Source: a virus
Taxonomy: Duplodnaviria > Heunggongvirae > Uroviricota > Caudoviricetes
Length of the DNA stretch: 37,681 nucleotides
Direction: 5' to 3' (one strand)
IMG/VR virus record: IMGVR_UViG_2541047945_000005
Part shown: positions 1 to 37,681 of the stretch, one piece after another
How the letters are laid out: the number at the start of each line of letters is the position of its first letter
Position numbering within the stretch: the first letter of the stretch is position 1
Notes under the pieces: model-generated
Seen by the model: only the letters and a program-made list of their open reading frames with translations
What the model was told of the DNA's origin: nothing
The model's database searches: none
Program-made: the position numbers and the translations under genes

Positions 1-56
1 TAAAAATACTCCCTTTTGAGTGGTTAAAGTACTGAGATAATGTGGGGAGGATTTGA

Positions 57-76
57 GAGATAAACGTTGGTTTGGG
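57..76. other. putative serine-invertase crossover site, copy 1 (hix/gix-like)
   Basis: AAACC-AA-CGTTT core (agataaacgTTggtttgggg) at the outer edge of the 38-bp inverted repeat; compared with hix/gix sites from memory. Confidence 0.45.
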
Positions 77-104
77 GGAAGGCTCTGCACTGCCTGTTGG
101 TGTG
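67..104. repeat. inverted repeat IR-a flanking the tail-fibre cassette
   Basis: 37/38 identity to the reverse complement of 602-639; encodes GEGSALPVGVP in-frame in both fibre ORFs. Confidence 0.85.
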
Positions 105-575
105 CCTGTTCCATGGCCCACCGCCACACCGCCAGCAGGCTGGTTAAAGTGCGACGGGCGCGCCTTTACAAAAGAACAATATCCTGTTCTGGCCAGAGTC
201 TACCCGACCCTCCGTCTTCCCGATTTGCGCGGTGAGTTTATCCGTGGATGGGACGACGGGCGCAAAGTTGATACGGGGCGTTCATTGCTAAGTGGTCAGG
301 CTGCAACATTTATTCGTACAGCTTTGCAGGATTATTACGGTTACGATCTGAATACTAATGTCAAAGTAGGTATCGCTTTTGCTACTGCTGATTCTGTTAT
401 AACCGTTGGAAACCCAGCTAATCCTAAAGCAGGAAATAATAGCGATTATGTTCCTGCATCAGCAGATAACTCTATAACGGGTATTCAAAGGACAGCGGAG
501 GATAATTTTACCGGGGCATGGATATCAATGCGCCCCCGCAATGTTGCGTTTAATTACATCGTAAGGGCCGCATAA
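72..575 (+). CDS. tail-fibre C-terminal cassette (tail-collar-like receptor-binding domain); no canonical start, begins inside the inverted repeat
   Basis: Frame opens after a stop at 54-56 and runs through IR-a; GWLKCDG...YP.L...LPDLRGEFIRGWDDGR resembles phage tail-collar domains; stop at 573-575. Confidence 0.6.
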   Translation: MGEGSALPVGVPVPWPTATPPAGWLKCDGRAFTKEQYPVLARVYPTLRLPDLRGEFIRGWDDGRKVDTGRSLLSGQAATFIRTALQDYYGYDLNTNVKVGIAFATADSVITVGNPANPKAGNNSDYVPASADNSITGIQRTAEDNFTGAWISMRPRNVAFNYIVRAA

Positions 576-2059
576 AAACGTTGGTTTAGGAGAAGGCTCG
601 GCACACCAACAGGCAATGCAGAGCCTTCCCCCAAACCAAGGTAATTGAGGACATCTTTTATACTGCCCTTAGCGATAATAGCGCGACCAATAGCTGTAAG
701 GGTTGCCAGCGCTGCGCGGTCTGCTCCGGTAAAATAAGGCAACCGATCTGCTGCAGTGGCAAGTCCTGCCAGAGCAGTGAGCGTGGCATCTGCCGGTTGT
801 TTTCCGTTTGCCAGATCGTATGCAGCCTTGACCGCTTTCGGTGTGGCGGCCAGTATTTCAGACGTGCTGTTGATGGCACTGCTCAATTGTATGGTGCCTT
901 TTGCCGTCAGCGAGGCAGCAGGCACTCCCGTTATCTGACTCCACGGGTGAGTGTGGCTGACGGGCGCCTTGCCGGCTGCAAGGTCGTATGCAGCCTTGAC
1001 CGCCTTCGGCGTGGCAGCCTCAGTTTCTGATTGACTGTCCGTGGCGCTGCTCAGTTGTACGGTGCCTTTTGCCGTCAGCGAGGCAGCAGGCACTCCCGTT
1101 ATCTGACTCCACGGGTGAGTGTGGCTGACGGGGGCCTTGCCGGCAGCCAGGTCATATGCAGCCTTGACGGCCTTTGGTGTGGCGGCCAGCGTTTCAGAGG
1201 TGCTGTTGGTGGCACTGCTCAGTTGTACGATCCCTTTACGGGTCGTTGTTGCATCCTGGGCTGTGTATTTTCCCCGGGCCAGATCATACGCGATTTTCAC
1301 AGCCTTCGGCGTGGCAGCCTCAGTTTCTGATTGACTGTCCGTGGCGCTGCTCAGTTGTACGGTGCCTTTTGCCGTCAGCGAGGCAGCAGGCACTCCCGTT
1401 ATCTGACTCCACGGGTGAGTGTGGCTGACGGGGGCCTTGCCGGCAGCCAGGTCATATGCAGCCTTGACGGCCTTTGGTGTGGCGGCCAGCGTTTCAGAGG
1501 TGCTGTTGGTGGCACTGCTCAGTTGTACGATCCCTTTACGGGTCGTTGTTGCATCCTGGGCTGTGTATTTTCCCCGGGCCAGATCATACGCGATTTTCAC
1601 AGCCTTCGGCGTGGCAGCCTCAGTTTCTGATTGACTGTCCGTGGCACTGCTCAGCTGTACGGTGCCTTTTGCCGTCAGCGAGGCAGCAGGCACTCCCGTT
1701 ATCTGACTCCACGGGTGAGTGTGACTGACGGGTGCCTTGCCGGCTGCAAGGTCGTATGCAGCCTTGACGGCTTTTGGTGTGGCGGCCAGCGTTTCAGAGG
1801 TGCTGTTGGTGGCACTGCTCAGTTGGGTGAACCCCTTAGCTGTCAGTGTCGCGTCCGGGTGGTTACGGGAACGTACGTGTTCAGCCAGTGACTGTGCGGC
1901 TTCCTCCGTTTTTTTCTTCAGCCATTTCGTCCTGTTTGCCAGTTGCCGGGGGGCTCGATTTGATATCCCGTCAGCACCACCCAGAACCGGATCTGATGTC
2001 TCCAGTTGATAGATTTTTTCTTCCCACTTTTCTGTTTCATTCAGGTTTCCCATAATCAA
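554..2059 (-). CDS. tail fibre protein, constant N-terminal and shaft part with tandem repeats; presently ends in a 14-aa stub after the IR
   Basis: 501-aa ORF; repeated ~50/100-aa fibre motifs (TAKGxVQLSSATxSxSET, HTHPWSQITGVP); last gene of the tail operon; ATGA overlap with upstream gene. Confidence 0.8.
   Translation of the reverse strand: MIMGNLNETEKWEEKIYQLETSDPVLGGADGISNRAPRQLANRTKWLKKKTEEAAQSLAEHVRSRNHPDATLTAKGFTQLSSATNSTSETLAATPKAVKAAYDLAAGKAPVSHTHPWSQITGVPAASLTAKGTVQLSSATDSQSETEAATPKAVKIAYDLARGKYTAQDATTTRKGIVQLSSATNSTSETLAATPKAVKAAYDLAAGKAPVSHTHPWSQITGVPAASLTAKGTVQLSSATDSQSETEAATPKAVKIAYDLARGKYTAQDATTTRKGIVQLSSATNSTSETLAATPKAVKAAYDLAAGKAPVSHTHPWSQITGVPAASLTAKGTVQLSSATDSQSETEAATPKAVKAAYDLAAGKAPVSHTHPWSQITGVPAASLTAKGTIQLSSAINSTSEILAATPKAVKAAYDLANGKQPADATLTALAGLATAADRLPYFTGADRAALATLTAIGRAIIAKGSIKDVLNYLGLGEGSALPVGVPSLLLNQRFYAALTM
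573..592. other. crossover-like site, copy 2, with truncated IR homology
   Basis: ataaaaacgTTggtttagga directly after the cassette stop codon; followed by 19 bp of degenerate IR sequence. Confidence 0.3.
602..639. repeat. inverted repeat IR-b at the 3' end of the tail-fibre constant region
   Basis: Reverse complement matches 67-104 (one mismatch). Confidence 0.85.
636..655. other. putative serine-invertase crossover site, copy 3
   Basis: cccAAACCAAGGTaattgag; AAACC-AA-GGT core resembles hixL/gix as I recall them. Confidence 0.45.
790..1825. repeat. tandem 300-bp direct repeats inside the tail-fibre gene
   Basis: 1021-1320 and 1321-1620 are identical; 1621-1825 is a third copy with SNPs; a diverged copy lies upstream. 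Confidence 0.9.
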
Positions 2060-2634
2060 CTGCTCCCGTGGTTATAACTGCCATCATGGATGGCGGTATT
2101 GTTATAGCGAATGGCCACAGACTGATACTCCAGGCTGGCCAGATGGCAGCGGGCCGGTGCAAATGCAGCGAGCGTCTGACGCAGCATCGCGGCCTGATCG
2201 TTAGTAATGGGCTGTTTCAGAATAACGCGATAAACCGCCCAGGCGGCTGCATCTCCATGAACAAACAGTCCGTTATAGCTGCGATTGCCGTCGTAACTGA
2301 GACGACCTGTGCCTTCAATCAGATCCACTTCACCAAAGCCAAAACGGCGGATAACTTCCCGGATTGACCACGGCGTCCCTTTATACCGGTGTAGTTCGAT
2401 GGCTGCTTTTATAAGCATGCGGCGAACATCGTCCGATTCCGCCAGCTCCCAGCCATCGCCAGACAGTGAGAACTGCTCGCCCAGCCATGGCAGCGCAGAA
2501 CTGTCGACGATATCGACGAGAAAGACCATCAGTACGCTCAGGTCGATGTTATCCAGCCGCCCTGCCAGTCTTCCCAGCGTCCTGAGACTGATATCACCCT
2601 CAAGCGGTGGCGGGAGTTGTAATGGCTCAGTCAT
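2056..2634 (-). CDS. baseplate/tail protein (P2 gpI-like, Mu gp48-like)
   Basis: Position between J-like baseplate gene and tail fibre; ATG at 2634 preceded by GTGGAG; ORF track extends to a GTG at 2646. Confidence 0.6.
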   Translation of the reverse strand: MTEPLQLPPPLEGDISLRTLGRLAGRLDNIDLSVLMVFLVDIVDSSALPWLGEQFSLSGDGWELAESDDVRRMLIKAAIELHRYKGTPWSIREVIRRFGFGEVDLIEGTGRLSYDGNRSYNGLFVHGDAAAWAVYRVILKQPITNDQAAMLRQTLAAFAPARCHLASLEYQSVAIRYNNTAIHDGSYNHGSS

Positions 2635-3730
2635 CAGACACTCCACTCATGTTAAGTGTGATCGCCGTACAGTTTGCCCATTCGTTTTCTGCCACCACCC
2701 TCAGTGCCGGTGTCACCAGTTCAACCTGGTACACCCCGGAAACGGACAATGCACTGATAATCTGGCTGGGGACAATATCACGCCCCAGCGTGGCGGCACG
2801 TGATGCCACCCAGTTCTGTATGGCGCTGTTAGCGGCATCTTTTACAGACCTGGCATCCTGATCACGATAGATCGTAATCCTGGCTTCAATGGTGTAATCC
2901 ACCTTCACTGGTGTTTTAGCCCGCACTGTATCAGTGAGTGGCCTGACTTTCTCATCAGAGCAGAAACTCTCTACCAGCGTGAGAACACCGCCGTCCGGCA
3001 GACCGGTACTGAGCAGCGGATACAGATCTACGGTCCCGGGAACCGGGGAAAGCACAGCAACATCGACAATGTTGGGATGGGCCTGCATGGCATGAAAGCG
3101 GTATGCGCCACGGCTTCCGGCATTGGTGAATGACTCCGGGGCCAGCCTGATACGCTCCCGGAGCCTGTCATCGTCTTCCTGTTCTGAACCGCCGGAACTG
3201 GCCGTCAGATTGCTCACCAGCAGGTCGACGTTATCAATCTCATCGAGTAACTGACTGACCTGCGCAGGTTGCCAGCCGTTACCAGCGGTACCGGGTTCGG
3301 TACAGGTGGACGTGACATTGACCAGCAGCAATCCGGCCTTCAGTACCACATCTGTATCGGTGGCAAAAATAACGCTGTCGGAAGCGCTGACGCGGGTGCC
3401 TGCCGGGATCAGCACATCAATGGTCAGTGCCTCATCCACAGAGAACTGAAGTGTGGTGGTGGCAGGCTGCGCGGCAAGGCGGTATACACCAACCAGTTCT
3501 CCGAGGTAATCAATCATCGGCTCTCGTGAAAAGGCGACCAGATTCTGCTTTGCTGCCTCCTGTACCGCAACCCTGACCAGCATTTCGCGATAGGCCCACA
3601 GATCAATCAGCAGACGTTCTGCCTGTGCCGGGTACAGCGTTTTGCCGGTATCCGCTTCATACTTCGCAATCATTTCTGCCGTGATTTTGTCGGCATCGCG
3701 TTCAATAAAATCGGGTTCTGTCAGCGCCAT
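2627..3730 (-). CDS. baseplate J-like protein (Mu gp47-like)
   Basis: 367-aa ORF following the gpW-like gene in the baseplate cluster. Confidence 0.65.
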   Translation of the reverse strand: MALTEPDFIERDADKITAEMIAKYEADTGKTLYPAQAERLLIDLWAYREMLVRVAVQEAAKQNLVAFSREPMIDYLGELVGVYRLAAQPATTTLQFSVDEALTIDVLIPAGTRVSASDSVIFATDTDVVLKAGLLLVNVTSTCTEPGTAGNGWQPAQVSQLLDEIDNVDLLVSNLTASSGGSEQEDDDRLRERIRLAPESFTNAGSRGAYRFHAMQAHPNIVDVAVLSPVPGTVDLYPLLSTGLPDGGVLTLVESFCSDEKVRPLTDTVRAKTPVKVDYTIEARITIYRDQDARSVKDAANSAIQNWVASRAATLGRDIVPSQIISALSVSGVYQVELVTPALRVVAENEWANCTAITLNMSGVSDD

Positions 3731-4068
3731 AGCAACTCCTGAGTCCGGGTCTGTCCGTCTGAGCCTTTCCAGCTCACCCGGAGCGTAAGATGTTCGCCGT
3801 CGACGGCGGGTTTAACTGACATAAGCTGGCAGCGGGGCTCCCAGCGTCGGATGGCATCGACGGATTCGCGCACCACATGCGGAATGGCCCGGTCTACAGG
3901 CCAGTCGATATAAAGATGCAGATTGCTGCCGAACTCCGGGCGATGCGGGTCGCTGCCGCGGGGAGTCCGCAGGATAATTTGAATCGCCTGCCGGATATCA
4001 TCCAGCCCCCGGACAATTTCGCCGGGAGCCTGCAGGGTCGGTTGCCAGAATACTGAGGTTGTTTTCAT
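3721..4068 (-). CDS. baseplate protein, gpW/gp25-like
   Basis: 115-aa ORF, size and position typical of P2 gpW / Mu gp46. Confidence 0.6.
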   Translation of the reverse strand: MKTTSVFWQPTLQAPGEIVRGLDDIRQAIQIILRTPRGSDPHRPEFGSNLHLYIDWPVDRAIPHVVRESVDAIRRWEPRCQLMSVKPAVDGEHLTLRVSWKGSDGQTRTQELLWR

Positions 4069-4098
4069 GGGGGCAGTATTGCCCCCGTGCGGGAACGC

Positions 4099-4122
4099 TG
4101 ATATTAAAGGCGTTTAAAAAGC
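4099..4122 (-). promoter_or_regulatory. conserved late-operon motif, copy 1 (candidate late promoter/activator site)
   Basis: ctgATATTAAAGGCGTTTAAAAAg, one of four aligned copies upstream of minus-strand late operons. Confidence 0.5.
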
Positions 4123-4719
4123 TCAGTGGGAGTGGTGGCTGGAGTTTTCGCCATCAGACAACATACTGCCCGTGGCATGGGCATTCCCTTTAATCTCGAT
4201 ATTGCCATGGATGGTCGCGGTAACACCTTCACCACCAGAACCCGCCATGCCTCCTTCGTAAATCAGCTTACCCCTGACACGCAGATCTCCGGTAAGTTCG
4301 GTTTCCGGTGCGTCAATCGTGGCTTTCTGTGTTTTCAATACCACATCAGCACCACACTCAATGACAATATGCTCAATGCCGCCCCGGATGATCAGAGTGT
4401 GCGTCTTCCGGTTGTAGCTGTACTCTGCACCATCAGCAAACCGGGTTCCCCGGATATTTTTGTCACTGAACGGTGGTTTATCGACGTCTGAATACACCGC
4501 GCCCAGAATAACACCATCCTCGCCGTTGGCATCGAGCAGCACCTCAACCTGCTCCCCCACGTCAGGGAGCCAGTAATCTTTGTTATCCTGGGTATTGCGC
4601 TGCAGCACGTTAAGCCAGTTTGTGCGCAGGTTATCGCATTCAGGCAGACGAACGCGGGCCTGAACCCTGTCGGCATCAACGGCACTGACCGTACCGACCT
4701 GACGAGTGACACCAGTCAT
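4123..4719 (-). CDS. baseplate spike/assembly protein, P2 gpV-like (Mu gp45-like)
   Basis: 198-aa ORF with His-rich C-terminus; ATGA overlap with upstream gene. Confidence 0.65.
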   Translation of the reverse strand: MTGVTRQVGTVSAVDADRVQARVRLPECDNLRTNWLNVLQRNTQDNKDYWLPDVGEQVEVLLDANGEDGVILGAVYSDVDKPPFSDKNIRGTRFADGAEYSYNRKTHTLIIRGGIEHIVIECGADVVLKTQKATIDAPETELTGDLRVRGKLIYEGGMAGSGGEGVTATIHGNIEIKGNAHATGSMLSDGENSSHHSH

Positions 4720-5888
4720 TTTTTCTTCTCTCTTATTACTGTGGACGTGCTGCCGTCCGGTTTATAGATGGTCAGCATCCGGGTTTTGCCGATTTTTTTA
4801 CCTTTCTTCGCCTTGCCCTGTGTGATCGGCCCCCGTGCCACTTCCAGCTCTGTGGTGTAGCCGCTGTTACGGTCAAACGCATGGCGGGCAGTGGTTATGA
4901 GCCATGGCCCGGATAACTGCCCAAAACCCACCAGTTCAATTTTGTTGCCTGCTGTCAGTTGAGGTGTTCCCGTCAGCGTCAGGGAGCCGTTCTGCTGGTA
5001 TTCGTTATGTCTGGCCAGTGCTGAATCCGCTTTAATCCGGGCACTGTCCGGGTCGCTGACGCGGCTGTTAACTTTAAGTGAGTCAGCGCTGGTAACCTTA
5101 CCACCTTTGAGCTTTTTGTCGCTTTCACGGGTACCACCATCAGCTTCGTAGACGATCAGTTTTTTACTGCTGCTTTTCTGGTGTTTTACCTTTGCAGATT
5201 TATAGACCCGGTTGATGGTGTCACGCAGGGAAAAGCGGGCCACATCCTGCGGTTTTAACTGCCTGACCGGCTCCTGACTGCGCAGTGTGGCCAGATGAGA
5301 AAAAATCAGCTGGTCACTGACCACTTTCACTGCATAACCATACTCGCTGGCCAGCCGGCGCAGAAAACCCACGTCGGTTTCAGCATACTGGGTCACCCGG
5401 TCGATTCTGATGGACTCAATGCTGCCCACCAGTTTCAGCCGGTGCTTTCTGGCAATCCGCCCCGCAACAGCTGCCAGCGTGGTGTTCTCAAAACCACGAC
5501 TGGTTTTAGTCCGCAGGGCACTGTTAACCGAGGTGGCCACCCCACGGATAGAAACAACGGAAGCGGGCGAACTCACTTCGATCTCGTCTATAGAGAACGT
5601 ACCGCAGGACAGCAGCTTCTCGTCCTGATAGCCCATTTTCAGCGTCAGCGTGTCACCCTTGCCCGGATACCACTTATCCAGCCAGCGGCCATCGGTGTCG
5701 TCCAGCTCCACCTCAATGGTATCGGACTCATTTTTGATGTTATCGCTCCAGGTCACACGGGTGACATAAGGCGCGATATCAGAGGTGATGTTTTTCTGCA
5801 GATACCACAGAGTGAACACCGGTGTCAGCACATCGCTGACGCCGGTTAACGCTGATGTGACTTGCGCAGTGCTGTTTATCTCAGCCAT
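4716..5888 (-). CDS. baseplate hub / tail protein (P2 gpD-like, Mu gp44-like)
   Basis: 390-aa ORF between the X-like gene and the spike gene. Confidence 0.6.
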   Translation of the reverse strand: MAEINSTAQVTSALTGVSDVLTPVFTLWYLQKNITSDIAPYVTRVTWSDNIKNESDTIEVELDDTDGRWLDKWYPGKGDTLTLKMGYQDEKLLSCGTFSIDEIEVSSPASVVSIRGVATSVNSALRTKTSRGFENTTLAAVAGRIARKHRLKLVGSIESIRIDRVTQYAETDVGFLRRLASEYGYAVKVVSDQLIFSHLATLRSQEPVRQLKPQDVARFSLRDTINRVYKSAKVKHQKSSSKKLIVYEADGGTRESDKKLKGGKVTSADSLKVNSRVSDPDSARIKADSALARHNEYQQNGSLTLTGTPQLTAGNKIELVGFGQLSGPWLITTARHAFDRNSGYTTELEVARGPITQGKAKKGKKIGKTRMLTIYKPDGSTSTVIREKKK

Positions 5889-6091
5889 GGGGCAATATCC
5901 TCTTCTGTACGGGCTTCTTCAGCCTCAATCACCGGGATCAGTAACAACAGCCCGGAGGGCAGCACCGGCGTGATGGCCACGTGCGGATTGGCGGCAATAA
6001 TCCGGGGATAGCCCAGCGGGTCACCGTAGTACTGCCATGCCAGCGAATCCCAGCGCTCTCCGTCACGGGTAACATGTTCAAGAAACATCAC
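5876..6091 (-). CDS. tail protein X-like (LysM-like)
   Basis: 71 aa; R.GE.WDSLAW.YYGD resembles the P2 gpX family motif. Confidence 0.55.
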   Translation of the reverse strand: MMFLEHVTRDGERWDSLAWQYYGDPLGYPRIIAANPHVAITPVLPSGLLLLIPVIEAEEARTEEDIAPWLR

Positions 6092-6972
6092 ACACTCCTC
6101 GTCAGTATTCTGGCGGCCATTGCACTTAATCCCGGAGACATGCGGTTGAATGCTGTTCCGACGGCGTTAAGCTGCCCGGAAACGGTATCCAGAGCACCTG
6201 CAATATTTCTTTTGTCCACACCACTCAGCGCAGACTGTGCCTGCTGTACATACGTGGCTGCTTCGCTGGCTGTTCTGGCCAGACTGATGGCATCGGGCAT
6301 GGATTCAGAGAGTGCGTTAAACGCCGGAACACTTTTCCCCAGAGCCCCGGAGATATTACCCAGTCCGCTCATCAGCCCCGGCACACGGGTCAGTGCGACA
6401 ACGGGGTTATCCTTCATTTTCTGTGTCACTCGAACGGCGCTGATAGTGGTCTGGAGTACAGACTGCGCCTGTTTCGCATAGTTGACGCCGTTGCGGATGA
6501 ACTGCGCCACCCCGGAAGGTGAAGGAATGGCACCGGAGACCGCCCCGACACCCGGGAGCTTCGTGCGTATTGCCGGTGGTTGCAGAGGATTTTTCGGGTC
6601 ACCGGTGTATTCCCGGAGAGACACGGTGGCACTGACAGCCAGCACGTTGCCGGTACTGTCAGTCTGCTCGCTGGTTGCAGTCACATCGGTAATCACGAAC
6701 CAGCCGCGATAGTCACCGTTGCCGAAGACCAGCGCCAGTGCCTGATGGGCTTTCATGGCTGTTCGCAGTCTCGCCAGCTCCACATCGGGTACACAATAAT
6801 GCTGATGGAAAACCAGAGTTATCTGGATTTCGTCCAGCCTGTCGCCGACGAACTGCAGGCCAGGCTTACCCCCGATGCGGGCATGCTCCGCATAATCGAC
6901 GCCGAACGTGGCCTCGAAGCCGTCCCAGTAGGTAATCAGCTCAAACTCAATATCACCCAGTACGGCAAACAT
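6088..6972 (-). CDS. tail protein, DNA-circulation (Mu N/gp43)-like
   Basis: 294-aa ORF directly after the tape measure; TAATG overlap. Confidence 0.5.
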   Translation of the reverse strand: MFAVLGDIEFELITYWDGFEATFGVDYAEHARIGGKPGLQFVGDRLDEIQITLVFHQHYCVPDVELARLRTAMKAHQALALVFGNGDYRGWFVITDVTATSEQTDSTGNVLAVSATVSLREYTGDPKNPLQPPAIRTKLPGVGAVSGAIPSPSGVAQFIRNGVNYAKQAQSVLQTTISAVRVTQKMKDNPVVALTRVPGLMSGLGNISGALGKSVPAFNALSESMPDAISLARTASEAATYVQQAQSALSGVDKRNIAGALDTVSGQLNAVGTAFNRMSPGLSAMAARILTRSV

Positions 6973-9900
6973 CAGCGGTACTCCTTACGTTGTTTCTGAG
7001 CCAGCAGACGCTCCAGCATTTTTTCCAGCTCATGCAGACTCATATTCAGGGCACCAGTCAGTCCTGCAGGCGCTGTGGTTTCCCTGCCATTGAGGAAAAA
7101 CTGAGGATTAAAGCTGACCTGGATACCACCAGACGTTCCACCGCCGGTTGCAGCTGCACCACGGCCTGAATATCCGGCAGCCAGGATTTCAGGCGAGGGG
7201 ATACGGGGAACATCCGGTGTCATCTCATTTGCCAGACGTTGCCCTGGTAAAATCGATGCCCGGGTGGAGAGCGGAATAACGGGCATGGAAGACAAACTAT
7301 TGATTACGGCTCCGATCGCATTTTTAGCAGACGACATAAACCCATTGATATCGGGCAACGGCATACTGAAGCGAACACCTGAAGTGTTATCCCGTATTTC
7401 TGGCCCCTGAATGCTCACGGGCATTCTGGGGAGCAGTTCACTGGCCATTCGCTGCCCGGCCAGAGCTGCAAGCGGAGTGGTCCGCTGCAGGCCAATGGCG
7501 GCCCCCTGCGCGATATTGTCACCAAAGCCCATAAACACGCGGCTCGGCGAATGAATGCCCAGCTTTTCGCTGAACCAGCCACTGATGCTGTCACCCATTC
7601 CGGTTACACTGGATTTGAGCGACTCCCATTTGTTTTTGATACCGTTAATCAGACCGTCGACAAGATGGCCACCGAAGTCGGTGAACTTTGCCGGCAGATC
7701 AACACCAAGATATTTCAGCGCAGCTGCAAAGGCTTTATAGAGCAGACCTGCCGGCGACCAGTTAATCAGCAGCTTACCAGTTCCCGCGATACCGCCGTTA
7801 AAGGCTTCCTGAATGTCAGCCCAGCACTGTTTAAACCAGCTACTGATGCTGTCACCCATTCCGGTTACACTGGATTTGAGCGACCCCCATTTGTTTTTGA
7901 TACCGTTAATCAGACCGTCGATAAGATGGCCACCGAAGTCGGTGAACTTTGCCGGCAGAGCAACGCCGAAATATTTCAGCGCAGCCGCAAAGGCTTTATA
8001 GAGCAGGCCTGCCGGCGACCAGTTAATCAGCAACTTACCAATTCCCACAATGCCGCCGTTAAAGGCTTCCTGAATGTCAGCCCAGCGCTGTTTAAACCAG
8101 CTACTGATGCTGTCACCCATTCCGGTTACACTGGATTTGAGCGACCCCCATTTGCTTTTGATACCGTTAATCAGACCGTCGATAAGATGGCCACCGAAGT
8201 CGGTGAACTTTGCCGGCAGAGCAACGCCGAAATATTTCAGCGCAGCCGCAAAGGCTTTATAGAGCAGGCCTGCCGGCGACCAGTTAATCAGCAACTTACC
8301 AATTCCCACAATGCCGCCGTTAAAGGCTTCCTGAATGTCAGCCCAGCGCTGTTTAAACCAACCACTGACAGCCCCCCAGTTGCGGTAGATAAGGTAAGCT
8401 GCTGTCGCGACAGCGGTGATAACGAGACCGATGGGATTCATCATCAGCGCTCGCCCAATCCAGAGAACGGCACGTGCAGCGCTCATAAAACCGCGAACGA
8501 GGCTGCCCGCCAGAACTTTGCTGAGTTTCAGTCCTCCGCTGGTCAGTCGGCTGAATCCAGTGACAAGCCAGCGTAATTTGCCACCTTCTCCGAGTGCGGT
8601 AGTCAGTCGATGCCAGTTGGTCCGGAGTAAAACAGTAGTTTTCCAGACGTTCACAAAGGGGGAAATAAGGAGATTCAGCCCCAGTTTGAGACCAATAGTC
8701 GCTATCTTAATCGCAAGGAGCGCACTGATGAGCTTAAAAGCCCCACTGACAAATTGCGGGTGAGTCGCTACCCAGTGTTTTGTCCCCTGAATGAGTGGGA
8801 GCAGTTCCTGAGTCAGAGAAATAAAAGATGGAGCTAATTGATCGCCCAGCGTAATTGCCAGATCGCGACTGCTGACCATAAGTGTTTTAGTGGCTTCAAG
8901 GGGAGATTTCAGCCGCTGATCATAAGCACTGGCAAGCAAATCGTTATCCGCAGCCCTGAGAGCACCGGCACGGATCTCTCGATATCTGTCCATGTTGGCC
9001 AGCATCGGGCGGATAAATGCCATGACCTGCATATCCGCGAACATATCGCCCAGACCAAAGTTTTTCGCCAGAGCCTGAAGTGCCTCATCTCTTGCCGTAT
9101 CATTCTTTATTTTCATGGCTGATTTGAAGCCGGCCAGCGCTTCGGGGCTTTTGGCATTGAGGTAACGTTCTATAACACTCAACATCCCTTCAATCGGAGA
9201 GATCCCCGCAGCTTTATAACTCGCAATAGATCCCTGCAAATCAATACCCAGATCAGCAAACTGTTTCTGAGTATCGCGGGCAAAAATTTTGGTAAGAAAG
9301 TTTTTAAAATTATTGGCTGCTTCGTCGGTGGAACCTGCACCGATTTTTGCTATCTGGAGACTGGCCCCGATTTCAGCAACAGCCTCTTTTCCACTGGCAA
9401 GACCCGCCATCATTGGGGCCAGGGACTGCATCCACTTGACCTGATCCGGGATTTCAAATGACCCCTGGTCACCGGCATAAGCCATAATATTCTGAACGGC
9501 ACCAAAATCTCTGGCCGCACCTTTCAGGGAGTTTTGCCAGACTGCGGCCACTTTTGCCCAGTCCTGAGCAGACGTGCGTGTTGCCGTTGCCGCGCGGGCA
9601 ATATCCGGCATCAGAAAACCGATATCTGACACATTATCAATATTGTCGCTGATGAGTGAACCCACCGCCTCCTGCAGCTCATCCTGATACTGATTGTATT
9701 TAAGCGCCCAGCCTTTTATCTGTCCGGCAAGTGCATCCCGCGTTTTATTGTCATATTTTGCGGTGATCGACATATCAATCATTTTGTCCTGAAAAGACAT
9801 GGACTGCTGAACGGCAGGGGAAACCGTATGATAAACAGTCTGTGCCATGCCATACGCTTCAATCCCCTGACCATACAGCGCCATGCGGTTAGCTTTCAGC

Positions 9901-10184
9901 GCATCACTGGTAGCGGATGCCGCTGACAGACGGCGCTGCTGGCGCTCAATTTGCTCCATGGTGCGGCTTACCCGCAGCAGCTCGCTGTTGAGATGCTGCA
10001 TCCGGGAAGAACCCAGTTGACCATAACGTTCTGTTGCACGGGTTAAAGCGTTCTGACGTTCCTGCAGGCGGCGTGAGGTATCGCTCAGGGAATCAAGCGC
10101 ACGGCGGGTACCGCTCATTGCAGAACGGAATGTGCTGCCAATCATCCCGCCGATAACAACGCCGACTGAAAACTGTCCCGACAT
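6972..10184 (-). CDS. tail tape measure protein
   Basis: 1070 aa, alpha-helical, low complexity, three internal 87-aa repeats; follows chaperone genes. Confidence 0.85.
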   Translation of the reverse strand: MSGQFSVGVVIGGMIGSTFRSAMSGTRRALDSLSDTSRRLQERQNALTRATERYGQLGSSRMQHLNSELLRVSRTMEQIERQQRRLSAASATSDALKANRMALYGQGIEAYGMAQTVYHTVSPAVQQSMSFQDKMIDMSITAKYDNKTRDALAGQIKGWALKYNQYQDELQEAVGSLISDNIDNVSDIGFLMPDIARAATATRTSAQDWAKVAAVWQNSLKGAARDFGAVQNIMAYAGDQGSFEIPDQVKWMQSLAPMMAGLASGKEAVAEIGASLQIAKIGAGSTDEAANNFKNFLTKIFARDTQKQFADLGIDLQGSIASYKAAGISPIEGMLSVIERYLNAKSPEALAGFKSAMKIKNDTARDEALQALAKNFGLGDMFADMQVMAFIRPMLANMDRYREIRAGALRAADNDLLASAYDQRLKSPLEATKTLMVSSRDLAITLGDQLAPSFISLTQELLPLIQGTKHWVATHPQFVSGAFKLISALLAIKIATIGLKLGLNLLISPFVNVWKTTVLLRTNWHRLTTALGEGGKLRWLVTGFSRLTSGGLKLSKVLAGSLVRGFMSAARAVLWIGRALMMNPIGLVITAVATAAYLIYRNWGAVSGWFKQRWADIQEAFNGGIVGIGKLLINWSPAGLLYKAFAAALKYFGVALPAKFTDFGGHLIDGLINGIKSKWGSLKSSVTGMGDSISSWFKQRWADIQEAFNGGIVGIGKLLINWSPAGLLYKAFAAALKYFGVALPAKFTDFGGHLIDGLINGIKNKWGSLKSSVTGMGDSISSWFKQCWADIQEAFNGGIAGTGKLLINWSPAGLLYKAFAAALKYLGVDLPAKFTDFGGHLVDGLINGIKNKWESLKSSVTGMGDSISGWFSEKLGIHSPSRVFMGFGDNIAQGAAIGLQRTTPLAALAGQRMASELLPRMPVSIQGPEIRDNTSGVRFSMPLPDINGFMSSAKNAIGAVINSLSSMPVIPLSTRASILPGQRLANEMTPDVPRIPSPEILAAGYSGRGAAATGGGTSGGIQVSFNPQFFLNGRETTAPAGLTGALNMSLHELEKMLERLLAQKQRKEYR
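7572..8354. repeat. three tandem 261-bp repeats within the tape measure gene
   Basis: Unit starts at 7572, 7833 and 8094; copies 2 and 3 nearly identical; encode three 87-aa repeats. Confidence 0.9.
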
Positions 10185-10259
10185 AGTGGTTAACCTCCGG
10201 GGAAGGTGAAAAGACGTGAGGGGATAACGCAGAACAGCCGCTACTGGCGGCTGTCTGTA

Positions 10260-10517
10260 CTATGATTTGTCGCCGTACTCGCTTTTGATTTGCTCTTCAG
10301 CCTGCTCCAGCCACATCTCCAGATCGTCAGTATCGAGGGCATCAATCTCCCCCGGCTGAAACCGGAACCATCTCGCCAGCAGCCCCTGCGCCTGCGTCAG
10401 CGCCCTGGTTGCTCTCACCCATCCCCGTGATGAGCTGAAATCGTTTCTGTAACTGCAGGTAATCAGCCAGATCCATATTGTCGAGATCTTCCGGGAGAAG
10501 ACCAGTACTGCGGGCAA
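10260..10517 (-). CDS. overlapping alternative-frame ORF; candidate frameshift extension of the tail assembly chaperone
   Basis: 85-aa ORF in the +1 frame overlapping the 3' half of 10342-10677 and ending before the tape measure. Confidence 0.4.
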   Translation of the reverse strand: MPAVLVFSRKISTIWIWLITCSYRNDFSSSRGWVRATRALTQAQGLLARWFRFQPGEIDALDTDDLEMWLEQAEEQIKSEYGDKS

Positions 10518-10677
10518 TCAGCGGTTCGTCCCAGTCTGCCGGGTTTTTGCTGATTTTGCGCACCTGCTTCAGGTCTTTTACCGTCAGGCGTTTCAGTTCA
10601 ACCAGCTCAATTCTGGTGCCTGCAGCAGTGGTGAAGGGATAAGACAATTTAAAAGTATCGGATGGGGTCTGTGACAT
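10342..10677 (-). CDS. tail assembly chaperone (P2 gpE-like, Mu gp41-like)
   Basis: 111 aa between tube and tape measure; AGGAG 7 nt upstream of ATG. Confidence 0.6.
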   Translation of the reverse strand: MSQTPSDTFKLSYPFTTAAGTRIELVELKRLTVKDLKQVRKISKNPADWDEPLIARSTGLLPEDLDNMDLADYLQLQKRFQLITGMGESNQGADAGAGAAGEMVPVSAGGD

Positions 10678-10728
10678 GATTGTGCTCCTGTGTAAGTTCA
10701 GGGCAGTATGTCGGGAGAAGCGCGTGAC

Positions 10729-10752
10729 GGATATTAAAGGAGATTAAGAAGA
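10729..10752 (-). promoter_or_regulatory. conserved late-operon motif, copy 2
   Basis: cggATATTAAAGGAGATTAAGAAg, about 52 nt upstream of the chaperone ATG; GC hairpin at 10754-10767 just upstream. Confidence 0.5.
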
Positions 10753-10774
10753 AGGGGCCGGAGCCCCTGTGATG

Positions 10775-11056
10775 TCAGCAAGTGCGAAACCCCTTGCAGT
10801 TACGCAGGAAAGCGATGAGAAGCGTCTTTCCCTCAGATTTGCCGATGCCGGAGAACCAGTGGTCGGGAGGCTCCCATGCTTCAATCAAATCCGCCAGTTT
10901 GCGGGCCTTTGAACGTGTGCAGTCAATCGGGTCATTGGTTTTACGGGTATTAAAAAGGGTTTCCACCCCCGGAATATCAAGGAGGGTAAACCACGTACCA
11001 TTTGACATGCCCAGTGCCGCACATCGTCCTCCTTTATCCGTCAGTTCAACACTCAC
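10775..11056 (-). CDS. hypothetical small protein between tube and chaperone genes
   Basis: 93-aa ORF; no recognised motif; an antisense ORF (10782-11075) overlaps it. Confidence 0.3.
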   Translation of the reverse strand: MSVELTDKGGRCAALGMSNGTWFTLLDIPGVETLFNTRKTNDPIDCTRSKARKLADLIEAWEPPDHWFSGIGKSEGKTLLIAFLRNCKGFRTC

Positions 11057-11058
11057 CG

Positions 11059-11580
11059 TCAGCCCCCGATATTGATACGGTAGTCAGTCAGTTGATCAAC
11101 ACCGCCGACCCGGAAGATGTTGGCCAGATAGTCCAGTTGCAGCAGCTCTTCACCATCCAGTACCTGTCTGATATACGTGCAGGTGAAGCTACTGGAGAAC
11201 TCGGCGTTCTCGTGCTGTTTGAACGTCCCCAGCGGGTTCTTCTTGAACATAATCGTCAGGAAGGTGACCAGCGGGATTTCGTCAATCAGCCCCTGCGAGC
11301 TGTAGCGCTGGACGCTGGAACGACACTGCAGTGCCAGCGACCTGTACGGGTTCGCGGCAGACAGCATCGCATCGCGGTAAAAGCTGTTCCATTTGATTTC
11401 GCCTTCCAGCTTGTCAAAACCAGCCGGGAGTTCCACCTTACCCACCATCCCCAGCGCCTTGTGTTCCTGCATAATCATGGAGACATCGGGGAGTTTGACT
11501 TCCTCAGCCCGTCCCAGCAGGTTAGTACCATCCAGATAGATGTTGGCATTCGTGATGCGGTTTATCTCAATCTTTGACAT
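11059..11580 (-). CDS. tail tube protein (Mu M-like)
   Basis: 173 aa immediately downstream of the sheath gene, overlapping start/stop. Confidence 0.7.
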   Translation of the reverse strand: MSKIEINRITNANIYLDGTNLLGRAEEVKLPDVSMIMQEHKALGMVGKVELPAGFDKLEGEIKWNSFYRDAMLSAANPYRSLALQCRSSVQRYSSQGLIDEIPLVTFLTIMFKKNPLGTFKQHENAEFSSSFTCTYIRQVLDGEELLQLDYLANIFRVGGVDQLTDYRINIGG

Positions 11581-13007
11581 CAGTTGCCCCCTTTCAGGGT
11601 TAACAGGTATTCCGAGGTGATCTCAGTCTCAAACGTCAGTCGCTCCAGCGGCGGTGGTGGCGTATATTTGTAGCTCAGCAACAGGTGCCCGGCGGCCAGC
11701 TCCGTCTCCGGATTGCGGGCCGGATCAAACCAGCAACGGAAGCCCAGTACCGCACCATCACCAGTCATTTTGCGACCGTAGGCGTTGACCGACTCCGTCA
11801 GTGCATCAATCAGCGCCTGAGTAATCGGCATGTCGATGTACTGCTGGCTGAAATAACGAATGGACTCGTTGATCACATCACCGGTGCGGCGAACGTTCTC
11901 AAAGTTACGCATATGGGTGACCGTTGGCCATGCTGCCGTCCGGTTACCCCACAGACGAAGGCCGCTGCCGTAACTGCTGAATACCGTGGTGATCCCCTGT
12001 TCGTTAAGCAGGTTCACCTCACTCTGCGGGTCATCAATCATCGCGGACAGCTGGCGCTCCACGCCGGTGATCCCCAGAATCTCCTGATTGGAGGATGACC
12101 ACCAGTAGCCCTTGTCCAGATCGACTCTGGCACGCAGACCTGCTGCACGCTGGCTGAGCGGCTCCAGACGCTCTGTGTTTGTCACCGGGTCATATACCTT
12201 CACATGCGGATAGCACAGACGGACGCGGTCGGAGCTGGTATTGAAGTTGATGGTGCCTTCCGGGCCACGACCTGCCAGAGCCTGTGCAAAGGTGGTACCG
12301 ACAGGCGCATCAATGTAGGTTACCGCGCCCAGCTTCTCTGCCATGGCGATAAGCTCAACTGCGACACTCTTCTGGGTGCAGAACACCGGCGCAATCAGAA
12401 TTTTGGCGAAATAGCCGTACAGGTTGAAGCTGTCGTTAAGCAGCTTCATGCCGGTTCGGTTTCCGGCGCTGTTCACCCCGCCGATGATGTCCGCCGCAGT
12501 CACCTTCGACGGGTCCGCGTACTCATAGCTCACCTTCACGCTGCCACCGGCCTCAATAGCCTTGCCCAGGTTCGTGAGCACACCCGCCTGCGCATCAACA
12601 CGGTAGTCCGTGTTCGCCGTGTGGGTGGTGCTGCCTTCACTGTTTTTCACCACCACATTAGCGACAACCGGATGCGCCAGTCTGGCCTGCCCTGTCGATT
12701 TGTCAAAGGTAACCACCTCATCCTCGATCGCCGTTTTATGTTTCGCCGGGTCGAGGACGTTAATGACCAGAACGGTGCCTGCACCATGGTCATAAATCGC
12801 ATCCAGCGCCTGCGGAATGGTAAAGCCGGTGAACTGGCTGCCAAATGCCGCTGCGTCTTTCTCAGACAGGCACTGTACCAGCGTATTGACATCCCCCATC
12901 GGGGCGGTACCAATCAGGCCAATAACGGCAGATTTCACCGTTTTAACCGGGCGGGCTCCGTTTTCCACCTCAATGGTTTCGGGACCATGCAGATAGTTAG
13001 CTGCCAT
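11580..13007 (-). CDS. contractile tail sheath protein (Mu L-like)
   Basis: 475-aa ORF in sheath-tube order. Confidence 0.8.
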   Translation of the reverse strand: MAANYLHGPETIEVENGARPVKTVKSAVIGLIGTAPMGDVNTLVQCLSEKDAAAFGSQFTGFTIPQALDAIYDHGAGTVLVINVLDPAKHKTAIEDEVVTFDKSTGQARLAHPVVANVVVKNSEGSTTHTANTDYRVDAQAGVLTNLGKAIEAGGSVKVSYEYADPSKVTAADIIGGVNSAGNRTGMKLLNDSFNLYGYFAKILIAPVFCTQKSVAVELIAMAEKLGAVTYIDAPVGTTFAQALAGRGPEGTINFNTSSDRVRLCYPHVKVYDPVTNTERLEPLSQRAAGLRARVDLDKGYWWSSSNQEILGITGVERQLSAMIDDPQSEVNLLNEQGITTVFSSYGSGLRLWGNRTAAWPTVTHMRNFENVRRTGDVINESIRYFSQQYIDMPITQALIDALTESVNAYGRKMTGDGAVLGFRCWFDPARNPETELAAGHLLLSYKYTPPPPLERLTFETEITSEYLLTLKGGN

Positions 13008-13251
13008 GGGCGTCCTCCGTTTTCACTTCGCTGTCACTGCTGCTTCTGCGCTTTGGTGACTGCACAGCCGGTGTGACGGCGGGTTTAGTATCTTCTGGTA
13101 CCGGCGTCAGATGCTTCAGCGCCACCAGTACCTTCACGTAGTCATGCTCCTCCGGCAGGGAAACCGTCTTCCCCGGCCAGAGCAGGATTTCGGTTCCGTC
13201 CGACAGCGTGACGCCGCTGGCCGGGCCGGAATAGCGGTATTCTTTCATCAC
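12997..13251 (-). CDS. small conserved phage protein (Mu gp38-like)
   Basis: 84-aa ORF in the conserved head-tail joining block. Confidence 0.45.
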   Translation of the reverse strand: MMKEYRYSGPASGVTLSDGTEILLWPGKTVSLPEEHDYVKVLVALKHLTPVPEDTKPAVTPAVQSPKRRSSSDSEVKTEDAHGS

Positions 13252-13712
13252 TCGCTTTCCTCATAGTTCACTTCGGTTAACAGCGGGCCGGACGGTAAAT
13301 CGCTGTCTTCGATAAAGATGCTTTCAGTCGCGAAGTCGAGGGCGTATTGCCACAGCCCCCTGACTTCACCGATAAACACCTCGCGGGTCAGCCAGATACG
13401 GCAGCGGCACCCGGGCGGGGTGTGGCCACCGAGAATGCGGCGGACAGCATCCAGGACATTAATCGCCCCTTTTTTACCGTTGAGCTGGCGGAAGACCACC
13501 GTGACGCAGAGCTGGATAGTCTGAGACTGGATCACCGCACCGGTATCATCCGGCCTGTCAAAGCGCGAACCGGCATAGCTCAGCAGCAACGCGCCAACCG
13601 GATGGTTCAGGCGATATTCAGCCGGTTTCTCCGGGAAGTACTCCACCTGCAGTTGCGGCAGCTTCTCGCGTAACCGGGCCAGCACCGCATCAAGGACGGG
13701 CAGAACGTTCAT
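13248..13712 (-). CDS. head-tail joining protein (Mu gp37-like)
   Basis: 154-aa ORF; ATGA overlap with neighbours. Confidence 0.5.
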   Translation of the reverse strand: MNVLPVLDAVLARLREKLPQLQVEYFPEKPAEYRLNHPVGALLLSYAGSRFDRPDDTGAVIQSQTIQLCVTVVFRQLNGKKGAINVLDAVRRILGGHTPPGCRCRIWLTREVFIGEVRGLWQYALDFATESIFIEDSDLPSGPLLTEVNYEESE

Positions 13713-14158
13713 CAGTATTTCTCCAGTAAACCGTCACGACCGCCGAAAGTGGCCGGGCGACTGCGTACACGAAACTCGCCAGGCTCAGGCACATCTTTCT
13801 GAGTGGACGGCAGCCCCAGCGTGAGCCTGTTATCACGTAACTCCCTGAGTTGCCGCAGCGCTTCTTTGTGGTCATCCTTCACCGTATCCGGGAGGTCACC
13901 TTCCGGGCGGCGGGCGTAGAGCCGGTAACGGACCAGCGTGATGGCAATGTCCCGCAGAACAGTCGGTATCTCTGCCAGTGGCAGGATATAGCGTCCGCGC
14001 AGATGGGCATCAATCAGCTCGTCGGCATAGCGGATACAGCTGTCCACCACACGGGTATTCACTGTTGCAGGCGAGTCGAAGTCCATCTCTTCACTGGTGA
14101 GTTCGATAAGCGTCCGCTCCGGCACCTGCGCAAGCAAATCCTCCAGGGTGCAGTACAT
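13712..14158 (-). CDS. head completion protein (Mu gp36-like)
   Basis: Start taken at the internal ATG (14158) that abuts the upstream gene; ORF track extends to 14320. Confidence 0.5.
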   Translation of the reverse strand: MYCTLEDLLAQVPERTLIELTSEEMDFDSPATVNTRVVDSCIRYADELIDAHLRGRYILPLAEIPTVLRDIAITLVRYRLYARRPEGDLPDTVKDDHKEALRQLRELRDNRLTLGLPSTQKDVPEPGEFRVRSRPATFGGRDGLLEKY

Positions 14159-14159
14159 G

Positions 14160-14498
14160 TCACACCCCGCGCAGGATACGAATGACGTCGCCTTCACCCC
14201 CGGCTTCATCAAGTGCAATACCACAGGATTTACCGTCGCCGGACTGCGGCACGGCTCTGGCCTGAGCATCTGACTGAACAGCCACACCACGGCTGACAGC
14301 GGCCCCGGCCTCGACAGCAATAATGCCCAGAACGCTCACCGGCGTGCTGTCGCCGGTAACAGCATCCACTTCGGCAACCCCGAGCGCTGCGGCACCGGCT
14401 TTACAGGGGGTATTATCTGCCCCGACAAAACGCTGCTGTGCCAGTGCTGCCCCTGCCGTTACGGTTGTGATCAGAATGACCTGCTGAGTGGTTCCCAT
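14160..14498 (-). CDS. small Gly/Ala-rich head-associated protein
   Basis: 112 aa; GGAGG before ATG, 9 nt after the capsid gene stop. Confidence 0.45.
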   Translation of the reverse strand: MGTTQQVILITTVTAGAALAQQRFVGADNTPCKAGAAALGVAEVDAVTGDSTPVSVLGIIAVEAGAAVSRGVAVQSDAQARAVPQSGDGKSCGIALDEAGGEGDVIRILRGV

Positions 14499-14507
14499 AA
14501 CGCCTCC

Positions 14508-15461
14508 TTATTTACTGATACCGGTAATGAGATACCCGGCATCGCCACCAACCACGGCGACTTTGTAGATATCGGTATAACGGCAGTACTTCACCTTGCC
14601 ACCGGCTCCGTCGTATTTGTCGGCAACAGGCATCCCCTTACGACGCAGGGTGTAGCCGAAGGACGGCTCGTTCTCGTCCGCGCTGTCCGCCCCCGGCTGC
14701 GGTTTGCCGACATAGTGCAGCATCAGATTGTCTCCCCAGATATCCGCCGGCACGCTGTTCTTATCCATTGCCGCTTTCATGGACGGCAGGGAGACTGGGG
14801 CACCGATGACGATCTCTTCGATCTGAAAGAGGTCCTGCAGGATTTCTGTGGTGATGCGCTTGCGTTCGTTGGCTCCGATGGCGGCCTGAATCGCCGGGTG
14901 GAACTTCAGCAGCGCCATCACGCCGGCCCCCATGGTCATCAGGTTAGGACGCAGCCCCGTGGCCGTACGGACCGCTTCCATACCGGCTTCAATCACCCCG
15001 ATGGGGTCCCCCTTACCACCGGCCCAGCGATCACTGGCTGTCAGTTTTTTGACGTGCCCGGTACGGTAGACCTTTTCATCCTGAGCCAGACGGGCAGCGA
15101 TAAGTTCACGGCGCAGGTTCACGCCATTCGTGGCGCGACGGATGGCCTTGCTCTCTTCGTTAAACATGGACTCCGCCTGCTCGCGATAGTCCACCGGCGC
15201 AGCCAGATCGTGTTCACCCAGCACCAGGTCCAGCGTGCCTGTTTTTTCACGGACCAGAACATTGCTGTCCGCCCCGACGGCACGCTCGGTGTCATATTCC
15301 ACAAAGGCGGTTTTCCCGAAGGTCGGTACACGCACGCCTTCCTTGTCCGTCAGCACGACGGGGAAAATACGTTCGCCGATGAATGCGGCATTTTTATAGC
15401 CACGGGCGATACTGGTCAGTACCGGATCAACGACACGTTTACCTTTTAAGTAATCAGACAT
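14508..15461 (-). CDS. major capsid protein (Mu T-like)
   Basis: 317 aa, follows the protease/scaffold gene. Confidence 0.75.
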   Translation of the reverse strand: MSDYLKGKRVVDPVLTSIARGYKNAAFIGERIFPVVLTDKEGVRVPTFGKTAFVEYDTERAVGADSNVLVREKTGTLDLVLGEHDLAAPVDYREQAESMFNEESKAIRRATNGVNLRRELIAARLAQDEKVYRTGHVKKLTASDRWAGGKGDPIGVIEAGMEAVRTATGLRPNLMTMGAGVMALLKFHPAIQAAIGANERKRITTEILQDLFQIEEIVIGAPVSLPSMKAAMDKNSVPADIWGDNLMLHYVGKPQPGADSADENEPSFGYTLRRKGMPVADKYDGAGGKVKYCRYTDIYKVAVVGGDAGYLITGISK

Positions 15462-15475
15462 GCTCTCTCCTTAAA

Positions 15476-16606
15476 TTACAGGCAGCGTGCGACAGCAGCC
15501 TCATAGCTGATGCCTTCTTTTTTGGACAGGGCCACTGCTTTCTGATGCAGGGCCAGACGCTCAGGATCGGCTTCCGCAAACTCTGCCACATCCACCTTCA
15601 CCGTGTCGCCGACACGCTCTTTTGTGGCCTGTTCGGCGAAATTCATCACCGGCTCCCCGTCGGAGAGCAATGAACGAAAGGCGGTGGCCAGCGGTGTGCG
15701 GCTTTCCCCCTCAGCAAACTCCACCGGCTTGTCGCCACCGGCGACGGCATCCAGCAGGGCAACCACCACGGAGGAGGCGCGGGGAGCCAGACGGCCCTCT
15801 GCGACCAGTTTTTCTGCAAAGGCCACATTGTCCTTATGCAGTTGCTCCTGTCTGACCTGTGCATCACGCGCATCGCGATCAGCAGCCTGCTGCTTCAGGC
15901 GGCGGTTCTCCTCCTGAAGGGTTTCAATCTCTTCTTTTGTCATCGATGATTCCTCGTTACTTGCGGAAGACGGCCCCGGGCCTGTCTCACTGAATTGTGC
16001 ACCTGCTGCATCCTGCGACAGTGTGTCGCGGTACGCCTCTTCGCGCAGACTGTTGAGCTGCCATTCCGGCAGGACTTTTTCTGCCTCGTCCAGACTGAAG
16101 CGGGCGATCAGAAAATCGCGCAGCTTTCCCCACAGGGAGGCATTCGTGATGGCCTGCCAGTCGGCGAACTCCACCACACCTTCTTCCTGCTCACTGAAGG
16201 ACACCTGTTTCAGCCCCTTGATGGAAGGTGGCTGTGCCCCGAGAAAGCCCACATGGCGAAGGTAGAGCACGCCGGGCTTCGGATTGGACGGTGAATCCGG
16301 GAGGTAGAAAGAGGCGGACACTTTTTTGAATCGTCCGTCGGTGACCATCTCAGCAAACTGCGGGTCCAGCTGGGCAGGCTCTGCCATCAGATCGACGCCG
16401 CTGAGCGACAGGGCTTTCACCCAGCCCCACGCCGGGTCTTCCGTTCTGGGATGACCAATCACGAGTGGTGCTTCATGGACGGACGGGTCATAGGCTTTCA
16501 CGCAGGCGGCAAGATCGTCTGGCGTGAACGGCAGTTTTTTGCCGTGCATATCGGTATGAGTACCGGCTTTAAAAGTAAGCGTAAACTGACCGCCGTATGT
16601 AGCCAT
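15476..16606 (-). CDS. head protease/scaffold protein (Mu I-like); native 5' end separated by the IS66 insertion, current start codon lies inside the IS inverted repeat
   Basis: 376-aa ORF with coiled-coil C-terminal half; first 11 codons (MATYGGQFTLT) are IS sequence; native ATG at 19131 is in frame once the IS and one duplication copy are removed. Confidence 0.65.
   Translation of the reverse strand: MATYGGQFTLTFKAGTHTDMHGKKLPFTPDDLAACVKAYDPSVHEAPLVIGHPRTEDPAWGWVKALSLSGVDLMAEPAQLDPQFAEMVTDGRFKKVSASFYLPDSPSNPKPGVLYLRHVGFLGAQPPSIKGLKQVSFSEQEEGVVEFADWQAITNASLWGKLRDFLIARFSLDEAEKVLPEWQLNSLREEAYRDTLSQDAAGAQFSETGPGPSSASNEESSMTKEEIETLQEENRRLKQQAADRDARDAQVRQEQLHKDNVAFAEKLVAEGRLAPRASSVVVALLDAVAGGDKPVEFAEGESRTPLATAFRSLLSDGEPVMNFAEQATKERVGDTVKVDVAEFAEADPERLALHQKAVALSKKEGISYEAAVARCL
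16567..16574. repeat. 8-bp target-site duplication (left copy) CTTTAAAA
   Basis: Identical to 19107-19114, directly flanking the IS termini. Confidence 0.85.
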
Positions 16607-16659
16607 CAGACGAGAATTGGTAACTTAGACGCCCATCTGATATAGACGGACATCTAAGT

Positions 16660-17085
16660 ATGGAATTACAGGACTGGCGAAAAGAACCTCGTAAAAACTA
16701 TTCGAATGAATTCAAACTTCGTATGGTGGAACTGGCATCACAACCTGGAGCTTGTGTTGCACAGATTGCACGTGAAAATGGCGTCAATGATAATGTTATT
16801 TTCAAATGGCTCAGGCTCTGGCAGAACGAAGGGCGTGTTTCGCGGCGTCTTCCGGTAACGACCTCTTCTGACACTGGCGTTGAATTATTACCTGTAGAAA
16901 TAACGCCGGATGAGCAGAAAGAACCTGTGGCGGCCATTGCGCCGTCTTTATCCACTTCCACTCAGACCAGAGTCAGTGCCAGTTCCTGCAAGGTGGAATT
17001 CCGTCACGGTAACATGACGCTGGAAAATCCATCGCCAGAGCTGCTCACAGTGTTGATCCGTGAACTGACCGGGAGGGGAAGATGA
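16660..17085 (+). CDS. tnpA: IS66 accessory protein TnpA (orf1)
   Basis: 141 aa, first ORF of the IS66 triad. Confidence 0.8.
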   Translation: MELQDWRKEPRKNYSNEFKLRMVELASQPGACVAQIARENGVNDNVIFKWLRLWQNEGRVSRRLPVTTSSDTGVELLPVEITPDEQKEPVAAIAPSLSTSTQTRVSASSCKVEFRHGNMTLENPSPELLTVLIRELTGRGR

Positions 17086-17432
17086 TCTCACTCCCATCAG
17101 GTACCCGTATCTGGCTCGTTGCCGGCGTTACCGATATGCGTAAATCCTTCAACGGACTGGGAGAACAGGTACAACATGTGCTGAATGATAATCCCTTCTC
17201 CGGTCACCTGTTTATCTTCCGTGGCCGACGGGGTGACACCGTCAAAATTCTTTGGGCTGATGCTGATGGTCTGTGCCTGTTCACCAAACGCCTGGAGGAA
17301 GGCCAGTTTATCTGGCCTGCGGTACGTGACGGCAAGGTATCCATTACCCGCTCGCAACTGGCAATGCTCCTCGATAAGCTGGACTGGCGTCAGCCAAAAA
17401 CATCCAGCCGTAACTCACTGACAATGTTGTAA
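17082..17432 (+). CDS. tnpB: IS66 TnpB (orf2)
   Basis: 116 aa, ATGA overlap with tnpA. Confidence 0.8.
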   Translation: MISLPSGTRIWLVAGVTDMRKSFNGLGEQVQHVLNDNPFSGHLFIFRGRRGDTVKILWADADGLCLFTKRLEEGQFIWPAVRDGKVSITRSQLAMLLDKLDWRQPKTSSRNSLTML

Positions 17433-17462
17433 AAAACTCCTGACCGCATTATAAAAACGGTC

Positions 17463-19076
17463 ATGAGTCAGAAATACCTCATTCGCATCGCAGAGCTGGA
17501 AAGGTTGCTCTCTGAGCAGGCTGAAGCCCTCCGTCAGAAAGACCAGCAACTGAGTCTGGTTGAAGAGACGGAAGCCTTCCTGCGCTCTGCACTGACACGT
17601 GCCGAAGAAAAGATCGAAGAAGATGAACGGGAAATAGAACATCTGCGGGCTCAGATAGAAAAACTGCGCCGGATGCTGTTCGGTACCCGTTCTGAAAAAC
17701 TGCGTCGTGAAGTTGAACTGGCTGAGGCTCTGCTGAAACAACGTGAACAGGACAGCGATCGTTACAGTGGGCGGGAAGACGATCCTCAGGTTCCCCGCCA
17801 GTTGCGACAGTCGCGCCATCGTCGTCCGTTACCGGCACACCTTCCCCGTGAAATACACCGCCTGGAGCCAGAAGAAAGCTGTTGCCCGGAGTGTGGCGGT
17901 GAGCTGGATTATCTGGGGGAAGTCAGCGCTGAACAGCTGGAACTGGTGAGCAGTGCCCTGAAAGTGATCCGCACAGAACGGGTAAAAAAAGCCTGTACAA
18001 AATGTGACTGTATTGTTGAAGCACCGGCGCCGTCCCGCCCGATAGAGCGTGGTATCGCGGGCCCCGGATTACTTGCCCGCGTGTTAACGGGAAAATACTG
18101 CGAACATCTGCCACTGTATCGTCAGAGTGAAATCTTTGCCCGCCAGGGTGTCGAACTGAGCCGGGCCTTACTCTCCAACTGGGTTGACGCGTGCTGCCAG
18201 TTAATGACACCGGTGAATGATGCCCTGTACCGTTATGTAATGAACACCCGCAAGGTTCACACTGATGACACACCGGTAAAGGTACTGGCACCGGGTCAGA
18301 AAAAGGCGAAAACAGGGCGTATCTGGACGTATGTCCGGGATGATCGCAATGTGGGTTCGTCATCTCCTCCAGCGGTCTGGTTCGCGTACTCGCCGAACCG
18401 GCAGGGGAAACACCCGGAGCAACACCTCCGCCCCTTCCGGGGTATCCTGCAGGCGGATGCGTTCACAGGTTACGACAGGTTGTTCAGTGCAGAACGTGAA
18501 GGTGGTGCACTGACAGAAGTTGCGTGCTGGGCCCATGCCCGGCGAAAAATCCACGATGTATACATCAGCAGCAAAAGTGCGACGGCAGAAGAAGCCCTGA
18601 AGCGAATCAGTGAACTGTACGCCATCGAGGATGAAATACGGGGATTACCGGAGTCAGAGCGTCTTGCCGTCAGGCAGCAGCGAAGCAAAGTGTTACTGAC
18701 GTCGCTGCATGAATGGATGGTGGAGAAGAATGGTACGCTGTCGAAAAAATCCAGACTGGGCGAAGCGTTCAGCTATGTACTGAATCAGTGGGATGCCCTC
18801 TGTTATTACAGTGATGACGGTCTGGCGGAGGCGGATAATAATGCTGCGGAAAGAGCGCTTCGTGCAGTCTGTCTCGGAAAGAAAAACTTTATGTTCTTTG
18901 GCAGCGATCACGGCGGCGAGCGTGGAGCACTGTTGTACGGGCTGATCGGCACCTGCCGTCTGAACGGTATCGATCCGGAAGCGTATCTGCGCCATATCCT
19001 GAGCGTACTGCCGGAATGGCCTTCCAACCGAGTTGACGAACTCCTGCCATGGAACGTAGTACTCACCAATAAATAA
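17463..19076 (+). CDS. tnpC: IS66 transposase TnpC (orf3)
   Basis: 537 aa; N-terminal coiled coil, CxxC...CxxC zinc motif. Confidence 0.85.
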   Translation: MSQKYLIRIAELERLLSEQAEALRQKDQQLSLVEETEAFLRSALTRAEEKIEEDEREIEHLRAQIEKLRRMLFGTRSEKLRREVELAEALLKQREQDSDRYSGREDDPQVPRQLRQSRHRRPLPAHLPREIHRLEPEESCCPECGGELDYLGEVSAEQLELVSSALKVIRTERVKKACTKCDCIVEAPAPSRPIERGIAGPGLLARVLTGKYCEHLPLYRQSEIFARQGVELSRALLSNWVDACCQLMTPVNDALYRYVMNTRKVHTDDTPVKVLAPGQKKAKTGRIWTYVRDDRNVGSSSPPAVWFAYSPNRQGKHPEQHLRPFRGILQADAFTGYDRLFSAEREGGALTEVACWAHARRKIHDVYISSKSATAEEALKRISELYAIEDEIRGLPESERLAVRQQRSKVLLTSLHEWMVEKNGTLSKKSRLGEAFSYVLNQWDALCYYSDDGLAEADNNAAERALRAVCLGKKNFMFFGSDHGGERGALLYGLIGTCRLNGIDPEAYLRHILSVLPEWPSNRVDELLPWNVVLTNK

Positions 19077-19106
19077 GCGTCAATACGGTGCTCCGTTGAC
19101 GCTTAC

Positions 19107-19114
19107 CTTTAAAA
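19107..19114. repeat. 8-bp target-site duplication (right copy) CTTTAAAA
   Basis: Identical to 16567-16574. Confidence 0.85.
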
Positions 19115-19187
19115 ATGTGAATGGCTGACATTTTGCTGTCCCGCGTTATGTTGTCGGAGACAGTTTGTGAGAAATGCAGGCCCGGCG

Positions 19188-19207
19188 ATTTTAATCTGCT
19201 TTAGAAA
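19188..19207 (-). promoter_or_regulatory. conserved late-operon motif, copy 4 (upstream of the native start of gene I)
   Basis: gcgATTTTAATCTGCTTTAGAAAa, 56 nt upstream of the native I ATG at 19131. Confidence 0.45.
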
Positions 19208-19345
19208 ACATCAGGGGAGAAGGACAGGGAAAGCAATGCGGTGAACCGGAGGCGGTTATAAAACAGAGGCTGTAAAGCCTTTATAAAGGTAATACAGCCC
19301 CTCATTCTCTGGCAATGATAAATCACCCGCCTGAAGAGAGAAAAC

Positions 19346-19804
19346 TCAGCGACGGGCCGCTGATTCAAGATGGCGGACAATGGTATCGAGGATGGGGATT
19401 ACCACTTCAGGCTGTAGTTCTCCATCCCCCGTCACCGGCAGGAACGGGCGGGCCGGAAGTTCAACAGACTCATTACGCCCCGTTTTACCCCCGAACTGGT
19501 GAATGGCACCGTAAACAACGTTGGTCCCCACAACAGCCTGCCGGTCGTCATGGTCGGTTGATACTGACCCCATCAGACGCCCGGTATCCTGCAGTGTCTG
19601 CCCGTCACGTTCTTCCGCTGCCAGCGAGGGCATCCACCCCGGACGCCCCTCATCAAGAAAGTTAAACTGTGTTTCCGCCAGCAGGGTTCCGGCGATTTTG
19701 CGCATCGCGGGCTCCAGGTCTGTGGCAGCAAGATCCAGCGCACGGAGGCTCCGGCGCAGGGATTTATCGTTAATGGTGATACTGACCAGGTTATCGGAAG
19801 CCAT
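19346..19804 (-). CDS. virion morphogenesis protein (Mu G-like)
   Basis: 152 aa, follows the F-like gene. Confidence 0.6.
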   Translation of the reverse strand: MASDNLVSITINDKSLRRSLRALDLAATDLEPAMRKIAGTLLAETQFNFLDEGRPGWMPSLAAEERDGQTLQDTGRLMGSVSTDHDDRQAVVGTNVVYGAIHQFGGKTGRNESVELPARPFLPVTGDGELQPEVVIPILDTIVRHLESAARR

Positions 19805-19806
19805 TG

Positions 19807-20628
19807 TTATCCTCTCAGTTCCTGTTGTGCCAGTGGCTGAAGCGTACCCTGATAGCGGGCCAGGTCGGGACGGTATGCTGCCCCCGGTGCATAAGACCAG
19901 CCGACGTCGGTGGTCACCTTCGTGGTGCCGGTATTAAAGGTGGCCACGTTCCGCATTTCGCCGGTTTTCTCTGAGACCAGTTTCAGTTCCTGGCCCATGG
20001 CAGAGCCGGAGCTGATAACCTTCAGGCCACGGGCACGTACATCCGCCGCACTCAGGGCAATCACACTACAGCGGCAGCGCCAGCCGTTCGGCGGGTAAAA
20101 TGCCTGCCAGAACGGGTCATCCCAGCGCAGCACCAGACCATGCAGCGCCAGATGGCTCCTGCGGGTATGGCTGTCGTTGATGCCGGTATACATCCAGTAC
20201 GGCCTGTCGTCGACGTTTTCCATCTGTTCCGCCCAACGACCGGCGCTGTAGAGTACGGACATATTGGTGCGAAAGATGGTATCGAGCCGCCACGGACTGC
20301 CCTGCTGAATGGTGACCGGCTCACCCGTTACCGGGTCAGTCGTGTCACGTGGTCCCCACCATCCCTTACGCTTCAGCACCGGCTCCAGCTCCTGCCGGAA
20401 CCAGCGATCGGTTTTTCCTTCATCGACAGCCTGCTGCAGTGCCCCGCGAATATCTTCCAGGATATCCAGGCGGGTCACTTTAGCAACGGTAAAGGCGCGG
20501 GCATGGGCCTCCTGCCACATTTCTTCCCAGTCCCAGGTAATCTGATACCCTTTGGACTTCAGGTAGTTGATTGCCCGCTTCGGGGGAAGCGTCATGCAGT
20601 ACGCCAGTTCAGCCGTTGTCACGCTCAT
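19807..20628 (-). CDS. head morphogenesis protein (Mu F-like)
   Basis: 273 aa directly after the portal gene. Confidence 0.65.
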   Translation of the reverse strand: MSVTTAELAYCMTLPPKRAINYLKSKGYQITWDWEEMWQEAHARAFTVAKVTRLDILEDIRGALQQAVDEGKTDRWFRQELEPVLKRKGWWGPRDTTDPVTGEPVTIQQGSPWRLDTIFRTNMSVLYSAGRWAEQMENVDDRPYWMYTGINDSHTRRSHLALHGLVLRWDDPFWQAFYPPNGWRCRCSVIALSAADVRARGLKVISSGSAMGQELKLVSEKTGEMRNVATFNTGTTKVTTDVGWSYAPGAAYRPDLARYQGTLQPLAQQELRG

Positions 20629-22105
20629 GCAGACGCCCCCAGATATTTGTCACAAAGAGAATGCGGGCCAGCCGCTCCTGCAGATCGTCCGTGTTCATCT
20701 GAGGGTAGAGCTCCGCCAGTTCGCCCAGCAGCTCAGACGGGTTAACCCCATTTTCGACCCGCCTGAACAGAGGTGCCAGGACGGGTTCCAGCGTGCCATT
20801 TAACGCGCCTCCGTTCATCAGAATGTCCAGCGCGTCGTCAAGCTGCTGCTGAGCCTGAATATCAGCATCAATCGCCTCGGCAAATGACAGCGGCAGCATG
20901 TTATTCTGGCGTTCCGACGGTGGTGTCTCGTCAATATCGCCGTCCTGCAGTTGGTACTCACGCTTGAAGTACTGCGGGGTCAGACGCAGACCCGCCCGGG
21001 TGAGTTTTTCGTCGCGGGTGGCATGGGTGTCATCAATGGCCTCCTGTTCCCACATGGCCCAGACCGGACACGGCACATCGCCGAAGTTCAGGGTGACCAC
21101 CGTTCTGATGACCTGATTCACTGCCGCCTGAATGATGTCCGCATCCGCATCGCGGATATCAGCCGTTACCTCCAGCCCGGCCTGTGCAGAGGCCTTGTTA
21201 CTGTTCGCTTCCGTGGTCTGATTCTGACCGAGTAATGCAATGGAGATCTCACTGCGTGACAGTGTGATCAGCTCGCGAAATACCTCGCTGCTGTCTGCCT
21301 TGCCATCCGCTGCCCTGAGCTCAATACTGCTGTCATCGGGGATGGCGGCCACCGCGTCCTCCACCATCTGCTCCATGGAGTCCAGCAGTTTTTCAATCTC
21401 TGCATCATTTGCGCCCCTCGGGTGCTTACCGATCACCCACGGGGAGCCAAACTTTTCGGCAAAGCGGAGCCAGAATTTCATCCCGCCTTTCTTGAAGGCG
21501 ACCGGCCAGAAGCACATGGACAGGTCCGGGAAACCGTAAGGATTGTCATACGAGGCATCCTGTGCCGGCACCACGAATTTTGACGGTGACAGCAGCTCAC
21601 CCTCCACACCCGCATCACGCGCCCGGAAGCGCAGGCAGTTGTCCGTATCAAACTGAAACCACTCAGGCGGTTTGCCGACAATATCCGTCACCGCCCACGA
21701 CCTGACCGAACGGCCCCACATGATTTCACAGGGCTGATACCCGTAGAGCACGGCATCGCTCATTTCACCGATGATGCGGGACAGATCCAGATCGTCGAGC
21801 ATGTCGCGGATGAAACGGAAGACCCGGGCAGAGGCGTGACCACGCTCCAGTCCACGCTCCAGCGATTTGAGCGCTGCTTTACGTCTGCGGATACAGCCCC
21901 CGACCAGCGGGTCGGTGCGCAGTTCGCGGTAGATACGGATATCCCGTCCCTGAGCCTTGAGAATGGGATCAGGATTGGGCAGATACATGCCCAGTCCGTA
22001 AAAGTCGATCGCGCGGCTGCGGGAGGCAATCTGCGCGGTCAGTGATTTCTGAGGCTCAGAAAAAGCAACAAATTCATCGGGTGAAACCCAGATACCCCTC
22101 GCCAT
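20609..22105 (-). CDS. portal protein (Mu gp29-like)
   Basis: 498 aa, downstream of the large terminase with overlapping start/stop. Confidence 0.7.
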   Translation of the reverse strand: MARGIWVSPDEFVAFSEPQKSLTAQIASRSRAIDFYGLGMYLPNPDPILKAQGRDIRIYRELRTDPLVGGCIRRRKAALKSLERGLERGHASARVFRFIRDMLDDLDLSRIIGEMSDAVLYGYQPCEIMWGRSVRSWAVTDIVGKPPEWFQFDTDNCLRFRARDAGVEGELLSPSKFVVPAQDASYDNPYGFPDLSMCFWPVAFKKGGMKFWLRFAEKFGSPWVIGKHPRGANDAEIEKLLDSMEQMVEDAVAAIPDDSSIELRAADGKADSSEVFRELITLSRSEISIALLGQNQTTEANSNKASAQAGLEVTADIRDADADIIQAAVNQVIRTVVTLNFGDVPCPVWAMWEQEAIDDTHATRDEKLTRAGLRLTPQYFKREYQLQDGDIDETPPSERQNNMLPLSFAEAIDADIQAQQQLDDALDILMNGGALNGTLEPVLAPLFRRVENGVNPSELLGELAELYPQMNTDDLQERLARILFVTNIWGRLHERDNG

Positions 22106-23700
22106 CAGAATCCCTCCAGCATACGGGCCGCCTGACGACGACGGCGTGAGCTTGCCTTCACCGGCCCTTTGTTAATTTCACGGCTGGCGAAATACGCCAG
22201 CGCCAGTGCGATGGCTGAATCCCCGTGGCGTTTACCACCGTCAGCCTTTGCTTTTGAGCGTTGCTCCGGTACGCGGGGGACACCGTTCACCACCTGAACG
22301 GCCCGCAGGTCATCCAGTGTGTCTTCATCCTTTGGTAAGTCCACCAGGTTACCGTCTTCCAGTGCAGCTTTGACCGGAGGCATATGCTCCCGGTACCAGC
22401 CTTCGGTTGGCATCACCTGCTGAACCCGGCTGGAGCCGTAGCGCTGCATGGCGTATTCAGCCAGATAGGCACCATTACCACGGGCATCAAACGCTGCACC
22501 CAGCAGACCGGGCAGGCCATCCATCAGATACCAGGTGATTTGCTCCTGCTGTCTGAACGGCACGTTACGCAGCTCCAGTACGAATGGCACGCGTCGTACC
22601 AGGTTCTTCTCCTGCAGCAGGGGATAGTCCACCGACAAATCACCGCTACGGCCAAAGTCGCGCCCCAGGAAAGAGCGGGCATCAGTGGGGAGTGCCTCCA
22701 GCAAGGGTTTCAGATACTCATCAAGCCAGTCCTGCGTCTCGCGGAAGCGAACCTCATCAGACAGCAGTTCATAACCTTCCTTGCAGGTCAGACGCAATAC
22801 CGGCGTATCAGCGGACATGCGGGACTCTATCAGGGCACGGGACAGCCAGGCACCGCCACCGTTGGCCGGAATACAGTCAAGCTCTTCGGATGCGCCGGCA
22901 CCGTAGAATTTGTACACCGATGCCATCCAGGCTTGCTCGGATGCCTCCGACCATTCCTTCCCGGTGCGCAGACAGACGCGCCGGAACAGCCCCTCAGATA
23001 CGGCTTCCCGGAAAGTGATGCGATGTATGCTGCCTCCCTGACGTCCGGCACGGATATCCCCGATAAGCGTATTGAACGGATTGTCGTCACCGTCATGGGT
23101 GGAGATAACGCGTACCTTTCCCCCCCAGATAAGCATCGCCAGCGCCGCTTTCAGCAGTTCGTCCAGTTGCTCATGGAACGCCGCTTCGTCGATAACAATA
23201 ATACCCTGACGGCCACGCAGGTTAGACGGGCGGCTGGAGAGCGCAACAATACGAAAGCCGGAGTCAGGAAATTTGATGGTGTAAGTCTTGATGTGTTTGT
23301 CGTCGTCGTCCTCTTCCCAGAATCCTTCTTCAATTTCACTGGCCGCATAGTTGAATGCCCGTGCCCACATCGCACACGCCTGAATGTATTCGACGGTCAT
23401 GTCCTGGTTATAAGCGATGTAATACACATTCATCCCGCCTGCTGGCGCAGAAGAGGCGGCGGTCAGTACGTTATCGGATGCCTCAGCCCATGTAATACCG
23501 GTACGACGGCTCTTTTCTATCACCTTAAGCGGAGAGGTGTCTGCCACCCAGCGCTGCTGGTAAGGCAACAGAACGGGAGGGGCATCCAGCGCCGAGGTAT
23601 CAGGCAAAACGGGAGCAAGGTTATTCCTCCCGTCCATGGGACTCATCCCTTCGGGGCCGCCGCCAGCGGCGTTTAAAATCACTCCGGATGATTTTGTCAT
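22105..23700 (-). CDS. terminase large subunit (Mu gp28-like)
   Basis: 531 aa, upstream of the portal gene. Confidence 0.7.
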   Translation of the reverse strand: MTKSSGVILNAAGGGPEGMSPMDGRNNLAPVLPDTSALDAPPVLLPYQQRWVADTSPLKVIEKSRRTGITWAEASDNVLTAASSAPAGGMNVYYIAYNQDMTVEYIQACAMWARAFNYAASEIEEGFWEEDDDDKHIKTYTIKFPDSGFRIVALSSRPSNLRGRQGIIVIDEAAFHEQLDELLKAALAMLIWGGKVRVISTHDGDDNPFNTLIGDIRAGRQGGSIHRITFREAVSEGLFRRVCLRTGKEWSEASEQAWMASVYKFYGAGASEELDCIPANGGGAWLSRALIESRMSADTPVLRLTCKEGYELLSDEVRFRETQDWLDEYLKPLLEALPTDARSFLGRDFGRSGDLSVDYPLLQEKNLVRRVPFVLELRNVPFRQQEQITWYLMDGLPGLLGAAFDARGNGAYLAEYAMQRYGSSRVQQVMPTEGWYREHMPPVKAALEDGNLVDLPKDEDTLDDLRAVQVVNGVPRVPEQRSKAKADGGKRHGDSAIALALAYFASREINKGPVKASSRRRRQAARMLEGF

Positions 23701-24242
23701 GTGGCAATCCCCAGAATCTCGCGACGAAGCGCCTGTACTGCGTCGCTTGACAGTCCCCCCTTACGGGCAATTTTCTCGGCGTTGCTGGCTGCCTGCTGCG
23801 CTCTGGCCCGTACTTCAGACTGGAACTTTTTGAGGTTGACGGACGCGCGGGACAGCGTAGCCACATTCTTCGCCACCTTCGACAGCAGGGCCACGCGTTC
23901 TTTAGGATCGACTTCGCCTTCTTCCGCCTCCTGCAACTGGACAATACTCTCGAACAGCTCGGTCTGAATAAGGGCTATCACAGCCTCCGAACGCGCATCC
24001 TGATCGTCTGCTGCGCCTTCGGTCAGCATGCGGGCCGCTTCTGTTGCCGCACGGATAGCACCATAGCGGCGCTCAATCTTCTGTCCATAGCGATGGATAG
24101 CGGATTTGCTGATGACGTACCCCCGCTCACGCAGCAGGGACTCCAGCTCGTTATACCCGCTGAAGCCGGATTCAGTCAGCGCCCGTTCAAGCCAGCGGCG
24201 CACGTCTTCCGGCAGCTTTTCTATTGTGCTGCGTCTGGCCAT
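23697..24242 (-). CDS. putative terminase small subunit / DNA-binding protein (Mu gp27-like)
   Basis: 181 aa, basic N-terminus, precedes the large terminase. Confidence 0.55.
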   Translation of the reverse strand: MARRSTIEKLPEDVRRWLERALTESGFSGYNELESLLRERGYVISKSAIHRYGQKIERRYGAIRAATEAARMLTEGAADDQDARSEAVIALIQTELFESIVQLQEAEEGEVDPKERVALLSKVAKNVATLSRASVNLKKFQSEVRARAQQAASNAEKIARKGGLSSDAVQALRREILGIAT

Positions 24243-24553
24243 TATTCACTCCAGTACTTTTCCGGGCGGGCAATACCCGGACCACATTCCACGGTGTATT
24301 CCACCAGGTCTACGCCGAGGCGGGTCAGGTCAGCAAACCAGTCGCCAGAAGGTTTTTTCTCCAGATCAACCATTTTACGGTCAGCCAGATAATCCAGTTC
24401 GCGGCGCAGTTCCAGCGGTGTGGTGTCCGGGTAGATGGCACGGGACACATCCAGCAGCAGCGTCTCGCTGGCGGTGTAAGGGCGGGTCTTGTTCAGGGCA
24501 ACCAGCAGACTCCAGCGCAGGGATTCGCGGCGTACCCGGGTAATATCGACCAT
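24242..24553 (-). CDS. conserved hypothetical phage protein
   Basis: 103-aa ORF between lysis cassette and terminase genes. Confidence 0.4.
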   Translation of the reverse strand: MVDITRVRRESLRWSLLVALNKTRPYTASETLLLDVSRAIYPDTTPLELRRELDYLADRKMVDLEKKPSGDWFADLTRLGVDLVEYTVECGPGIARPEKYWSE

Positions 24554-24879
24554 TATTGACCTCCGGTATTGCGGTACTGCTGTACCACTTCCAGTTTGTT
24601 ATAAAGCGCGTCCAGTTTGGCCTCAATGACTGTCTGGCCACGGATATAATCCTCTCGACGGACATAATTCAGCGGTAAATCCGCTTTAAATCGCATAAAT
24701 TCTTTTTCCAGCTCGCCCCAGTTGGAGGCGGATTGTTGCAGGGCCTGTTCAAGGGAGGCGAATCGTGCCGCCTGGCGTTCTTCTGTTTTACTGAACAACC
24801 ATTTGGCGAGCCCTCCCACAAACCCCATGAAGGTGAGCAGAAAACTCACCACCGTCCAGAATTCAACCTGCAGTGTCAT
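24553..24879 (-). CDS. small membrane protein of the lysis cassette (possible releasin-like)
   Basis: 108 aa, N-terminal TM helix, follows the spanin genes. Confidence 0.45.
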   Translation of the reverse strand: MTLQVEFWTVVSFLLTFMGFVGGLAKWLFSKTEERQAARFASLEQALQQSASNWGELEKEFMRFKADLPLNYVRREDYIRGQTVIEAKLDALYNKLEVVQQYRNTGGQ

Positions 24880-25525
24880 TTCTGTAATCCTTCCCGTTCA
24901 TCCAGTAACGCGTTTATCTGGTTCCGCCAGCGACGACATTGTCCTGCGTTGTCGATGATGTTGGCGAGAACGTCACGCTGGGAGACACCCGAATCGCGTA
25001 ACCGGGTGTCAGTGGTTTCAGGTTGCCCGGTCGCTGTGCCAGAGCGGGTGCCAGCGGCGGCAACTGAGTCTGAATGACCGGTGTCGACGGATGCGTTGTC
25101 ATATCCGAGTGCGGCGTTGTACTGGCGCACGAAACCGCGAGTAAACACGCACTCAATGGGATGGCTCTTACCTTTTTCATCAATCCAGCGCTGTGTGACA
25201 TCGTTAATTTGCCCCTGTAGTTGTTTATTCCGGCTCTCCAGTTGAGCAATCTGCTCAAGATAACCGGCTTCAGCCCGCTGCCCGGCGGCCACCTGCTCCT
25301 GATACCGTCTGGCCCAGGCCCGCAGCGCAGCATTCTCAAGCGTTGCCTGCTCCGTTTTGTACGCGTCAAATGCTGACTGCAACTGACTGAGCGCGGTATC
25401 ACCGTCACGCTTTGCAGAGTCATGACCACTTCTGTATCCCATGGCATACAGGCCGACCAGAAAGGCATTGATAAGAATGGCCAGCAGAATGCCGCGCCAC
25501 GGCAGCTTTTTAATCAGATGCCACA
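24876..25525 (-). CDS. i-spanin (Rz-like)
   Basis: N-terminal TM helix then coiled-coil periplasmic domain; start assigned to a GTG with GGAGG upstream; contains an embedded lipoprotein ORF. Confidence 0.6.
24914..25180 (-). CDS. o-spanin (Rz1-like lipoprotein) embedded in the Rz gene in another frame
   Basis: MKKVRAIPLSACLLAVSCAS lipobox signal followed by Pro-rich sequence. Confidence 0.6.
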   Translation of the reverse strand: MKKVRAIPLSACLLAVSCASTTPHSDMTTHPSTPVIQTQLPPLAPALAQRPGNLKPLTPGYAIRVSPSVTFSPTSSTTQDNVVAGGTR

Positions 25526-26250
25526 CAACTGCTGCCTCCCCATGTGAGATATCGCGGTGCCAGTTCGCGCAGGATGCGCTGCGGATAATGGCGGTTCTCC
25601 CGCCAGCTGGCCGCATTGCGTCCGGCATTCACCGTGGCGACATGTCCGAACCAGCGGGTGCTGTCCAGACCTTTCTGTGATGCAAGCCGCCTGTCCCGTT
25701 GTACCCAGCCCAGACCACCGTTATAGCCCGACAGTGTCATGGCCATACGCTCGCAGTCACTGGCGGCGCTGACACGCTGCCACAGCCAGCGGTCATAGCT
25801 GACCAGCGCCCGGATAGCCCATGCCGGATTAAACGGCTCACGACTGCTCAGCATCGGTATCAACTGGCTTATCCAGTCGGCAGTGGCAGGCATGAACTGC
25901 GCCAGTCCCTGAGCGCCAGCCGGCGAGATCGCATCAGGTCGCCAGCCGCTTTCCTGATGCAGTTGCGCGGCGAAATCGGCCACCGGCGCAGACAGTCCCC
26001 ATTCAAGCCGGGCATTACGGATCACATCATCGCGATACTGCAGCGCAGCCTGCGGAGGTTGTGCTGCGCATGCCTGGCTGAAAAAGCCGCCACACCAGAG
26101 CAACATTGCGACAAAGAATACCCATGCCATATGAACCAGAAAGGTCCCGGCGCGGACTGACAGGCGTTCGGTTCTGATGAAGACCCGAAAGGCTTCGAAA
26201 GCCAGTTTCAGGGACATGCATACAATCCAGGTGATCTGCGGCCAGTTCAT
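25510..26250 (-). CDS. endolysin, lytic transglycosylase (SLT-like) with N-terminal signal-anchor
   Basis: QLHQESGWRPDAISPAGAQGLAQFMP matches the SLT active-site region; hydrophobic N-terminal segment. Confidence 0.7.
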   Translation of the reverse strand: MNWPQITWIVCMSLKLAFEAFRVFIRTERLSVRAGTFLVHMAWVFFVAMLLWCGGFFSQACAAQPPQAALQYRDDVIRNARLEWGLSAPVADFAAQLHQESGWRPDAISPAGAQGLAQFMPATADWISQLIPMLSSREPFNPAWAIRALVSYDRWLWQRVSAASDCERMAMTLSGYNGGLGWVQRDRRLASQKGLDSTRWFGHVATVNAGRNAASWRENRHYPQRILRELAPRYLTWGGSSCVASD

Positions 26251-26252
26251 GA

Positions 26253-26603
26253 TTAAAGCCCCATCGCAACAGCCAGGCAGACCGCTGCAACAATCAGTGC
26301 ACGGCGGATTAACGCAGCAGAAAACACCAGGTGAAGGCCGGTCTGTACCGGGAAACGCCCTTCAGCCATCAGCCTGTCGTCATGTTTCAGGTACTGACCG
26401 GGACGGGCTTTGGGGAAGAGCGAACGGTCAAGCCAGTAACCCAGCACTGCTGCCAGCGTGATGAGTGCCAGCTTGTAGATCACAACAGGCAGCTGCTGTG
26501 GTGAGACCAGAGCGATGGTGCCCAGCAACAGCACTGAGGTCAGCAGCCAGCCGCTGAGGCGAGGTTTTTTAACAGGGGGAATGAATTTTTTCAGGTTTTT
26601 CAT
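26253..26603 (-). CDS. holin-like membrane protein
   Basis: About 3 TM helices; start taken at ATG 26603 with GAGGAG upstream (ORF track extends to 26651). Confidence 0.5.
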   Translation of the reverse strand: MKNLKKFIPPVKKPRLSGWLLTSVLLLGTIALVSPQQLPVVIYKLALITLAAVLGYWLDRSLFPKARPGQYLKHDDRLMAEGRFPVQTGLHLVFSAALIRRALIVAAVCLAVAMGL

Positions 26604-26651
26604 GTGTGTCTCCTCGTTTGGTGGAGACAGCATCACAAATACAGGGCGCAA

Positions 26652-26675
26652 AGGATTTTAAAGCGCGTTAAGAGA
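26652..26675 (-). promoter_or_regulatory. conserved late-operon motif, copy 3 (candidate lysis/late promoter)
   Basis: aggATTTTAAAGCGCGTTAAGAGa, 49 nt upstream of the holin ATG. Confidence 0.5.
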
Positions 26676-26733
26676 GCCGGGGATACGGGATGTGCAGGAT
26701 AAACGATGAATTATTCACAGAGGAGAATACGAT

Positions 26734-27210
26734 ATGACGCACACACTGAATCCGGTCATCACTGTCACTGTGTCCGGTCCTGTGGGCAGCGGTAAAAGTT
26801 ACGTACTGGCGCGGATAGAAGAGATGGTGAAACAGGAACTCGGAAACAGCGTCATTGTCGATGCTGCTGACGTGGAGAATGAGCGCCGTATGAATGGCGA
26901 AGATCTGACGACCTGGCAGAAGCCACGGGGTGGCACAGTGATCAGGCTAGAGGAATACACGGGACAGGGCCTGTTGTCATACGGCGAGGAGCGTATCTGT
27001 CGGACGAATGAGCTGCTGGATGTTATATGCCCCACGGGCCGGCAACCCTGGATACTGCCCGATGCACTGCATGCCACCATTGCGGCACTGATGACAGTTT
27101 ACGATCAGGAGCTGCTCATGAAGGAGTTACGTAAACTCACCGGTCAGCCAACAGAATGTTGTTCGTCTCCGAAGTACGGCAAACAGGAAAACGCCCCGGA
27201 TAATCCTTAA
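26734..27210 (+). CDS. small P-loop protein, possibly a kinase-like fold
   Basis: Walker A GPVGSGKS at residues 15-22, acidic VIVDAADVE segment after it; GAGGAG 7 nt before ATG. Confidence 0.6.
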   Translation: MTHTLNPVITVTVSGPVGSGKSYVLARIEEMVKQELGNSVIVDAADVENERRMNGEDLTTWQKPRGGTVIRLEEYTGQGLLSYGEERICRTNELLDVICPTGRQPWILPDALHATIAALMTVYDQELLMKELRKLTGQPTECCSSPKYGKQENAPDNP

Positions 27211-27229
27211 GATACCTCCTGAACAGAAA

Positions 27230-27245
27230 CAGCCCTGAAGGGCTG
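27230..27245. terminator. GC-rich hairpin between convergent genes (putative bidirectional terminator)
   Basis: cagccc-tgaa-gggctg; A-run on plus side, T-rich on minus side. Confidence 0.4.
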
Positions 27246-27247
27246 CA

Positions 27248-27829
27248 CTAAAAAAAGAAGTGTATTATTGCCCAAACAGCTATAACGATGATTCCCAGCC
27301 CAAGAGCCGATTCTAACTTATCTTTGGCAGTCATTTTTACTGTTGTAGCGGGCGCAGGTAAGTCTTGCTGCTGTGGATTTTCTGTTAGTTGTTTACGAGA
27401 AGAAACATCGCCCCTATTAGTTTGCTTCATGTTGATTACAGATGCGTTATGGGCATTATCAGCAGCAATTGACTGAAGTTTTACAAAAGTTTTTGAATCT
27501 GTTTTAGCCAGAAGTAACCTATTTCCCGTAAACATTGCCTTAAAAGTGATAGTTTTTTTCGTCTTGTCCGCCGCACCAAGCAAACCTCCAATGACCAACC
27601 CTGCACCACCAAAGATTAATCCACCAAGCAAACCTGCGCCTGCCGCCTTACCTATACGGCTTTCCTCTTCACTATCCGCAAGTTCAATCGATAAAAGCTC
27701 TTCTTTCAGATTTAATACAATATTTTCAGGAAAGCCTTGTTTTGGTTTTTTGGCAAACACGATGGTACCGAACCCCATGCTTGCCCACCCTTTAGGAAAA
27801 CTTCCTGCGATAACCTGAATCCCTGCCAT
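27248..27829 (-). CDS. glycine-zipper membrane protein with C-terminal anchor, unknown function
   Basis: GKAAGAGLLGGLIFGGAGLVIGGLLGAA and C-terminal LGLGIIVIAVWAIIHFFF; AT-rich; start taken at the third ATG (ORF track 27838). Confidence 0.6.
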   Translation of the reverse strand: MAGIQVIAGSFPKGWASMGFGTIVFAKKPKQGFPENIVLNLKEELLSIELADSEEESRIGKAAGAGLLGGLIFGGAGLVIGGLLGAADKTKKTITFKAMFTGNRLLLAKTDSKTFVKLQSIAADNAHNASVINMKQTNRGDVSSRKQLTENPQQQDLPAPATTVKMTAKDKLESALGLGIIVIAVWAIIHFFF

Positions 27830-27919
27830 GTTCATCACCTTTTACATTAAAATTTCAGAACGCAGCATGATGCCGCCTTTGTCTTTTTTCTGATCCCATG
27901 GTAATTCAGCTGTTATTTT

Positions 27920-28906
27920 CTATTTAAGAATAAAACGGTATTTACTGTCAGGAGTGCTTTGCTGATCAAGTAGCAGTGAACGACATGGAGCAGTCAAAAC
28001 CCGAGCATAACTACCATCAGGGCTTATGTTAATGTAACAAACCTTGCCCTTAACACTATAATTTTCGGGGACGGATGCCTTTGCTGATACAGTAAATTTA
28101 AGGGTATGCCAGCCCGTTTTTTGCTTGTAGCTTGAAACCGAATGGAAATCATCTGAGTACTTATTTAACCCTGGAAACATGCTGCGCAGTGCGGGGATGG
28201 AATCTTCTATTATTTTATCGTTGGTTTTAATGTTAAAAACGCTGGTTTCAGTAGAAGCTACTGCTTTGGCATTTCCCCATTTACCAGCGAACACAATCAT
28301 TCCCACGAAAAATATTGCTACAAGAACTAACACTCCCCCCAACACTACTACATGAGGCTTCCGGCTTCTGGTTGGTACAGTTGCGACTGATTTTGCACCG
28401 CTTTCCGATGGAGGTGATAGAGTTTTACTCTCATCACGAATATTCAGCAGATCATCAAAATAACCAAACACAGCCTGCAACTGCTCTTTGTCTAGGCCTT
28501 TAAGATGGGTTGTACCGAAATGCTTCAGACAGTATCTGTCACGGTCAAGACGATACCCAGGGTCAGTAAGCGCCATTATTTTGCTGACCAGAAGATTACA
28601 GTCCTTCATATTCTGGATCTGTTGTGCATATCTCTGAAGGATCTCAACCGCACCATGATAATCAGCCGCAGTCATTTCATTAACTGTTTTGGTATTAAGT
28701 TTCGTGTGGATCGTCATCCATAGCTCGCGCTTACTTTCCCCCAGATCAACCAATTCATCCATCAATCTGTGTAAATCGCGTTTTTGCAGCAACGAAATTG
28801 GTTGCTGGGCCGAAGGAAGTATGTCAGCAGAATAGTTATGAATGGTAACATCACCGCTGACAACGTTACCCACATCCCCGTTAACTGTTTGCTTCTCTTT
28901 ACTCAT
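27920..28906 (-). CDS. single-pass membrane protein translationally coupled to the repressor, unknown function
   Basis: 328 aa; one TM helix at about residues 176-198; ATGA overlap with the repressor stop; AT-rich. Confidence 0.65.
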   Translation of the reverse strand: MSKEKQTVNGDVGNVVSGDVTIHNYSADILPSAQQPISLLQKRDLHRLMDELVDLGESKRELWMTIHTKLNTKTVNEMTAADYHGAVEILQRYAQQIQNMKDCNLLVSKIMALTDPGYRLDRDRYCLKHFGTTHLKGLDKEQLQAVFGYFDDLLNIRDESKTLSPPSESGAKSVATVPTRSRKPHVVVLGGVLVLVAIFFVGMIVFAGKWGNAKAVASTETSVFNIKTNDKIIEDSIPALRSMFPGLNKYSDDFHSVSSYKQKTGWHTLKFTVSAKASVPENYSVKGKVCYINISPDGSYARVLTAPCRSLLLDQQSTPDSKYRFILK

Positions 28907-29364
28907 CTTCTCTTGGTATTTTTGTTCATTATTCCACCTGTTCCTATGGTTACGTTACCTTTGATAACATTCCCCAGAACATCTCCATGAATAACCTGTT
29001 CCGCCCGTTCTCTGGAGGAGCCAGTAGTCAAGGCCGACAAAACTGAACCTTTGACCTGTAATGGTGCCTGCCGGTAGTGCTGCAGTAACTCCATTTCATC
29101 ACGTGATAAAGTTATACCTGATGACTCCCCGGTAAGAATGAACTGTACATTGGCCCCAATTCTTGCAAAGGCTGCAAGTAACTCACCTCCGGGAACAGCA
29201 ACCCCTCGTTCATATTTCCCCCACATTTCTCTTGAAACGCCACAAAGGGCTGCTACTTCAGCCTGCTTGAGTGATAACCGCGAACGCTCAGCTTTGAACC
29301 GCGACGCGCAAAGAGAATCAAAATTCACATAAACCTCATTGACAATGAGAACAATAGTTCTCAT
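28903..29364 (-). CDS. CI-type (XRE-family HTH) prophage repressor
   Basis: HTH LSLKQAEVAALCGVSREMWGKYERG; divergent from the early operon; no LexA-like peptidase motif seen; alternative GTG start at 29328 with GAGG. Confidence 0.7.
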   Translation of the reverse strand: MRTIVLIVNEVYVNFDSLCASRFKAERSRLSLKQAEVAALCGVSREMWGKYERGVAVPGGELLAAFARIGANVQFILTGESSGITLSRDEMELLQHYRQAPLQVKGSVLSALTTGSSRERAEQVIHGDVLGNVIKGNVTIGTGGIMNKNTKRR

Positions 29365-29367
29365 AAT
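29339..29367 (+). promoter_or_regulatory. candidate early promoter (TTGACA-17-CATAAT) for the Cro-like/transposase operon
   Basis: Sigma70-like hexamers with 17-bp spacer about 45 nt upstream of the Cro-like ATG. Confidence 0.55.
29347..29362. promoter_or_regulatory. palindromic candidate operator GAGAACAATAGTTCTC
   Basis: Perfect 6-bp inverted repeat with 4-bp spacer inside the early promoter spacer. Confidence 0.5.
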
Positions 29368-29374
29368 CTATCAC

Positions 29375-29403
29375 ATATAAAACAAACATCATTGCATCAA
29401 CAA
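29375..29403 (-). promoter_or_regulatory. candidate repressor maintenance promoter (TTGTTG-17-TTATAT), near-leaderless
   Basis: Hexamers on the minus strand; predicted start 2-4 nt before the ATG at 29364. Confidence 0.4.
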
Positions 29404-29414
29404 AGGAGACAACA

Positions 29415-29603
29415 ATGACTTCCGAACAAGTTAAAAATCTCTTCCGTCAGCGTGGTATCACGTTTACCCGCTGGGCCGAAGAACACGGCTACAGCCGCAA
29501 TGAGGTCTATCGTGTTCTCAATGGACAGACCAAAGCTCGTTACGGCAAAGCCCATGAAATTGCCGTAAAACTGGGATTAAAACCCACGTCAAATGCGGCA
29601 TAA
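29415..29603 (+). CDS. small DNA-binding regulator (Cro/Ner functional analogue)
   Basis: 62 aa, first gene of the early operon, AAGGAG 6 nt upstream. Confidence 0.6.
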   Translation: MTSEQVKNLFRQRGITFTRWAEEHGYSRNEVYRVLNGQTKARYGKAHEIAVKLGLKPTSNAA

Positions 29604-29655
29604 ATTTTCCACATATGCAACAGGTTATCACATATTGCAAAAATGGAAATGTGAC

Positions 29656-29964
29656 ATGAGTAAAGTAAATATTTCCAGTTCTGGGACCCGCATCCTACGT
29701 GTACTCAAAGCTCTACGCGGTCATGCTCTGAACGGTGTTTCTAACGGTGAACTGGCATCAGCCCTGGGGGAGTCCCCAGCGAATATCAATCGAGCACTTA
29801 ATACCCTTATTGAAGAGGGACTGGCCATGAAATTAGAGAACGGACGTTTCGCACCGGGAATCCAGTTACTACAGATCGCCATGGCTCACAGTCACGAGAT
29901 GGCGCGTGCACAGGATCGTATTAACGAAATCAACCAACGAGTTATTTCAGGTAGTCGTTTGTAA
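29656..29964 (+). CDS. winged-helix DNA-binding protein, unknown role
   Basis: LRVLKALRGHALNGVSNGELASALGESPANINRALNTLIEEGL resembles a wHTH; start taken at an internal ATG. Confidence 0.45.
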   Translation: MSKVNISSSGTRILRVLKALRGHALNGVSNGELASALGESPANINRALNTLIEEGLAMKLENGRFAPGIQLLQIAMAHSHEMARAQDRINEINQRVISGSRL

Positions 29965-29974
29965 GGAGTAATCA

Positions 29975-30889
29975 ATGGGACGCACCAAATCACCCGTTAA
30001 CACTGAACTGAATGTTGAGGTTCCGCTGTCAGATAACATCAATGTCAATTTGAACGCTATGACACAGCATCGCATGGAAATTATGCAGCAGTTTGGTGAT
30101 GGACTGCCTTATGAACGTGATCGCATTGTTCACGAAGCACGTTTTTATATGGCGCAGAGTGCTGAATCTATGCTGGAAGCGGGTAAGCGGCTGATCATCT
30201 TAAAAGAAAATGAGCCACACGGTGATTTTACAAACATTTTAGAAAATGAACTCGGACTTGCACCACAAGTTGCTCGCCGCATGATGCAAGCCAGTATGAA
30301 GTTTTTGGGAGAAGGTGATGAGCCAACAAAACGCTCAACGTTGAGCGTTTTGGGGAAAGCCAAACTGTACGACCTGATGGTTCTGGATAATGAAGAACTT
30401 GATGAATTGGCCGACGGCGGCACAGTTGCCGGCCTGACGCTTGACGACGTTGATCGCATGTCAGTACGTGAATTGCGTCAGGCCCTGCGCGAAGCGCGCG
30501 AAACCAACGCAGCACAACAGCGCGTACTCGCTGACAAAAATGAAAAAATAGACTCACTCTCCACCAGACTGGAGAAGAAATCCCGTATTCAGCCGCCTGA
30601 GCCTGATGAAGAGGTTAAGAAGCTGCGGGCGGAAGTGACAGCATTAGCGGTTGAGGCGGAATCTGCTATCGCCGTTCGACTGTCCAGCGCTTTTGAGACG
30701 CTGTGCGCATATTGTGCTGAAAACATGATTGATACCCCCAGAGACTTCATGGCAGGCCTGGTCTGTCAACTGGAAAGCACAGCGCGTAGCCTGCGCTCCA
30801 CATTTGACCTGCCGGATGAGCCAACAGGCAATGCCGCGCCTTCATGGCTGACTGAGCCGACGCCACAGATTAACGGGCTGGAGGCATAA
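29975..30889 (+). CDS. hypothetical early protein with coiled-coil region
   Basis: 304-aa ORF with AAGGAG RBS immediately upstream of the transposase. Confidence 0.45.
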   Translation: MGRTKSPVNTELNVEVPLSDNINVNLNAMTQHRMEIMQQFGDGLPYERDRIVHEARFYMAQSAESMLEAGKRLIILKENEPHGDFTNILENELGLAPQVARRMMQASMKFLGEGDEPTKRSTLSVLGKAKLYDLMVLDNEELDELADGGTVAGLTLDDVDRMSVRELRQALREARETNAAQQRVLADKNEKIDSLSTRLEKKSRIQPPEPDEEVKKLRAEVTALAVEAESAIAVRLSSAFETLCAYCAENMIDTPRDFMAGLVCQLESTARSLRSTFDLPDEPTGNAAPSWLTEPTPQINGLEA

Positions 30890-30892
30890 CCA

Positions 30893-32662
30893 ATGAATGC
30901 TGCCCTGACTGAACGACTGGTTTATGTCGCCCGCGCGGCACGTGACGCGGGGCATGGTAAACGCGGTGCAATATACGACGCTGCCTGTGCTGAACTTGGC
31001 ATGTCCCGCGCCACTCTGCTGCGCAGGCTGAAGGAGGTCTCTGTGACTGATAAACGCAAAAAACGCGCTGATGCCGGACGCAGCGCCCTGACCCGCGACG
31101 AAGCCGCGCTGATATCTGCCACACTGCGTGAGGCCACCCGCAAGAACGGTAAACGCCTCTATTCCATCGCAGATGCAGTGGAAACCCTGCGGGCTAACGG
31201 CTTTATCACCGCAGGCAGAACAGATGAAACCACCGGTGAGTTTTTCCCGTTGTCTGAAGATGCCATCAGCCGTGCTCTGCGTAACTATGGCCTGCACCCG
31301 GAACAACTGGATGCTCCTGCACCGCATACCGAAGTGGCCAGTCTGCACCCCAATCATGTCTGGCAGATTGACGCCTCACTCTGCACGCTTTACTACCTGA
31401 GCAATGGACATAAAGGGCTGCAGGTGATGGACAGCGCGAAGTTCTACAAGAACAAGCCCGCTAACCTTGCCCGTATCGCCAGTGACCGCGTGTGGAGTTA
31501 CGAGATTACCGACCATGCCAGCGGCTGGATTTACGTTGAGTATGTGACGGGCGCGGAATCAGGTGAGAACCTGTGTTCTGTGCTTATCAACGCCATGCAG
31601 GAGCGTGGCGGCGCAGACGTGCTGCACGGCGTGCCAAAAATACTCTATCTCGACCCCGGCTCGGCAAACACCGCGGGTATGACGAAAAACATGTGCCGCT
31701 CACTGGGCATCGACCTGATAGCGCACAAGCCGCATAACGCCCGCGCCACCGGACAGGTGGAAAAGGCGCGGGACATTATCGAACGCAAGCTGGAGCCGGG
31801 TCTGAAGTTCCGGCCGGTTCACAGTCTGGAAGAACTCAATGCGCTGGCCGCGAAATGGCGCAGCCACTTTAACGCCACGGCTGTTCACAGCCGCCACGGT
31901 AAAACCCGCACGGATATCTGGCTGAAGATTACTGCTGAGCAGCTGAAAAAAGCGCCTTCCGTTGAGGTATGTCGTGAACTGGCTGTGGCGGCACCAGAAC
32001 TCCGCAAAGTCACGCCAAAACTTCGTGTCTCGTTCCGGGGCACTGAATTTGACGTATCAACGGTACCGGGCGTACTGGTCGGTGAAAAACTGATGATTAC
32101 CCGTAACCCGTGGCGCAGCGATGTGGCACAGGTGGTTCTGACCGGTGAGGACGGCCACGAGACGTTCTTCCTGGTCGAAGAAGTCAGAAAGAACGAGTTT
32201 GGCTTTGCTGAAGGCGCGGCGGTATTTGGCGAAAGTTACAAAGCCCTGCCGGAAACCCCGGCGCAGATGGCGGCAAAAGAAACCGAAGCGCTGGTCACCG
32301 GTACAGACAACGCCGCAGATGCAGCTGCCGCACGCAAGGCGAAGGCGCTGCCGTTCGGCGGGCGGCTTGACCCATATAAACATATTGATGACGCCACACT
32401 TCCGGCCTATATGCCGAAGCGAGGTCAGGCCTCTGACGTACGCGGGCCGCGCACTGAACAACGTCCCATGACTCATGTGGAGGCCGCGAAAGCCCTGCGC
32501 GATAAGTTCAGCGCCGACGGCCTTACCTGGACGCCGGAACATTACCGCCAGTTAACGGCACAGTATCCGGACGGCGTACCGGAAGCCGCACTGGATGAAG
32601 TCATGGCCACGCTGACCACGCCGGCCCGCAGCAGCGTTATCAGCATTGTTAACGGCAACTGA
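30893..32662 (+). CDS. DDE transposase (Mu A-like, integrase-core fold)
   Basis: N-terminal HTH, WQIDAS ... YLDPGS ... QVEKA candidate DDE triad; followed by an AAA+ partner. Confidence 0.75.
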   Translation: MNAALTERLVYVARAARDAGHGKRGAIYDAACAELGMSRATLLRRLKEVSVTDKRKKRADAGRSALTRDEAALISATLREATRKNGKRLYSIADAVETLRANGFITAGRTDETTGEFFPLSEDAISRALRNYGLHPEQLDAPAPHTEVASLHPNHVWQIDASLCTLYYLSNGHKGLQVMDSAKFYKNKPANLARIASDRVWSYEITDHASGWIYVEYVTGAESGENLCSVLINAMQERGGADVLHGVPKILYLDPGSANTAGMTKNMCRSLGIDLIAHKPHNARATGQVEKARDIIERKLEPGLKFRPVHSLEELNALAAKWRSHFNATAVHSRHGKTRTDIWLKITAEQLKKAPSVEVCRELAVAAPELRKVTPKLRVSFRGTEFDVSTVPGVLVGEKLMITRNPWRSDVAQVVLTGEDGHETFFLVEEVRKNEFGFAEGAAVFGESYKALPETPAQMAAKETEALVTGTDNAADAAAARKAKALPFGGRLDPYKHIDDATLPAYMPKRGQASDVRGPRTEQRPMTHVEAAKALRDKFSADGLTWTPEHYRQLTAQYPDGVPEAALDEVMATLTTPARSSVISIVNGN

Positions 32663-32672
32663 GGAGGGATAC

Positions 32673-33839
32673 ATGCTGGTACTGAAGCAGCAACTGAAAG
32701 AGGCCCGTATTCCACAGGCGGTGGTGGCGAGAGCTGTCGATGTTTCTGAGGCCACGCTGGCCCAGATTGTGAATCATAACGCGTGGCCCCGCACCAGCCC
32801 CGGAGAAGTGCGCCGGCGTCTTGCGTCCTGGCTGGAAAGTCAGGGGATTGATACAACGAAGAGTTTTGATGCTGTACAGGGCGCGGCCACGCCCCGTACA
32901 GCGGGTACCACAGATAAAACGAGCCTCAGTGAGGAAGAGAATATGTTACTCAAAAAACAGGTGTTATTTCCAGCAACCAAAAAAGCGTTTGGTCTTTTCC
33001 GTGACCCGTTCGCCGACGAAGCCATGCAGGGTTCTGATGATGTGTTCACCACTCCGGACATTCGCTACGTGCGTGAGGCGCTGTACCAGACAGCCCGTCA
33101 TGGTGGGTTTATGGCCGTCATCGGTGAGTCCGGTGCGGGTAAATCCACGCTGCGCCGTGACCTGACTGAACGTATCAACCGCGAGAATGCGCCGGTGATT
33201 GTTATCGAGCCATACATCATCGCTATGGAAGACAACGATGTGAAAGGGAAAACCCTGAAGGCAGCAGCGATTGCCGAAGCCATTATCAGTACCATCGCAC
33301 CACTGGAAAGCATCAGACGCAGTCAGGACGCCCGCTTTCGCCAGCTGCATCGCGTCCTGAAAGACAGCAGCCAGGCGGGGTTCAGCCACGTTCTGGTGAT
33401 TGAGGAGGCCCACAGTCTGCCCATTCCGACACTGAAACACCTCAAACGCTTTTTTGAGCTGGAGTCCGGTTTCAAAAAACTGCTGTCCATCGTGCTGATT
33501 GGCCAGCCGGAACTGGCGACAAAACTGTCTGAACGCAATATGGAAGTCCGTGAAGTCGTTCAGCGCTGTGAGGTGGTCGAACTTCTGCCTCTGGACAATA
33601 ACCTTGAAGAGTTTCTGACGTTCAAACTGCAACGGGCCGGTAAACAACTGACGGACATTATGGACGCCAGCGCAGTGGATGCCATACGTGCCCGCCTGAG
33701 CAATCCGGGAAGTCATCGTAAAAATATGGTCAGCCTGCTGTATCCGCTGGCCGTCAGTAACCTGGTAATAGCCGCCATGAATCTGGCCGCTGAAATCGGG
33801 GTTCCACAGGTCAACGCTGACGTTGTCAAAGGGGTTTAA
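32673..33839 (+). CDS. transposition ATPase (Mu B-like AAA+)
   Basis: Walker A GESGAGKST, Walker B VLVIEEAH; GGAGGG RBS; ORF track starts at a TTG at 32646. Confidence 0.75.
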   Translation: MLVLKQQLKEARIPQAVVARAVDVSEATLAQIVNHNAWPRTSPGEVRRRLASWLESQGIDTTKSFDAVQGAATPRTAGTTDKTSLSEEENMLLKKQVLFPATKKAFGLFRDPFADEAMQGSDDVFTTPDIRYVREALYQTARHGGFMAVIGESGAGKSTLRRDLTERINRENAPVIVIEPYIIAMEDNDVKGKTLKAAAIAEAIISTIAPLESIRRSQDARFRQLHRVLKDSSQAGFSHVLVIEEAHSLPIPTLKHLKRFFELESGFKKLLSIVLIGQPELATKLSERNMEVREVVQRCEVVELLPLDNNLEEFLTFKLQRAGKQLTDIMDASAVDAIRARLSNPGSHRKNMVSLLYPLAVSNLVIAAMNLAAEIGVPQVNADVVKGV

Positions 33840-33841
33840 TA

Positions 33842-34111
33842 ATGAAATCCACCACAGGTATCAACCAGCAAATCAGCAAAGTGCAGTCAGCCATTATGGC
33901 GCTTAAGGCGACGAACACGGATGTACAAAGCATCACCATCAGGGGTAACAAACCTGTCATCCGCGTTTCCCGGAGTGCGCATTGCATGCGCATGCTTGAG
34001 CAGGGAAAGGCCTGTTATCTGTATACCGGACATGACCACAGGGGATATTTCCGTCAGGGCGTTTTCGAACTGCACGGCTGTCGCGTCGTGTGGCCGGAAT
34101 CTTTGTGGTAA
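33842..34111 (+). CDS. hypothetical small protein (position of Mu kil)
   Basis: 89-aa ORF between the B-like and Gam-like genes. Confidence 0.35.
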   Translation: MKSTTGINQQISKVQSAIMALKATNTDVQSITIRGNKPVIRVSRSAHCMRMLEQGKACYLYTGHDHRGYFRQGVFELHGCRVVWPESLW

Positions 34112-34138
34112 TCAGCACAACTGGAGAAATCATAAAAA

Positions 34139-34669
34139 ATGGCAAAAAGTACAAAAGGTGCAAAACGTATCAAGGCCGCAGCAGCACTCTGGGTGCCGGG
34201 GACACGTGAAGAGGTCATTGAGGGAATCAGACTACTCGGTGACGCACAACGTGAACTGGTCAGGGCTGAAACAGAAATGAATGACGCCATTGGCGATATC
34301 ACCGCACGTTATGCCCCGCTCACCGAGAGCCTGAAAAAACGCATGGCCGAACTGCAGTCCGGTATTCAGACATGGTGTGAGGCACACCGTGATGAACTGA
34401 CCGGCAACGGGAAGGTGAAGTTCGCTAACCTCACCACCGGCGAGGTGCAGTGGCGAAACCGTCCGCCATCAGTCAGTATCCGTGGGGCGGATAATGTTAT
34501 TGAATTACTGAGACGTCTGGGGCTTGAGCGCTTTATTCGTGTAAAAGAGGAAATAAATAAAGACGCTATCCTGAATGAAAAAGAGGCCGTGAAAAATATT
34601 CCCGGTATTTCCATTAAAAGCGACATTGAGGATTTTTCAATAATTCCTTTTGAGCAGGATGTGCAGTAA
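34139..34669 (+). CDS. gam: Gam-like host-nuclease inhibitor
   Basis: 176 aa; segments such as ETEMNDAI, WCEA.RDELT, RPPSVSIRG and SIIPFEQ match Mu Gam as I recall it. Confidence 0.8.
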   Translation: MAKSTKGAKRIKAAAALWVPGTREEVIEGIRLLGDAQRELVRAETEMNDAIGDITARYAPLTESLKKRMAELQSGIQTWCEAHRDELTGNGKVKFANLTTGEVQWRNRPPSVSIRGADNVIELLRRLGLERFIRVKEEINKDAILNEKEAVKNIPGISIKSDIEDFSIIPFEQDVQ

Positions 34670-34766
34670 ACACACCACGTTAATTATTTAATAAAAACAT
34701 TTTCTTTTTTATTCCGGCGTCAGCGCCGCGGGCTTCTGCACGCCGGAAACAGAGGAGAATTAAATC

Positions 34767-34961
34767 ATGATATTTAAATGTATTCAGTGCGAGAGGGATA
34801 TAACAGCCCTGCGTTTTCACAGCGCCATCGCCGTGATGTCCGGTAAATACCACATCCCTGCGGTACGCGTCACCCTGGTCTGCCCGTACTGCAGCCAGCA
34901 TTTTTCGGCAGACGTGCCCGTCATGGAATTCTCCCGCCCTGACAGGGAGGACTCGCAATGA
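34767..34961 (+). CDS. small zinc-ribbon protein
   Basis: CIQC ... CPYC pairs; GAGGAG RBS. Confidence 0.45.
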   Translation: MIFKCIQCERDITALRFHSAIAVMSGKYHIPAVRVTLVCPYCSQHFSADVPVMEFSRPDREDSQ

Positions 34962-35230
34962 TTACCCCACAGGAAGCACGACAGCGCACCCGAACCCTTG
35001 TTGAACACTATGTCAACGAGTGTGAATGCCGCGACCTCACCGATGTGAAGCACGTCCTGACGGCGCTAATCAGCATGACCGCTCAGGCCATTGTGGCGAC
35101 CAACGGAAAGGCGGCTGCCCTGCAGGTACTGGTGAACACACTCACCCACACGGCAGAGCATGAGGTGCCGTACCGGATGGAAACCACTGCAGAAGGCGGC
35201 CTGCACATCACCGTCAGCCGGAAGCACTGA
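34958..35230 (+). CDS. hypothetical protein
   Basis: 90-aa ORF, ATGA coupling to the upstream gene. Confidence 0.4.
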   Translation: MITPQEARQRTRTLVEHYVNECECRDLTDVKHVLTALISMTAQAIVATNGKAAALQVLVNTLTHTAEHEVPYRMETTAEGGLHITVSRKH

Positions 35231-35239
35231 GGGCGCGGC

Positions 35240-35536
35240 ATGACACGGAACACCATACTCACCCGCACCGCCCTCTACCGTCTGGCCCTGCAGCGTTTCG
35301 GGCCGGACGCACAGGCCCTGAAACTGACAGAAGAGGCCGCTGAACTGGCGGCCAGTGCTGCCCGCAATCTGAACGGACAGGGCAGCGAAAGTGACCTCGC
35401 GGCAGAGCTGGCAGACGTGGAAATCATGACAGAGCAATTGCGCCTTCAGGGGATGGACCGGCTGATTGACTTCCACAAACAGAAAAAACTGGAACGTCTG
35501 GCTGCACGACTGGGCGTGATTTACACGAACGAGTAA
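35240..35536 (+). CDS. small all-alpha protein, possibly MazG-like
   Basis: EEAAELAASAAR ... ELADVEIM pattern resembles MazG-type pyrophosphohydrolases; weak. Confidence 0.35.
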   Translation: MTRNTILTRTALYRLALQRFGPDAQALKLTEEAAELAASAARNLNGQGSESDLAAELADVEIMTEQLRLQGMDRLIDFHKQKKLERLAARLGVIYTNE

Positions 35537-35550
35537 CCGGGAGGCATTCA

Positions 35551-35766
35551 ATGGCTGACATACTCAGGGAAATCACCGCATGGACACTGATTCTTACTGG
35601 CCTGGCGACATGCCTCAGTGCGGGGGCAGCCCTGGCTGCCCTGCTGATGCACATAACAACACAGTGGTTATGGGAAAAGCTTAAAGCAGCATACAGCCTG
35701 AAAGAGCTGTCCGACGCTGTCCGGGCATGGAAACGGCAGAAAAATACCGGAGATACAGAACAATGA
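35551..35766 (+). CDS. small membrane protein
   Basis: 71 aa with one hydrophobic helix. Confidence 0.4.
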   Translation: MADILREITAWTLILTGLATCLSAGAALAALLMHITTQWLWEKLKAAYSLKELSDAVRAWKRQKNTGDTEQ

Positions 35767-36446
35767 CAGACCAGAATAAACACATTGAGAAACTGAAAAA
35801 GTTGCTGGCGCTGGCCGCATCCGGCAACCCGCACGAGGCCGCTCTGGCACTGCGCCGAGCCCGTAAACTGATGGATGTTCACGGCATCACACATTCCGAC
35901 ATTGCTATGAGTGATATTGATGAAACCATCAGTCATTACTGGCCGACAGGCAGTCTCCGTCCACCGCGCTACATGCTGGGCCTGATGAACATCATCCGCG
36001 AGGCATTTGGTGTTAACTCCATCATTCACCCCGGCACGCATCCGTCTGTGGGGTTCTACGGTAACCGGGAACGAGCGGCACTGGCTGCGTACACCTGGGA
36101 AGTGCTGGTCCGCCAACTGAAAAAGGCGCGTCAGCAGTATATCAGCGCACAGAACAAAAGAATAAAAAACGCCACCCGTACCAGCCGTGGAAACCAGTTT
36201 GCTGAAGGCTGGGTACTGGCCGTTATCAGTGAAATACAGTCCTTTGCCCTGACCGATGATGAGCGTGAACTGATGCAACAGTGGCTGGAACATAAATACC
36301 CGCAAACGCAAACCACCAGGGCGCGTAAACCGGGAAGAAGCCGCAATGGCGACGCCTCGCGCTATGCGGGGTTTCGTGAAGGGCAGAACGTCAGACTGCA
36401 CCGCCCGGTCAGTGGGCAGGAACAACAGAAACTGGAGGCCAGATGA
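35763..36446 (+). CDS. conserved Mu-like early protein
   Basis: Internal ATG with GGAGA upstream; KHIEKLKKLLALAASGNPHEAALALRRARKLM motif. Confidence 0.45.
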   Translation: MTDQNKHIEKLKKLLALAASGNPHEAALALRRARKLMDVHGITHSDIAMSDIDETISHYWPTGSLRPPRYMLGLMNIIREAFGVNSIIHPGTHPSVGFYGNRERAALAAYTWEVLVRQLKKARQQYISAQNKRIKNATRTSRGNQFAEGWVLAVISEIQSFALTDDERELMQQWLEHKYPQTQTTRARKPGRSRNGDASRYAGFREGQNVRLHRPVSGQEQQKLEAR

Positions 36447-36673
36447 TTACGCTATCAGGTAACAGCCGGAAATTAAAAGCCTGCCGAATATCTGCCAGAT
36501 ACCTTTTTGCCCGCGCCTTTTTTAAGAACGTCAGGCCGGGGATCACAATTGGTGTTATTGCCGGACGCGAACAGGTTGAAAAATACATGTCAGGTGCATG
36601 GTGGAATAACGACCCTGTCATTGCTGCCCGTAATATTCATATCAGTTGGGGGGATATTCAGAATGACGGCTGA
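36443..36673 (+). CDS. hypothetical protein
   Basis: 76-aa ORF, ATGA coupling. Confidence 0.35.
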   Translation: MITLSGNSRKLKACRISARYLFARAFFKNVRPGITIGVIAGREQVEKYMSGAWWNNDPVIAARNIHISWGDIQNDG

Positions 36674-36878
36674 ATCTGTTGTATGTGCCCTGTTCTGGTA
36701 TTGTTTTGCCGGTTGGTGTACTGCTGAACTGCACCGCCGTTCAGGGTTTTATTCACGTTACAGTGGTGCCGGCTACTGGATTAGCTGGTCGGTGATGTTC
36801 CTGTGCTGGCCTGTGGCGCTTCCTTTATATGTCGATTATATCGGTGGCGCAGGTAAAAGGAGCAACGATGATGACTAA
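36663..36878 (+). CDS. small membrane protein
   Basis: Two hydrophobic segments; start at internal ATG with GGGGGA upstream. Confidence 0.35.
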   Translation: MTAESVVCALFWYCFAGWCTAELHRRSGFYSRYSGAGYWISWSVMFLCWPVALPLYVDYIGGAGKRSNDDD

Positions 36879-37320
36879 ACAACGTCTTATCCAGCTCATT
36901 CATATTGCCCGTAATGAACTGGGTATGGATGAAGACACCTACCGCCAGATGTTACAGGGGCTGACCGGTAAAGCCTCAACCAAAGGAATGGATACCACAC
37001 AACTAAACTGCGTGCTGGAATCCATGAAAAGGAAAGGCTTTCGCGTTAAGCCTGCCGGAAAAGCCAGCTCCGGTTTACCGCTGGATAACCATCCGCAGTC
37101 CAGGAAAATCCGTGCGCTATGGCTTGAAATGGCTGCTGCCGGCATTGTTCGTGACCGTTCAGAAAATGCATTAGCGCGGTGGATCAAGCGGGAAACGGGC
37201 ATCAGCGCCCTGCGCTGGCTCAATACTGAACAGGCAAGCAGTGTTATTGAGAAACTGAAGAAGTGGCAGCACAGAGCTGCGGGAGTAAAACATGAGCGAC
37301 CTGAATCAGTTTCGAAGTAA
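36868..37320 (+). CDS. GemA-like protein (Mu gp16-like)
   Basis: Position directly upstream of Mor; AAAGGAG RBS. Confidence 0.5.
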   Translation: MMTKQRLIQLIHIARNELGMDEDTYRQMLQGLTGKASTKGMDTTQLNCVLESMKRKGFRVKPAGKASSGLPLDNHPQSRKIRALWLEMAAAGIVRDRSENALARWIKRETGISALRWLNTEQASSVIEKLKKWQHRAAGVKHERPESVSK

Positions 37321-37681
37321 AGGGCCGGAACTCCTGGTGGAACTGGCACAGCATACCTCTGAGACCGTTCGCGAGATTATTGATATTGAGCCCGCAATTG
37401 CCGACCAGATTGGTCAGGCCGTCGCGAACCGCATGATGCAGGTCTGGGGCGGGCAAAACGTTTATTTCCCGATGGGCATGGTATGGAAGGTCAGTCAGCG
37501 CGACCGGGAAATCTTCAGGGAGTTTAACGGACGTAACCACCATGAACTGGCCCGCAAATTTGGTGTTTCGCTTCAGTGGGTCTACAGCGTGGTTAAGCGG
37601 GTAAGAAAAGAAGAACTGGATCGGATGCAGGGCAAGCTATTTGCTGATGAACCCGATGTAGATACGGAGAAAAAAGAGTAA
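37292..37681 (+). CDS. mor: Mor-like middle-operon transcriptional activator
   Basis: 129 aa (the length of Mu Mor), C-terminal HTH (ELARKFGVSLQWVYSVVKR), last gene of the early block. Confidence 0.65.
   Translation: MSDLNQFRSKGPELLVELAQHTSETVREIIDIEPAIADQIGQAVANRMMQVWGGQNVYFPMGMVWKVSQRDREIFREFNGRNHHELARKFGVSLQWVYSVVKRVRKEELDRMQGKLFADEPDVDTEKKE

Follow-up and report, generated by a model that had tools for sequence, protein, structure and literature searches.

The left end of the window (the whole stretch of 37,681 nucleotides that was analysed) very probably carries a Gin/Pin-type invertible segment that switches the C-terminal, receptor-binding tip of a tail fibre, and the flipped isomer of this segment exists in nature. 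The region is the tail-operon end of a transposable (Bcepmuvirus-like) E. coli prophage, and the window is a degenerate derivative of a multiple-inversion system, without a working multi-cassette set. Searches of the region against phage databases gave few matches. The nearest record among phages, PhiKM (Bcepmuvirus), holds an incomplete genome in which a record junction interrupts the fibre, and so was uninformative on the switch. The prophage in the window contains an IS66-family insertion (16575-19106), and an IS3 element is present in the corresponding prophage of the genome designated L001; in the IS66-carrying prophage the switch may no longer matter to any virion.

Fibre gene and silent tip cassette

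The tail-fibre gene as presently joined encodes 499 amino acids from its annotated ATG (554-2053, minus strand; WP_021572718.1) and consists of a shaft, a shared head and a 14-aa tail. The shaft (640-2053, minus strand) is constant and common to all isomers, with 300-nt tandem repeats at 810-1877, and seven Phage_fiber_2 repeats were found in the fibre by Pfam. Directly upstream of the fibre lies a gene for a P2 gpI-type baseplate/tail protein (2056-2646, minus strand; Pfam Tail_P2_I and annotation), which places the locus in the late tail operon. The first-pass annotation had the fibre reading through the right-hand repeat and stopping 14 codons later, and this is what is seen: the minus-strand open reading frame (2059/2053 to 554) crosses the right arm and ends ...GVP-SLLLNQRFYAALTM*, leaving a fibre that has no receptor-binding tip and a 14-aa tail that is out of context.

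On the opposite strand, 72-575 (plus strand, 167 codons) forms a silent cassette, A, encoding a tail-collar receptor-binding tip; its predicted tail-collar-like character was borne out by a match to Pfam Collar (PF07484, E = 6.6e-16). The open reading frame of cassette A begins within the left arm of the repeat, has no start of its own and is read only once fused to the fibre shaft.

Inverted repeats and crossover sites

Inverted repeats do flank the segment, with arms at 64-106 and 600-642 forming a 43-nt inverted repeat in which 41 of 43 positions pair (mismatches at 66/640 and 90/616), the left arm encoding the shared cassette head LGEGSALPVGVP. The repeats had been described as perfect over 38 bp (67-104 and 602-639), which is not the case as 37 of the 38 positions match, the exception being 90/616. 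Exact inverted matching extends over at most 23 nt (67-89); in 100 dinucleotide shuffles of bases 1-3000 the longest such run averaged 10.8 nt and never exceeded 13.

Cores resembling hix/gix sites had been proposed at the repeat edges, and two sites there share the layout of Mu gix, TTATCCAAAACC-TC-GGTTTACAGGAA. Site a (55-80, plus strand) reads GAGAGATAAACG-TT-GGTTTGGGGGAA with its central TT at 67-68, and site b (626-651, minus strand) reads TCCTCAATTACC-TT-GGTTTGGGGGAA on its own strand, giving a central AA at 638-639 on the plus strand. Both are 26 bp, they lie in opposite orientation and their central dinucleotides are identical (cores AAACG-TT-GGTTT for site a and AAACC-AA-GGTAA for site b, compared to AAACC-TC-GGTTT for Mu gix). 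The suggested third site was also confirmed, at 569-594 (site c, plus strand, CGCATAAAAACG-TT-GGTTTAGGAGAA, central TT 581-582), in the same orientation as site a; the stretch 576-604 is a 90% direct copy of 62-90. Inversion between sites c and b was considered and set aside, as that state is absent from the window and from five other loci (L001, L003, L011, L017 and L018) and the two cores lie 57 bp apart. A loop of 57 bp is probably too short for an invertasome.

Naturally occurring isomers

Both orientations were sought and found. Joining window bases 1-66 to the reverse complement of 67-639 and then to 640-4168 reproduces the locus L003 without a single mismatch over 4168 nt. L003 is from E. 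coli LC-1302-2020, where this prophage occupies an identical chromosomal insertion site, and the fibre of L003 is a 640-aa shaft-plus-collar fusion; L001 and L003 are related by an exact inversion and share an identical host flank of 3 kb. The orientation of the window is found in E. coli MMC-J-0105. Metagenome contigs likewise yielded one of each, L017 in the orientation of the window and L018 flipped. The prediction that inversion would fuse the shaft to the tail-collar domain is upheld by the annotated fusion protein itself, the 640-aa shaft-plus-cassette A fibre of L003 and L002, which is present as WP_074441576.1 in several genomes, while the truncated fibre protein WP_021572718.1 was found on 9 contigs.

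The two mismatches between the arms allow the exchange to be mapped. When the window is compared to L003, the flanks retain the 66/640 mismatch whereas the one at 90/616 has moved along with the segment, and so the crossover is confined to 67-89, which includes the TT core; at site a, comparison of L001 with L003 shows the outer half to be fixed and the inner half exchanged. These differences between strains suggest that flipping may be ongoing in the window's own strain. A single insertion site, beside a prpR remnant, was seen in two assembled genomes and in one contig context reaching past the prophage end, and the deletion-bearing locus (described below) was present in only 2 of 5426 complete genomes.

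The adjacent invertase

The invertase gene had been stated to lie outside the window, which is correct, though its ATG abuts position 1. Inspection to the left of this position for a Gin/Hin/Cin-family recombinase, as the first-pass annotation had advised, was made in four sequences (L001, L003, L011 and L018, which are E. coli genomes and a metagenome contig) that match the left end of the window exactly, and revealed an adjoining Gin/Pin-family serine invertase. Its 190-aa open reading frame is transcribed leftwards from an ATG comprising the three bases directly left of position 1; L001, L003 and L011 carry it intact, as does L018 in the portion present there. The spacer from the invertase start codon to the crossover core of site a (1-66) holds the fixed outer half-site GAGAGATAAACG (55-66).

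The protein contains Resolvase (PF00239, 8.2e-51) and HTH_7 (PF02796, 1.3e-12) domains, matches Gin structures 3UJ3 and 4M6F over its full length (E about 1e-93), and is 77% identical to Mu Gin, 76% to PinE of e14 and 86% to the invertase of an EPEC prophage. Catalytic serine S9 is kept. Hin makes its Fis/enhancer contacts through Q151, R154, L155 and basic residues 47, 48 and 51 (PMC3798978), and the residues at these positions in the invertase are K46, R47, K50, Q150, R153 and L154 (offset -1 compared to Hin). The gene adjoining the segment encodes a small serine recombinase with invertase-specific contact residues.

Candidate Fis sites, weakly supported by matches at the level of the consensus, are centred in the invertase gene at positions 30 (6/7) and 78 (7/7) and cover 23-37 and 71-85; they are 48 bp apart, at distances of 97 and 145 bp from the site a centre, the Hin enhancer being roughly 100 bp from its nearest site (PMC3798978). 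Mu gin matches the Fis consensus at the same gene positions, which coding conservation could account for. Invertases of the Gin/Hin/Cin/Pin family need Fis and negative supercoiling for catalysis, and the switch here may depend on Fis and an enhancer. The adjacent invertase is likely to perform the flipping itself; Pin-like enzymes can act in trans. A scan of the invertase/cassette region for sigma-70 promoters and terminators gave nothing above shuffle expectation.

A probable three-cassette ancestor and the scar of a deletion

Relatives of this locus hold three cassettes (A, B with its assembly gene, and C) and three sites. Four such relatives (L002, L004, L005 and L006) represent different isomers with the same invertase, and L002 and L005 each retain three sites with three cassettes, as expected of a multiple-inversion system, which has at least three crossover sites and at least three alternative C-termini; the window has kept three sites but only one intact cassette. 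Relatives free of IS elements include CU39ES-1 and MS20675. Cassette A is 65% identical to B and 61% identical to C. Alignment of the window to one relative isomer, L005, showed that 1558 bp (L005 1228-2785) are missing, and that this deletion took out B, the tail-fibre assembly gene tfa and C. What remains, when the window is aligned to both sides of the L005 gap, is 20 nt of the head of cassette B (583-602, plus strand) and a remnant of the head of cassette C (600-637, minus strand), which is now joined to the shaft and overlaps the right arm (600-642). The deletion junction is a GGC microhomology at 600-602. Cassettes B and C form an inverted repeat of 229 nt with 89% identity and a 1165-nt spacer. 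Site c, identical to L005 1195-1220, marks in intact relatives the point where the tail of cassette A meets the head of cassette B, and the palindrome and third site together (569-637) are the scar of the 1558-bp deletion. The locus had been read as evidence of a past rearrangement or a multi-site shufflon, of which the multi-site relic with a deletion stands, while "shufflon" is a loose fit as the enzyme is a serine invertase. Recombinase-mediated deletion was rejected as the origin of the scar as the junction falls within the cassette heads, 20 and 38 nt in, and off the core dinucleotide.

Site c and the right arm form a quasi-palindrome with a predicted RNA fold of -44 kcal/mol (z = -6.3), and this strong hairpin, followed by a U-run, lies directly after the truncated fibre reading frame. 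No homologue of the Tfa of the relatives was detected by tblastn in the whole window, and tfa was also absent from the 7.2 kb analysed of the flipped-isomer locus L003.

Proposed mechanism of switching

We propose that the invertase would bind the oppositely oriented 26-bp sites a (centre 67-68) and b (centre 638-639) and cut at the central TT/AA dinucleotide, after which rotation of one half of the synapse and religation would flip the roughly 570 bp between the cores. The sites lie inside the coding sequence of a shared peptide, LGLGEGSALPVGVP, and so each flip is in frame and replaces everything downstream of that peptide. In the orientation of the window the shaft is joined to the scar and ends after 14 codons, and in the flipped orientation it is joined to cassette A to give the 640-aa fibre with its tail-collar tip. 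The ancestor probably had three sites and three cassettes (A, B with tfa, and C) and could adopt four isomers, one of them with B facing C as the 229-nt inverted repeat; an illegitimate 1558-bp deletion at the GGC microhomology then removed B, tfa and C, leaving their two heads as the short palindrome at 583-637. The tips probably differ in receptor specificity and the tipless fibre is probably not a working one.

Alternative explanations

RecA-dependent homologous recombination, with the 43-bp inverted repeats as its substrate, could in principle produce both orientations without any site-specific invertase, and the mapping of the crossover just to the 23 identical bases 67-89 is compatible with homologous exchange. 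The same interval holds the gix-like core, however, and an intact Gin-family invertase abuts the segment. A 23-bp stretch is no longer than, and perhaps shorter than, the minimum that RecA needs for efficient exchange. Frequent flipping is seen in culture at the homologous EPEC locus, whose sites are identical (PMC4272514), and we regard the RecA route as very improbable. Misassembly is common for invertible regions and for palindromes, and it had been named as a finding that would undo the whole reading; but the same structure recurs base-perfect in independent complete genomes, drafts and metagenome contigs, and in both orientations, and the chance that the repeats and palindrome are an assembly artefact is negligible.

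Could the repeats instead be a frozen relic, with the segment no longer inverting in the deletion-bearing lineage? The locus is degenerate, having lost two cassettes and tfa, and the prophage has received IS insertions (IS66 in the window, IS3 in L001), but the same deletion scar is found in both orientations (L001 against L003 and L017 against L018), which means that at least one inversion occurred after the deletion, and the invertase reading frame is intact in L001, L003, L011 and the visible part of L018; it is highly unlikely that the segment is frozen. Equally hard to credit is that the tipless orientation is a selected OFF state, the deletion having changed a host-range switch into an on/off tip switch which, for example, limits adsorption or serves the host. 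The derivative does persist, with both states found and the truncated fibre on 9 contigs, and the hairpin and U-run of the scar sit just past the truncated reading frame. Against this, the single insertion site next to the prpR remnant suggests one clonal event over recurrent selection, a junction at a 3-nt microhomology is what an accidental deletion near a long inverted repeat typically leaves, and so few of the complete genomes (2 of 5426) carry the derivative. The Gin/Pin-type tip switch, reduced by a chance deletion, remains our preferred reading.

Relation to known inversion systems

The closest counterpart is the three-site module of a P2-like prophage in EPEC E2348/69 (L015; NC_011601.1 1891695-1893703), for which whole genome sequencing and PCR identified four coexisting variants, and experiments demonstrated three alternative C-termini (Goldberg et al. 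2014, PMC4272514). Its crossover sequences are identical to those of the window (AAACGTTGGTTTGGGGGAAGG, and TTACCTTGGTTTGGGGGAAGG on the shaft side), its homologous collar cassettes share both the head and the RPRNIAFNYIVRAA end with those here, and there is a single tfa. The gene order is also the same (gpI, fibre, cassettes, invertase), with an adjacent invertase that is 86% identical. The two loci differ in that the window's prophage is Bcepmuvirus-like and transposable rather than P2-like, and in that the window has lost two cassettes and tfa, leaving only two states, one of which is the truncated fibre. The "Mu" prophage inversion of the same EPEC strain (L014, PMC4272514) was considered as a homologue and rejected, being a separate, true Mu-type tail module without an adjacent invertase.

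The G segment of Mu resembles the window locus in its adjoining invertase (Gin, 77% identical), in the layout of its 26-bp sites and in the in-frame swap of a fibre C-terminus, but it spans 3 kb with two tips (Sv and Sv'), an assembly gene for each (U and U') and a TC centre, compared to short collar cassettes, most without a chaperone gene, a TT centre and one remaining cassette here. For the P segment of e14 in E. coli K-12, PinE is 76% identical to the window's invertase and the repeat AAACCTTGGTTTGGGAGAAGG (Table S1, PMC4272514) is nearly identical to AAACGTTGGTTTGGGGGAAGG; e14 is a lambdoid remnant with two cassettes, each with a tfa (stfP/tfaP and stfE/tfaE). The R64 shufflon is similar in its multi-site inversion of adhesin C-terminal tips, but it uses Rci, a tyrosine recombinase acting on sfx repeats in pilV, whereas the recombinase next to the window is a serine enzyme, and the window is therefore not a shufflon in the strict sense. 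Min of plasmid p15B, a multiple fibre inversion system, and Cin of phage P1, a simple one (in the work of Sandmeier, Iida and Arber), reportedly use enhancer-dependent serine invertases, which in the multiple case shuffle several fibre C-terminal cassettes at multiple crossover sites; p15B has six sites and many cassettes.

Significance of the locus

Textbooks have long covered the switching of fibre tips by serine invertases, from Mu G, P1 C, e14 P and p15B Min onwards, and the switch in the window is real but ordinary, a degenerate example of an established Gin/Pin-type system; as a homologous three-site locus has already been shown to flip in EPEC, its discovery value is small. It is very unlikely that the one-cassette derivative serves as an ON/OFF phase switch of the receptor-binding tip that a bacterial lineage retains for its function, with A and C folding without a chaperone, as the absence of tfa would require; if true, this would be an ON/OFF switch of a fibre tip as opposed to a host-range switch. 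For annotation, the switch explains the RefSeq "partial" tail protein and the short fibre at this locus. The locus also illustrates module decay, in that a long inverted repeat between facing cassettes has been deleted and one orientation left a dead end, and L001 and L003, as otherwise identical natural genomes, provide a clean before and after pair in which the exchange maps to 23 bp around the predicted core.

Inversion of the fibre segment

A repeat search of the window found inverted arms at 64-106 and 600-642 (43 nt, 95% complementary, spacing 493 nt) flanking a tail-collar cassette (cassette A), as the first-pass annotation had proposed, but its description of the repeats as perfect did not hold, as two of the 43 positions in these arms (66/640 and 90/616) do not pair and the arms it had delimited, 67-104 and 602-639, pair at only 37 of 38. 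The longest exact inverted run was 23 nt (67-89), whereas 100 dinucleotide-shuffled versions of bases 1-3000 gave 10.8 on average and 13 at most, and a direct copy of 62-90 sits at 576-604. Also as annotated, cassette A is a plus-strand ORF (72-575, 167 aa) which starts within the left arm and encodes a collar domain (Pfam Collar PF07484, 6.6e-16), and the minus-strand fibre ORF (2059/2053..554) crosses the right arm to a stop 14 codons on, with the C-terminus ...LGLGEGSALPVGVP-SLLLNQRFYAALTM. This ORF encodes a shaft with seven Phage_fiber_2 repeats, and minus-strand P2-type baseplate genes (gpI, J, W, V and D) lie upstream of it. The shaft region 810-1877 holds about four tandem 300-nt units (78-97% identity), each coding for Phage_fiber_2 repeats, and in related strains fibre lengths vary or annotations are fragmented at this repeat, suggesting copy-number variation or assembly trouble there.

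The recombinant predicted for inversion was built in silico (window bases 1-66, the reverse complement of 67-639, then 640 onwards) and, used as a search query, matched E. coli LC-1302-2020 with identity over all 4168 nt compared. This strain carries the same prophage and invertase at the same insertion point, beside a truncated sigma-54 regulator and yahO, and 3 kb of its host flank is identical to that of E. coli MMC-J-0105, the one colinear 100% match to bases 1-2100 in a megablast of complete E. coli genomes. Its fibre is complete at 640 aa (WP_074441576.1), so that the inverted orientation exists and does fuse the shaft to the collar cassette, as had been predicted. Between the window and LC-1302-2020 the mismatch at 66/640 remains with the flanks while that at 90/616 moves with the segment, and hence the exchange took place somewhere in 67-89, an interval that has the TT core of the crossover site inside it.

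The invertase and its crossover sites

The invertase gene had been expected outside the window, left of position 1, and in MMC-J-0105 it was found there: a 190-aa “recombinase family protein” (WP_000904922.1), transcribed leftward, has as its ATG the three bases preceding window base 1. It has Resolvase and HTH_7 domains, and over its full length it matches the crystal structures of Gin (3UJ3 and 4M6F; E about 1e-93). It is 86% identical to an invertase of an EPEC prophage, with Mu Gin at 77% and e14 PinE at 76%. The catalytic S9 is retained, as are K46, R47, K50, Q150, R153 and L154 (numbering is that of Hin minus one); basic residues and Q, R and L at those positions are uniquely conserved among Fis/enhancer-dependent invertases (PMC3798978). 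Fis matches for an enhancer were at consensus level only.

Oriented so that the fixed flank comes first and the segment side second, the 26-bp crossover sites are a (GAGAGATAAACG-TT-GGTTTGGGGGAA, central dinucleotide at 67-68), c (CGCATAAAAACG-TT-GGTTTAGGAGAA, 581-582) and, on the minus strand, b (TCCTCAATTACC-TT-GGTTTGGGGGAA, 638-639). All three have TT as their core, and their layout is that of Mu gix taken from the Mu genome (TTATCCAAAACC-TC-GGTTTACAGGAA), namely a 12-nt half-site, a 2-nt core and a second 12-nt half-site, which bears out the suggested resemblance to hix/gix sites. Site c repeats site a in direct orientation, an arrangement in which invertases of the Gin/Pin family disfavour deletion. 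The spacing of sites c and b is only 57 bp, and a c-b flip was seen in no sequence compared.

Origin of the degenerate state

In close relatives that carry the same invertase the segment is larger. Reading from the invertase side (R) to the constant shaft (K), CU39ES-1 is R / A+ / B+ tfa+ / C- / K (fibre K-C, 630 aa) and MS20675 is R / B+ tfa+ / C- / A- / K (fibre K-A, 640 aa), tfa being the tail-fibre assembly gene, and 2016C-3878 has two cassettes, R / C+ / tfa- B- / K (fibre K-B, 643 aa). Identity among collar cassettes A, B and C is 61-65%, and they have their first ~70 residues and an RPRN(I/V)AFNYIVRA end in common. The window is identical to the CU39ES-1 isomer except that it lacks bases 1228-2785 of that locus (1558 bp), a stretch covering tfa together with the bodies of B and C; the quasi-palindrome at 583-637 is the remaining heads of B and C. 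The third site and its palindrome had been read as a sign of past rearrangement or of a multi-site shufflon, and this deletion from a CU39ES-1-like isomer accounts for them.

The deletion junction is a GGC found in both parents (window 600-602), 20 nt into the B head and 38 nt into the C head. As this lies away from the crossover core, a recombinase event was rejected as its source and we infer that a long, unstable inverted repeat was lost by illegitimate deletion, the facing B and C of CU39ES-1 forming one of 229 nt (89%, spacer 1165 nt). On the fibre mRNA strand (556-650, minus) the scar is predicted to form a hairpin (about 27 base pairs, -44 kcal/mol, z = -6.3) followed by UUUUUA, with the stop of the truncated fibre ORF a few codons farther downstream, and might by chance work as an intrinsic terminator.

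The scar turned up in two of the metagenome contigs scanned for it, one (L017) in the window orientation and one (L018) flipped, the latter with the invertase ATG 62 bp past the central AA of the site. Both orientations share one scar, so at least one inversion postdates the deletion. The truncated 499-aa fibre is coded on 9 contigs of a large assembly collection; among the three contexts listed, the invertase adjoins the fibre in both that extend beyond it, and in the one reaching host DNA the insertion site is again the same.

The host prophage

The element carrying the switch is a transposable Bcepmuvirus-like prophage, as it encodes an rve transposase (30893-32662), an AAA+ protein (32646-33839) and Mor (37292-37681), its insertion sites vary among strains with host genes truncated at several, and its relative PhiKM is classified as Bcepmuvirus. 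In the left flanks of loci L001-L009 the prophage ends about 80 bp past the invertase gene and abuts a host gene which differs by strain and is often truncated (a sigma-54 regulator next to yahO, irp1, the barA region, yfaL, eamA, phosphopentomutase), as expected of Mu-like transposition; the insertion in irp1 breaks yersiniabactin synthase. An IS66-family element (16575-19106; HTH_Tnp_1 ORF, TnpB_IS66, DDE_Tnp_IS66; terminal inverted repeats GTAAGCG...), with an 8-bp target duplication (CTTTAAAA, 16567-16574 and 19107-19114), sits about 17 nt into a 371-aa late gene of the virion morphogenesis region, so the prophage is probably defective. This element is missing from PhiKM and has 100% identical copies in several lambdoid phages. 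In MMC-J-0105 an IS3-family element (L001 16359-17572) that is absent from the window splits the tape-measure gene, and the window is therefore another member of that lineage.

Relation to known switches and consequences for the fibre

The P2-like prophage of EPEC E2348/69 has an inversion module (Goldberg et al. 2014, PMC4272514; coordinates in its Table S1); PCR verified its three homologous inverted repeats, the coexistence of four variants and a set of three alternative C-termini. Its order is gpI, fibre, collar cassette, opposite-strand tfa, collar cassette, invertase. As this module and the window carry the same crossover sequences (AAACGTTGGTTTGGGGGAAGG; on the shaft side, TTACCTTGGTTTGGGGGAAGG) and homologous cassettes, the window locus is of a known, experimentally validated kind, differing in its host element and its degenerate one-cassette state. 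The e14 repeat in the same table (AAACCTTGGTTTGGGAGAAGG) is nearly the same as the window's. In the true Mu-type prophage of EPEC E2348/69 (NC_011601.1 2749478-2751398) no recombinase gene is annotated beside the invertible fibre segment, which is reported to flip (PMC4272514), presumably inverted in trans by the Pin-like invertase of another prophage.

By combinatorics, the three sites of the intact system give four isomers and three fibre tips, and two of the four were observed (MS20675 and CU39ES-1). The window's derivative has two states, the shaft joined to A, seen complete in LC-1302-2020, and the shaft joined to the scar, the window's own state, which is without any receptor-binding domain and probably gives a non-functional fibre. 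No tfa homologue was left in the window by tblastn. In the cassettes of MS20675, CU39ES-1 and the EPEC P2-like locus, tfa accompanies B only, and tips A and C either fold without Tfa or use a chaperone supplied in trans. The switch that had been annotated is real and correctly interpreted, but ordinary. A selected ON/OFF switch of the fibre tip, or collar tips that need no chaperone, would raise the interest of this locus if true, but such a reading is unlikely, as the deletion apparently arose once, in a single clone, and its junction looks accidental.

Follow-up and report, generated by a model that had tools for sequence, protein, structure and literature searches.

The window analysed here, a stretch of 37,681 nucleotides (IMGVR_UViG_2541047945_000005), carries a BcepMu-like transposable prophage of E. 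coli in which an IS66-family insertion sequence interrupts the head maturation protease/scaffold gene (Table 1). Pfam searches of the prophage identified rve, AAA_22, Phage_Mu_Gam, Mor, Portal_Mu, Phage_Mu_F and Phage_tail_S, and the prophage joins portal, F and G head genes of the Mu type to a module for transposition made up of a DDE transposase, an AAA+ B-like protein, Gam and Mor. Related prophages were found in 637 of 5426 genomes, in up to three copies per genome, and are integrated at many unrelated sites, as the Mor end adjoins different host genes across genomes; a sibling inserted at prpR has TGAT...ATCA ends with the direct repeat CGTCGG on both sides. Burkholderia phage BcepMu and Escherichia phage PhiKM, both of the genus Bcepmuvirus (the latter according to its taxonomy line), have the same order of portal, Mu F, Mu G, protease/scaffold and capsid genes with the same nested scaffold, but their protease gene is uninterrupted. 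The early and late regions diverge in the window prophage, whereas they are co-directional in Mu.

Table 1. Features of the interrupted late region and related elements of the window.
Feature	Position	Strand	Remarks
Late-promoter motif copy	4072..4107	-	upstream of baseplate W gene
Late-promoter motif copy	10702..10737	-	upstream of tail assembly chaperone and tape measure genes
Major capsid gene	14508..15461	-	first gene downstream; phrog_1005 'major head protein', 9e-130; polarity expected
Head maturation protease/scaffold gene, native part (residues 7-371)	15476..16574	-	phrog_976, BcepMu gp32 type
Mechanical fusion ORF, 376 aa	15476..16606	-	11 IS-derived codons, MATYGGQFTLT
Nested in-frame ORF, probable scaffold, 155 aa	15476..15943	-	begins at Met222 of fusion
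Target-site duplication CTTTAAAA (8 bp), left copy	16567..16574	.	single copy in IS-free siblings
ISEc23, IS66-family insertion sequence	16575..19106	+	2532 bp, ORFs intact
IRL, left terminal inverted repeat	16575..16598	+	GTAAGCGTAAACTGACCGCCGTAT/GTAAGCGTCAACGGAGCACCGTAT end pair, 20/24 match to IRR
tnpA, 141 aa	16660..17085	+	HTH_Tnp_1 (PF01527), 5e-12; RefSeq name tnpA
tnpB, 116 aa, IS66 Orf2	17082..17432	+	PF05717, 1e-36
tnpC, DDE transposase, 537 aa	17463..19076	+	DDE_Tnp_IS66 (Pfam), 9e-98; zf-IS66, LZ_Tnp_IS66 and C-terminal domain
Orphaned native start, 22-codon ORF MSAIHIFKGKRQRSTVLTLIYW	19063..19131	-	ATG 19131, stop inside IS
IRR, right terminal inverted repeat	19083..19106	-	within strong minus-strand hairpin, then U-rich tail
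Target-site duplication CTTTAAAA (8 bp), right copy	19107..19114	.	seen in the sequence
Late-promoter motif TTAAAATC-N22-ACTGTC	19159..19194	-	upstream of native start, now cut off by IS
Terminator-like hairpin after gene G, then UGUUUUAU	19260..19308	-	-20.9 kcal/mol, z = -4.55
Mu G-type virion morphogenesis gene	19346..19804	-	upstream neighbour; PF05069, 5e-23
Late-promoter motif copy	26626..26661	-	upstream of holin/lysis and packaging block
Mor-family transcription activator	37292..37681	+	last early gene; PF08765, 1.3e-43

Comparison of the inserted element with many E. coli copies showed 100% identity across all 2532 bp, and exactly this length was also found in ten other full-length copies that we fetched. 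The name ISEc23 is taken from the RefSeq product name of the identical copies, 'IS66-like element ISEc23 family transposase'. Its Pfam domains follow the order PF01527, PF05717 and PF03050, the last together with PF13005, PF13007 and PF13817, which corresponds to the tnpA-tnpB-tnpC layout of IS66 elements, and an identical tnpC protein is recorded in 14,723 assembly blocks. The two ends, GTAAGCGTAAACTGACCGCCGTAT and GTAAGCGTCAACGGAGCACCGTAT, agree at 20 of 24 positions and form imperfect inverted repeats starting with GTAAGCG. Sequence, gene order, termini and 8-bp duplication are thus those of known ISEc23 and the location alone is particular, and we regard this as a standard copy that is probably still able to transpose. 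An earlier note on this DNA had described a 2532-bp, three-ORF IS66-type element between direct repeats, inserted antisense within the late head operon; its coordinates, element type and 8-bp repeats all agreed with our analysis, and the IS genes indeed lie on the plus strand and the late operon on the minus strand.

Duplications of 8 bp were likewise present at 10 of 12 other full-length ISEc23 copies examined. At least 15 complete E. coli genomes contain the reconstructed empty site with 100% identity, 593 have it at ≥99%, and the phage isolate PhiKM carries it too; because this site exists in E. coli genomes, the CTTTAAAA pair is no chance repeat. Strain FDAARGOS_1249 harbors a near-identical prophage at the same prpR junction without the IS, differing from the window by 8 single-base mismatches and by one 82-base window stretch in the lysis-gene region that did not align. 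The presence of this IS-free sibling at the same prpR site indicated that the IS was inserted in situ, after lysogeny.

The insertion point lies 17 nt into the protease/scaffold gene. Removing the IS and one repeat copy restored an ORF of 371 aa (MSAIHIFKAGTHTDMHG...) starting at ATG 19131, which is exactly the RefSeq CDS (1116 nt) of the uninterrupted IAI39 prophage and whose product is 99.5% identical to the PhiKM protein over residues 1-371. These matches bear out the earlier proposal of a start at this ATG, and the late motif was located 56 nt upstream as stated there (TTAAAATC at 19194-19187). The comparison with relatives that had been suggested as a check pointed the same way, since IAI39, PhiKM, BcepMu gp32 and 30 diverse homologues (51-89% identity) all start upstream of the insertion and have a conserved N-terminus. 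Residues M1, H5, I6, F7 and G10 are invariant among the 30 homologues, residues 4-8 form a confident first beta strand in the structure model, and two of the six codons stranded beyond the IS encode family-invariant residues.

Several lines of comparison characterized the encoded protein, which is 48.5% identical to BcepMu gp32. The phrog_976 profile ('head maturation protease', 1.9e-159) matched the fusion from residue 12, its first native residue, and residues H47, S92 and H113 (native numbering) are invariant, with a spacing resembling a Ser-His-His triad, which makes them a candidate catalytic triad. The predicted N-domain was closest to herpesvirus proteases, with KSHV protease as the top, though weak, Foldseek matches (E=5e-3, probability up to 0.97), which gives a tentative likeness to the assemblin fold of prohead proteases; catalysis is a candidate function. 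Phage P2 gpO gave a weak hhalign match beginning at the N-terminal strand (E=0.0022), and the name 'GPO family capsid scaffolding protein' has been given to some close homologues.

The designation "gene I" used in the earlier note holds as an equivalence of position and function, but not of detectable sequence homology. The restored protein matched no Pfam protease family even at E≤10 (the Mu gpI family being PF10123), hhalign against Mu I returned E=0.4, and among the 82 phage records matched by tblastn (E≤1e-3) the two from Escherichia phages were PhiKM and Phi06_2974 B, so Mu was absent from these matches. Shared with Mu I/Z are the position after G, the nested scaffold, the central intergenic region and a Mor/C-family activator, and the depositors of BcepMu annotated gp32 as 'Mu I equivalent' and the nested gp33 as 'Mu Z equivalent'. 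The nested ORF of the window has GAGGA 7 nt before ATG 15943 (dG -5.9), a long helix in the structure model begins at its start, and annotations of BcepMu, RcapMu, B3 and Mu show such nesting as well; the ORF probably encodes a scaffold that corresponds to Mu Z and BcepMu gp33.

The fusion ORF left by the insertion is named 'hypothetical protein' or 'peptidase' in RefSeq, and the identical protein is recorded in 90 assembly blocks. As stated previously, it opens with 11 IS-encoded codons, 10 lying wholly in the IS and one across the junction; the start codon does not fall inside the inverted repeat, as had been claimed, since ATG 16604-16606 corresponds to IS positions 30-32, 5 nt internal to the 24-bp repeat. 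This "new start codon" is the first in-frame ATG inside the IS, a mechanical ORF start that does not in itself indicate expression. It lacks a Shine-Dalgarno sequence (dG -0.1 kcal/mol, the weakest among the starts tested) and is base-paired in the predicted fold. By comparison, the native start scored -4.0 kcal/mol and other late genes ranged from -4.7 to -12.2; because the native start is weak too, Shine-Dalgarno strength alone is a soft argument. The fusion ORF keeps the candidate catalytic H47, S92 and H113 and an intact nested scaffold start, and has the invariant H5 and I6 replaced. We consider it unlikely that the annotated fusion start is used in the cell.

Searching the window for TTAAWATC-N22-RCTGYC returned exactly four matches, all on the minus strand and each preceding a late gene block, where chance would give 0.01, a statistic that is partly circular because the pattern was built from these same four sites. 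The motif is kept in all E. coli relatives fetched, and TAAAGCnGATTAAAA and TTTATAAAGGCTTTAC, two blocks of the G-I intergenic region, are shared with BcepMu. In phage Mu, four late promoters depend on C, including one before I, and the Mor-family protein is a candidate for acting on the four motifs of the window. The strong terminator-like hairpin after gene G, which was also found by a consensus scan, suggests that the protease gene relies on its own promoter. As the earlier note claimed, the IS parts the gene from the late-promoter motif, the ribosome-binding site and its first codons. At the IRR, the minus strand has an 82-nt stretch with a folding energy of -23.8 kcal/mol (z = -3.5) and with UUAUUUAUUGG directly behind it, which form the first structure met by a late-promoter transcript, and the antisense RNA is C-rich across the first ~600 nt of the IS. 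A consensus scan of the left IS end found no outward-reading promoter.

Taken together, we think it likely that ISEc23 entered a resident BcepMu-like prophage after integration, disabling the protease/scaffold gene and downstream head functions. Following transposition into the integrated prophage, antisense to the late operon, transcription from the late promoter would run into 2.5 kb of antisense IS sequence that is not translated and has the IRR terminator-like hairpin at its front, and on account of both, little transcript would be expected for the protease gene, the major capsid gene and the head and tail genes behind them, as far as the late promoter that comes next (~10.7 kb). Any read-through RNA would offer no usable initiation signal for full-length protease, and the fusion ORF additionally lacks two residues in the first beta strand that are invariant across the family. 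Given an IS-derived ATG with no Shine-Dalgarno sequence and predicted base pairing, loss of function with polarity on the capsid genes is likely; polarity, termination at the IRR hairpin and absence of translation are the effects this model predicts. As the lysis, terminase and portal block retains its own promoter, the induced prophage should replicate by transposition and lyse the cell, but make no capsids. The defect in head maturation suggested earlier is therefore probable, but the damage is likely wider, because the major capsid gene and the genes beyond it also lose their promoter. Additional lesions in IS-bearing siblings, namely a further IS3-family element in the tape measure gene of MMC-J-0105, a split portal gene in UGFX01 and the loss of transposase genes in 254D-1, are consistent with decay.

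Alternatively, the insertion may be tolerated, with read-through or a weak IS promoter allowing the fusion ORF to yield a working protease and the IS-bearing phage spreading by infection. The fusion ORF is open and in frame with the candidate His/Ser/His residues kept, a promoter-like match (9/12) lies on the minus strand at 17214-17185, and ISEc23 is present in lambdoid phage records, where it falls under a tail-fibre or side-tail-fibre protein annotation, which shows that a phage genome is able to carry it. The junction occurs at prpR, beside aroA and between yeeW and yoeF, and these three chromosomal sites, together with the 90 assembly blocks holding the fusion protein, could mean a still-mobile phage. 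However, IS-free siblings occupy the same prpR (FDAARGOS_1249) and aroA (23070, gene intact) sites, indicating that in both lineages the allele postdates integration and did not arrive with an infecting phage. The start codon, with no Shine-Dalgarno sequence and with predicted base pairing, and the replacement of H5 and I6 argue in the same direction, as does the 2.5 kb that the IS adds to a 37.1-kb headful-type genome; in Mu, added DNA of ~2.5 kb truncates the distal end. The IS-prophage junction was also found in no phage isolate or IMG/VR contig, and we regard a tolerated insertion as improbable.

The identical junction, with the same position, duplication and orientation, is found in three prophage backgrounds at three chromosomal loci, which could reflect a hot spot for insertion or, alternatively, recombination that transferred the allele. 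Independent insertion, in which ISEc23 struck a nucleotide-precise site two or three times, stands in our estimate just short of an even chance. Beyond the identity of the three junctions, each background has its own flanking SNPs, of which the closest on the left is 352 bp away and the closest on the right 194 bp; the 254D-1 copy is a different ISEc23 sequence type with four SNPs, three of them shared with a copy in gene G of 23070; and this latter copy, in the AVS0528 prophage lineage, is a separate insertion 424 bp away in the same orientation. On the other side, no ISEc23 target consensus emerged from 10 other duplications or ~31 further IMG/VR contig sites, the target sequence does not resemble the inverted repeats of the IS, no IMG/VR contig has an insertion in the BcepMu-like prophage family, and the junction is present in just 5 of ~637 prophage-bearing complete genomes.

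A single insertion, followed by movement of the IS-bearing allele among related prophages through homologous recombination, is a serious possibility that we nonetheless place below one half; co-resident prophages, superinfection or transduced DNA could provide the route, and the 254D-1 IS type would have changed later by gene conversion. An IS without sequence specificity is very unlikely to strike one base pair three times, recombination partners exist because the prophage family is common and multi-copy in some genomes, and backbone SNPs are mosaic, with IAI39, for example, mixing alleles of both types. Such transfer would nevertheless require both crossovers close to a 2.5-kb heterology, no further than 352 bp from it on one side and 194 bp on the other, and a separate conversion event for the second IS type, and it leaves the nearby independent insertion in gene G unexplained. 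As ISEc23 otherwise has no target sequence preference, local DNA structure or a bound protein would have to guide the transposase to a hot spot. In this prophage family the protease gene opens only ~120 bp away from the exact centre, with its first codons beside the late promoter and a conserved hairpin, and Mu has a strong gyrase site in its central region. That the site is a nucleotide-precise, orientation-specific ISEc23 hot spot set in this manner is a tentative idea, and in our judgment a rather doubtful one.

Insertion of ISEc23 into a head gene is in itself ordinary, textbook prophage decay. Other IS-disrupted prophages include those of E. coli O157 Sakai that bear IS629 and the IS1-carrying Mu X mutants, where insertion into a gene that is essential or serves morphogenesis makes an inducible prophage defective. 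Unlike these, the present case offers a near-identical IS-free sibling at the same site and a junction that recurs in other backgrounds. The annotation is corrected accordingly, as the 376-aa "hypothetical protein/peptidase" of RefSeq is an IS-prophage chimera. FDAARGOS_1249 without the IS and LC-1302-2020 and MMC-J-0105 with it, whose prophages are otherwise near-identical and at the same site, form a natural pair that allows a direct test of the roles of the late promoter and the protease/scaffold in a BcepMu-like E. coli phage. The recurrence in three backgrounds is the only part that is possibly new, bearing on IS66-family target choice or on movement of alleles between prophages, and if the hot spot is true, it would mean repeated, independent disarming of BcepMu-like prophages.

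Removing the IS66-type element together with one copy of its flanking repeat restored an ORF from the native ATG that begins MSAIHIFKAGTHTDMHG and exactly matches a gene of IAI39, for which RefSeq annotates precisely these 371 codons. At least 15 complete genomes carry the reconstructed 443-bp empty site at 100% identity, and 593 carry it at ≥99%; because it occurs intact in complete genomes, the 8-bp duplication is no chance repeat. The coordinates, terminal repeats and IS66 domains all agreed with the earlier note's description of a 2532-bp element with an intact duplication. The finding reported there is real, and its interpretation is correct except for the weight given to a "new start codon" and the name "gene I". 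RefSeq already shows the IS, and it misleads by listing the 376-aa chimera as though it were a regular protein.

Positions of the insertion, the interrupted gene, the late motifs and other features of the prophage and its relatives
Feature	Sequence	Position	Strand	Remark
Duplication CTTTAAAA	window	16567-16574 and 19107-19114		flanks the 2532-bp element
ISEc23	window	16575-19106		2532 bp; tnp ORFs on plus strand
Hairpins at both IS ends	window	19066-19106; 16623-16659		strong
Only minus-strand promoter match inside the IS	window	17214-17185	minus	~600 bp upstream of fusion ATG; consensus scan
Present (fusion) ORF	window	15476-16606	minus	376 aa; first 11 codons IS-derived
Native ATG	window	19131	minus	start of restored ORF
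Nested ORF	window	15476-15943	minus	155 residues, in frame; opened by GAGGA-N7-ATG at 15943
Late motif	window	26626-26661	minus	before lysis and packaging block
Late motif	window	19194-19159	minus	TTAAAATC-N22-ACTGTC; upstream of native ATG, before protease and capsid block
Late motif	window	10702-10737	minus	before tail assembly and tape measure block
Late motif	window	4072-4107	minus	before baseplate block
G-I intergenic region	window	19115-19345		between gene G and the interrupted gene
G-I intergenic region	FDAARGOS_1249 (locus L029)	19437-19650		
Prophage ends TGAT...ATCA	FDAARGOS_1249 (locus L029)	1021-1040 and 38143-38160		
Bases unaligned with FDAARGOS_1249	window	25811-25892		82 bases; lysis-gene region
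Tandem repeat in tape measure gene	window	7573-8368		261 bp, 3.0 copies, 96% identity
Tail-fibre gene	window	1-2059		300-bp and 168-bp tandem repeats at 809-1825
AT-rich cassette	window	26734-29364		between repressor and holin gene
IS3-family element in tape measure gene	MMC-J-0105 (locus L004)	10831-12044		
Frameshifted portal gene	UGFX01000002 (locus L010)	4501-5998		
Deletion of transposase and B genes	254D-1 (locus L005)	33807-35119		

IS66-family domains were present on the three plus-strand ORFs of the element in canonical order, and its ends carry imperfect inverted repeats (GTAAGCGTAAACTGACCGCCGTAT and GTAAGCGTCAACGGAGCACCGTAT) that match at 20 of 24 positions. It was 100% identical over its full length to many E. 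coli chromosome and plasmid copies, named "IS66-like element ISEc23 family" in RefSeq, and ISEc23 matches covering at least 80% of the element length were present in 2489 of 5426 complete genomes. No target consensus was found in ten other ISEc23 duplications or in ~31 insertion sites on IMG/VR contigs. Targeting of inverted-repeat-like sequence was rejected, as neither the left nor the right terminal inverted repeat (IRL, IRR) matched the target region better than 14/28, which is background level. The ISEc23 literature dealt with plasmid and resistance contexts and one insertion near yoeF, and held nothing on target choice or this prophage. A scan of genome contigs with the IS end returned two loci only, too few for use, and an Rfam search of the whole window returned nothing at the gathering threshold. 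The IRR end is internally palindromic, with U-rich sequence beyond it in both directions, and between IRL and tnpA there is a hairpin of 16 bp; the strong hairpins at the IS ends may insulate ISEc23 from outside transcription. The left end of ISEc23 also occurred in the lambdoid phage records LR595861, LR595864, OM475427, OM475428 and OM475430, where the annotation is tail-fibre or side-tail-fibre protein, which suggests that phage genomes can carry ISEc23 along where it is located in a gene they can do without.

The window holds almost a whole transposable prophage. Its early genes run rightwards on the plus strand and encode a DDE transposase (rve), an AAA+ B-like protein, Gam and a Mor-family activator. 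On the minus strand are lysis genes (holin and SLT-domain lytic transglycosylase), a DUF3486 (Mu gp27-like) protein and a weakly terminase-like large protein at the terminase-subunit position, head genes (Mu-type portal, Mu F and Mu G, then the interrupted gene and the major capsid gene), and genes for a contractile tail, baseplate and tail fibre. The prophage splits prpR in LC-1302-2020 and MMC-J-0105, and in other genomes the same prophage end adjoins many unrelated genes, as expected for transposition. The IS-free sibling prophage in FDAARGOS_1249 is 37,118 bp long and lies between two direct copies of a 6-bp prpR sequence (CGTCGG), a hallmark of transpositional integration; GATAAATG is repeated in its terminal regions. 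The closest phage isolate is PhiKM, an Escherichia phage of the genus Bcepmuvirus; its copy of the gene has no interruption and shows 99.5% identity to the restored protein across residues 1-371.

Beyond the insertion, relatives whose tape measure protein has 983 aa in place of 1070 aa differed by exactly one unit of the tandem repeat in this gene, so tail length may vary between lineages. The tail-fibre gene contains seven Phage_fiber_2 repeats. The window region beside the invertase is inverted relative to LC-1302-2020 and is also without the tail fibre assembly gene that FDAARGOS_1249, the IS-free sibling, has; this absence may be a second lesion. Three ORFs lie in the AT-rich cassette: one of 158 aa on the plus strand ("ABC transporter ATPase" in RefSeq), one of 196 aa that is Gly-rich and membrane-like, and one of 328 aa. 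The prophages at aroA and yeeW have another repressor and a DNA adenine methylase in its place, which gives it the appearance of an exchangeable module for immunity and cargo.

As a name for the interrupted gene, "gene I" was right for a positional and functional equivalent, and the gene is outside the Mu I sequence family. Its protein was 48.5% identical to BcepMu gp32, annotated by its depositors as "Mu I equivalent" with the nested gp33 as "Mu Z equivalent", whereas similarity to Mu I itself was undetectable (hhalign E=0.4), so the name denotes equivalence and not family membership. The fusion ORF hit the phrog_976 family ("head maturation protease") at 1.9e-159, with an alignment that starts exactly at its first native residue. 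Pfam returned no family for the protein even at E≤10, NCBIfam no match for the protease or the capsid protein, and a sequence search of solved structures no match; the protease matched P2 gpO weakly (E=0.0022). An AlphaFold model from an alignment of 30 homologues gave a confident N-terminal domain, for which herpesvirus proteases (KSHV) were the best PDB matches, at a probability of up to 0.97. Residues H47, S92 and H113 were invariant in the homologues, and from their spacing we infer a Ser-His-His triad. The nested ORF is largely helical and lies on a long predicted helix; it is a probable scaffold, equivalent to Mu Z and BcepMu gp33. Truncated homologues from the protein search (P0028, P0033, P0035 and others), considered as further IS sites, were other deletions or contig ends.

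The first block of the late motif ends 56 nt from the native ATG, in agreement with the earlier note. The pattern TTAAWATC-N22-RCTGYC had exactly four copies in the window, every one on the minus strand and in front of a block of late genes, against ~0.01 expected by chance, a comparison that is partly circular because the pattern was derived from the same four sites. Support independent of this statistic came from conservation, as every E. coli relative that was fetched kept the motif, the 254D-1 backbone (98% identical) among them; BcepMu too has the block TAAAGCnGATTAAAA. The four motifs are probably Mor-dependent late promoters, paralleling the four late promoters of Mu. A second AT-rich half-site lies ~10 bp upstream of each motif. 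A strong predicted hairpin (-20.9 kcal/mol, z = -4.55) and a U-rich tail come after gene G, which makes it probable that the protease/capsid block relies on a promoter of its own. The midpoint of the G-I intergenic region falls at 49.9% of the IS-free prophage length, placing the insertion ~120 bp from the exact prophage centre; the strong gyrase site of Mu lies in the central region (PMC10052514). The hairpin block TTTATAAAGGCTTTAC of the G-I region is kept in BcepMu although the proteins are only ~48% identical.

In FDAARGOS_1249 this prophage occupies the same prpR junction with no IS and a single clean copy of the target sequence, and, apart from the unaligned lysis-region bases, it showed 8 single-base mismatches to the window over ~34 kb aligned. 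Because an IS-free sibling sits at the same junction, the IS entered a resident prophage. The exact fusion protein was on record in 90 assembly blocks, and the complete genome CP077325.1 was identical to the window over 21 kb. ISEc23 lies in the protease gene at prpR in LC-1302-2020 and MMC-J-0105 (window lineage, identical IS copy), next to aroA in AVS0528 (backbone 99.3%, identical IS copy), and between yeeW and yoeF in 254D-1 (backbone 98.4%, four SNPs in the IS), with the same junction in 360D-1. At these three sites the junction is identical in base, duplication and orientation. IS-bearing siblings are damaged elsewhere too, by an IS3-family element in the tape measure gene (MMC-J-0105), a portal frameshift (UGFX01000002) and loss of the transposase and B genes (254D-1). 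The exception among the compared loci (L004-L007) is 23070, with the same prophage next to aroA as AVS0528 and an intact protease gene; here ISEc23 lies in gene G, 424 bp away, in the same orientation, with the duplication CAACAGCC and three SNPs relative to the window copy. An ISEc23 right-end remnant beside the 254D-1 prophage was weighed as a possible sign of IS-mediated rearrangement and set aside, being probably an older feature of the CP4-44 region.

Two explanations of this recurrence remain. A structural hot spot may have been hit repeatedly, as two ISEc23 sequence types are involved, the copy in 254D-1 sharing three of its four SNPs with that in 23070; the backbone flanking the IS is undisturbed in AVS0528 and 254D-1, whose own alleles persist to 352 bp on its left and 194 bp on its right, and the gene G insertion in 23070 lies nearby. 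The absence of target specificity in ISEc23 argues instead for one event, after which the allele moved between related prophages by recombination, a route also favoured by how common the prophage family is, with 637 genomes carrying as many as three copies apiece. The spread of a still-viable IS-bearing phage is unlikely, given the IS-free siblings at the same integration sites and a search of phage isolates and IMG/VR contigs that returned no such junction. Every component is of a known kind: ISEc23 has been described, enterobacteria are known to have BcepMu-like prophages, and prophages classically become defective through IS insertion. The insertion itself is of low interest, and its recurrence a modest extra.

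A transcript from the late promoter would translate a 22-residue peptide, MSAIHIFKGKRQRSTVLTLIYW, from the native start, would at once meet the IRR hairpin, and would then cross 2.5 kb of untranslated antisense RNA. On the transcript strand the palindromic hairpin is followed by UUAUUUAUUGG, and the antisense strand of the IS is C-rich over its first ~600 nt. By what is generally known of transcriptional polarity, such a hairpin and untranslated antisense RNA would be expected to favour intrinsic and Rho-dependent termination. Of the proposed new start codon, the in-frame ATG is present, at IS positions 30-32, which places it 5 nt internal to the detectable inverted repeat and not inside it; the weight given to it as a start did not hold, since it lacks a Shine-Dalgarno sequence (anti-SD pairing -0.1 kcal/mol; native start, -4.0; 13 other late genes, -4.7 to -12.2) and is paired in the predicted fold, with a 16-bp hairpin preceding it. 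In the left IS end, a consensus scan for promoters gave no outward match. In the fusion, moreover, T-L-T takes the place of I4-H5-I6; the replaced residues sit in the first, confidently modelled beta strand, and H5 and I6 are invariant among the 30 homologues (51-89% identity).

The IS would also lengthen the 37.1-kb headful-type genome to ~39.7 kb, and in Mu an addition of 2.5-kb size shortens or removes the distal end. The best reading is that the protease allele is null or strongly reduced, with polarity on the capsid and downstream genes, and that the lysis and transposition functions retain their own promoters.

What the first reader, a model, noticed from the sequence alone, without database searches (positions are those of the whole stretch)
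26603..29415. Early module inverted relative to the late module around a central lambda-type immunity region
In canonical Mu, early and late genes are all transcribed rightward from the left end. Here late genes run leftward and early genes rightward from a shared central region, so neither phage end is near the repressor. The repressor is an XRE/CI-type HTH protein paired with a small Cro-like protein, not the Mu c/Ner pair. An inverted early region has been reported for Pseudomonas phage B3, but this window has Mu/P2-type tail and baseplate genes and enterobacterial GC. This points to a mosaic transposable-phage lineage.
Basis: partly seen in the sequence, partly recalled or inferred. Interest (0 to 1): 0.55.

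Follow-up and report, generated by a model that had tools for sequence, protein, structure and literature searches.

The report
Known BcepMu-type prophage immunity region
The "inverted" early/late layout is the normal, already published genome plan of BcepMu/B3-type transposable phages, seen here in a common E. coli prophage; the one new lead is that the repressor's tail repeats the first residues of the membrane protein encoded right after it.

Summary
Late genes run leftward (554-26603) and early genes rightward (29415-37681) from a 2.8-kb centre that holds an XRE-type repressor and a divergent 62-aa regulator. It is not a new lineage. The window is collinear with Burkholderia phage BcepMu (about 36 of 49 proteins, same order and relative strands). 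It is 93% identical, where alignable, to Escherichia phage PhiKM (NCBI genus Bcepmuvirus). An inverted early operon is the published hallmark of B3/BcepMu-type transposable phages. Related E. coli genomes show one element with TG...CA ends and a 6-bp (not 5-bp) target duplication at five independent sites. It occurs in about 11% of complete E. coli genomes, so it is neither a chimera nor a misassembly. This copy carries ISEc23 in its head protease gene and is probably defective. The centre is a swapped, low-GC immunity cassette: repressor, a Flk-like membrane protein and a glycine-zipper membrane protein, apparently one operon. One unplanned lead: the repressor's disordered C-terminal tail repeats the disordered N-terminus of the next protein, and the motif changes in step across about 22-27 diverse lineages. 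A SinR/SinI-like repressor-partner contact is the most novel reading. It is untested.

The parts
26253..26603 (-). Holin, first gene of the leftward lysis/late block
   Evidence: Pfam PF13272 Holin_2-3, E 1.6e-41; 52% identical to BcepMu gp21
26734..27210 (+). 158-aa P-loop ORF, a 3'-truncated version of a 242-aa PhiKM gene; the left boundary of the swapped cassette lies at about 27199
   Evidence: phrog_3787, E 2e-107; 92% identical to PhiKM; PhiKM DNA similarity stops at window position ~27198; full-length PhiKM ORF
27229..27246 (-). Terminator-like hairpin just after the 196-aa gene; inferred end of the repressor operon
   Evidence: Consensus scan, 7-bp stem with 5 GC pairs then a T-rich tail. 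Function is inferred.
27248..27838 (-). 196-aa membrane protein with a glycine-zipper TM and a C-terminal TM; third gene of the repressor operon, function unknown
   Evidence: Translation; phrog_12025 full length, E 2e-128; no Pfam, PADLOC, NCBIfam or PDB match
27920..28906 (-). 328-aa 'partner' protein: N-terminal motif, Flk-like helical cytoplasmic domain, one TM (~186-208), and a C-terminal alpha/beta domain with two invariant Cys. Its start codon overlaps the repressor stop (ATGA).
   Evidence: Translation; NF007987 Flk, E 2.9e-12 over residues 19-147; AF2 model; homologue alignment
28838..28894 (-). Partner N-terminal motif KQTVNGDVGNVVSGDVTIH (aa 5-23)
   Evidence: Coordinates; the most conserved stretch of the family; pLDDT below 50 in the monomer model
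28903..29364 (-). Repressor, 153 aa: XRE-type HTH (17-78), two helices (88-113), disordered tail (117-153)
   Evidence: Pfam HTH_31/HTH_3; 39% identical to BcepMu gp17 and 36% to B3 ORF18; AF2 model
28942..29001 (-). Repressor tail motif EQVIHGDVLGNVIKGNVTIG (aa 122-141), matching the partner N-terminus in 11 of 19 residues
   Evidence: tested across lineages
29339..29367 (+). Candidate early promoter TTGACA-17-CATAAT (11 of 12 matches), overlaid by the palindrome TGAGAAC-aata-GTTCTCA (29346-29363), a candidate operator
   Evidence: promoter conserved in L105, L128 and L139, and L128 has a different but still palindromic sequence. Function is inferred.
29415..29603 (+). 62-aa first early gene, BcepMu gp16 family (called 'ner-like' in the literature)
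   Evidence: TIGR04111, 94 bits; 73% identical to B3 ORF17 and 45% to BcepMu gp16
29656..29964 (+). Winged-helix (IclR-type HTH) early regulator
   Evidence: Pfam HTH_IclR; phrog_1368; 57% identical to B3 ORF14
29975..30889 (+). DUF3102 early protein (BcepMu gp10 / B3 ORF13 equivalent)
   Evidence: Pfam DUF3102
30893..32662 (+). Transposase with an rve (DDE) core; not MuA-like
   Evidence: Pfam rve; 69% identical to BcepMu gp09 and 57% to B3; no Mu hit; best NCBIfam match IS481 family
32673..33839 (+). AAA+ ATPase (ExeA-type), the transposition helper analogous to MuB
   Evidence: Pfam AAA_22; 59% identical to BcepMu gp08
37292..37681 (+). Mor/C-family activator, last early gene; its stop codon is the last base of the window
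   Evidence: 54% identical to BcepMu gp01 and 31% to Mu Mor; PGAP annotation of identical copies

Best explanation
The interval is the immunity (lysogeny-maintenance) module of a BcepMu-type transposable myophage lysogenised in E. coli. The divergent early/late layout is the normal plan of that family, not a rearrangement. Shown: the gene content, order and orientation, and the single-element status. Inferred working model: in the lysogen a leftward operon is transcribed. It comprises the XRE-type repressor, a translationally coupled Flk-like membrane protein and a glycine-zipper membrane protein, and it ends at a hairpin at 27229-27246. The repressor is proposed to bind a palindrome that overlaps a near-consensus rightward promoter (29339-29367) and so silence the early operon. 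That operon runs gp16-family regulator, winged-helix regulator, DUF3102, rve-type transposase, AAA+ helper, Gam, GemA, Mor. On derepression the transposase would replicate the element by transposition, making 6-bp target duplications. Mor would then switch on the leftward lysis, Mu-like head and P2-like tail genes, which start at the holin just beyond the cassette. The roughly 2.2-kb low-GC cassette (about 27199-29400) is an exchangeable immunity allele that differs from the one in PhiKM and KP12.
For: Collinearity with BcepMu: about 36 of 49 window proteins have tblastn matches in the same order and relative orientation, at 31-76% identity. Mu matches only about 10, and none for transposase, B protein, repressor or Ner. 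The BcepMu annotation shows the identical layout, including a membrane protein overlapping the repressor stop. The closest record is Escherichia phage PhiKM, classified in Bcepmuvirus, at 93% identity but covering only 67% of window 26000-33000 because the centre differs. The gp16-family membership is above the curated cutoff. Five independent insertions (lom, prpR, beside ycaL, irp1, between torZ and cmoB) share the termini 5'-TGATGCGCC...TCTAATCA-3' and 6-bp duplications ATGTGC, CCGACG, GAAGAA, ACTTGC and CACCGA. G(C/A)GATAAATG boxes lie 12-21 nt from both tips. The same centre is contiguous at 99.7-100% identity in many complete genomes; 125 cover at least 80% of 24000-33000, and the left end is found in 597 of 5426 genomes. 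Promoter and palindrome. Literature: the B3-like organisation is an inverted early operon (PMC5977238). In the B3-like phage Fc02 the repressor and the gene after it are co-transcribed in the lysogen, and the ner-like operon fires on induction (PMC9936078). BcepMu has TG...CA ends, an Rve/Tn552-like transposase and a P2-like tail end (PMC2628397).
Against: DNA similarity to BcepMu itself is low: about 69% identity over 22% of a 7-kb query. Genus-level membership therefore rests on PhiKM's NCBI classification, not on a test done here. This phage has a Gin-type invertible tail-fibre segment and a Mu-like Gam. BcepMu gave no tblastn match to Gam, and PMC2628397 says it has no invertible region. 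The repressor's own promoter was not found by the consensus scan. Operator, promoter, terminator and operon structure are predictions. No expression, binding or transposition data exist for this element. This copy has ISEc23 in the head protease gene, so it may not be inducible to plaque-forming phage.
Confidence: 0.92

Rival explanations
1. Two separate elements are joined in the window, or the 27-29 kb low-GC stretch is a misassembly.
For: GC drops from about 0.55-0.60 to 0.43-0.46 across 27-30 kb. The stretch is absent from PhiKM, KP12, BcepMu and B3.
Against: The same junctions occur at 99.7-100% identity in many independently assembled complete genomes. The element has one pair of ends and one 6-bp duplication at each of five sites. 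The low-GC block includes the repressor itself and sits where BcepMu and B3 carry their own repressor plus partner. It is an allelic immunity cassette, not a foreign junction.
Confidence: 0.01
2. It is a Mu (Muvirus) derivative whose early region was recently inverted.
For: Shared Mu-like head genes (TerL 49%, F 47%, portal 27%), Gam 62%, GemA, Mor, and a Gin-type invertible fibre segment.
Against: There is no detectable similarity to MuA, MuB, c or Ner. The tail is P2-like with no Mu tail matches. The duplication is 6 bp, not 5 bp. The whole genome is collinear with BcepMu instead.
Confidence: 0.02
3. The match between the repressor tail and the partner N-terminus marks a direct, specific contact. 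The membrane-anchored partner would bind, tether or titrate the repressor through a shared strand-forming peptide, as SinI does with SinR. This would tune the lysis-lysogeny switch or couple an exclusion function to repressor status.
For: Cognate tail versus N-terminus scores exceed non-cognate scores (mean 34.3 against 20.3 over 51 dereplicated pairs, 0 of 10000 permutations; within the 22 motif-bearing pairs 51.7 against 28.3, 0 of 20000). z-scores against composition-preserving shuffles are 5-15. At least six motif subtypes are each matched within their own pair. Repressor alleles without the tail (PhiKM, Fc02) have unrelated downstream genes. Both copies lie in termini predicted to be disordered. 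The motif is the most conserved part of the partner. Partner bodies behind the motif are diverse, as expected for an adaptor peptide. Nucleotide identity of the two copies (59.6%) is no higher than amino-acid identity (11 of 19), which argues against recent gene conversion. Precedents: SinI/SinR (PMC3163267) and AimX/AimC (bioRxiv 10.1101/2025.11.23.689978).
Against: There is no binding evidence of any kind, and no multimer prediction was possible. Against the partner of the nearest relative, the cognate wins only 12 of 22 times, so the matching is at subfamily level. The lineages are related, so there are fewer independent events than pairs. No repressor-partner fusion proteins were found in 160 loci. 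The tail-partner co-inheritance seen is expected from physical adjacency alone.
Confidence: 0.35
4. The shared motif does not mediate contact between the two proteins. Either both proteins carry the same signal read by a third party (a protease degron, a chaperone or a membrane-targeting factor), or it is a tolerated remnant of local duplication at the gene junction that travels with the cassette.
For: The two copies are only 107 nt apart, so slippage or duplication is mechanistically easy. The tail ends in a Lys/Arg-rich stretch typical of terminal degradation or binding tags. By my recollection, Mu repressor stability is controlled through its C-terminus by ClpXP (established knowledge, not tested here). 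Adjacency explains the co-inheritance.
Against: A neutral remnant should decay independently in the two genes. Instead the motif is the best-conserved part of the partner and is kept matched in at least six divergent subtypes.
Confidence: 0.3

Closest known systems
Burkholderia phage BcepMu (Bcepmuvirus; Summer et al. 2004) and its enterobacterial relatives SalMu and PhotoMu
   Same: Same whole-genome plan: the early operon diverges from repressor + membrane protein + lysis + Mu-like head + P2-like tail. Also shared: rve/Tn552-like transposase (69% identical), gp16-family first early gene, TG...CA ends, Mor and GemA at the distal end of the early operon (PMC2628397, PMC3417384).
   Different: Only protein-level similarity (31-76%). 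This phage has a Gin-type invertible fibre segment and a Mu-like Gam. Its immunity cassette is different: the partner is Flk-like with a periplasmic domain, and a third membrane gene follows. The host is E. coli.
Escherichia phage PhiKM (PQ738613) and Klebsiella phage KP12 (OM835952)
   Same: 96-100% protein identity for most structural and early genes in PhiKM; same genome plan.
   Different: They are heteroimmune. PhiKM has a 118-aa repressor without the tail motif and carries a Dam methylase and other cargo where this window has the partner and the 196-aa gene.
Pseudomonas phage B3 (Beetrevirus) and Fc02
   Same: Inverted early operon. Homologous early genes: gp16-family regulator 73%, winged-helix regulator 57%, DUF3102 51%, transposase 57%, B protein 55%. 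B3 ORF18/ORF20 also share the tail/N-terminus motif.
   Different: B3 has a siphovirus tail, and there are no tblastn matches for the tail genes. Fc02's repressor lacks the tail, and its downstream gene e4 is a lipoprotein.
Escherichia phage Mu (Muvirus)
   Same: Transposable temperate myophage with Mu-like head genes, Gam, GemA, Mor, and an invertible fibre segment with a Gin-like invertase.
   Different: In Mu all genes except c are transcribed in one direction from the left end. Mu has MuA/MuB, c and Ner, none of which is detectably related here, and Mu makes a 5-bp rather than a 6-bp duplication.
Lambda cI-rexA-rexB operon and the CI/Cro switch
   Same: An XRE-type repressor divergent from a small early regulator, with membrane or exclusion-type genes co-transcribed downstream of the repressor in the lysogen. 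This is an analogy by position. Co-transcription is shown for Fc02 (PMC9936078).
   Different: No S24 autocleavage domain, no Cro homology, no sequence similarity to RexA or RexB, and no PADLOC hit.
SinR/SinI (Bacillus) and the arbitrium AimC/AimX pair
   Same: An XRE-type repressor whose C-terminal association element is shared with, or targeted by, a protein encoded next to it (PMC3163267; bioRxiv 10.1101/2025.11.23.689978).
   Different: In those systems the element is a folded helical domain and the antagonist is a small soluble protein under separate control. Here it is a ~19-residue Gly/Val/Asn-rich peptide in a disordered tail, and the partner is usually a membrane protein translated from the same operon. 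Binding is not shown.

Membership tests
BcepMu-type transposable phages (Bcepmuvirus-like) | Early operon transcribed away from the repressor + lysis + head + tail block | tested here: met
   same order and relative strands as BcepMu genes 1-52
BcepMu-type transposable phages (Bcepmuvirus-like) | rve/Tn552-like transposase plus ExeA-type AAA+ helper instead of MuA/MuB | tested here: met
   Pfam rve and AAA_22; 69% and 59% identity to BcepMu gp09 and gp08, no Mu match
BcepMu-type transposable phages (Bcepmuvirus-like) | gp16-family small DNA-binding protein as the first early gene, divergent from an XRE repressor | tested here: met
   TIGR04111, 94 bits against a cutoff of 34; repressor 39% identical to gp17
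BcepMu-type transposable phages (Bcepmuvirus-like) | 5'-TG...CA-3' termini and near-random insertion with a short target duplication | tested here: met
   Tested on related E. coli copies, not on the window, which lacks the ends. TGAT...ATCA termini and 6-bp duplications at five sites; many different flanking genes
BcepMu-type transposable phages (Bcepmuvirus-like) | Mu-like head module with P2-like contractile tail and baseplate | tested here: met
   tblastn to BcepMu gp27-gp52; PGAP names on near-identical copies: sheath, tube, gpD, V, W, J, I, X, Mu F/G, DUF935
BcepMu-type transposable phages (Bcepmuvirus-like) | Genus-level nucleotide relatedness to the type species | tested here: inconclusive
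   Only about 69% identity over 22% of a 7-kb query to BcepMu itself; NCBI places the 93%-identical PhiKM in Bcepmuvirus
BcepMu-type transposable phages (Bcepmuvirus-like) | Replicative transposition and packaging with host DNA at the ends | not testable with these tools
   Needs induction and sequencing of virion DNA; this copy has an IS in the head protease gene
Muvirus (Mu, D108, SfMu) | MuA/MuB transposition proteins and c/Ner regulators | tested here: not met
   No tblastn match; BLASTP E 1.3 and 6.7
Muvirus (Mu, D108, SfMu) | Repressor at the left end with all other genes transcribed in one direction; 5-bp duplication | tested here: not met
   The repressor lies about 9 kb from the nearer end; the layout is divergent; the duplication is 6 bp
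Beetrevirus (B3-like) | B3-type early region | tested here: met
   51-73% identity for five consecutive early proteins
Beetrevirus (B3-like) | B3-type siphovirus tail module | tested here: not met
   No tblastn match for any tail protein
Lambda-type CI/Cro immunity | XRE-HTH repressor divergent from a small early regulator | tested here: met
Lambda-type CI/Cro immunity | S24 (LexA-like) autocleavage domain giving SOS induction | tested here: not met
   Pfam finds only HTH_31/HTH_3; the AF2 model shows an HTH, two helices and a disordered tail
Lambda-type CI/Cro immunity | Shared operators overlapping divergent promoters | tested here: inconclusive
   One strong rightward promoter with an overlapping palindrome, conserved in relatives; the leftward promoter was not identified
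SinR/SinI-type antagonism | Partner shares the repressor's C-terminal association element | tested here: met
   Sequence level only:
SinR/SinI-type antagonism | Heteromer formation that changes DNA binding | not testable with these tools
   No multimer prediction or experiment was available
Known anti-phage defence systems (PADLOC) | Match of the cargo proteins to a defence-system model | tested here: not met
   No hit for the 196-aa and 328-aa proteins; only marginal hits for the 158-aa protein

The most novel reading that the evidence does not exclude
In many BcepMu/B3-type transposable phages, the repressor's disordered C-terminal tail and the N-terminus of the membrane protein translated right after it form a matched, lineage-specific recognition pair. 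This pair would tether the master repressor to, or titrate it with, a membrane-anchored partner. That would be a membrane-linked, SinI/SinR-like input into the lysis-lysogeny switch of phages whose repressors lack a RecA-cleavable domain. Alternatively, repressor status would arm an exclusion effector.
Probability: 0.35. Interest if true: 0.6.

Novelty: already known. Interest (0 to 1): 0.25.

Why it matters
The finding as stated adds little. It re-identifies the published genome plan of BcepMu/B3-type transposable phages in a prophage found in roughly one in nine complete E. coli genomes. Three practical points do follow. First, such prophages should be annotated as BcepMu-type, with 6-bp duplications and TGAT...ATCA ends, which gives exact boundaries for prophage callers. 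Second, the central cassette is an exchangeable immunity allele that carries lysogen-expressed membrane genes of unknown function, which makes them candidates for exclusion or defence. Third, how HTH-only repressors of transposable phages sense induction signals is poorly understood. The matched repressor-tail/partner motif gives a concrete and cheap hypothesis to test.

Tried and rejected
- **PADLOC, Pfam and NCBIfam on the cargo genes:** nothing for the 196-aa protein; only a sub-threshold Flk match for the 328-aa protein; only marginal P-loop hits for the 158-aa ORF.
- **PDB sequence search of the 196-aa protein:** nothing.
- **tblastn of the partner against 50,697 phage records:** only a weak match (24% identity) to the periplasmic domain in KP12 and Phi06_2974 B.
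- **Rfam on the whole window:** no family.
- **Search for natural repressor-partner fusions:** none. The long 'repressors' in my table were mis-picked partner or cargo ORFs.
- **Tail-tracks-partner analysis:** real, but discounted because the two segments are adjacent in the DNA.
- **Consensus scan for the repressor's own promoter:** none found.
- **Literature searches for PF27202 and for a described repressor/downstream-gene motif:** nothing found. The library does not hold Summer et al. 2004 (J Mol Biol), so its statements are cited second-hand.
- **Hypotheses rejected:** an LexA-like Ala-Gly cleavage site in the 'AGRD' motif variants, because no S24 domain is present and the window's own motif lacks AG; and recent gene conversion between the two motif copies, because nucleotide identity (59.6%) is no higher than protein identity.

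Full report
**1. Checking the observation.**

The ORF map shows a continuous minus-strand block from the tail fibre (554-2059) to a holin (26253-26603; PF13272, E 1.6e-41). The only interruption is a three-ORF plus-strand insert at 16.6-19.1 kb. A continuous plus-strand block runs from 29415 to 37681.

The flagged interval 26603-29415 is exactly the gap between the first late gene and the first early gene. It contains four genes:
- a 158-aa plus-strand ORF (26734-27210);
- a 196-aa minus-strand ORF (27248-27838);
- a 328-aa minus-strand ORF (27920-28906);
- a 153-aa minus-strand ORF (28903-29364).

The 153-aa protein is an XRE-type HTH protein (Pfam HTH_31 and HTH_3). It has no S24 peptidase domain. 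The divergent 62-aa protein (29415-29603) belongs to NCBIfam TIGR04111, 'BcepMu gp16 family' (94 bits, cutoff 34). Neither protein resembles Mu c or Mu Ner. GC falls to 0.42-0.46 across the repressor and the two genes after it, against 0.545 for the window.

**2. What the element is.**

A blastn search of 26000-33000 against 50,697 phage records found these matches:
- Escherichia phage PhiKM: 93% identity, 67% coverage;
- Klebsiella phage KP12 and Escherichia phage Phi06_2974 B;
- Burkholderia phages phiE255 and BcepMu and Pseudomonas phage B3, at about 68-69% over the transposase region.

Mu was not among the hits listed (the top 25 of 65). NCBI classifies PhiKM in Bcepmuvirus.

The BcepMu annotation shows the layout of this window in mirror image. 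Genes 1-16 (Mor, GemA ... B, transposase, gp10 ... gp16) run one way. Running the other way are gp17 (the cI-like repressor), gp18 (a membrane protein whose start overlaps the gp17 stop), the lysis genes, Mu-like head genes and P2-like tail genes.

A tblastn table of 49 window proteins against four genomes gave these results:
- **BcepMu:** about 36 matches, in the same order and relative orientation, at 31-76% identity.
- **B3:** matches to the early genes and some head genes, none to the tail.
- **Mu:** about 10 matches (TerL, portal, F, G, Gam, GemA, Mor and fragments). There was none for transposase, B protein, repressor or Ner.

The literature describes this plan explicitly:
- The divergent repressor/ner-like region is shared by B3-like and other transposable phages (PMC9936078).
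- BcepMu has TG...CA ends, an Rve/Tn552-like transposase and a P2-like right end (PMC2628397).
- BcepMu relatives exist in Salmonella Typhi and Photorhabdus (PMC3417384, citing Summer et al. 2004).

The architecture is therefore already known, including in enterobacteria.

**3.

The window lacks both ends. It begins next to the invertase gene and ends on the Mor stop codon. That leaves 651 and 161 nt missing relative to the copy in strain LC-1302-2020. I therefore used related complete E. coli genomes.

The region 24000-33000 is present at 99.7-100% identity in many genomes. At least 80% of it is covered in 125 of 5426 genomes. The left end is present in 597 genomes and the right end in 533, next to many different host genes.

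All five independent insertions share the termini 5'-TGATGCGCC...TCTAATCA-3'. Each shows a 6-bp direct duplication:

| Insertion site | Strain(s) | Duplication |
|---|---|---|
| lom of a lambdoid prophage | CE10, IAI39 | ATGTGC |
| prpR | LC-1302-2020 | CCGACG |
| irp1 | MS20675 | ACTTGC |
| between torZ and cmoB | cS51a | CACCGA |

The tips are imperfect inverted repeats (15 of 25 positions identical). G(C/A)GATAAATG boxes lie 12-21 nt from both tips, and the left end has a second copy.

This is one transposable element, not two joined elements and not a misassembly. The duplication is 6 bp rather than Mu's 5 bp. By my recollection, the Tn552/IS481-type rve transposases that this enzyme resembles make duplications of about that size. 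The resemblance itself is supported by NCBIfam's best match to IS481.

**4. Anatomy and likely working of the centre.**

Relative to PhiKM, DNA similarity stops at about 27198 and resumes at the gp16-family gene. PhiKM has a different 118-aa repressor and different cargo, including a Dam methylase. The block from about 27199 to 29400 is therefore an exchangeable immunity allele.

Within that block:
- The repressor stop overlaps the start of the 328-aa gene (ATGA at 28903-28906).
- The 196-aa gene follows after about 90 nt.
- A hairpin with a T-rich tail lies at 27229-27246.

I infer a single lysogenic operon. Direct evidence for co-transcription of a repressor with its downstream gene exists only for the B3-like phage Fc02 (PMC9936078).

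A near-consensus rightward promoter, TTGACA-17-CATAAT (29339-29367), is overlaid by the palindrome TGAGAAC-aata-GTTCTCA. The promoter is conserved in relatives with this immunity type. One relative (L128) has a different but still palindromic sequence at the same place. This fits an operator whose specificity has diverged. Repression of this promoter by the 153-aa protein is an inference.

**5. The cargo proteins.**

The 328-aa protein has these parts:
- an N-terminal peptide of about 30 residues with low model confidence;
- a confident helical cytoplasmic domain (31-160);
- one TM segment;
- a confident C-terminal alpha/beta domain with two invariant cysteines.

Residues 19-147 match Flk at E 2.9e-12, below the equivalog cutoff. 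Flk is a membrane-anchored inhibitor of the flagellar secretion switch. [quoted passage not shown]

The 196-aa protein has a glycine-zipper TM and a C-terminal TM. It has no family beyond a PHROG of unknown function. None of the cargo proteins matches a PADLOC defence model convincingly.

**6. An unplanned observation inside the interval.**

The repressor's C-terminal tail (EQVIHGDVLGNVIKGNVTIG, aa 122-141) resembles the partner's N-terminus (KQTVNGDV-GNVVSGDVTIH, aa 5-23). Eleven of 19 residues are identical.

BcepMu gp17/gp18 and B3 ORF18/ORF20 show the same relationship, each with a different motif.

To test this I collected 160 loci, using the gp16-family gene as anchor. The results were:
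- 92 loci have an ORF starting within -100 to +60 nt of the repressor stop. These reduce to 51 dereplicated pairs.
- About 22-27 pairs show a significant tail-to-N-terminus match (z 5-15 against shuffles).
- Cognate pairs score 34.3 on average and non-cognate pairs 20.3 (0 of 10000 permutations).
- Within the motif-bearing set the figures are 51.7 and 28.3 (0 of 20000).

At least six motif subtypes occur, each matched within its own pair: GNRVAGRDY, QVFxGxxxGxxAGRDIxN, GDNAIQIGxVxG, GDVxGNVxxGxVTI, QQFNNxxISxSxF and GGQAAGRDIV.

Further observations:
- Repressor alleles without a tail (PhiKM, Fc02) are followed by unrelated genes.
- Both copies of the motif lie in termini predicted to be disordered.
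- The partner bodies behind the motif are diverse: Flk-like with a C-terminal TM, zinc ribbon with two TMs, two TMs alone, or small and soluble.

Caveats:
- The matching is at subfamily level. Against the partner of the nearest relative, the cognate partner wins only 12 of 22 times.
- The lineages are related, so the pairs are not independent events.
- The tail and the partner are adjacent in the DNA, so their co-inheritance is expected anyway.
- No fused proteins were found.
- No binding data exist.

The nearest mechanistic precedents are SinI/SinR and AimX/AimC. In both, a neighbouring protein engages the repressor's C-terminal association element (PMC3163267; bioRxiv 10.1101/2025.11.23.689978). 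I found no description of this motif pair in the searchable literature.

**7. Verdict.**

- **Observation:** confirmed.
- **Interpretation:** partly supported. The genome is a mosaic relative to Mu and lacks the Mu regulators. However, the lineage and its layout are already known, and the duplication is 6 bp.
- **Novelty of the finding as stated:** already known; interest is low.
- **Most novel reading not excluded:** the matched repressor-tail/partner motif is a real recognition pair. I give this a probability of about 0.35. It would be moderately interesting if true, because it would suggest how these HTH-only repressors are wired to the cell envelope.

Noticed in passing
window 16575-19106: ISEc23 (IS66 family; tnpA 16660-17085, tnpB 17082-17432, tnpC 17463-19076) is inserted with an 8-bp target duplication about 20 nt inside the 5' end of the head protease/scaffold gene (15476-16606, minus). 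This prophage copy is probably defective. The same insertion is present in strain LC-1302-2020.
   Followed up: yes
window ~64-639 (inverted repeats ~64-106 and ~600-639): A Gin-type invertible tail-fibre segment lies in the opposite orientation to the copy in LC-1302-2020. As a result the fibre ORF here is 501 aa, and its alternative C-terminal part (72-575) reads on the plus strand. The invertase gene lies just left of the window start. BcepMu is reported to lack such a segment (PMC2628397).
   Followed up: partly
window ~1000-1830: The tail-fibre gene contains tandem repeats of about 300 bp. This shows as ORF periodicity at 1031-1330, 1331-1630 and 1631-1891, and as offset blast hits at 94-98% identity.
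   Followed up: no
window 28838-28894 and 28942-29001; loci L018-L087, L155, BcepMu (L002), B3 (L007): The repressor C-terminal tail and the N-terminus of the next-encoded protein share a ~19-residue motif. The motif differs between lineages but matches within each pair.
   Followed up: yes
window 26734-27210: The 158-aa P-loop ORF is a 3'-truncated copy of a 242-aa gene in PhiKM (L001 31457-32185). The truncation point coincides with the left edge of the swapped low-GC immunity cassette.
   Followed up: partly
window 27248-27838; L019, L137, L144-L146: The 196-aa glycine-zipper membrane protein has homologues that sit close to the gp16-family gene in other enterobacterial prophages, so it seems to move as an independent cargo gene.
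   Followed up: no
window 29365-29384, 29603-29622, 29626-29635: TATCACATAT / CCACATATG boxes flank the 62-aa gene on both sides, 238-257 nt apart. They may be a second set of regulator-binding sites. The first box lies in a 5' leader that is nearly invariant among relatives.
   Followed up: no
L003 (CE10) and L005 (IAI39): The CE10 and IAI39 copies of this prophage sit inside the lom gene of a lambdoid prophage (a prophage within a prophage). Several of their genes carry internal stops: DUF3486/TerS, GPW and a small tail gene.
   Followed up: no
alignment A4 (repressor homologues P0045-P0056 versus P0040, P0044, P0047): Repressors are chimeric. The same tail occurs behind two different HTH domains, and the same HTH occurs in front of different tails. 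This places recombination breakpoints between the HTH and the C-terminal region.
   Followed up: partly
window 27920-28906: Some database homologues of the 328-aa protein carry a precomputed Pfam tag, PF27202. My Pfam copy did not report it, and no paper in the library mentions it.
   Followed up: no

Follow-up and report, generated by a model that had tools for sequence, protein, structure and literature searches.

A recurring dyad before the late operons of a BcepMu-type prophage as the candidate operator of its Mor-type activator

Introduction

A short motif recurs ahead of four late operons in the 37,681-nt stretch of DNA analysed here (henceforth the window), raising the question of what the motif does, which protein would read it and where transcription would begin relative to it. 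Activator-dependent promoters of phage Mu offer a frame for the answer: the promoters to which Mu Mor and C bind have a -10 but no -35 element, the binding site of either protein being an imperfect dyad with its centre at -43.5, and recruitment of sigma-70 polymerase to weak -10 elements has been shown for both proteins. Mor/C-dependent promoters are well known, and gp01 of BcepMu is already annotated as a Mor/C homologue. A description of the four promoters or their operator was not found in the searchable literature, which does not extend to the original BcepMu paper, so that a prior description is possible; nor did this literature yield a start site, footprint or activation assay for this phage group.

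Results

The window carries a BcepMu-type prophage with a split head gene

Judged by its sequence, the window represents an E. coli prophage of the transposable, BcepMu-type kind. Its DNA is 100% identical to E. coli chromosomal prophages over 11 kb and, in the part compared, 99.7% identical to Escherichia phage PhiKM, which is classified in Bcepmuvirus, while Klebsiella phage KP12 shows ~87% identity to it. The late genes occupy the minus strand (~554 to 26603) and the early operon the plus strand (~29415 to the window end), and the gene order is common to the window, an almost identical lysogen (RefSeq annotation) and the BcepMu genome. On the minus strand, the late region runs from holin, transglycosylase, spanins, terminase, portal, F and G, through I, T, head completion, sheath and tube, to tail chaperone, tape measure, U, X, D and V, and finally to W, J, I and fibre. 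The early order on the plus strand is repressor, Cro-like protein, transposase A/B, gam, gemA and Mor. The genes downstream of the motif copies were identified through the RefSeq annotation of the almost identical prophage, and the holin gene also by Pfam.

The window's copy of the prophage is probably defective in head maturation, because an IS66-family (ISEc23-like) insertion on the plus strand (16575-19106), with an 8-bp target duplication, splits gene I. The insertion interrupts gene I in its ninth codon, leaves 25 nt of the gene after the native ATG at 19131 and separates the candidate promoter of the gene I operon (P3, see below) from the remaining head operon. P3 now faces into the insertion, antisense to the IS genes, and an ORF annotated as a 'peptidase' (15476-16606) begins within the IS end. 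Adjoining the repressor gene is a low-GC block on the minus strand (27248-29364; 43-46% GC versus ~55-59% elsewhere) that holds two genes without Pfam matches. KP12 and PhiKM have different genes in its place, including a DNA adenine methylase, and the block looks like a variable accessory (moron) region.

Four copies of a dyad mark the late operons

The preliminary description of this DNA had listed four plus-strand copies of the motif, placed them 30-56 nt upstream of the first genes of late blocks and proposed that they are activator-dependent late-promoter elements. All four copies were recovered: GATATTAAAGGCGTTTAAAAAGC at 4100, GATATTAAAGGAGATTAAGAAGA at 10730, GATTTTAATCTGCTTTAGAAAAC at 19187 and GATTTTAAAGCGCGTTAAGAGAG at 26654. 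Measured to the start codons, the distances are 31 nt (gpW, ATG 4068), 52 nt (tail assembly chaperone, 10677), 54 nt (gene I, native ATG 19131) and 49 nt (holin, 26603), within the range given. Read on the coding (minus) strand, the copies resolve into the dyad TTAA-N6-TTAA, or CTAA-N6-TTAA in the gene I copy, the distance between the two TTAA centres being 10 bp; the consensus of the conserved box is ytt TTAA nsccct TTAA wAtcc. All four sites are on one strand, and each falls in a non-coding gap, of which the late region has few.

The sequence GATWTTAA has five exact matches in the 37.7 kb against 1.15 expected, and four of these are the motif sites, all on one strand. YTAA-N6-TTAA occurs in the 37.7 kb at these four loci only (seven strand-matches against 0.73 expected), and none of 100 shuffles reached seven. 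Because both patterns were derived from the sites themselves, we built an independent matrix from relatives. Forty loci were fetched from other species via capsid protein alignment, and the matrix (31 sequences, 50 columns) was made from relatives only, with capsids ≤77% identical, the sequences being picked solely by an exact dyad within one of the four expected position ranges. The window sites scored 42.2, 40.1, 31.5 and 20.7 bits (before holin, gpW, tail chaperone and gene I, respectively), and the maxima of 200 first-order Markov simulations, which served as the null, had a mean of 5.7 and a largest value of 17.2 bits. The next-best match in the window, at 8.7 bits, is the opposite strand of one of the four sites, and the matrix scan of the whole 37.7 kb found no fifth site.

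We designate the candidate promoters P1 to P4 and describe them in the direction of late transcription, all features being on the minus strand. At P4, ahead of the lysis/holin operon, the candidate activator dyad TTAA-CGCGCT-TTAA spans 26658-26671, within a conserved box extending to ~26653-26674, and orthologous dyads precede holin in relatives. P3, ahead of the head gene I operon, has the dyad CTAA-AGCAGA-TTAA (19191-19204), and CTAA/GTAA-N6-TTAA is kept before gene I in relatives and in BcepMu. P2, ahead of the tail assembly chaperone/tape measure operon, has TTAA-TCTCCT-TTAA (10734-10747), with orthologous sites present in relatives. P1, ahead of the baseplate gpW-J-I-fibre operon, has TTAA-ACGCCT-TTAA (4104-4117), again with orthologous sites in relatives, and the gpV stop codon (4123-4125) stands directly upstream of this dyad.

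A terminator-like hairpin, AGGGGCTCCGGCCCCT, with a T-rich tail (10753-10768) closes the transcription unit of sheath and tube and borders directly on the P2 dyad. In relatives the hairpin is kept at P2 with differing stems (ggggcttcggcccc, ggggcatcagcccc, ggagggataggtttccctcc, gggagagacggcgatctctccc and ggcccgcttcggcgggcc), which fits re-initiation at P2. We also considered the motif itself as a terminator and rejected this, since its arms are 4-bp AT pairs and the terminator-like hairpin of P2 is a separate structure just upstream.

The palindromic P4 dyad can also be read on the plus strand, where a hexamer CAGGAT lies at the correct distance (26658-26700) and faces a divergent gene (26734-27210) that encodes 158 aa with a weak AAA-like match and is replaced by a different neighbour in KP12. 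This plus-strand reading scores only 3.4 bits with the matrix and is not conserved; bidirectional activation at the P4 dyad is possible but unsupported.

The same four junctions carry the dyad in relatives

Scanning the whole prophage and its relatives for the motif, a check named in the preliminary description, gave no sites but these four in the window and the same four junctions in relatives. In 32 full-length loci from other species (~670 kb) there are 61 exact dyads, 51 of which fall within four orthologous zones amounting to 14% of the sequence; these zones are the junctions before holin, gene I, tail chaperone and gpW. Genera among the loci include Mixta, Pantoea, Erwinia, Photorhabdus, Xenorhabdus, Pectobacterium, Brenneria, Eikenella, Gallibacterium and Burkholderia, and the dyad is found at the same four positions in Klebsiella, Photorhabdus, Pectobacterium, Burkholderia, Ralstonia and Pasteurella relatives. 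When the complete genomes of KP12, Ralstonia phage YO107_2 and Pasteurella phage AFS-2018a (the last with a gene order collinear with Mu) were scanned, each returned exactly four top sites, on the late strand and before the lysis genes, gene I, tail chaperone and gpW. In BcepMu the site reads CTAA-AGCCGA-TTAA ahead of holin, GTAA-AGCCGA-TTAA ahead of gene I, TTAG-CCGGCT-TTAA ahead of gpW and, in degenerate form, TTAA-TCTGCG-CTGA ahead of the chaperone gene. A scan of host DNA flanking the prophage gave no such sites. Pseudomonas phage JBD25, whose Mor is 41% identical, also lacks matching sites, and therefore the motif is not universal to the Mor family.

A candidate -10 element lies 23 nt past the dyad

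The claim that there is no good -35 element proved correct, as none of the four sites carries a complete sigma-70 promoter (-35 plus -10) on its coding strand. The -10 itself had been placed in the TAATAT or TAAAAT that ends the motif, a placement that the relatives do not bear out. Position 6 of this hexamer, the would-be -7, is T in 33, G in 11, A in one and C in one of 46 distinct relatives, and TAATAT/TAAAAT is mostly the right half-site TTAA plus three bases. TAAAAG is the form of most gene I promoters, among them those of KP12, BcepMu and most Enterobacterales, and is also present in YO107_2; TAACAG occurs in Pectobacterium, and TAATAA, TAAAGT, TAATAG and TAATAC are found among other relatives. 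Because its last T is replaced by G in 11/46 relatives, TAAwAT in the motif is probably not the -10.

A second block, nATACTg, begins exactly 23 nt after the dyad and played no part in the selection of the sequences. Across the 46 relatives, A occupies its position 2 in 42 and position 4 in 33, C position 5 in 42 and T position 6 in 42, followed by G in 40. The 23-nt interval varies freely in sequence but is constant in length (46 distinct sequences). In the window sites, the hexamer starts at offset 37 from the first base of the dyad and the centres of dyad and hexamer are 33 bp apart. The corresponding hexamers of an AT-rich Pasteurella phage are TATACT, TATTCT, TAAACT and TAATAT, which have the canonical form TAnnnT. 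By these patterns, the downstream hexamer nATACT appears a better candidate for the -10 than the TAAwAT inside the motif.

The candidate -10 elements of the window, each followed by G, are GATGCT at P4 (26629-26634, +37 to +42 from the dyad), CAAACT at P3 (19162-19167), CATACT at P2 (10705-10710) and AATACT at P1 (4075-4080), all on the minus strand. An extended -10 is not evident: TG does not stand directly upstream of the hexamer in P1, P2 or P3, and the TG upstream of the P4 hexamer is in the wrong register (ttTGtGATGCT).

These candidates are weak, and as isolated hexamers TAATAT (P1 and P2) and TAAAAT (P3 and P4) look stronger, being good -10 matches. One might therefore keep the -10 within the motif, put the transcription start ~7 nt after it and let an activator bind further upstream; this would agree with the missing -35 at the sites and with the A at +15 in 44/46 and the T at +16 in 33/46 relatives. 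We nevertheless regard such an arrangement as unlikely. The most critical base of a -10, its last T, is G in 11 of the 46 distinct relatives, and nothing is conserved at -35 to -55 from the TAAwAT hexamer, a stretch that is gpV coding sequence at P1 and is unrelated in KP12 at P4. The dyad would moreover centre at ~-16.5, unlike any Mor/C promoter, and neither the invariant downstream hexamer at its fixed distance nor the fixed distance to the gpW ATG would be explained.

Predicted start sites and a possible leaderless gpW mRNA

Retaining the downstream hexamer as the candidate -10, we placed the predicted starts 7 nt after it, at 4068, ~10698, ~19155 and ~26622. For P2, P3 and P4 the predicted leaders are 19-24 nt long and carry a ribosome-binding sequence, the GGAG-type sites before the holin and chaperone genes being clear and the GGGA before gene I weaker. 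At P4, a start at the predicted ~26622 would place 19 nt of leader, GGAG included, ahead of the holin ATG (26603), while the predicted P2 leader has 21 nt with AGGAG before the ATG at 10677. The predicted start of P3 is ~19155.

P1 is arranged differently: counting from the hexamer, the seventh base is already the A of the gpW start codon (4068) and hence the predicted +1, and there is no Shine-Dalgarno sequence upstream (gcccccATG). The gpW ATG follows the hexamer by 6-7 nt in E. coli, Klebsiella, Photorhabdus, Xenorhabdus, Burkholderia, Ralstonia and Pasteurella relatives, and across genera no purine-rich tract precedes it (gcccccATG, gttccccATG, tgccgcATG, cagggctATG). Two further start codons, the likely one of gene I in BcepMu and that of holin in a Burkholderiaceae prophage, stand at the same distance from their hexamers. 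The BcepMu gene I protein aligns with that of the window from its third ATG (MNAKPLHIF versus MSAIHIF), which stands 7 nt past the hexamer GATGAT. Such coincidences would be expected if transcription really began at the predicted +1. On this comparative evidence we propose, tentatively and at somewhat less than even confidence, that P1 yields a leaderless gpW mRNA with its predicted +1 at the start codon. If so, the internal, activator-dependent promoter P1 would serve chiefly to create a translatable 5' end, and gpW (baseplate wedge) would be made only from Mor-initiated transcripts and not by read-through from the upstream tail operon; in Burkholderia prophages the leaderless pattern also holds at the likely gene I start.

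As a point of annotation, the start assigned to BcepMu gp32 (the gene I equivalent, L004 18850) is probably four codons early, the alignment favouring 18862. Separately, hairpins occur on the minus strand between the candidate -10 and the start codon at 4069-4086, 19132-19161 and 26606-26628. The gpW hairpin is GGGGGCA-ATAC-TGCCCCC, that of gene I is CTGTCTCCG...CGGGACAG, and that of holin is GTCTCC...GGAGAC, with the ribosome-binding site within its 3' arm. The pairing partners covary in relatives (for example gcctctattaacgtaatagaggc in Photorhabdus), and the hairpins may affect translation or the structure of the 5' end.

A single Mor/C-family gene closes the early operon

The preliminary description had supposed that the activator gene is not in the window and that the late activator would be found downstream of mor; on both counts the window reads otherwise. 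A single gene of the Mor/C family of transcription activators (129 aa; Pfam PF08765, E 1.3e-43; RefSeq annotation) lies at 37292-37681 on the plus strand and is our proposed activator of P1 to P4. Both the early operon and the prophage end with it: in the almost identical lysogen it is followed by ~160 bp without an ORF, too little for another such gene, and then by the disrupted host gene prpR. A tblastn search of the window revealed no second Mor/C-family homologue. BcepMu-type genomes have one Mor/C homologue each, and Mu, D108 and SfMu have two.

Over the aligned stretches, the window activator shares 31% identity with Mu Mor and 37% with Mu C (56 and 54 bits); it is equally distant from both, and we therefore make no claim of orthology. 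It matches the solved structures 1rr7, 9l0y and 9l0x. Its overall identity to BcepMu gp01 is only 54%, yet the two proteins agree fully in the beta-strand motif WGGQN(V/I)YFPMG and in the helix-turn-helix HELARKFGVSLQW(V/I)Y. In cryo-EM structures of Mor/C the corresponding regions contact DNA. The conserved protein surface therefore matches the conserved dyad, a circumstantial argument that the activator may recognise it. The predicted base-contacting residues of the window activator differ from those of Mor and from those of C. Its expression before the late genes is predicted from gene order.

Three other helix-turn-helix or DNA-binding proteins are encoded in the early region (28906-29364, 29415-29600 and 29656-29961; Pfam), and these raise the possibility that the dyad is an operator or architectural site for the phage repressor, the Cro-like protein, an IclR-like regulator or a host nucleoid protein, and not for Mor. 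Sites of nucleoid proteins typically have AT-rich half-sites, as the dyad does. We hold this to be very unlikely, however: the early control region, where a repressor or Cro operator would be expected, has no copy of the dyad, nor does the rest of the window; host flanking DNA is likewise free of the motif; and the fixed 23-nt distance to a -10-like hexamer, together with the geometry of Mu Pm (below), points to an activator that contacts polymerase. Chance similarity of AT-rich intergenic DNA without function deserves next to no weight, for although such DNA is AT-richer than coding sequence, short motifs in two to four copies can arise randomly and the initial pattern was defined post hoc, the independent matrix gave 20.7-42.2 bits against a null maximum of 17.2, and position and register of the motif are kept, within diverged flanks, in relatives as far from E. 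coli as those of Burkholderia, Ralstonia and Pasteurella.

Comparison with Mu and related systems

The closest architectural parallel to the proposed Mor operators is Pm of Mu. The published Mor dyad at Pm spans -51 to -36, and we placed the Pm numbering on the Mu sequence via the published permanganate-sensitive positions -12, -4, -1, +1, +3 and +4. So numbered, the Mor dyad reads AGTAAAGCCGGTTAAT and the -10 is TATCCT at -13 to -8, followed by G. Like the window sites, whose start sites are predicted ones, Pm has a dyad of the same build (GTAA-AGCCGG-TTAA) with a hexamer at offset 37 and the two centres 33 bp apart. Both share AT half-sites, a GC-rich 6-bp spacer, a weak -10 followed by G and no -35, and a single base separates the Pm operator from GTAA-AGCCGA-TTAA, the gene I site of BcepMu. 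In a matrix scan of Mu, Pm came second among ~73,000 positions and in the correct register, with 8.1 bits, a score within the null range (mean 6.7, maximum 15.5). A search of the window for the Mu operator 15-mer GTAAAGCCGGTTAAT with ≤3 mismatches hit none of the four sites and gave one chance match in the sheath gene (12820). Given the weak Pm score and the failed 15-mer search, the likeness is therefore one of architecture and half-sites, not of near-identity. Just after mor in Mu, a GC-rich hairpin with a T run overlaps the Mor dyad at Pm.

A Mor/C-family gene at the end of the early operon, directly after gemA, is common to Mu and the window. The use of the activator differs: Mu Mor acts at a single promoter, and C, the product made from it, goes on to activate the late promoters, whereas the window has one type of site before all four late units and no C gene. 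The late promoters of Mu resemble those proposed here in being four in number and activator-dependent and in having a -10 without a -35; the imperfect dyad of the Mu promoters, 16 bp long, is centred at -43.5, close to the ~43 bp predicted for the window sites. The number four that the preliminary description gave for Mu is correct, and only the lysis and I positions are equivalent. The other two late promoters of Mu precede P and mom, while those of the window precede tail chaperone and gpW; the two tail promoters sit at other junctions because the tail module of the window is like that of phage P2. In our reading of the Mu sequence, the Pmom dyad is TTAT-N6-ATAA, with 4-bp arms, a 6-bp spacer and an offset of 38. 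Its half-sites, TTAT/ATAA, differ from the TTAA/TTAA of the window, which are not of the C type, and Plys, PI, PP and Pmom, which are Mu's late promoters, were not among the top matrix matches in Mu.

The likeness is greater within the BcepMu family (Bcepmuvirus), which has the same genome layout, the same four gaps with the same module and a 54% identical activator. Differential RNA-seq tables of B. cenocepacia J2315, a BcepMu lysogen, list starts at the acyltransferase gene, at gp20 and at some internal or antisense sites, and for this uninduced prophage they hold no starts at the four late junctions. The J2315 prophage being uninduced and silent, the missing late starts neither support nor refute the model.

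Homologues of the window activator in KP12 and phiE255 carry the annotation 'DNA-binding protein RdgB'. RdgA and RdgB are a regulatory pair for pectin lyase production in Pectobacterium, where carotovoricin has been characterised as a Mu-type tailocin. RdgB resembles Mor and is by itself the positive regulator. It is a host-domesticated regulator, unlike the prophage activator of the window, and the searchable literature offered nothing usable on RdgB binding sites.

Discussion

What, then, is the motif? It is supported, by position and by conservation of sequence, as an activator-dependent late-promoter element that probably marks the four late transcription units, in agreement with the main proposal of the preliminary description. 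We consider it likely that the four copies are operators of the prophage's own Mor-type activator at four late promoters with a weak downstream -10. The anatomy, conservation and geometry of the sites, which can be read directly, lead us to infer that Mor binds them, that transcription starts where predicted and that the late units are activated in this way. Each operator would consist of the imperfect dyad and a few conserved flanking bases, centred ~43 bp upstream of the transcription start, and would be read by the single Mor/C-family activator encoded at 37292-37681; the actual -10 would be the weak nATACT followed by G, 23 nt past the dyad, with no -35.

In the mechanism that we propose, early transcription after induction would reach Mor at the end of the early operon. 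Mor, as a dimer or tetramer as in Mu, would bind the four dyads and recruit sigma-70 RNA polymerase through contacts with sigma region 4 and the alpha-CTD, as described for Mu Mor/C. The late units would then be switched on directly: lysis and DNA packaging from P4, head from P3, tail chaperone and tape measure from P2, and baseplate and fibre from P1, where the start would coincide with the A of the gpW ATG and gpW would be translated from a leaderless mRNA. With four late units activated by Mor without a middle step, the cascade would therefore be two-tier (early, late), compared with the three tiers of Mu.

This provides a testable model for BcepMu-type transposable prophages, with one Mor-type activator, four operators and four predicted starts; it leaves the current understanding of Mor/C activation unchanged. 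BcepMu-type prophages are widespread in Enterobacterales, Burkholderia and Pasteurellaceae and are related to the carotovoricin tailocin, and the 50-bp module of dyad, 23 nt and hexamer could serve as a signature for late operon boundaries and the activator regulon in prophages and tailocin clusters. The three-step cascade of Mu may elaborate a simpler two-step one that used Pm-like sites.

Another conserved stretch of non-coding DNA deserves mention beside the gene I promoter. The element TTTATAAAG(G/C)(C/G)TTTAC(A/G)G lies at ~19268-19292 on the minus strand, 65-90 bp upstream of the gene I dyad; it has a counterpart in BcepMu (L004 18733-18756) and is conserved from E. coli to Burkholderia in diverged flanks. 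In the window it sits inside an inverted repeat, GGCTGTA...TACAGCC, that is weakly terminator-like and is missing in Photorhabdus. Its place between G and I, in mid-genome, is where Mu carries its strong gyrase site, and the element could be an equivalent of that site or a second regulatory site.

Follow-up and report, generated by a model that had tools for sequence, protein, structure and literature searches.

The DNA analysed here, hereafter the window, is a stretch of 37,681 nucleotides from the IMG/VR virus record IMGVR_UViG_2541047945_000005 (Caudoviricetes). The window was classified as a BcepMu-like transposable prophage because its gene order matches that of Burkholderia phage BcepMu and of Escherichia phage PhiKM, a member of Bcepmuvirus according to GenBank. 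Structural and lysis genes are followed by a variable region, a repressor gene and Ner-like, IclR-like and DUF3102 genes, and then by the genes for an rve transposase, an ExeA-like protein, Gam, GemA and Mor. The gene considered in this work (26734-27210, plus strand) starts with ATG and encodes a protein of 158 aa carrying a Walker A motif (P-loop), deposited in RefSeq as WP_000149906.1 under the name "ABC transporter ATPase". The 3-kb stretch around it shows 100% identity to chromosomes of E. coli strains including CE10 and IAI39. A Shine-Dalgarno sequence, GAGGAG (26720-26725, plus strand), can be read 8 nt 5' of the ATG, confirming the 158-aa ORF with a ribosome binding site described in the initial annotation.

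To the left, at a distance of 130 bp, lies the divergent holin gene (26253-26603, minus strand), which heads the lysis, terminase and portal genes, and to the right a convergent gene encoding a membrane protein of 196 aa (27248-27838, minus strand), so that the ORF coordinates agree with the earlier placement of the gene between the lysis side and a membrane-protein island, convergent with the latter. A GC-rich hairpin with a 7-bp stem (27229-27246, minus strand; fold of -14.3 kcal/mol, z=-1.9) occupies the interval between the two convergent genes and had been proposed to be shared by them. The hairpin is indeed present, but its sharing was not borne out: since only its minus strand was given a T-rich tail by the terminator scan, it reads as the terminator of the membrane-protein island, outside the P-loop cassette and not clearly shared. 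The hairpin also lies outside the stretch that is homologous to relatives of the gene, and homology with the other known 158-aa allele stops before it is reached. An Rfam scan of the window gave no match.

The ORF is a real gene under purifying selection. Its product matched phrog_3787, a family of unknown function, with E=2.1e-107 over profile positions 1-157 of 242, and the same PHROG was matched by all 34 of the diverse homologues examined; dN/dS values against relatives range from 0.25 to 0.57, and the reading frame is kept in alleles with identities down to 47%. The gene is carried by 571 of 5426 complete E. coli genomes (~10%), and when 1.84 billion representative proteins were searched exhaustively with a profile, a family of 65 representatives at 50% clustering was recovered. 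The protein had been regarded as an orphan, a description that does not hold given its membership in PHROG 3787, its frequency in E. coli and its conserved position in enterobacterial BcepMu-like prophages. Allele lengths are 242-247 aa in PhiKM and many E. coli prophages, 182 aa in a form with an internal deletion, 158 aa in the window and 141 aa in a further allele. PhiKM was the sole match when the phage collection was searched with tblastn; its protein (XRL29432.1, 242 aa) shows ~92% identity over residues 1-157 and is likewise encoded next to the holin gene, whereas the window allele stops at residue 158 and lacks a C-terminal portion of ~85 residues, referred to below as module 3. A profile scan of genome contigs returned two loci and was dominated by generic P-loop patterns. 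In the literature, no paper was found on this P-loop gene or on the late promoters of E. coli BcepMu-like phages.

The sole part of the protein conserved across the wider family is an N-terminal mini P-loop domain comprising residues 1-75 (26734-26958, plus strand). Almost all relatives detected by remote profile search, in proteins of 47-364 aa, match these residues only, and the segment occurs either N-terminal to unrelated C-termini or as stand-alone phage proteins of 70-90 aa. The predicted order of elements is strand, Walker A, helix, strand, loop, strand. The Walker A motif noticed near the N-terminus in the initial annotation was fully supported: GPVGSGKS is read from the sequence at residues 15-22 (26776-26799, plus strand), most homologues have the canonical GxxxxGK[ST], and in an alignment of 23 domain sequences G20 and K21, together with I28 and E74, are invariant, and G15, G37 and E50 are conserved in at least 90%. 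Other conserved elements are a [D/E]-x3-E-R segment and residues R51, W61 and P64. Judged from this alignment, a loop of the phosphate-binding type is clearly under selection. GKN replaces GK[ST] in three representatives, and thus Mg-NTP chemistry may not extend to the whole family.

An acidic hhhhDxxD segment had been described together with the Walker A motif. The segment is there, as VIVDAAD at residues 40-46 after the predicted first helix, but D43 and D46 are conserved in less than 90% of the sequences and it is not a feature of the family. The invariant Glu74 (codon at 26953-26955, plus strand), located at the end of the third predicted strand (residues 69-75 in the first AF2 model), is a candidate Walker-B-like acidic residue and would be a better choice for this role than D43 or D46.

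Assignment of the domain to an established family was attempted with sequence and structural methods. No P-loop family of Pfam or NCBIfam was reached above threshold, the matches being confined to residues ~4-60, and different members of the phage family matched different P-loop families, in each case over no more than the Walker A loop and the first helix. A profile search of PDB sequences likewise gave motif-level matches only, including cytidylate kinase 1q3t and designed phosphate-loop proteins. A first AF2 model built from close homologues only (pLDDT 46) was unusable, with strands at 8-14, 41-44 and 69-75; when 34 diverse homologues were used the pLDDT was 93-96 for residues 11-70 and 53-78 elsewhere, and DSSP assigned no beta strands on this confident model. 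Foldseek found no significant neighbour in PDB (E at least 1.5) or in BFVD (E at least 0.67).

The core of canonical P-loop NTPases is a three-layer alpha/beta structure whose parallel sheet has five strands or more, and comprises ~130 aa or more. By fold comparison no such core was found in the domain of ~75 aa with its three predicted strands, and a three-strand unit of 75 residues is too short to form the whole of a canonical P-loop NTPase core. The family resembles the P-loop NTPase superfamily in the strand-GxxxxGK[ST]-helix unit, which scores against many P-loop families, and in the position of E74 after a later predicted strand; it differs in its size and number of predicted strands, and in that it reaches no family threshold and has no significant structural neighbour. 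ABC ATPases, cytidylate kinase 1q3t and UreG were the nearest motif-level matches within the superfamily. The designed minimal phosphate-loop proteins (PDB 6c2u/6c2v; de novo ATPase 9jix), which were among the best profile matches, are comparable in size, and in them too beta-(P-loop)-alpha is the main recognisable feature. Those are laboratory constructs, whereas the phage family is natural and has E50, R51, W61, P64 and E74 as well as partner modules. The analysis delimits a phage protein family whose Walker A domain has roughly half the length of any P-loop NTPase core characterised so far.

The name given in RefSeq implies that the protein is the ATPase subunit of an ABC transporter. Apart from the name itself, this reading draws on matches to ABC_tran that lie below threshold and cover the Walker A region only (Pfam PF00005, 13.6 bits vs a cut-off of 25); the NCBIfam ABC models gave 11-15 bits vs cut-offs of 266-875. 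The LSGGQ signature is absent from the 158 residues, and the neighbours are the holin and the island genes, with no gene for a permease or a binding protein nearby. The ABC transporter reading is refuted by these data and can be given practically no credence. The RefSeq name is consequently misleading, and it applies to a gene present in about one tenth of complete E. coli genomes.

The initial annotation had compared the layout of the protein with that of small nucleotide or polynucleotide kinase folds. In this reading it would be a miniature phosphotransferase, phosphorylating nucleotides or the 5' ends of DNA or RNA in late infection. In favour of it are the order of Walker A, helix, strand and acidic segment, which resembles that of P-loop kinases, and weak sub-threshold matches to cytidylate, guanylate and uridine kinases and Zeta toxin. 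The genomic context of some relatives could also be read in this way, as stand-alone homologues lie directly beside the gene for NAD-dependent DNA ligase in two large phage contigs and others between HNH endonuclease and small-terminase genes in prophages of Acinetobacter and other hosts. The ligase adjacency, however, comes from apparently related phages and may count as a single observation. Moreover, the domain has ~75 aa vs ~150 aa or more in known kinase domains, shows no recognisable lid or acceptor-binding region and no fold match to kinases, and the acidic residues proposed for it, D43 and D46, are those that vary. The guanylate, uridine and cytidylate kinase matches amount to 11-25 bits over the Walker A region only, without reaching the threshold of any family HMM. 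A housekeeping kinase assignment was specifically looked for as a refutation of the initial annotation, and no kinase or ABC family was found above threshold in Pfam and NCBIfam. Altogether, a kinase activity of this protein is considered unlikely.

Downstream of the mini P-loop domain, the window protein contains a helical C-terminal motif at residues ~88-140 (26995-27153, plus strand; ...PWILPDALHATIAALMTVYDQELLMKELRK...), for which AF2 predicted helices at 108-122 and 125-136. The PWILPDALHATIAALMTVYDQELLMKELRK motif recurs at the extreme C-termini of the longer relatives P0024, P0028, P0050 and P0055. The architecture of the family can be followed in a distant BcepMu-like prophage (L047), which has three separate genes, p88, p161 and p76, at the same holin-adjacent position, the stop of p88 overlapping the start of p161. 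The p88 product is the mini P-loop domain alone. The p161 product (module 2, 161 aa) shows ~40% identity in BLASTP over ~160 aa to the middle part and the C-terminal motif of the fused proteins, so that the motif of the window protein is homologous to the end of module 2. The relation of p76 to the tail of the 247-aa E. coli form is weaker (37% over 35 aa, E ~1e-3 in a small local database). By these homologies the window protein is module 1 joined to the last part of module 2, without module 3. The series of fusions and fissions, with separate genes in L047 and fused relatives elsewhere, points to joint action of the modules. While the N-domain stays constant, the modules C-terminal to it are mosaic and change fast, and Pfam and PHROG scans of these modules and of a neighbouring 71-aa gene found no annotated family.

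The short form in the window could also be viewed as a pseudogene cut off by insertion of the island. This explanation was rejected: another 158-aa allele, 83% identical, has the same stop codon in a different context, and the DNA homology between the two alleles ends exactly after the TAA; in addition, the 141-aa allele shares the two-part architecture.

The region upstream of the gene provides information on its expression. A 14-bp palindrome, TTAAAGCGCGTTAA (26658-26671), is a candidate Mor/C-type activator site common to the leftward lysis promoter and to a rightward promoter directed towards the P-loop gene. The pattern TTAAAGNNCTTTAA has four matches in the window at no more than two mismatches, vs 0.62 expected; the scan that defined the four promoters allowed three mismatches and was combined with a filter for 23-nt spacing and a hexamer NAnnnT. 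All four minus-strand sites have the arrangement palindrome-N23-NAnnnT and are located, by ORF coordinates, upstream of leftward late genes. They correspond to the putative lysis (holin) promoter, with its palindrome starting at 26658 and the hexamer GATGCT 23 nt to the left (26629-26634), and to three further predicted leftward late promoters with palindromes starting at 19191 (hexamer CAAACT), 10734 (CATACT) and 4104 (AATACT). The presumed factor acting at the palindrome is the Mor/C-family transcription activator encoded at the end of the window (37292-37681, plus strand; Pfam PF08765 Mor, E=1.3e-43).

On the plus strand, a -10-like hexamer, CAGGAT (26695-26700), is located exactly 23 nt to the right of the palindrome, with a predicted start at ~26707. 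It is a weak -10, with 3/6 matches to the consensus. In eight diverged lineages (L003, L016, L030, L032, L033, L040, L047 and L050) CAG[GA]AT is kept at exactly 23 nt from the palindrome, the sequences of the spacers being different. DNA homology with Klebsiella phage KP12, which does not have the gene, extends as far as 26670, where the palindrome has its right edge, and in KP12 and SF-088, both without the P-loop gene, the same hexamer precedes an unannotated plus-strand ORF of 107 aa with a ribosome binding site. A generic sigma-70 scan detected no promoter in the stretch upstream of the P-loop gene, as expected since the promoter is proposed to be activator-dependent.

In phage Mu, late promoters combine a -10 hexamer with a dyad C site centred at -43.5 and lack a -35 (PMC2582627). 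The centre of the palindrome here would lie at ~-42.5 to -43.5, in agreement with the Mu-type geometry, and the window phage encodes a Mor/C homologue and shares with Mu the combination of a dyad and a -10 hexamer without -35. It differs from Mu in the sequence of the site, TTAAAGNNCTTTAA, and in that one palindrome apparently serves two divergent promoters. Based on these features, we infer that a bidirectional Mor/C-dependent late promoter operates at this site, its rightward arm driving a slot of variable cargo, with a rightward start near 26707 and a leader of ~26 nt. On this comparative sequence evidence, the gene is probably expressed late, at the same time as the lysis genes.

The position of the gene is a conserved trait of these phages. 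Among 24 IMG/VR BcepMu-like loci, it is divergent from the holin and SLT genes in 23, the remaining locus having no upstream flank, and the same position relative to the holin gene was also observed in L038, L040 and L047; it is kept across lineages in which the transposases are only 48-55% identical. In 15 IMG/VR loci a Dam methylase gene is located downstream on the same strand, usually after the 71-aa gene mentioned above. This link is not obligatory, as the window has the gene without Dam and KP12 has Dam without the gene. The presumed transcription unit of the relatives resembles the com-mom operon of Mu in that it ends in a DNA-modifying enzyme; this enzyme is Dam, however, not Mom, and it is absent from the window.

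The initial annotation had considered that the gene may be an independent moron or a third component of the candidate immunity module formed by the membrane-protein island. Expression from the prophage, alone or with this repressor-linked island, in immunity or exclusion, would be in line with the adjoining and convergent location of the two, with the orientation of the gene opposite to both of its flanking genes, and with the hypervariability of the region between holin and repressor. The distribution of the genes speaks otherwise: the complete island is present in 97 genomes vs 571 for the gene, the gene occurs without the island in ~470, and the repressor together with the 328-aa gene occurs without the P-loop gene in ~30 genomes, e.g., in SF-088-type prophages. 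Among the 24 IMG/VR loci the island was detected only in the six of the window type. The GC content, 0.53-0.57 in the gene as in the late region and backbone, falls to 0.41-0.43 in the island directly past the stop codon, where homology also breaks. The island is co-oriented with the HTH repressor gene, with a stop/start overlap at 28903-28906, and follows the repressor of the window as gp18-gp20 follow the repressor gp17 in BcepMu. Because of their separate occurrence, the break in homology and GC, and the linkage between island and repressor, the reading of the gene as a third component was discarded.

With respect to the moron proposal, genetic independence of the gene from its neighbours was supported, but not its moron character: the base composition is that of the backbone rather than atypical, the position is conserved rather than sporadic, and the geometry of the putative promoter is that of Mor/C-type late promoters, not of a lysogenic one. 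Prophage expression in immunity or exclusion, in either version, is therefore very improbable. Rather than a component of the island, it is an accessory gene conserved within the lineage of enterobacterial BcepMu-like transposable phages. Once the two are separated, the candidate immunity island is open to study by itself, as two genes linked to the repressor.

A different interpretation of the domain is that the Walker-A-like loop is non-catalytic and that the protein acts as a ligand sponge or as a protein-binding adaptor, for instance in anti-defence, in which case the variable modules would reflect an arms race. The mosaic, fast-changing C-termini attached to a constant N-domain are consistent with this idea, as are the GKN variants, which lack the Mg-coordinating Ser/Thr, and the presence of designed minimal P-loop proteins (PDB 6c2u) among the profile matches; helicase-like functions have been reported for simple polypeptides with a P-loop (bioRxiv 10.1101/2020.07.30.228619). 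Homologues are also found in accessory regions, one of them (L049) ~250 bp away from an Acb2/Tad1-hairpin gene within a nin-type lambdoid region and another (L044) at ~4.4 kb from such a gene, and in relatives of the window phage the gene is accompanied by that of an orphan Dam methylase. Orphan Dam methylases typically have an anti-restriction function. On the other hand, PADLOC returned only sub-threshold P-loop noise, and no match was obtained with it or with known anti-defence families; the association with anti-defence genes is anecdotal. Furthermore, strong conservation of GK[ST] and E74 is seen across most of the family, a pattern more typical of catalysis. A purely non-catalytic binder is regarded as a possible but rather doubtful explanation. 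The contexts of the mini-domain as a whole, which include the endonuclease, terminase and ligase neighbourhoods already described, fit a DNA-related or anti-defence accessory role, again at an anecdotal level.

The explanation favoured here, with a probability of roughly one half, is late expression of a protein that uses its mini P-loop domain to bind a nucleotide or another phosphate ligand, in cooperation with variable partner modules. The protein has two parts, the domain of ~75 residues with Walker A, Glu74 and the [D/E]-x3-E-R segment, followed by the short C-terminal motif of helices. Relatives have this domain fused to, or encoded beside, one or two further modules, and the protein would accordingly serve a small complex of several modules as the subunit that binds nucleotide or phosphate. 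Transcription would most likely start at ~26707 from a rightward promoter that uses the palindrome common to the divergent lysis promoter. Because this Mor/C-type site is common to both, the protein would be made late in lytic growth, presumably in dependence on Mor and alongside lysis and packaging functions. In most relatives it may be co-transcribed with the downstream Dam methylase gene, an arrangement that resembles the late com-mom operon of Mu, and a DNA-related or anti-defence accessory function can be hypothesized.

As a more tentative extension of this explanation, for which the chances are judged low, the N-domain of ~75 residues could be a natural minimal Walker-A fold for binding nucleotides or phosphate, which oligomerises or docks onto partner modules provided by the same polypeptide or by separate genes. 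If true, it would constitute the smallest natural P-loop protein family and a living counterpart of the laboratory "P-loop prototypes", serving phages in a late-stage DNA-related or anti-defence task. Should the domain bind or hydrolyse nucleotides, this would bear on the minimum size of a functional P-loop protein.

A by-product of this work is a testable map of Mor/C-type late promoters in E. coli BcepMu-like prophages, including the lysis promoter, which is apparently bidirectional. On the leftward side of this promoter, a hairpin sequestering the ribosome binding site in the holin leader was also considered; the predicted transcription start falls past its first arm.

Four candidate late promoters of the Mor/C type were located on the minus strand, at 26658-26671, 19191-19204, 10734-10747 and 4104-4117; in each of them a 23-nt spacer separates the palindrome TTAAAGNNCTTTAA from a hexamer of the form NAnnnT. 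According to the ORF list of the window, all four lie in gaps 5' of leftward late genes. The palindrome site at 26658, localized between the divergent holin and P-loop genes, appears to be bidirectional.

An inverted repeat, GTCTCC-N9-GGAGAC, is present at 26608-26628, and its second arm corresponds to the Shine-Dalgarno sequence of the holin gene. Across diverged loci the stem is kept while the loop varies. At both the 26658 lysis promoter and the 19191 promoter GTCTCC directly follows the -10 hexamer, and based on this placement at two promoters the repeat may act as part of the promoter instead of forming an RNA hairpin.

The slot to the right of the palindrome is filled by an unannotated plus-strand ORF of 107 aa (MTEPKQ...), preceded by a GGGGAGG ribosome-binding site, in two phages without the P-loop gene, the E. 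coli SF-088 locus (L050, 1660-1983) and Klebsiella phage KP12 (L003, 5336-5659). The two copies are equal in length and clearly similar, and in SF-088 the 3' end of this ORF overlaps that of an annotated convergent DUF2441 gene.

In a distant BcepMu-like prophage (L047, 5001-6009) the P-loop family occurs as three separate genes encoding 88, 161 and 76 aa, the stop of the first overlapping the start of the second; the modules encoded by these three genes make up a single 247-aa fusion protein in E. coli. Stand-alone homologs of the mini P-loop domain were accompanied by genes encoding an Acb2/Tad1 hairpin domain (anti-CBASS or anti-Thoeris sponges) in two phage contigs unrelated to each other, at a distance of approximately 4.4 kb in L044 (hairpin-domain gene at 180-596) and of approximately 250 bp in L049 (hairpin-domain gene at 5663-5893). 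A NAD-dependent DNA ligase gene is also found near the mini P-loop homolog in L044 and in the phage contig L046, separated from it by one small gene in the former.

The island gene encoding a 328-aa protein (27920-28906, minus strand) is AT-rich, with a GC content of 0.41-0.45, and shares a short overlap with the HTH repressor gene (28903-29364) at the stop of the latter. The 328-aa product has a predicted membrane segment and resembles the flagellar regulator Flk in the N-terminal ~130 residues (NCBIfam PRK10715, E=2.9e-12, far below the cut-off). SF-088 carries a 94%-identical copy of this gene followed by a different downstream gene.

In the CE10 prophage, identical to the window, RefSeq classes the DUF3486 gene (Mu gp27-like small terminase) among the pseudogenes, noting an internal stop; despite this flag, an intact 181-aa ORF is present in the window at the corresponding coordinates, 23697-24242 (L002 2298-2843).

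Follow-up and report, generated by a model that had tools for sequence, protein, structure and literature searches.

Results

Organization of the lysogeny unit

The window, i.e., the whole stretch of 37,681 nucleotides analyzed here (IMG/VR record IMGVR_UViG_2541047945_000005), is a transposable prophage of the BcepMu type (Bcepmuvirus-like) with Escherichia coli as its host. Its layout is Bcepmuvirus-like: as in BcepMu and KS10, the repressor is divergent from an early operon of ner-like, rve-transposase and AAA genes, and the strand of the repressor also carries holin-SLT lysis genes and Mu-type head genes. The nearest deposited phage is PhiKM, which is classified as a Bcepmuvirus. The features of the repressor region are the following.

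27229–29364 (−): lysogeny unit of repressor, protein A, protein B and terminator
28903–29364 (−): immunity repressor, 153 aa; Pfam HTH_31/HTH_3 at aa 22–68 only
28945–28998 (−): repressor tail peptide QVIHGDVLGNVIKGNVTI, type 1 motif (BLASTP against the A N terminus, E = 3e-4)
27920–28906 (−): protein A, 328 aa, bitopic inner-membrane protein (phrog_10002)
28841–28891 (−): N-terminal peptide of A, QTVNGDVGNVVSGDVTI, counterpart of the repressor tail
28427–28819 (−): cytoplasmic helical Flk_N domain of A, aa ~30–160 (AF2 pLDDT >90)
28277–28351 (−): single transmembrane helix of A, aa ~186–210 (Kyte-Doolittle peak 3.05, aa 181–213)
27923–28234 (−): periplasmic α/β domain of A, aa ~225–328 (AF2 pLDDT >90)
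27248–27829 (−): protein B, 193 aa, exchangeable cargo gene (start ATG at 27829, identical to the RefSeq call)
27566–27655 (−): glycine-zipper insert of B, aa ~59–88, IGKAAGAGLLGGLIFGGAGLVIGGLLGAAD
27251–27319 (−): C-terminal membrane anchor of B, aa 171–193, a terminal hydrophobic helix
27229–27246 (−): intrinsic-terminator-like hairpin closing the repressor-A-B unit
26734–27210 (+): truncated P-loop gene, 158 aa, at the mosaic junction of the block (matches phrog_3787, positions 1–157 of 242)

The start codon ATG of A overlaps the repressor stop TGA as ATGA (28903–28906), and B follows on the same strand after 90 nt. Between 26500 and 29700, the hairpin at 27246–27229 (−) was the sole terminator-like site; its seven pairs are followed by UUUCUGUU (−17.9 kcal/mol, z = −2.6). 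The A-B spacer contains no more than a weak hairpin (z = −1.2), at which partial termination may therefore occur. An earlier first-pass annotation, made from the letters of the window, had described this architecture accurately, including the lengths of both proteins, the one hydrophobic segment of A, the glycine zipper and hydrophobic end of B, and the lack of a terminator ahead of the hairpin. It had also placed both genes in an AT-rich island. The GC content is indeed 0.42–0.46 across 27001–29000 compared with 0.52–0.62 in the flanks; the low-GC stretch, however, reaches to about 30500 and takes in the repressor and the early regulators, and hence corresponds to the whole immunity region and not to a two-gene island. 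The P-loop gene beyond the terminator is full-length in PhiKM (242 aa).

Protein A is a membrane protein with a Flk_N domain

The N-terminal peptide is the best-conserved part of A, with residues 5–25 nearly invariant among homologues that are 44–82% identical overall. In the AF2 model it is disordered (pLDDT ~44). For the cytoplasmic domain that follows, the NCBIfam Flk model (PRK10715) matched A at aa 19–147 with E = 2.9e-12, and Pfam PF27202 (Flk_N) is precomputed for the cluster of A itself (P0001) and for its relatives. A falls short of the Flk/Fluke equivalog (NF007987), for which the cut-off is 353 bits; it scored 46.6 bits and covered profile positions 14–143 of 339. An older Pfam release that predates PF27202 and PF27000 gave no significant match to either protein, and the description of both as unrecognised in the first-pass annotation has to be corrected: A carries Flk_N, and relatives of B carry PH_gly_zipper (PF27000), graded 'weak'. 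Fold searches with both domains of A returned no informative match, and domain searches of A revealed neither an NTPase nor a repeat domain. The periplasmic domain contains Cys290 and Cys308, and the Cys columns are aligned among homologues. In other phages, this same periplasmic domain occurs as a separate lipoprotein with signal peptide and lipobox.

The repressor tail is repeated at the N terminus of protein A

In the repressor, an XRE-type HTH in the N-terminal part is followed by EMELLQHYRQAPLQVKGSVLSAL, a short helical segment, and by the tail at the C terminus; a peptidase domain is absent. The tail peptide is kept in all relatives despite their differing HTH parts. By sequence comparison, the N-terminal ~20 residues of A are a copy of this peptide in the tail of the repressor encoded just upstream, which is the main feature of the locus and had been overlooked in the first-pass annotation. 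In this prophage, BLASTP found 11 of 21 residues identical between repressor tail and A N terminus (E = 3e-4); the identical residues are 11 of 17 aligned, and just four of them use the same codon. We rejected a recent DNA duplication as source of the common peptide, given a nucleotide identity of 65% and the same codon at 4 of the 11 identical residues. Judged from these alignments, the peptide is conserved at the protein rather than at the DNA level. Within the window, no third copy of the motif was found.

The peptides are lineage-specific. Type 1 (GDVLGNVIKGNVTI) belongs to BcepMu-like phages of enterobacteria, type 2 (NRVAGRDYNE) to P2-like prophages, and VGQA(V/I) to BcepMu itself; types 1 and 2 are both present in E. 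coli. In a survey of 107 loci, the upstream ORF, wherever it was in range, carried the motif type of its partner. Smith-Waterman scores of 52 distinct pairs averaged 61 for cognate pairs (minimum 41) compared with 20 for shuffles, and cross-type means were 17–22. All 52 cognate pairs scored above the best of 200 shuffles; because the loci come mostly from two phage lineages, these concordant pairs represent few independent events, which we count as about three motif types, three partners other than Flk_N proteins and at least six repressor clusters. The third peptide variant, in BcepMu gp17/gp18, scored 36 (p ~0.01).

Reciprocal scans were seeded from the repressor tails via a motif pattern. 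All 68 loci caught by the pattern had a downstream ORF that begins with the motif, 2–25 nt away. Those loci missed by the pattern that were inspected showed the same pairing, with a GQR(V/I)AGRD variant of the tail. Flk_N proteins make up 65 of the 68 partners of tail-bearing repressors; the other three are different membrane proteins, one with two TM helices (L137) and two with a Zn-ribbon and a TM helix (L138, L153). For type 1, the tail scan and the scan with A returned exactly the same 14 contigs. Moreover, where this phage backbone carries a repressor that lacks the tail (Citrobacter L012, KP12, PhiKM), there is no motif partner. The majority of partners are of type 2; these proteins of ~209 aa are tail-anchored and lack the periplasmic domain, and they keep both the peptide and the repressor linkage. 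At two loci we noted a different N-terminal domain on the repressor.

In composition, the peptides are rich in G, N, Q, V and I (together 0.57–0.73) and poor in K, P and L (together at most 0.10). They are about 17–23 aa long, i.e., at the short end for amyloid-signalling motifs of ~20–25 aa, and the type 2 peptide is highly charged. Among 5,426 complete E. coli genomes, the type 2 module was found in 520 and type 1 protein A in 127. O157:H7 strains are among the E. coli carriers.

Literature searches with the motif strings RVAGRD, RIAGRD and GNVVSGDV retrieved no papers, and the pairing is not described in the literature found on Flk and prophages, on amyloid and prophage induction, or on the P2-like regulatory region.

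Protein B occupies an exchangeable cargo slot

Among 62 distant relatives, four glycines of B (G69, G74, G77 and G81) vary hardly or not at all. The AF2 model, built from an alignment of eight sequences, was unusable (pLDDT 35.7); it has a helix at residues 168–192. PF27000 is precomputed on the close B relatives P0026, P0027, P0032, P0033 and P0036, and the predicted order of four strands, glycine zipper, two strands and a helix agrees with a PH-like fold interrupted by an insert. The B family profile had no match among PDB sequences, and literature on glycine zippers and Abi contains no description of B. From its sequence features, B is predicted to be anchored in the membrane by its tail, with a PH-like domain in the cytoplasm into which the glycine zipper is inserted; it is cargo unrelated to A. 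An alternative GTG start at 27838 would yield a protein of 196 aa.

A occurs without B at Salmonella, Yersinia and Serratia loci and in E. coli WS3294A, B occurs without A in Citrobacter behind a different repressor, and in the E. coli genomes the counts are unequal (127 with A, 101 with B). A and B are hence not inherited as a unit. A is always found directly behind a tail-type repressor, and B is exchangeable: in relatives, the slot contains Abi_alpha/PDC-S47 (E = 1e-58) or an NsnB/AriA-like ATPase (E = 5e-40).

For neither protein did we find homology to structural, lysis or known defence proteins, in line with the first-pass annotation, which had recognised none. With PADLOC-DB v2, A matched just PDC-M19B (E = 0.014, 12.9 bits), B had no defence match and the 62 distant B relatives no consistent ones, and the repressor and the P-loop protein gave nothing useful. 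Solely through its position in the cargo slot, B is the only plausible candidate for an exclusion or Abi protein here.

Discussion

In many temperate phages, P2-like and Mu/BcepMu-like ones among them, the repressor lacks a RecA-cleavable domain, and its control is often obscure. Here, in two phage backbones that are not related to each other, a conserved tail of the repressor was found again at the N terminus of a membrane protein whose gene is translationally coupled to that of the repressor. Since the N terminus of A repeats the repressor tail, A is tied to the repressor and not to B, which suggests that A regulates the repressor or is regulated by it. The best explanation, to which we assign a probability of roughly 0.55 from sequence comparisons, is that A and the repressor co-assemble via the peptide and so tie lysogeny to the state of the membrane, with B as unrelated cargo. 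The matched G/N/V/I-rich peptide would serve as a homotypic pairing element through which membrane partner and repressor zip together by β-strands, possibly with amyloid-like templating. A would sense the state of the membrane or the periplasm, and repressor activity would be tied to A, either by sequestering, by stabilising or by inactivating the repressor; maintenance of lysogeny or induction would thereby be linked to the envelope. A prion-like switch is a stronger version of this scheme that we hold to be unlikely: an envelope or periplasmic cue would cluster the membrane partner, and the clustered peptides would seed β-assembly, recruit and convert the repressor tails, strip the operators and induce the prophage. 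If true, about one in ten E. coli genomes would carry a self-propagating lysis-lysogeny switch of the amyloid type. We also considered that Flk_N binds the tail, with the N terminus of A itself as pseudo-ligand; this is less likely, as partners other than Flk_N proteins keep the peptide.

A tag read by a third factor would explain the type-specific matching equally well. The common peptide would then be a degron or adaptor site for a factor of host or phage, for example a membrane-associated protease, and A a decoy or competitor that sets the half-life of the repressor with no direct contact. λ CIII has this role towards FtsH, and ClpXP acts through the C terminus of the Mu repressor to control its stability. 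Moreover, the peptide is portable onto unrelated membrane partners, and the repressor lacks an autocleavage domain and therefore needs another route of inactivation. A host factor, however, should impose one motif, whereas three lineage-specific ones are found, types 1 and 2 sharing E. coli. Terminal degrons are usually specific for one end, and here the copies are at opposite termini, C-terminal in the repressor and N-terminal in A; also, the window contains no candidate reader and no third copy of the motif. We regard such a tag as rather unlikely. It appears more doubtful still, and indeed quite improbable, that A is a superinfection-exclusion protein acting by its periplasmic domain, with the peptide just keeping its level or stability in step with the repressor. 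Sie and Ltp proteins are encoded in lysogeny modules of Gram-positive phages, and the periplasmic domain does recur as a free lipoprotein directly behind repressors, even a tail-less one (KP12), and behind a Zn-ribbon partner (L138). This recurrence as a separate protein suggests an envelope function of its own. Against exclusion by A, we found no homology to known Sie proteins, and most partners, i.e., those of type 2, lack the periplasmic domain and yet keep peptide and repressor linkage.

The first-pass annotation had proposed that A and B form an exclusion or abortive-infection module like rexAB, which sits behind λ cI, expressed with the repressor. The positional likeness stands, as both genes are located after the repressor and ahead of the one convincing terminator, with no strong terminator in between. 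Both proteins are membrane proteins in an AT-rich, mosaic region, and in relatives Abi genes occupy the slot after the pair of repressor and partner. In contrast to a two-component system, A and B are separately inherited, matches to defence models are absent, and A co-varies with the repressor tail rather than with B. The joint module is thus very improbable, and of the proposal there remains B as a candidate by virtue of its slot. We give hardly any weight to the reading of A as a prophage copy of Flk that alters the host flagellar type III secretion switch, a lysogenic conversion directed, e.g., against flagellotropic phages. The Flk_N domains are homologous, and Flk likewise is a membrane-anchored, cytoplasm-facing inhibitor (PMC13344023). 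The homology is limited to the domain, as seen from the score far below the equivalog cut-off; partners without Flk_N fill the same position, and neither the peptide nor the strict repressor linkage would have a role.

For the proposed peptide-mediated coupling of A and repressor, the closest parallels are amyloid-signalling pairs, i.e., fungal HET-S/NWD2 and bacterial Bell/NLR (BASS) and Bab/Agp (BASS11). There, too, a peptide of ~20 residues is located at the C terminus of the upstream and at the N terminus of the downstream protein, is disordered in the monomer, varies by lineage, matches within the pair and is portable between domains. The composition is likewise similar, as a bias towards G, N, Q, V and I and against K, P and L has been described for amyloid signalling motifs of bacteria (10.1101/2020.01.06.895854); Bab and Agp are adjacent E. 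coli prophage genes with a common motif (10.1101/2024.11.07.622273). The carriers differ, however. Here, the motif is carried by a repressor with an HTH and by a membrane protein that is either tail-anchored or bitopic, with neither an NLR/STAND or TPR sensor on the protein with the N-terminal motif nor a Bell/HeLo/Bab cell-death executioner on that with the C-terminal motif. In addition, the peptides described here are shorter and, in type 2, strongly charged, and the likely output is lysogeny control and not cell death. Coupling of this kind would bring transcriptional control under the principle of terminal motifs shared by adjacent genes, which has so far been linked to pairs in cell death and immunity, and the lineage-specific peptide 'alleles' offer a testable handle on a possible membrane-linked control of lysogeny.

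In gene arrangement, the locus resembles ECF sigma/anti-sigma pairs such as RpoE-RseA, where a transcription-factor gene is likewise followed by that of a translationally coupled single-pass membrane protein whose N-terminal binding part is cytoplasmic and whose C-terminal part is periplasmic. In both, a DNA-binding regulator is apparently coupled to the state of the envelope, a logic also common to BlaI/BlaR1 and ImmR/ImmA. Unlike in RpoE-RseA, the regulator here is a phage immunity repressor, recognition would proceed via a duplicated peptide instead of a dedicated anti-sigma domain, and there is no kinship in sequence or fold and no protease domain. Flk/Fluke (RflH) of Salmonella and E. coli shares with A the homologous Flk_N domain, the inner-membrane anchor and the orientation towards the cytoplasm; the phage proteins differ in being prophage-borne and always beside a repressor, in their matched N-terminal peptide and, for type 1, in the additional periplasmic domain. 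With λ rexAB, A and B have in common the position in the (here predicted) repressor transcription unit and the membrane location; they show no homology to rexAB, which also lacks the tie of A to the repressor by a peptide, and they are not co-inherited.

BcepMu gp17/gp18 and KS10 gp13/gp12-11 are found in the same order of holin, variable genes, membrane protein, repressor and divergent early operon. In BcepMu, the genes gp17 and gp18 overlap by 4 nt, and gp18, annotated as 'membrane protein', has a peptide in common with the gp17 tail, in a different variant. In the literature searched, the BcepMu and KS10 counterparts are annotated just as hypothetical or membrane proteins, and the match between tail and N terminus is undescribed.

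The slot downstream of A appears as a cargo hotspot that takes up Abi_alpha, AriA/NsnB-like ATPases and uncharacterised genes like B. B differs from the PH_gly_zipper family by an added linker and C-terminal anchor, as most relatives consist of the domain of 116–125 aa alone.

Matching peptides at the repressor C-terminus and the N-terminus of protein A

Genes A and B lie behind the prophage repressor on the same strand:

28903–29364, minus strand: repressor
27920–28906, minus strand: A, membrane protein of 328 aa; start on an ATGA overlap
27829 (ATG) to 27248, minus strand: B, glycine-zipper protein of 193 aa; start as in RefSeq; 90-nt spacer behind A

The repressor ends with ...AEQVIHGDVLGNVIKGNVTIGTGGIMNKNTKRR, and A starts with MSKEKQTVNGDVGNVVSGDVTIHNY. 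When both proteins were compared by BLASTP, the alignment was limited to these tail and N-terminal segments (11/21 identical residues, E = 3e-4). Residues 5–25 are the most conserved stretch of A, being nearly invariant among homologues of 44–82% overall identity, and this stretch is disordered in the AF2 model. The DNA encoding both segments shares 65% nucleotide identity, with the same codon at 4 of the 11 identical residues; judged from the coding sequence, the match is one at protein level. A third copy of the peptide was not found within the window.

All features that the first-pass annotation had reported for this unit are present. The ORF coordinates place the A start on the ATGA overlap with the repressor stop, A is single-pass with one hydrophobic segment (aa 181–213), B has a glycine zipper (aa ~59–88) and a terminal anchor (aa 171–193), and the A–B spacing, put at about 90 bp, measures 90 nt. 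The hairpin proposed as terminator (27246–27229) is the sole terminator-like site within 26500–29700. Low GC at A and B was also found (0.42–0.46), but it is not confined to them and continues to about 30500, i.e., the AT-rich stretch is the whole immunity and early-regulatory region.

The low-GC segment 27000–30500 (0.42–0.48) spans A, B, the repressor, and the ner-like and IclR-type HTH genes, and it extends into the first part of the DUF3102 gene; this entire module looks like a mosaic unit. The P-loop gene annotated as 'ABC transporter ATPase' (26734–27210, plus strand) encodes 158 aa compared with 242 aa in PhiKM (locus L195, 2490–3218). Its homology ends near aa 153, beside the terminator hairpin, and it appears to be truncated by a mosaic junction of the repressor–A–B block. 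The A–B spacer contains a small, weak hairpin (GGCGGCAUCAUGCUGCG, 27858–27874, minus strand) followed by a U-rich stretch, not significant against shuffled sequences (z = −1.2), which could attenuate read-through into B.

Repressor and partner carry matching peptides in other phages

A weak tblastn match led to Escherichia phage 520873, which is P2-like, and to intact relatives whose module occurs in 520 of 5,426 E. coli genomes. Here the C repressor ends with ...NISGGNNRIAGRDYNETKGR, and the gene 9–18 nt behind it encodes a tail-anchored Flk_N protein of about 209–216 aa starting with MAVNSNGSNNRVAGRDFHEKNIQ. This type 2 peptide is unlike the type 1 peptide of the window, and again it is common to repressor tail and partner N-terminus. 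A profile search found 226 such Flk_N partners across Enterobacterales.

We scanned IMG/VR with the partner proteins and obtained 107 loci. At every locus with an upstream ORF in range, this ORF was a repressor with a tail peptide of the same type as the partner's N-terminus. Local alignment of 52 distinct pairs gave a mean cognate score of 61 (minimum 41) versus 20 for shuffled tails, and each of the 52 beat all of 200 shuffles; alignments across types (17–22) were at background. Reciprocal scans from the repressor tails agree, as the downstream ORF began with the peptide at every readable locus, and the type 1 tail retrieved the same 14 contigs as A, and no others.

The peptide is not tied to one carrier. 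Tail-bearing repressors form at least six clusters (60%-identity linkage) with very different HTH parts, and the tail is kept in all. Three loci have partners other than Flk_N proteins, yet these are membrane proteins starting with the peptide, with two TM helices (L137) or a Zn-ribbon plus TM (L138, L153); in L137 and L153 the repressor DNA-binding domain is also different. BcepMu has a third variant, with gp17 ...EQVFHGSVGQAVKVEGN and the 'membrane protein' gp18 ...KQEFNKPVGQAIQAGEAN encoded with a 4-nt overlap (p about 0.01 by shuffling). Behind tail-less repressors of the same backbone (Citrobacter type, KP12, PhiKM), no peptide-bearing partner was found. By these sequence comparisons the pairing is general and type-specific, and they identify a portable, lineage-specific terminal peptide on phage repressors and the membrane proteins encoded immediately downstream, gained and lost together on both.

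In the pair of the type phage BcepMu (L193, 3227–4422) the shared peptide reads VGQAV/VGQAI, and farther into gp18 GSVAGRDIVNV resembles the type 2 peptide. One P2-like locus (L152, 2294–3861) has two tail-bearing repressor copies, full (128 aa) and truncated (89 aa), before one Flk_N partner.

A and B are not inherited as a unit

In relatives from Salmonella, Yersinia, Serratia and metagenomes, A again lies behind the repressor gene and overlaps it by 4 nt, except for one metagenomic contig where 12 nt separate the two. The gene after A varies or is absent (an 89-aa ORF, a 249-aa membrane protein, an opposite-strand Dam methylase, a 177-aa lipoprotein). E. coli WS3294A retains repressor and A (93.6% identity), with a 203-aa protein and a DUF2441 protein in place of B and the P-loop gene. 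Among complete E. coli genomes, 127 have A and 101 have B. Citrobacter-type phages without A carry a close B relative (71% identity) directly behind a different, 121-aa repressor. The proposal of a rexAB-like exclusion pair hence stands only in part, as A occurs without B and a B relative without A. The real interest lies in the repressor–partner matched peptide, of which we found no description in the searchable literature.

A possible role of the peptide in co-assembly

The sequences are most economically explained if repressor and membrane partner co-assemble via the peptide, which would act as a homotypic pairing element. It is rich in G, N, Q, V and I (0.57–0.73), with K, P and L at most 0.10. 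Bacterial amyloid-signalling motifs are alike in composition, length, disorder and placement at the upstream C-terminus and downstream N-terminus (10.1101/2020.01.06.895854), but on carrier-domain criteria the repressor/A pair falls outside this class. For one amyloid-signalling pair, Bab/Agp, there is experimental proof that it works in an E. coli prophage (10.1101/2024.11.07.622273). The gene logic also resembles sigma/anti-sigma pairs, where the gene behind that of a transcription factor is translationally coupled to it and encodes a single-pass membrane protein with cytoplasmic N-terminus and periplasmic C-terminus. The main rival to co-assembly is recognition of both termini by a third factor, with the peptide serving as degron or decoy. 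The occurrence of three peptides in a single host species argues against a host reader; this argument does not touch a phage reader.

Domain architecture of A

A and B each match a PHROG family of unknown function end to end, with few close homologues, all in Enterobacterales. A carries the precomputed Pfam label Flk_N (PF27202). The NCBIfam Flk model gave E = 2.9e-12 and 46.6 bits (cut-off 353), which confirms at sequence level that homology to Flk is of the domain only. Flk is a tail-anchored cytoplasmic inhibitor holding the flagellar export switch (PMC13344023), and a 'holding' role for the Flk_N domain in A would fit by analogy. In the AF2 model, disordered aa 1–29 precede a confident helical part (aa 30–160), a linker, the TM helix and a confident α/β domain (aa 225–328) with two cysteines in aligned columns, Cys290 and Cys308. 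In other phages this C-terminal domain is a free lipoprotein with signal peptide and lipobox; this places it in the periplasm and gives A an N-in, C-out orientation. Fold searches with A domains gave nothing informative, the top match being a helical bundle of about 60 residues like the Red-beta C-terminal domain.

Stand-alone lipoprotein forms lie just behind repressors at L017 3986–4519 (KP12 gp283), L009 2295–2828 and L138 3091–4038. The KP12 form follows a tail-less repressor; the L138 version (315 aa) follows a Zn-ribbon partner.

B occupies a cargo slot

B is a probable PH_gly_zipper (PF27000) protein, judged from weak precomputed Pfam labels on close relatives. Its AF2 model failed (pLDDT 35.7); the predicted order of four strands, glycine zipper, two strands, helix, linker and terminal helix fits the family name. 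In a library-wide HMM search, 208 representative clusters proved related to B; most consist of the 116–125-aa domain alone, and none was linked to a solved structure or defence model.

B is best described as cargo, and its slot directly behind repressor and partner is a hotspot for such genes. Occupants of this slot in P2-like relatives are Abi_alpha/PDC-S47 (E = 1e-58), an AAA_15 NsnB/AriA-like ATPase (E = 5e-40), BRCT/WYL proteins, DUF2511 and others. Its position makes B a fair candidate for an exclusion or abortive-infection protein expressed in the lysogen, and an action on the membrane would be plausible for a tail-anchored cytoplasmic domain with an inserted glycine zipper; no specific mechanism is supported by the tests made.

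Occupied slots in P2-like and BcepMu-like relatives include L124 4080–5183, L125 3345–4172, L069 3661–4536, L121 3399–4574 and L194 884–2480; the 203-aa protein with DUF2441 is also among the contents.

Identity of the prophage

Identical sequence (100%) is present in E. coli chromosomes such as CE10 and IAI39, and the annotated chromosomal copy is a Mu-type prophage. Its gene layout is that of the Burkholderia phages BcepMu and KS10:

early operon, divergent from the repressor: ner-like gene, IclR-type HTH, DUF3102, rve transposase, AAA protein, Gam, Mor
repressor's strand: holin, SLT lysin, Mu-type head and tail genes

Among deposited phages, Escherichia phage PhiKM, assigned to Bcepmuvirus, is the closest. 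The CE10 copy (L001) has an IS3 insertion, missing from the window, and three pseudogenes. The window ends (37292–37681 region) exactly with the Mor stop codon. A near-consensus sigma-70-like site at 29339–29367 on the plus strand (TTGACA, 17 nt, CATAAT; 11/12) overlaps the start of the repressor gene and is directed at the ner-like gene; it is probably an early promoter.

Follow-up and report, generated by a model that had tools for sequence, protein, structure and literature searches.

The 86-bp gap at 29329-29414, which separates two divergent regulator genes, forms the immunity control region of an Escherichia coli prophage that is transposable and of BcepMu/B3 type. We consider it probable that this region works as follows: an early promoter, Pe, would drive the early operon; the repressor, translated from a GTG at 29328, would bind an 8-4-8 dyad and so occlude Pe; and the Ner-like protein encoded by the first early gene would use the leader DNA. 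The module resembles those of the B3/BcepMu family, and its logic appears closer to that of Mu c/ner than to that of lambda. Features of both layouts are found here. A gp16-family Ner-like gene diverges from an XRE-type repressor gene across a gap of about 100 bp (here 86), as in B3/BcepMu-type modules, and the divergent repressor and ner genes head a transposase A/B operon, as in the Mu-type layout. An earlier reading of this DNA from its letters and open reading frames (the sequence-only reading) had placed a control region between divergent repressor and Cro/Ner-like genes at the head of a transposable-prophage transposase operon, and both the domain assignments and the gene order agree with it.

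By the window we mean the whole stretch of DNA analysed (37,681 nt, 37.7 kb), which corresponds to this prophage. The 1.2 kb around the interval is 100% identical to chromosomal DNA in many E. coli strains, with prophage copies at widely differing chromosomal map positions and at most three per genome. This spread, together with the rve transposase and the AAA ATPase encoded downstream, agrees with the earlier suggestion of a transposable phage. Among 5426 complete E. coli genomes, 127 match at 80% or more of the 1.2-kb query and 624 contain some match; related immunity variants are found in about 500 further E. coli genomes beyond the 127. Escherichia phage PhiKM (genus Bcepmuvirus) is 98.9% identical over 84% of a 25-kb virion-region query (window 1-25000), and the virion module of the E. 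coli element is BcepMu-like and of myovirus type. The features discussed below are collected in Table 1.

Table 1. Features of the immunity control region and the early operon, in window coordinates.
Feature	Position	Strand	Description
Prophage repressor gene	28903-29328	-	141 aa from GTG 29328; RefSeq 28903-29364, 153 aa
Repressor Shine-Dalgarno GAGG	29334-29337	-	5 nt before GTG 29328, read from sequence
Early promoter Pe	29339-29367	+	-35 TTGACA 29339-29344, 17-nt spacer, -10 CATAAT 29362-29367
Predicted repressor operator, inverted repeat ATGAGAAC-AATA-GTTCTCAT	29345-29364	.	Fills Pe spacer, overlaps first 3 nt of -10
TATCACATAT, copy 1	29369-29378	+	Over predicted Pe start; minus strand reads TGTGATA
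Conserved leader block ATCATTGCATCA	29388-29399	.	Most conserved leader block in all relatives, any repressor type
Shine-Dalgarno AGGAG of ner-like gene	29404-29408	+	Read from sequence; GGAG kept in leader alignment
Ner/Cro-like small HTH gene	29415-29603	+	First of early operon; 62 aa, BcepMu gp16 family
TATCACATAT, copy 2	29626-29635	+	Between ner-like and IclR-type genes; only other copy in window
IclR/MarR-type winged-helix regulator gene	29656-29964	+	Second early gene; 102 aa; Pfam HTH_IclR; PHROG 1368
rve-type (DDE) transposase gene	30893-32662	+	Early operon; Pfam
AAA ATPase (MuB-like) gene	32646-33839	+	Early operon; Pfam

Pe combines near-consensus sigma-70 hexamers with a spacer within the 16-18 nt range. 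It matches the consensus at 11 of 12 positions and is the sole match of at least 11/12 on both strands of the whole window, where shuffled sequences give 0.23. The rightward TTGACA-17-CATAAT promoter of the sequence-only reading therefore stands, being the sole such match in the window and having its layout kept in relatives. A Pe-like -35/-10 pair is present in 70 of 83 gp16-family loci, with the -10 mostly 44-49 nt before the ner-like ATG, and the -35, the -10 and a 45-50-nt leader hold their positions across about 90 related loci. The same design is seen in phage B3 (TTGACA-GGTGCAATATTTGGCACC-ACTATT). Transcription is predicted to start at about 29373-29375 and would run through the ner-like gp16 gene, the IclR-type regulator gene, a DUF3102 gene located between the latter and the transposase, the DDE transposase gene and the gene for the MuB-like ATPase.

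The spacer of Pe is occupied by an inverted repeat. The sequence-only reading had described it as a perfect palindrome, of which one part holds: the inverted repeat is real and operator-like in comparisons across about 90 loci, but it is not perfect in the form proposed. The 16-mer GAGAACAATAGTTCTC is present at 29347-29362, with a centre, AATA, that is not self-complementary, and forms 7/8 pairs, whereas the true symmetry is 8+4+8, ATGAGAAC-AATA-GTTCTCAT. None of 300 spacer shuffles equals this repeat, and ATGAGAAC has no further occurrence in the window. The dyad overlaps core promoter elements, lying between the -35 and the -10 and extending over the -10. We infer that 29345-29364 is the repressor operator and that its occupancy would occlude Pe. 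The 141-aa repressor, with its P22-c2/434-like HTH, most likely occupies the 8-4-8 repeat as a dimer; since the repeat fills the -35/-10 spacing and overlaps the -10, bound repressor would keep RNA polymerase off Pe, which would maintain lysogeny and set immunity specificity. The operators of P22 c2 and 434 are dyads with uncontacted central bases, and by analogy the four central bases of this operator are probably uncontacted as well.

Only a single operator was found: there is no further copy of the dyad nearby, and cooperative or looping control was not detected. Several other sites were considered and rejected as additional control elements. The sole other window match to the dyad at three or fewer mismatches, TGAGAACCTGTGTTCTGT at 31564 in the transposase gene, is within chance expectation and is identical in EC11, which carries another repressor. 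A possible second operator in the ner-like gene (CAATGAG-N12-CTCAATG, 29498-29523) is accounted for by the codons that specify the conserved NEVYRVLNG motif; it occurs just as much in prophages carrying other repressors, and several loci of the window type lack it. A second palindrome over the -35 (CTCATTG-A-CAATGAG, 29335-29349) is only partly conserved and is absent from Pseudomonas loci of the same type. On by-eye checks, an IHF consensus was absent, and TTTTCCACA at 29606 fits a relaxed DnaA box that is not conserved.

The assignment of the dyad to the repressor is based on a comparison of related loci, for which 80 loci encoding gp16-family proteins were fetched from Enterobacterales, Pseudomonas, Xanthomonadales and Betaproteobacteria. 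In E. coli relatives, the stretch homologous to the window has its left edge precisely at 29363, inside the -10 hexamer. Left of this point lie other repressor genes (118-aa HTH, 'AlpA-like' and others) together with other palindromes, the spacers carrying TGCTCATAATTATGAGCA, TGTCTAA-TTTT-TTAGACA or the weaker GGTGAGGTAATCTGCACC, and all aligned E. coli relatives keep TTG in the -35 and ATAAT in the -10, followed by a leader that hardly varies. By inspection, more than 20 different dyads occupy the same spacer position across the loci, examples being TGTGATCTATAGATCACA, GGTAGATAATTATCTACC, TATACAC-GTTT-GTGTATA, GTCCCAT-TT-ATGGGAC and GGTATAAA-TT-TTTATACC. An inverted repeat matched by at most 5% of shuffles is present in 33 of 55 distinct spacers. 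The same test applied to control segments gave 0/48 and 0/35 for two leader segments and 4/54 upstream of the -35. Several repressor types (e.g., GGTG-N9/10-CACC, loci L004 and L027) show only weak symmetry when tested.

To relate spacers to repressors, we compared HTH domains instead of whole proteins, as clustering by whole-protein BLAST chained unrelated HTH domains via shared C-terminal domains. Repressor HTH identity correlates with spacer identity at r = 0.73 (Mantel), a value reached in 0 of 2000 permutations: mean spacer identity is 0.79-0.92 at HTH identities above 60% and about 0.3 below 40%. The sequence of the site thus tracks the DNA-binding domain of the regulator. This covariation is partly co-inheritance, because repressor gene and spacer adjoin. 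In the 20 loci with a window-type repressor (14 distinct sequences), however, GAGAA[CT]-N4-GTTC[TA]CA is invariant and only the four central nucleotides vary, with AATA, TAAA, TTTA, CAAA, TAGA, TTAA, TTTG and TATA all represented. These loci span eight genera (listed as E. coli, Salmonella, Pectobacterium, Dickeya, Brenneria, Lonsdalea, Serratia and Pseudomonas), and some of their repressors are merely 57-64% identical to that of the window. Adjacency does not account for arms that remain unchanged on either side of a varying centre when the proteins are about 60% identical. On this comparison, the spacer pattern is the signature of a repressor operator that would occlude the early promoter.

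The repressor has an N-terminal XRE/P22-c2-like HTH domain (Pfam HTH_31/HTH_3), which among solved structures is closest to the N-terminal domain of P22 c2 (E 9e-5) and to the 434 repressor. An S24 peptidase domain is absent (Pfam reports HTH_31/HTH_3 only), and the C-terminal domain comprises about 70 aa. Its real start is most likely GTG 29328 and not ATG 29364, the start called by PGAP in RefSeq and adopted in the sequence-only reading, which forms the outermost bases of the operator's right arm. From that start, the palindrome would fall within the coding sequence. Most repressor homologues, including one that is 89% identical, start at MNFDSL, matching GTG 29328. In a Salmonella relative this codon is ATG, and relatives keep a purine-rich Shine-Dalgarno sequence (GGGG, GGTG, GAGG or GGAG) at the same spacing. 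In relatives from Pectobacterium and Dickeya with the same operator (L010, L011), the right arm reads GTTCACAT, so that the upstream ATG is directly followed by TGA. The GTTCACAT arm also closes the extension in L026, L043 and L070-74, and in Pseudomonas loci (e.g., L045) the upstream ATG is out of frame. Together with the MNFDSL starts, these interruptions indicate that the 12-residue extension is an annotation artefact of the operator.

On the other side of the interval, the Ner-like protein is assigned to NCBIfam TIGR04111 (94 bits, cut-off 34) and PHROG 925, with 308 homologues; in B3-type Pseudomonas phages, the gp16 family has been named 'Ner-like' (PMC9936078). Among E. coli prophages with unrelated repressors (the window, L003, L004 and L005), the protein is 81-87% identical and the leader is shared, and the same operator type is also paired with gp16 proteins that are merely about 70% identical. 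Being conserved across more than 20 repressor/operator specificities, gp16 cannot use the type-specific dyad, which in turn rules out a lambda-like switch with a shared operator. Because the Ner-like protein and a 50-bp leader are common to prophages with unrelated repressors and operators, we infer that the protein must act on conserved leader DNA. A conservation profile over 58 distinct leaders points to block ATCATTGCATCA as a candidate for the proximal promoter of the repressor gene, for the place where the Ner-like protein acts, or for both. An RNA element in the leader was not found: there was no Rfam family and no RNA structure (z = -0.01).

The promoter of the repressor itself is less clear-cut than Pe. 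The minus-strand hexamers from which the sequence-only reading had derived it, TTGTTG at 29403-29398 and TTATAT at 29380-29375, are present 17 nt apart. They match the consensus at 3/6 + 3/6 and were not reported by the promoter scan, and sites scoring 6/12 or better number 53 in the 86 bp and 45 +/- 7 in shuffled versions, so that this pair is no better than chance. Its -10 is without the A at position 2 and is poorly conserved, reading TTATGT in most relatives. The leaderless repressor transcript from 29366-29368 that went with it is likewise unlikely in view of GTG 29328 and its GAGG Shine-Dalgarno sequence. Since only about 35 type-specific bp lie between GTG 29328 and the conserved segment, the repressor promoter or promoters must be located in the conserved segment or further right. 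Three weak candidates were noted there. The extended -10-like TGaTAGATT (29373-29365, minus strand), made up of part of copy 1 of TATCACATAT and the adjoining bases, is invariant in most enteric relatives. A second one, TGcAATGAT (29396-29388, minus strand), has a possible -35 TTGTTG at 29415-29410 and coincides with ATCWTTGCATCA, the most conserved leader block family-wide. The third, leftward GTGATA-16-GAAAAT (29631-29604, 8/12), includes copy 2 of TATCACATAT and might be the counterpart of distal pC1 in phage Fc02 (PMC9936078). In a lysogen of this B3-like phage, strand-specific RNA-seq indicated that the repressor is transcribed mainly from distal pC1, whose transcript runs antisense to both the ner-like gene and the gene after it, and that the proximal pC2 overlaps pE; it also showed that pE fires on inactivation of a temperature-sensitive (ts) repressor (PMC9936078).

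A repeated element had also been proposed over the leftward -10. The element, TCACATAT at 29371-29378, does overlap that hexamer, but as a repeat it extends beyond the interval: its sole partner inside is TTCACATAA (29324-29332), around the first codon of the repressor, and the sequence is truly repeated only as the exact 10-mer TATCACATAT, outside the interval at 29626-29635. We considered a single protein binding both TATCACATAT copies. In copy 1, AATCTA and TG are kept in most enteric relatives while the motif as a whole varies (TAACACACAT, TATCACGTAT, TGTCATGTAT, or absent); copy 2 is unchanged in enteric relatives, in which TTATCACATAT is invariant upstream of the IclR-like gene. As the two copies do not co-vary, a common binding protein is not supported.

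Four other explanations of the interval were weighed, two of which turn on the start of the repressor. The sequence-only reading had favoured a bistable switch of the lambda CI/Cro kind: repressor and Cro-like protein would share the palindrome, and a leaderless repressor mRNA would begin 2-4 nt before ATG 29364 from TTGTTG-17-TTATAT. The hexamers exist, ATG 29364 is the RefSeq start, and the reading frame is open from it in E. coli, L008 and L009. We nevertheless regard such a switch as very unlikely: the leftward promoter scores 6/12, at chance level and with a -10 that is not conserved; relatives with the same operator have TGA after this ATG or, as in Pseudomonas L045, the ATG out of frame, which, judged from sequence, gives no support to a lambda-type leaderless mRNA; and MNFDSL is the start of most homologues. 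In addition, there is one operator and not three, with no further copy nearby, the repressor is without an S24 domain, and gp16 is conserved across unrelated operators. If anything slightly less credible is the view that RefSeq is right, with a 153-aa repressor and a repeat conserved mainly as coding sequence for the N-terminal peptide MRTIVLIVNEVY. It can draw on the PGAP start call and on homologues called with a similar extension, such as MRTLILIVNGVF in P0005 and P0016. Against it stand the interruptions described above, by stop codons in L010, L011 and the further loci with a GTTCACAT arm and by another frame in the Pseudomonas loci, the concentration of variation in the four central nucleotides and not in third codon positions, and the distinct palindromes that occupy this place in the promoter in loci with other repressor types.

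The other two explanations keep the repeat as a regulatory element and assign it elsewhere. An RNA hairpin in the 5' leader of a leftward repressor transcript, acting in stability or attenuation, is conceivable insofar as the repeat would necessarily be part of any repressor transcript with a start to the right of 29364, its arms could pair into an 8-bp stem capped by a 4-nt loop, and both arms change together between types. We think it highly improbable, as the position of the repeat is fixed relative to the rightward -35/-10 in 70 loci, the arms follow the repressor HTH in sequence and, within a type, stay the same instead of drifting through compensatory changes, and the architecture fits operators of P22 c2/434-type proteins. 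Most remote of all is that the palindrome serves the Ner/Cro-like gp16 in autoregulation of Pe and is not a repressor site. That gp16 is a small HTH protein encoded immediately downstream speaks for this assignment; yet the gp16 proteins of the window, L003, L004 and L005 share the identity given above and the same leader next to unrelated palindromes, and the palindrome follows the gene on the other, repressor side. Our preferred reading thus remains that of a repressor operator within Pe, combined with a Ner-like protein that would act on the leader.

The family as a whole is, from these alignments, modular in design, with many repressor/dyad cassettes apparently joined at the -10 to one promoter scaffold and a Ner-like arm that would be universal. 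Immunity specificity in B3/BcepMu phages would then reside in a compact cassette consisting of the repressor and the dyad in the Pe spacer. For a prophage present in at least 127 of 5426 complete E. coli genomes, the analysis provides a testable map of the lysogeny switch and a corrected start codon for the repressor annotated in RefSeq. Possible uses include the prediction of superinfection immunity groups, the construction of inducible or virulent derivatives and the supply of orthogonal repressor-operator pairs. At the same time, the switch is of an ordinary kind, controlled by a repressor and belonging to a phage family already known, and the general understanding of phage switches is unchanged. 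A bolder extension, which we put forward as speculation and consider rather doubtful, is that gp16 and the leader of about 50 bp, which would also carry the repressor promoter or promoters, form an anti-repressor arm common to more than 20 immunity specificities, with repressor and operator cassettes swapped by recombination at the -10 hexamer. The gp16 of a superinfecting heteroimmune relative could then shut off resident repressor synthesis in trans. If true, cross-induction or anti-immunity between relatives would follow, and the family would represent a natural library of orthogonal repressor/operator pairs on one promoter scaffold.

Compared with known systems, the region shares with the lambdoid immunity regions (lambda, 434, P22 c2/cro) the type of HTH domain, a dyad with about four freely varying central bases and the exchange of immunity cassettes between otherwise similar phages. 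It departs from lambdoid control regions in having one operator instead of three, a repressor without a RecA-dependent S24 domain and a Cro analogue that lies outside the immunity cassette and cannot share the operator; a leaderless repressor mRNA is unsupported. The CI/Cro-like switch of the sequence-only reading is hence replaced by an arrangement with more in common with Mu. Like the window, Mu is a transposable phage in which the repressor gene diverges from a gene for a small Ner protein heading the transposase operon. The Mu repressor blocks Pe, and Ner uses its own site and not the operators of the repressor. In Mu, control involves three composite operators, O1-O3, and an IHF site, unlike the single dyad inside a promoter spacer seen here. 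The proteins are of other types as well: the repressor of Mu contains a winged-helix domain of the MuA kind, Mu Ner is a member of a different HTH family, and neither the DNA-binding family of the Mu repressor nor that of Mu Ner gave a match here, where Pfam and NCBIfam return an XRE-type HTH and BcepMu_gp16.

Among BcepMu-type phages, BcepMu itself encodes gp17 (the repressor) and gp16, of whose family (TIGR04111) the Ner-like protein of the window is a member. PhiKM has the early region from 29363 rightwards in common with the window and differs in its immunity cassette, which comprises a 118-aa repressor and the operator TGCTCATAATTATGAGCA (L003 type). In the literature searched, which did not include the genome paper of B3 (Braid et al. 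2004), we found no published analysis of BcepMu gp17/gp16 or of the PhiKM control region; the papers on B3 and Fc02 treat promoters, and none covers the operators of a B3- or BcepMu-like phage. The closest counterparts of the module are those of B3 and Fc02 (Beetrevirus; in Fc02 in the order repc - pC2/pE - ner-like gene). They differ from the window in operator sequence and repressor specificity and in the virion module, which in the window is BcepMu-like and of myovirus type. The E. coli element also has no equivalents of B3 ORF16 and ORF15, so that its IclR-type gene directly follows the ner-like gene, and the distal pC1 that RNA-seq defined in Fc02 has only a weak candidate counterpart in the window. 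The core arrangement is the same in all three: a divergent XRE/P22-c2-like repressor gene and gp16-family gene separated by about 86-106 bp, with DUF3102, transposase A and transposase B genes after the ner-like gene, and in B3 also the Pe design and an alignable leader (...ATCTTTGCAT.ACAGGAGCC...ATG).

The repressor encoded on the minus strand is probably 12 residues shorter than its RefSeq annotation. The start codon annotated for the RefSeq protein (e.g., WP_001259268.1; extra segment at 29329-29364 in the window) falls within the predicted operator, and in EC11, a prophage with another repressor, the annotation of the corresponding gene reaches into the start of the ner-like gene. At its other end, the repressor gene overlaps the gene of a 328-aa membrane protein in an ATGA that combines the repressor stop with the downstream start. 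The N-terminus of this membrane protein, which like its counterparts in relatives matches Flk_N, resembles the repressor tail (52% identity over 21 aa, E 3e-4). The same C-terminal tail is found in other repressors fused to different HTH domains.

Sequence features around the repressor and the early genes (window coordinates)
Feature	Position	Strand	Remark
Repressor C-terminal tail, RAEQVIHGDVLGNVIKGNVTI	28903-29010	minus	
328-aa membrane protein, N-terminal sequence KEKQTVNGDVGNVVSGDVTI	27920-28906	minus	downstream of repressor
Second palindrome, CTCATTG-A-CAATGAG	29335-29349		-35 hexamer at its centre
Imperfect 20-nt inverted repeat, TTTCCACATATGCAACAGGT / ACATATTGCAAAAATGGAAA	29604-29655		between ner-like and IclR-type genes; arms 75% complementary
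TTTTCCACA	29606-29614		fits relaxed DnaA-box consensus

Besides the operator, the early promoter carries a second palindrome, and the two have ATGAG in common. Enteric relatives of the window's type keep just CATTGACAATG of this palindrome, and it is missing from the Pseudomonas relatives of that type. Further downstream, where the ner-like gene is followed by the IclR-type gene, relatives conserve only the TTATCACATAT...GGGGAATGTGAC part of the intervening DNA. Among the structural genes, a 2.5-kb stretch (16575-19106) is 100% identical to segments of unrelated lambdoid phage records annotated as 'mobile element protein (x3)'; this stretch looks like an IS element that has inserted into the prophage.

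Some alternative immunity cassettes, i.e., those combining other repressors and operators, have a DNA adenine methylase adjoining the repressor (related loci L003/L006/L001: E. coli, Bcepmuvirus PhiKM; about 720-1490). The operator type of a further related locus, L044 (TGTGATCTATAGATCACA), contains two GATC sites. The repressor type of the window itself recurs, together with the same -35, operator and -10 arrangement, in a Salmonella enterica locus (L009, about 1440-1560). There, the divergent gene beside the repressor is not a gp16/Ner-like gene and homology again stops directly past CATAAT, so use of the repressor-operator cassette extends beyond this phage family.
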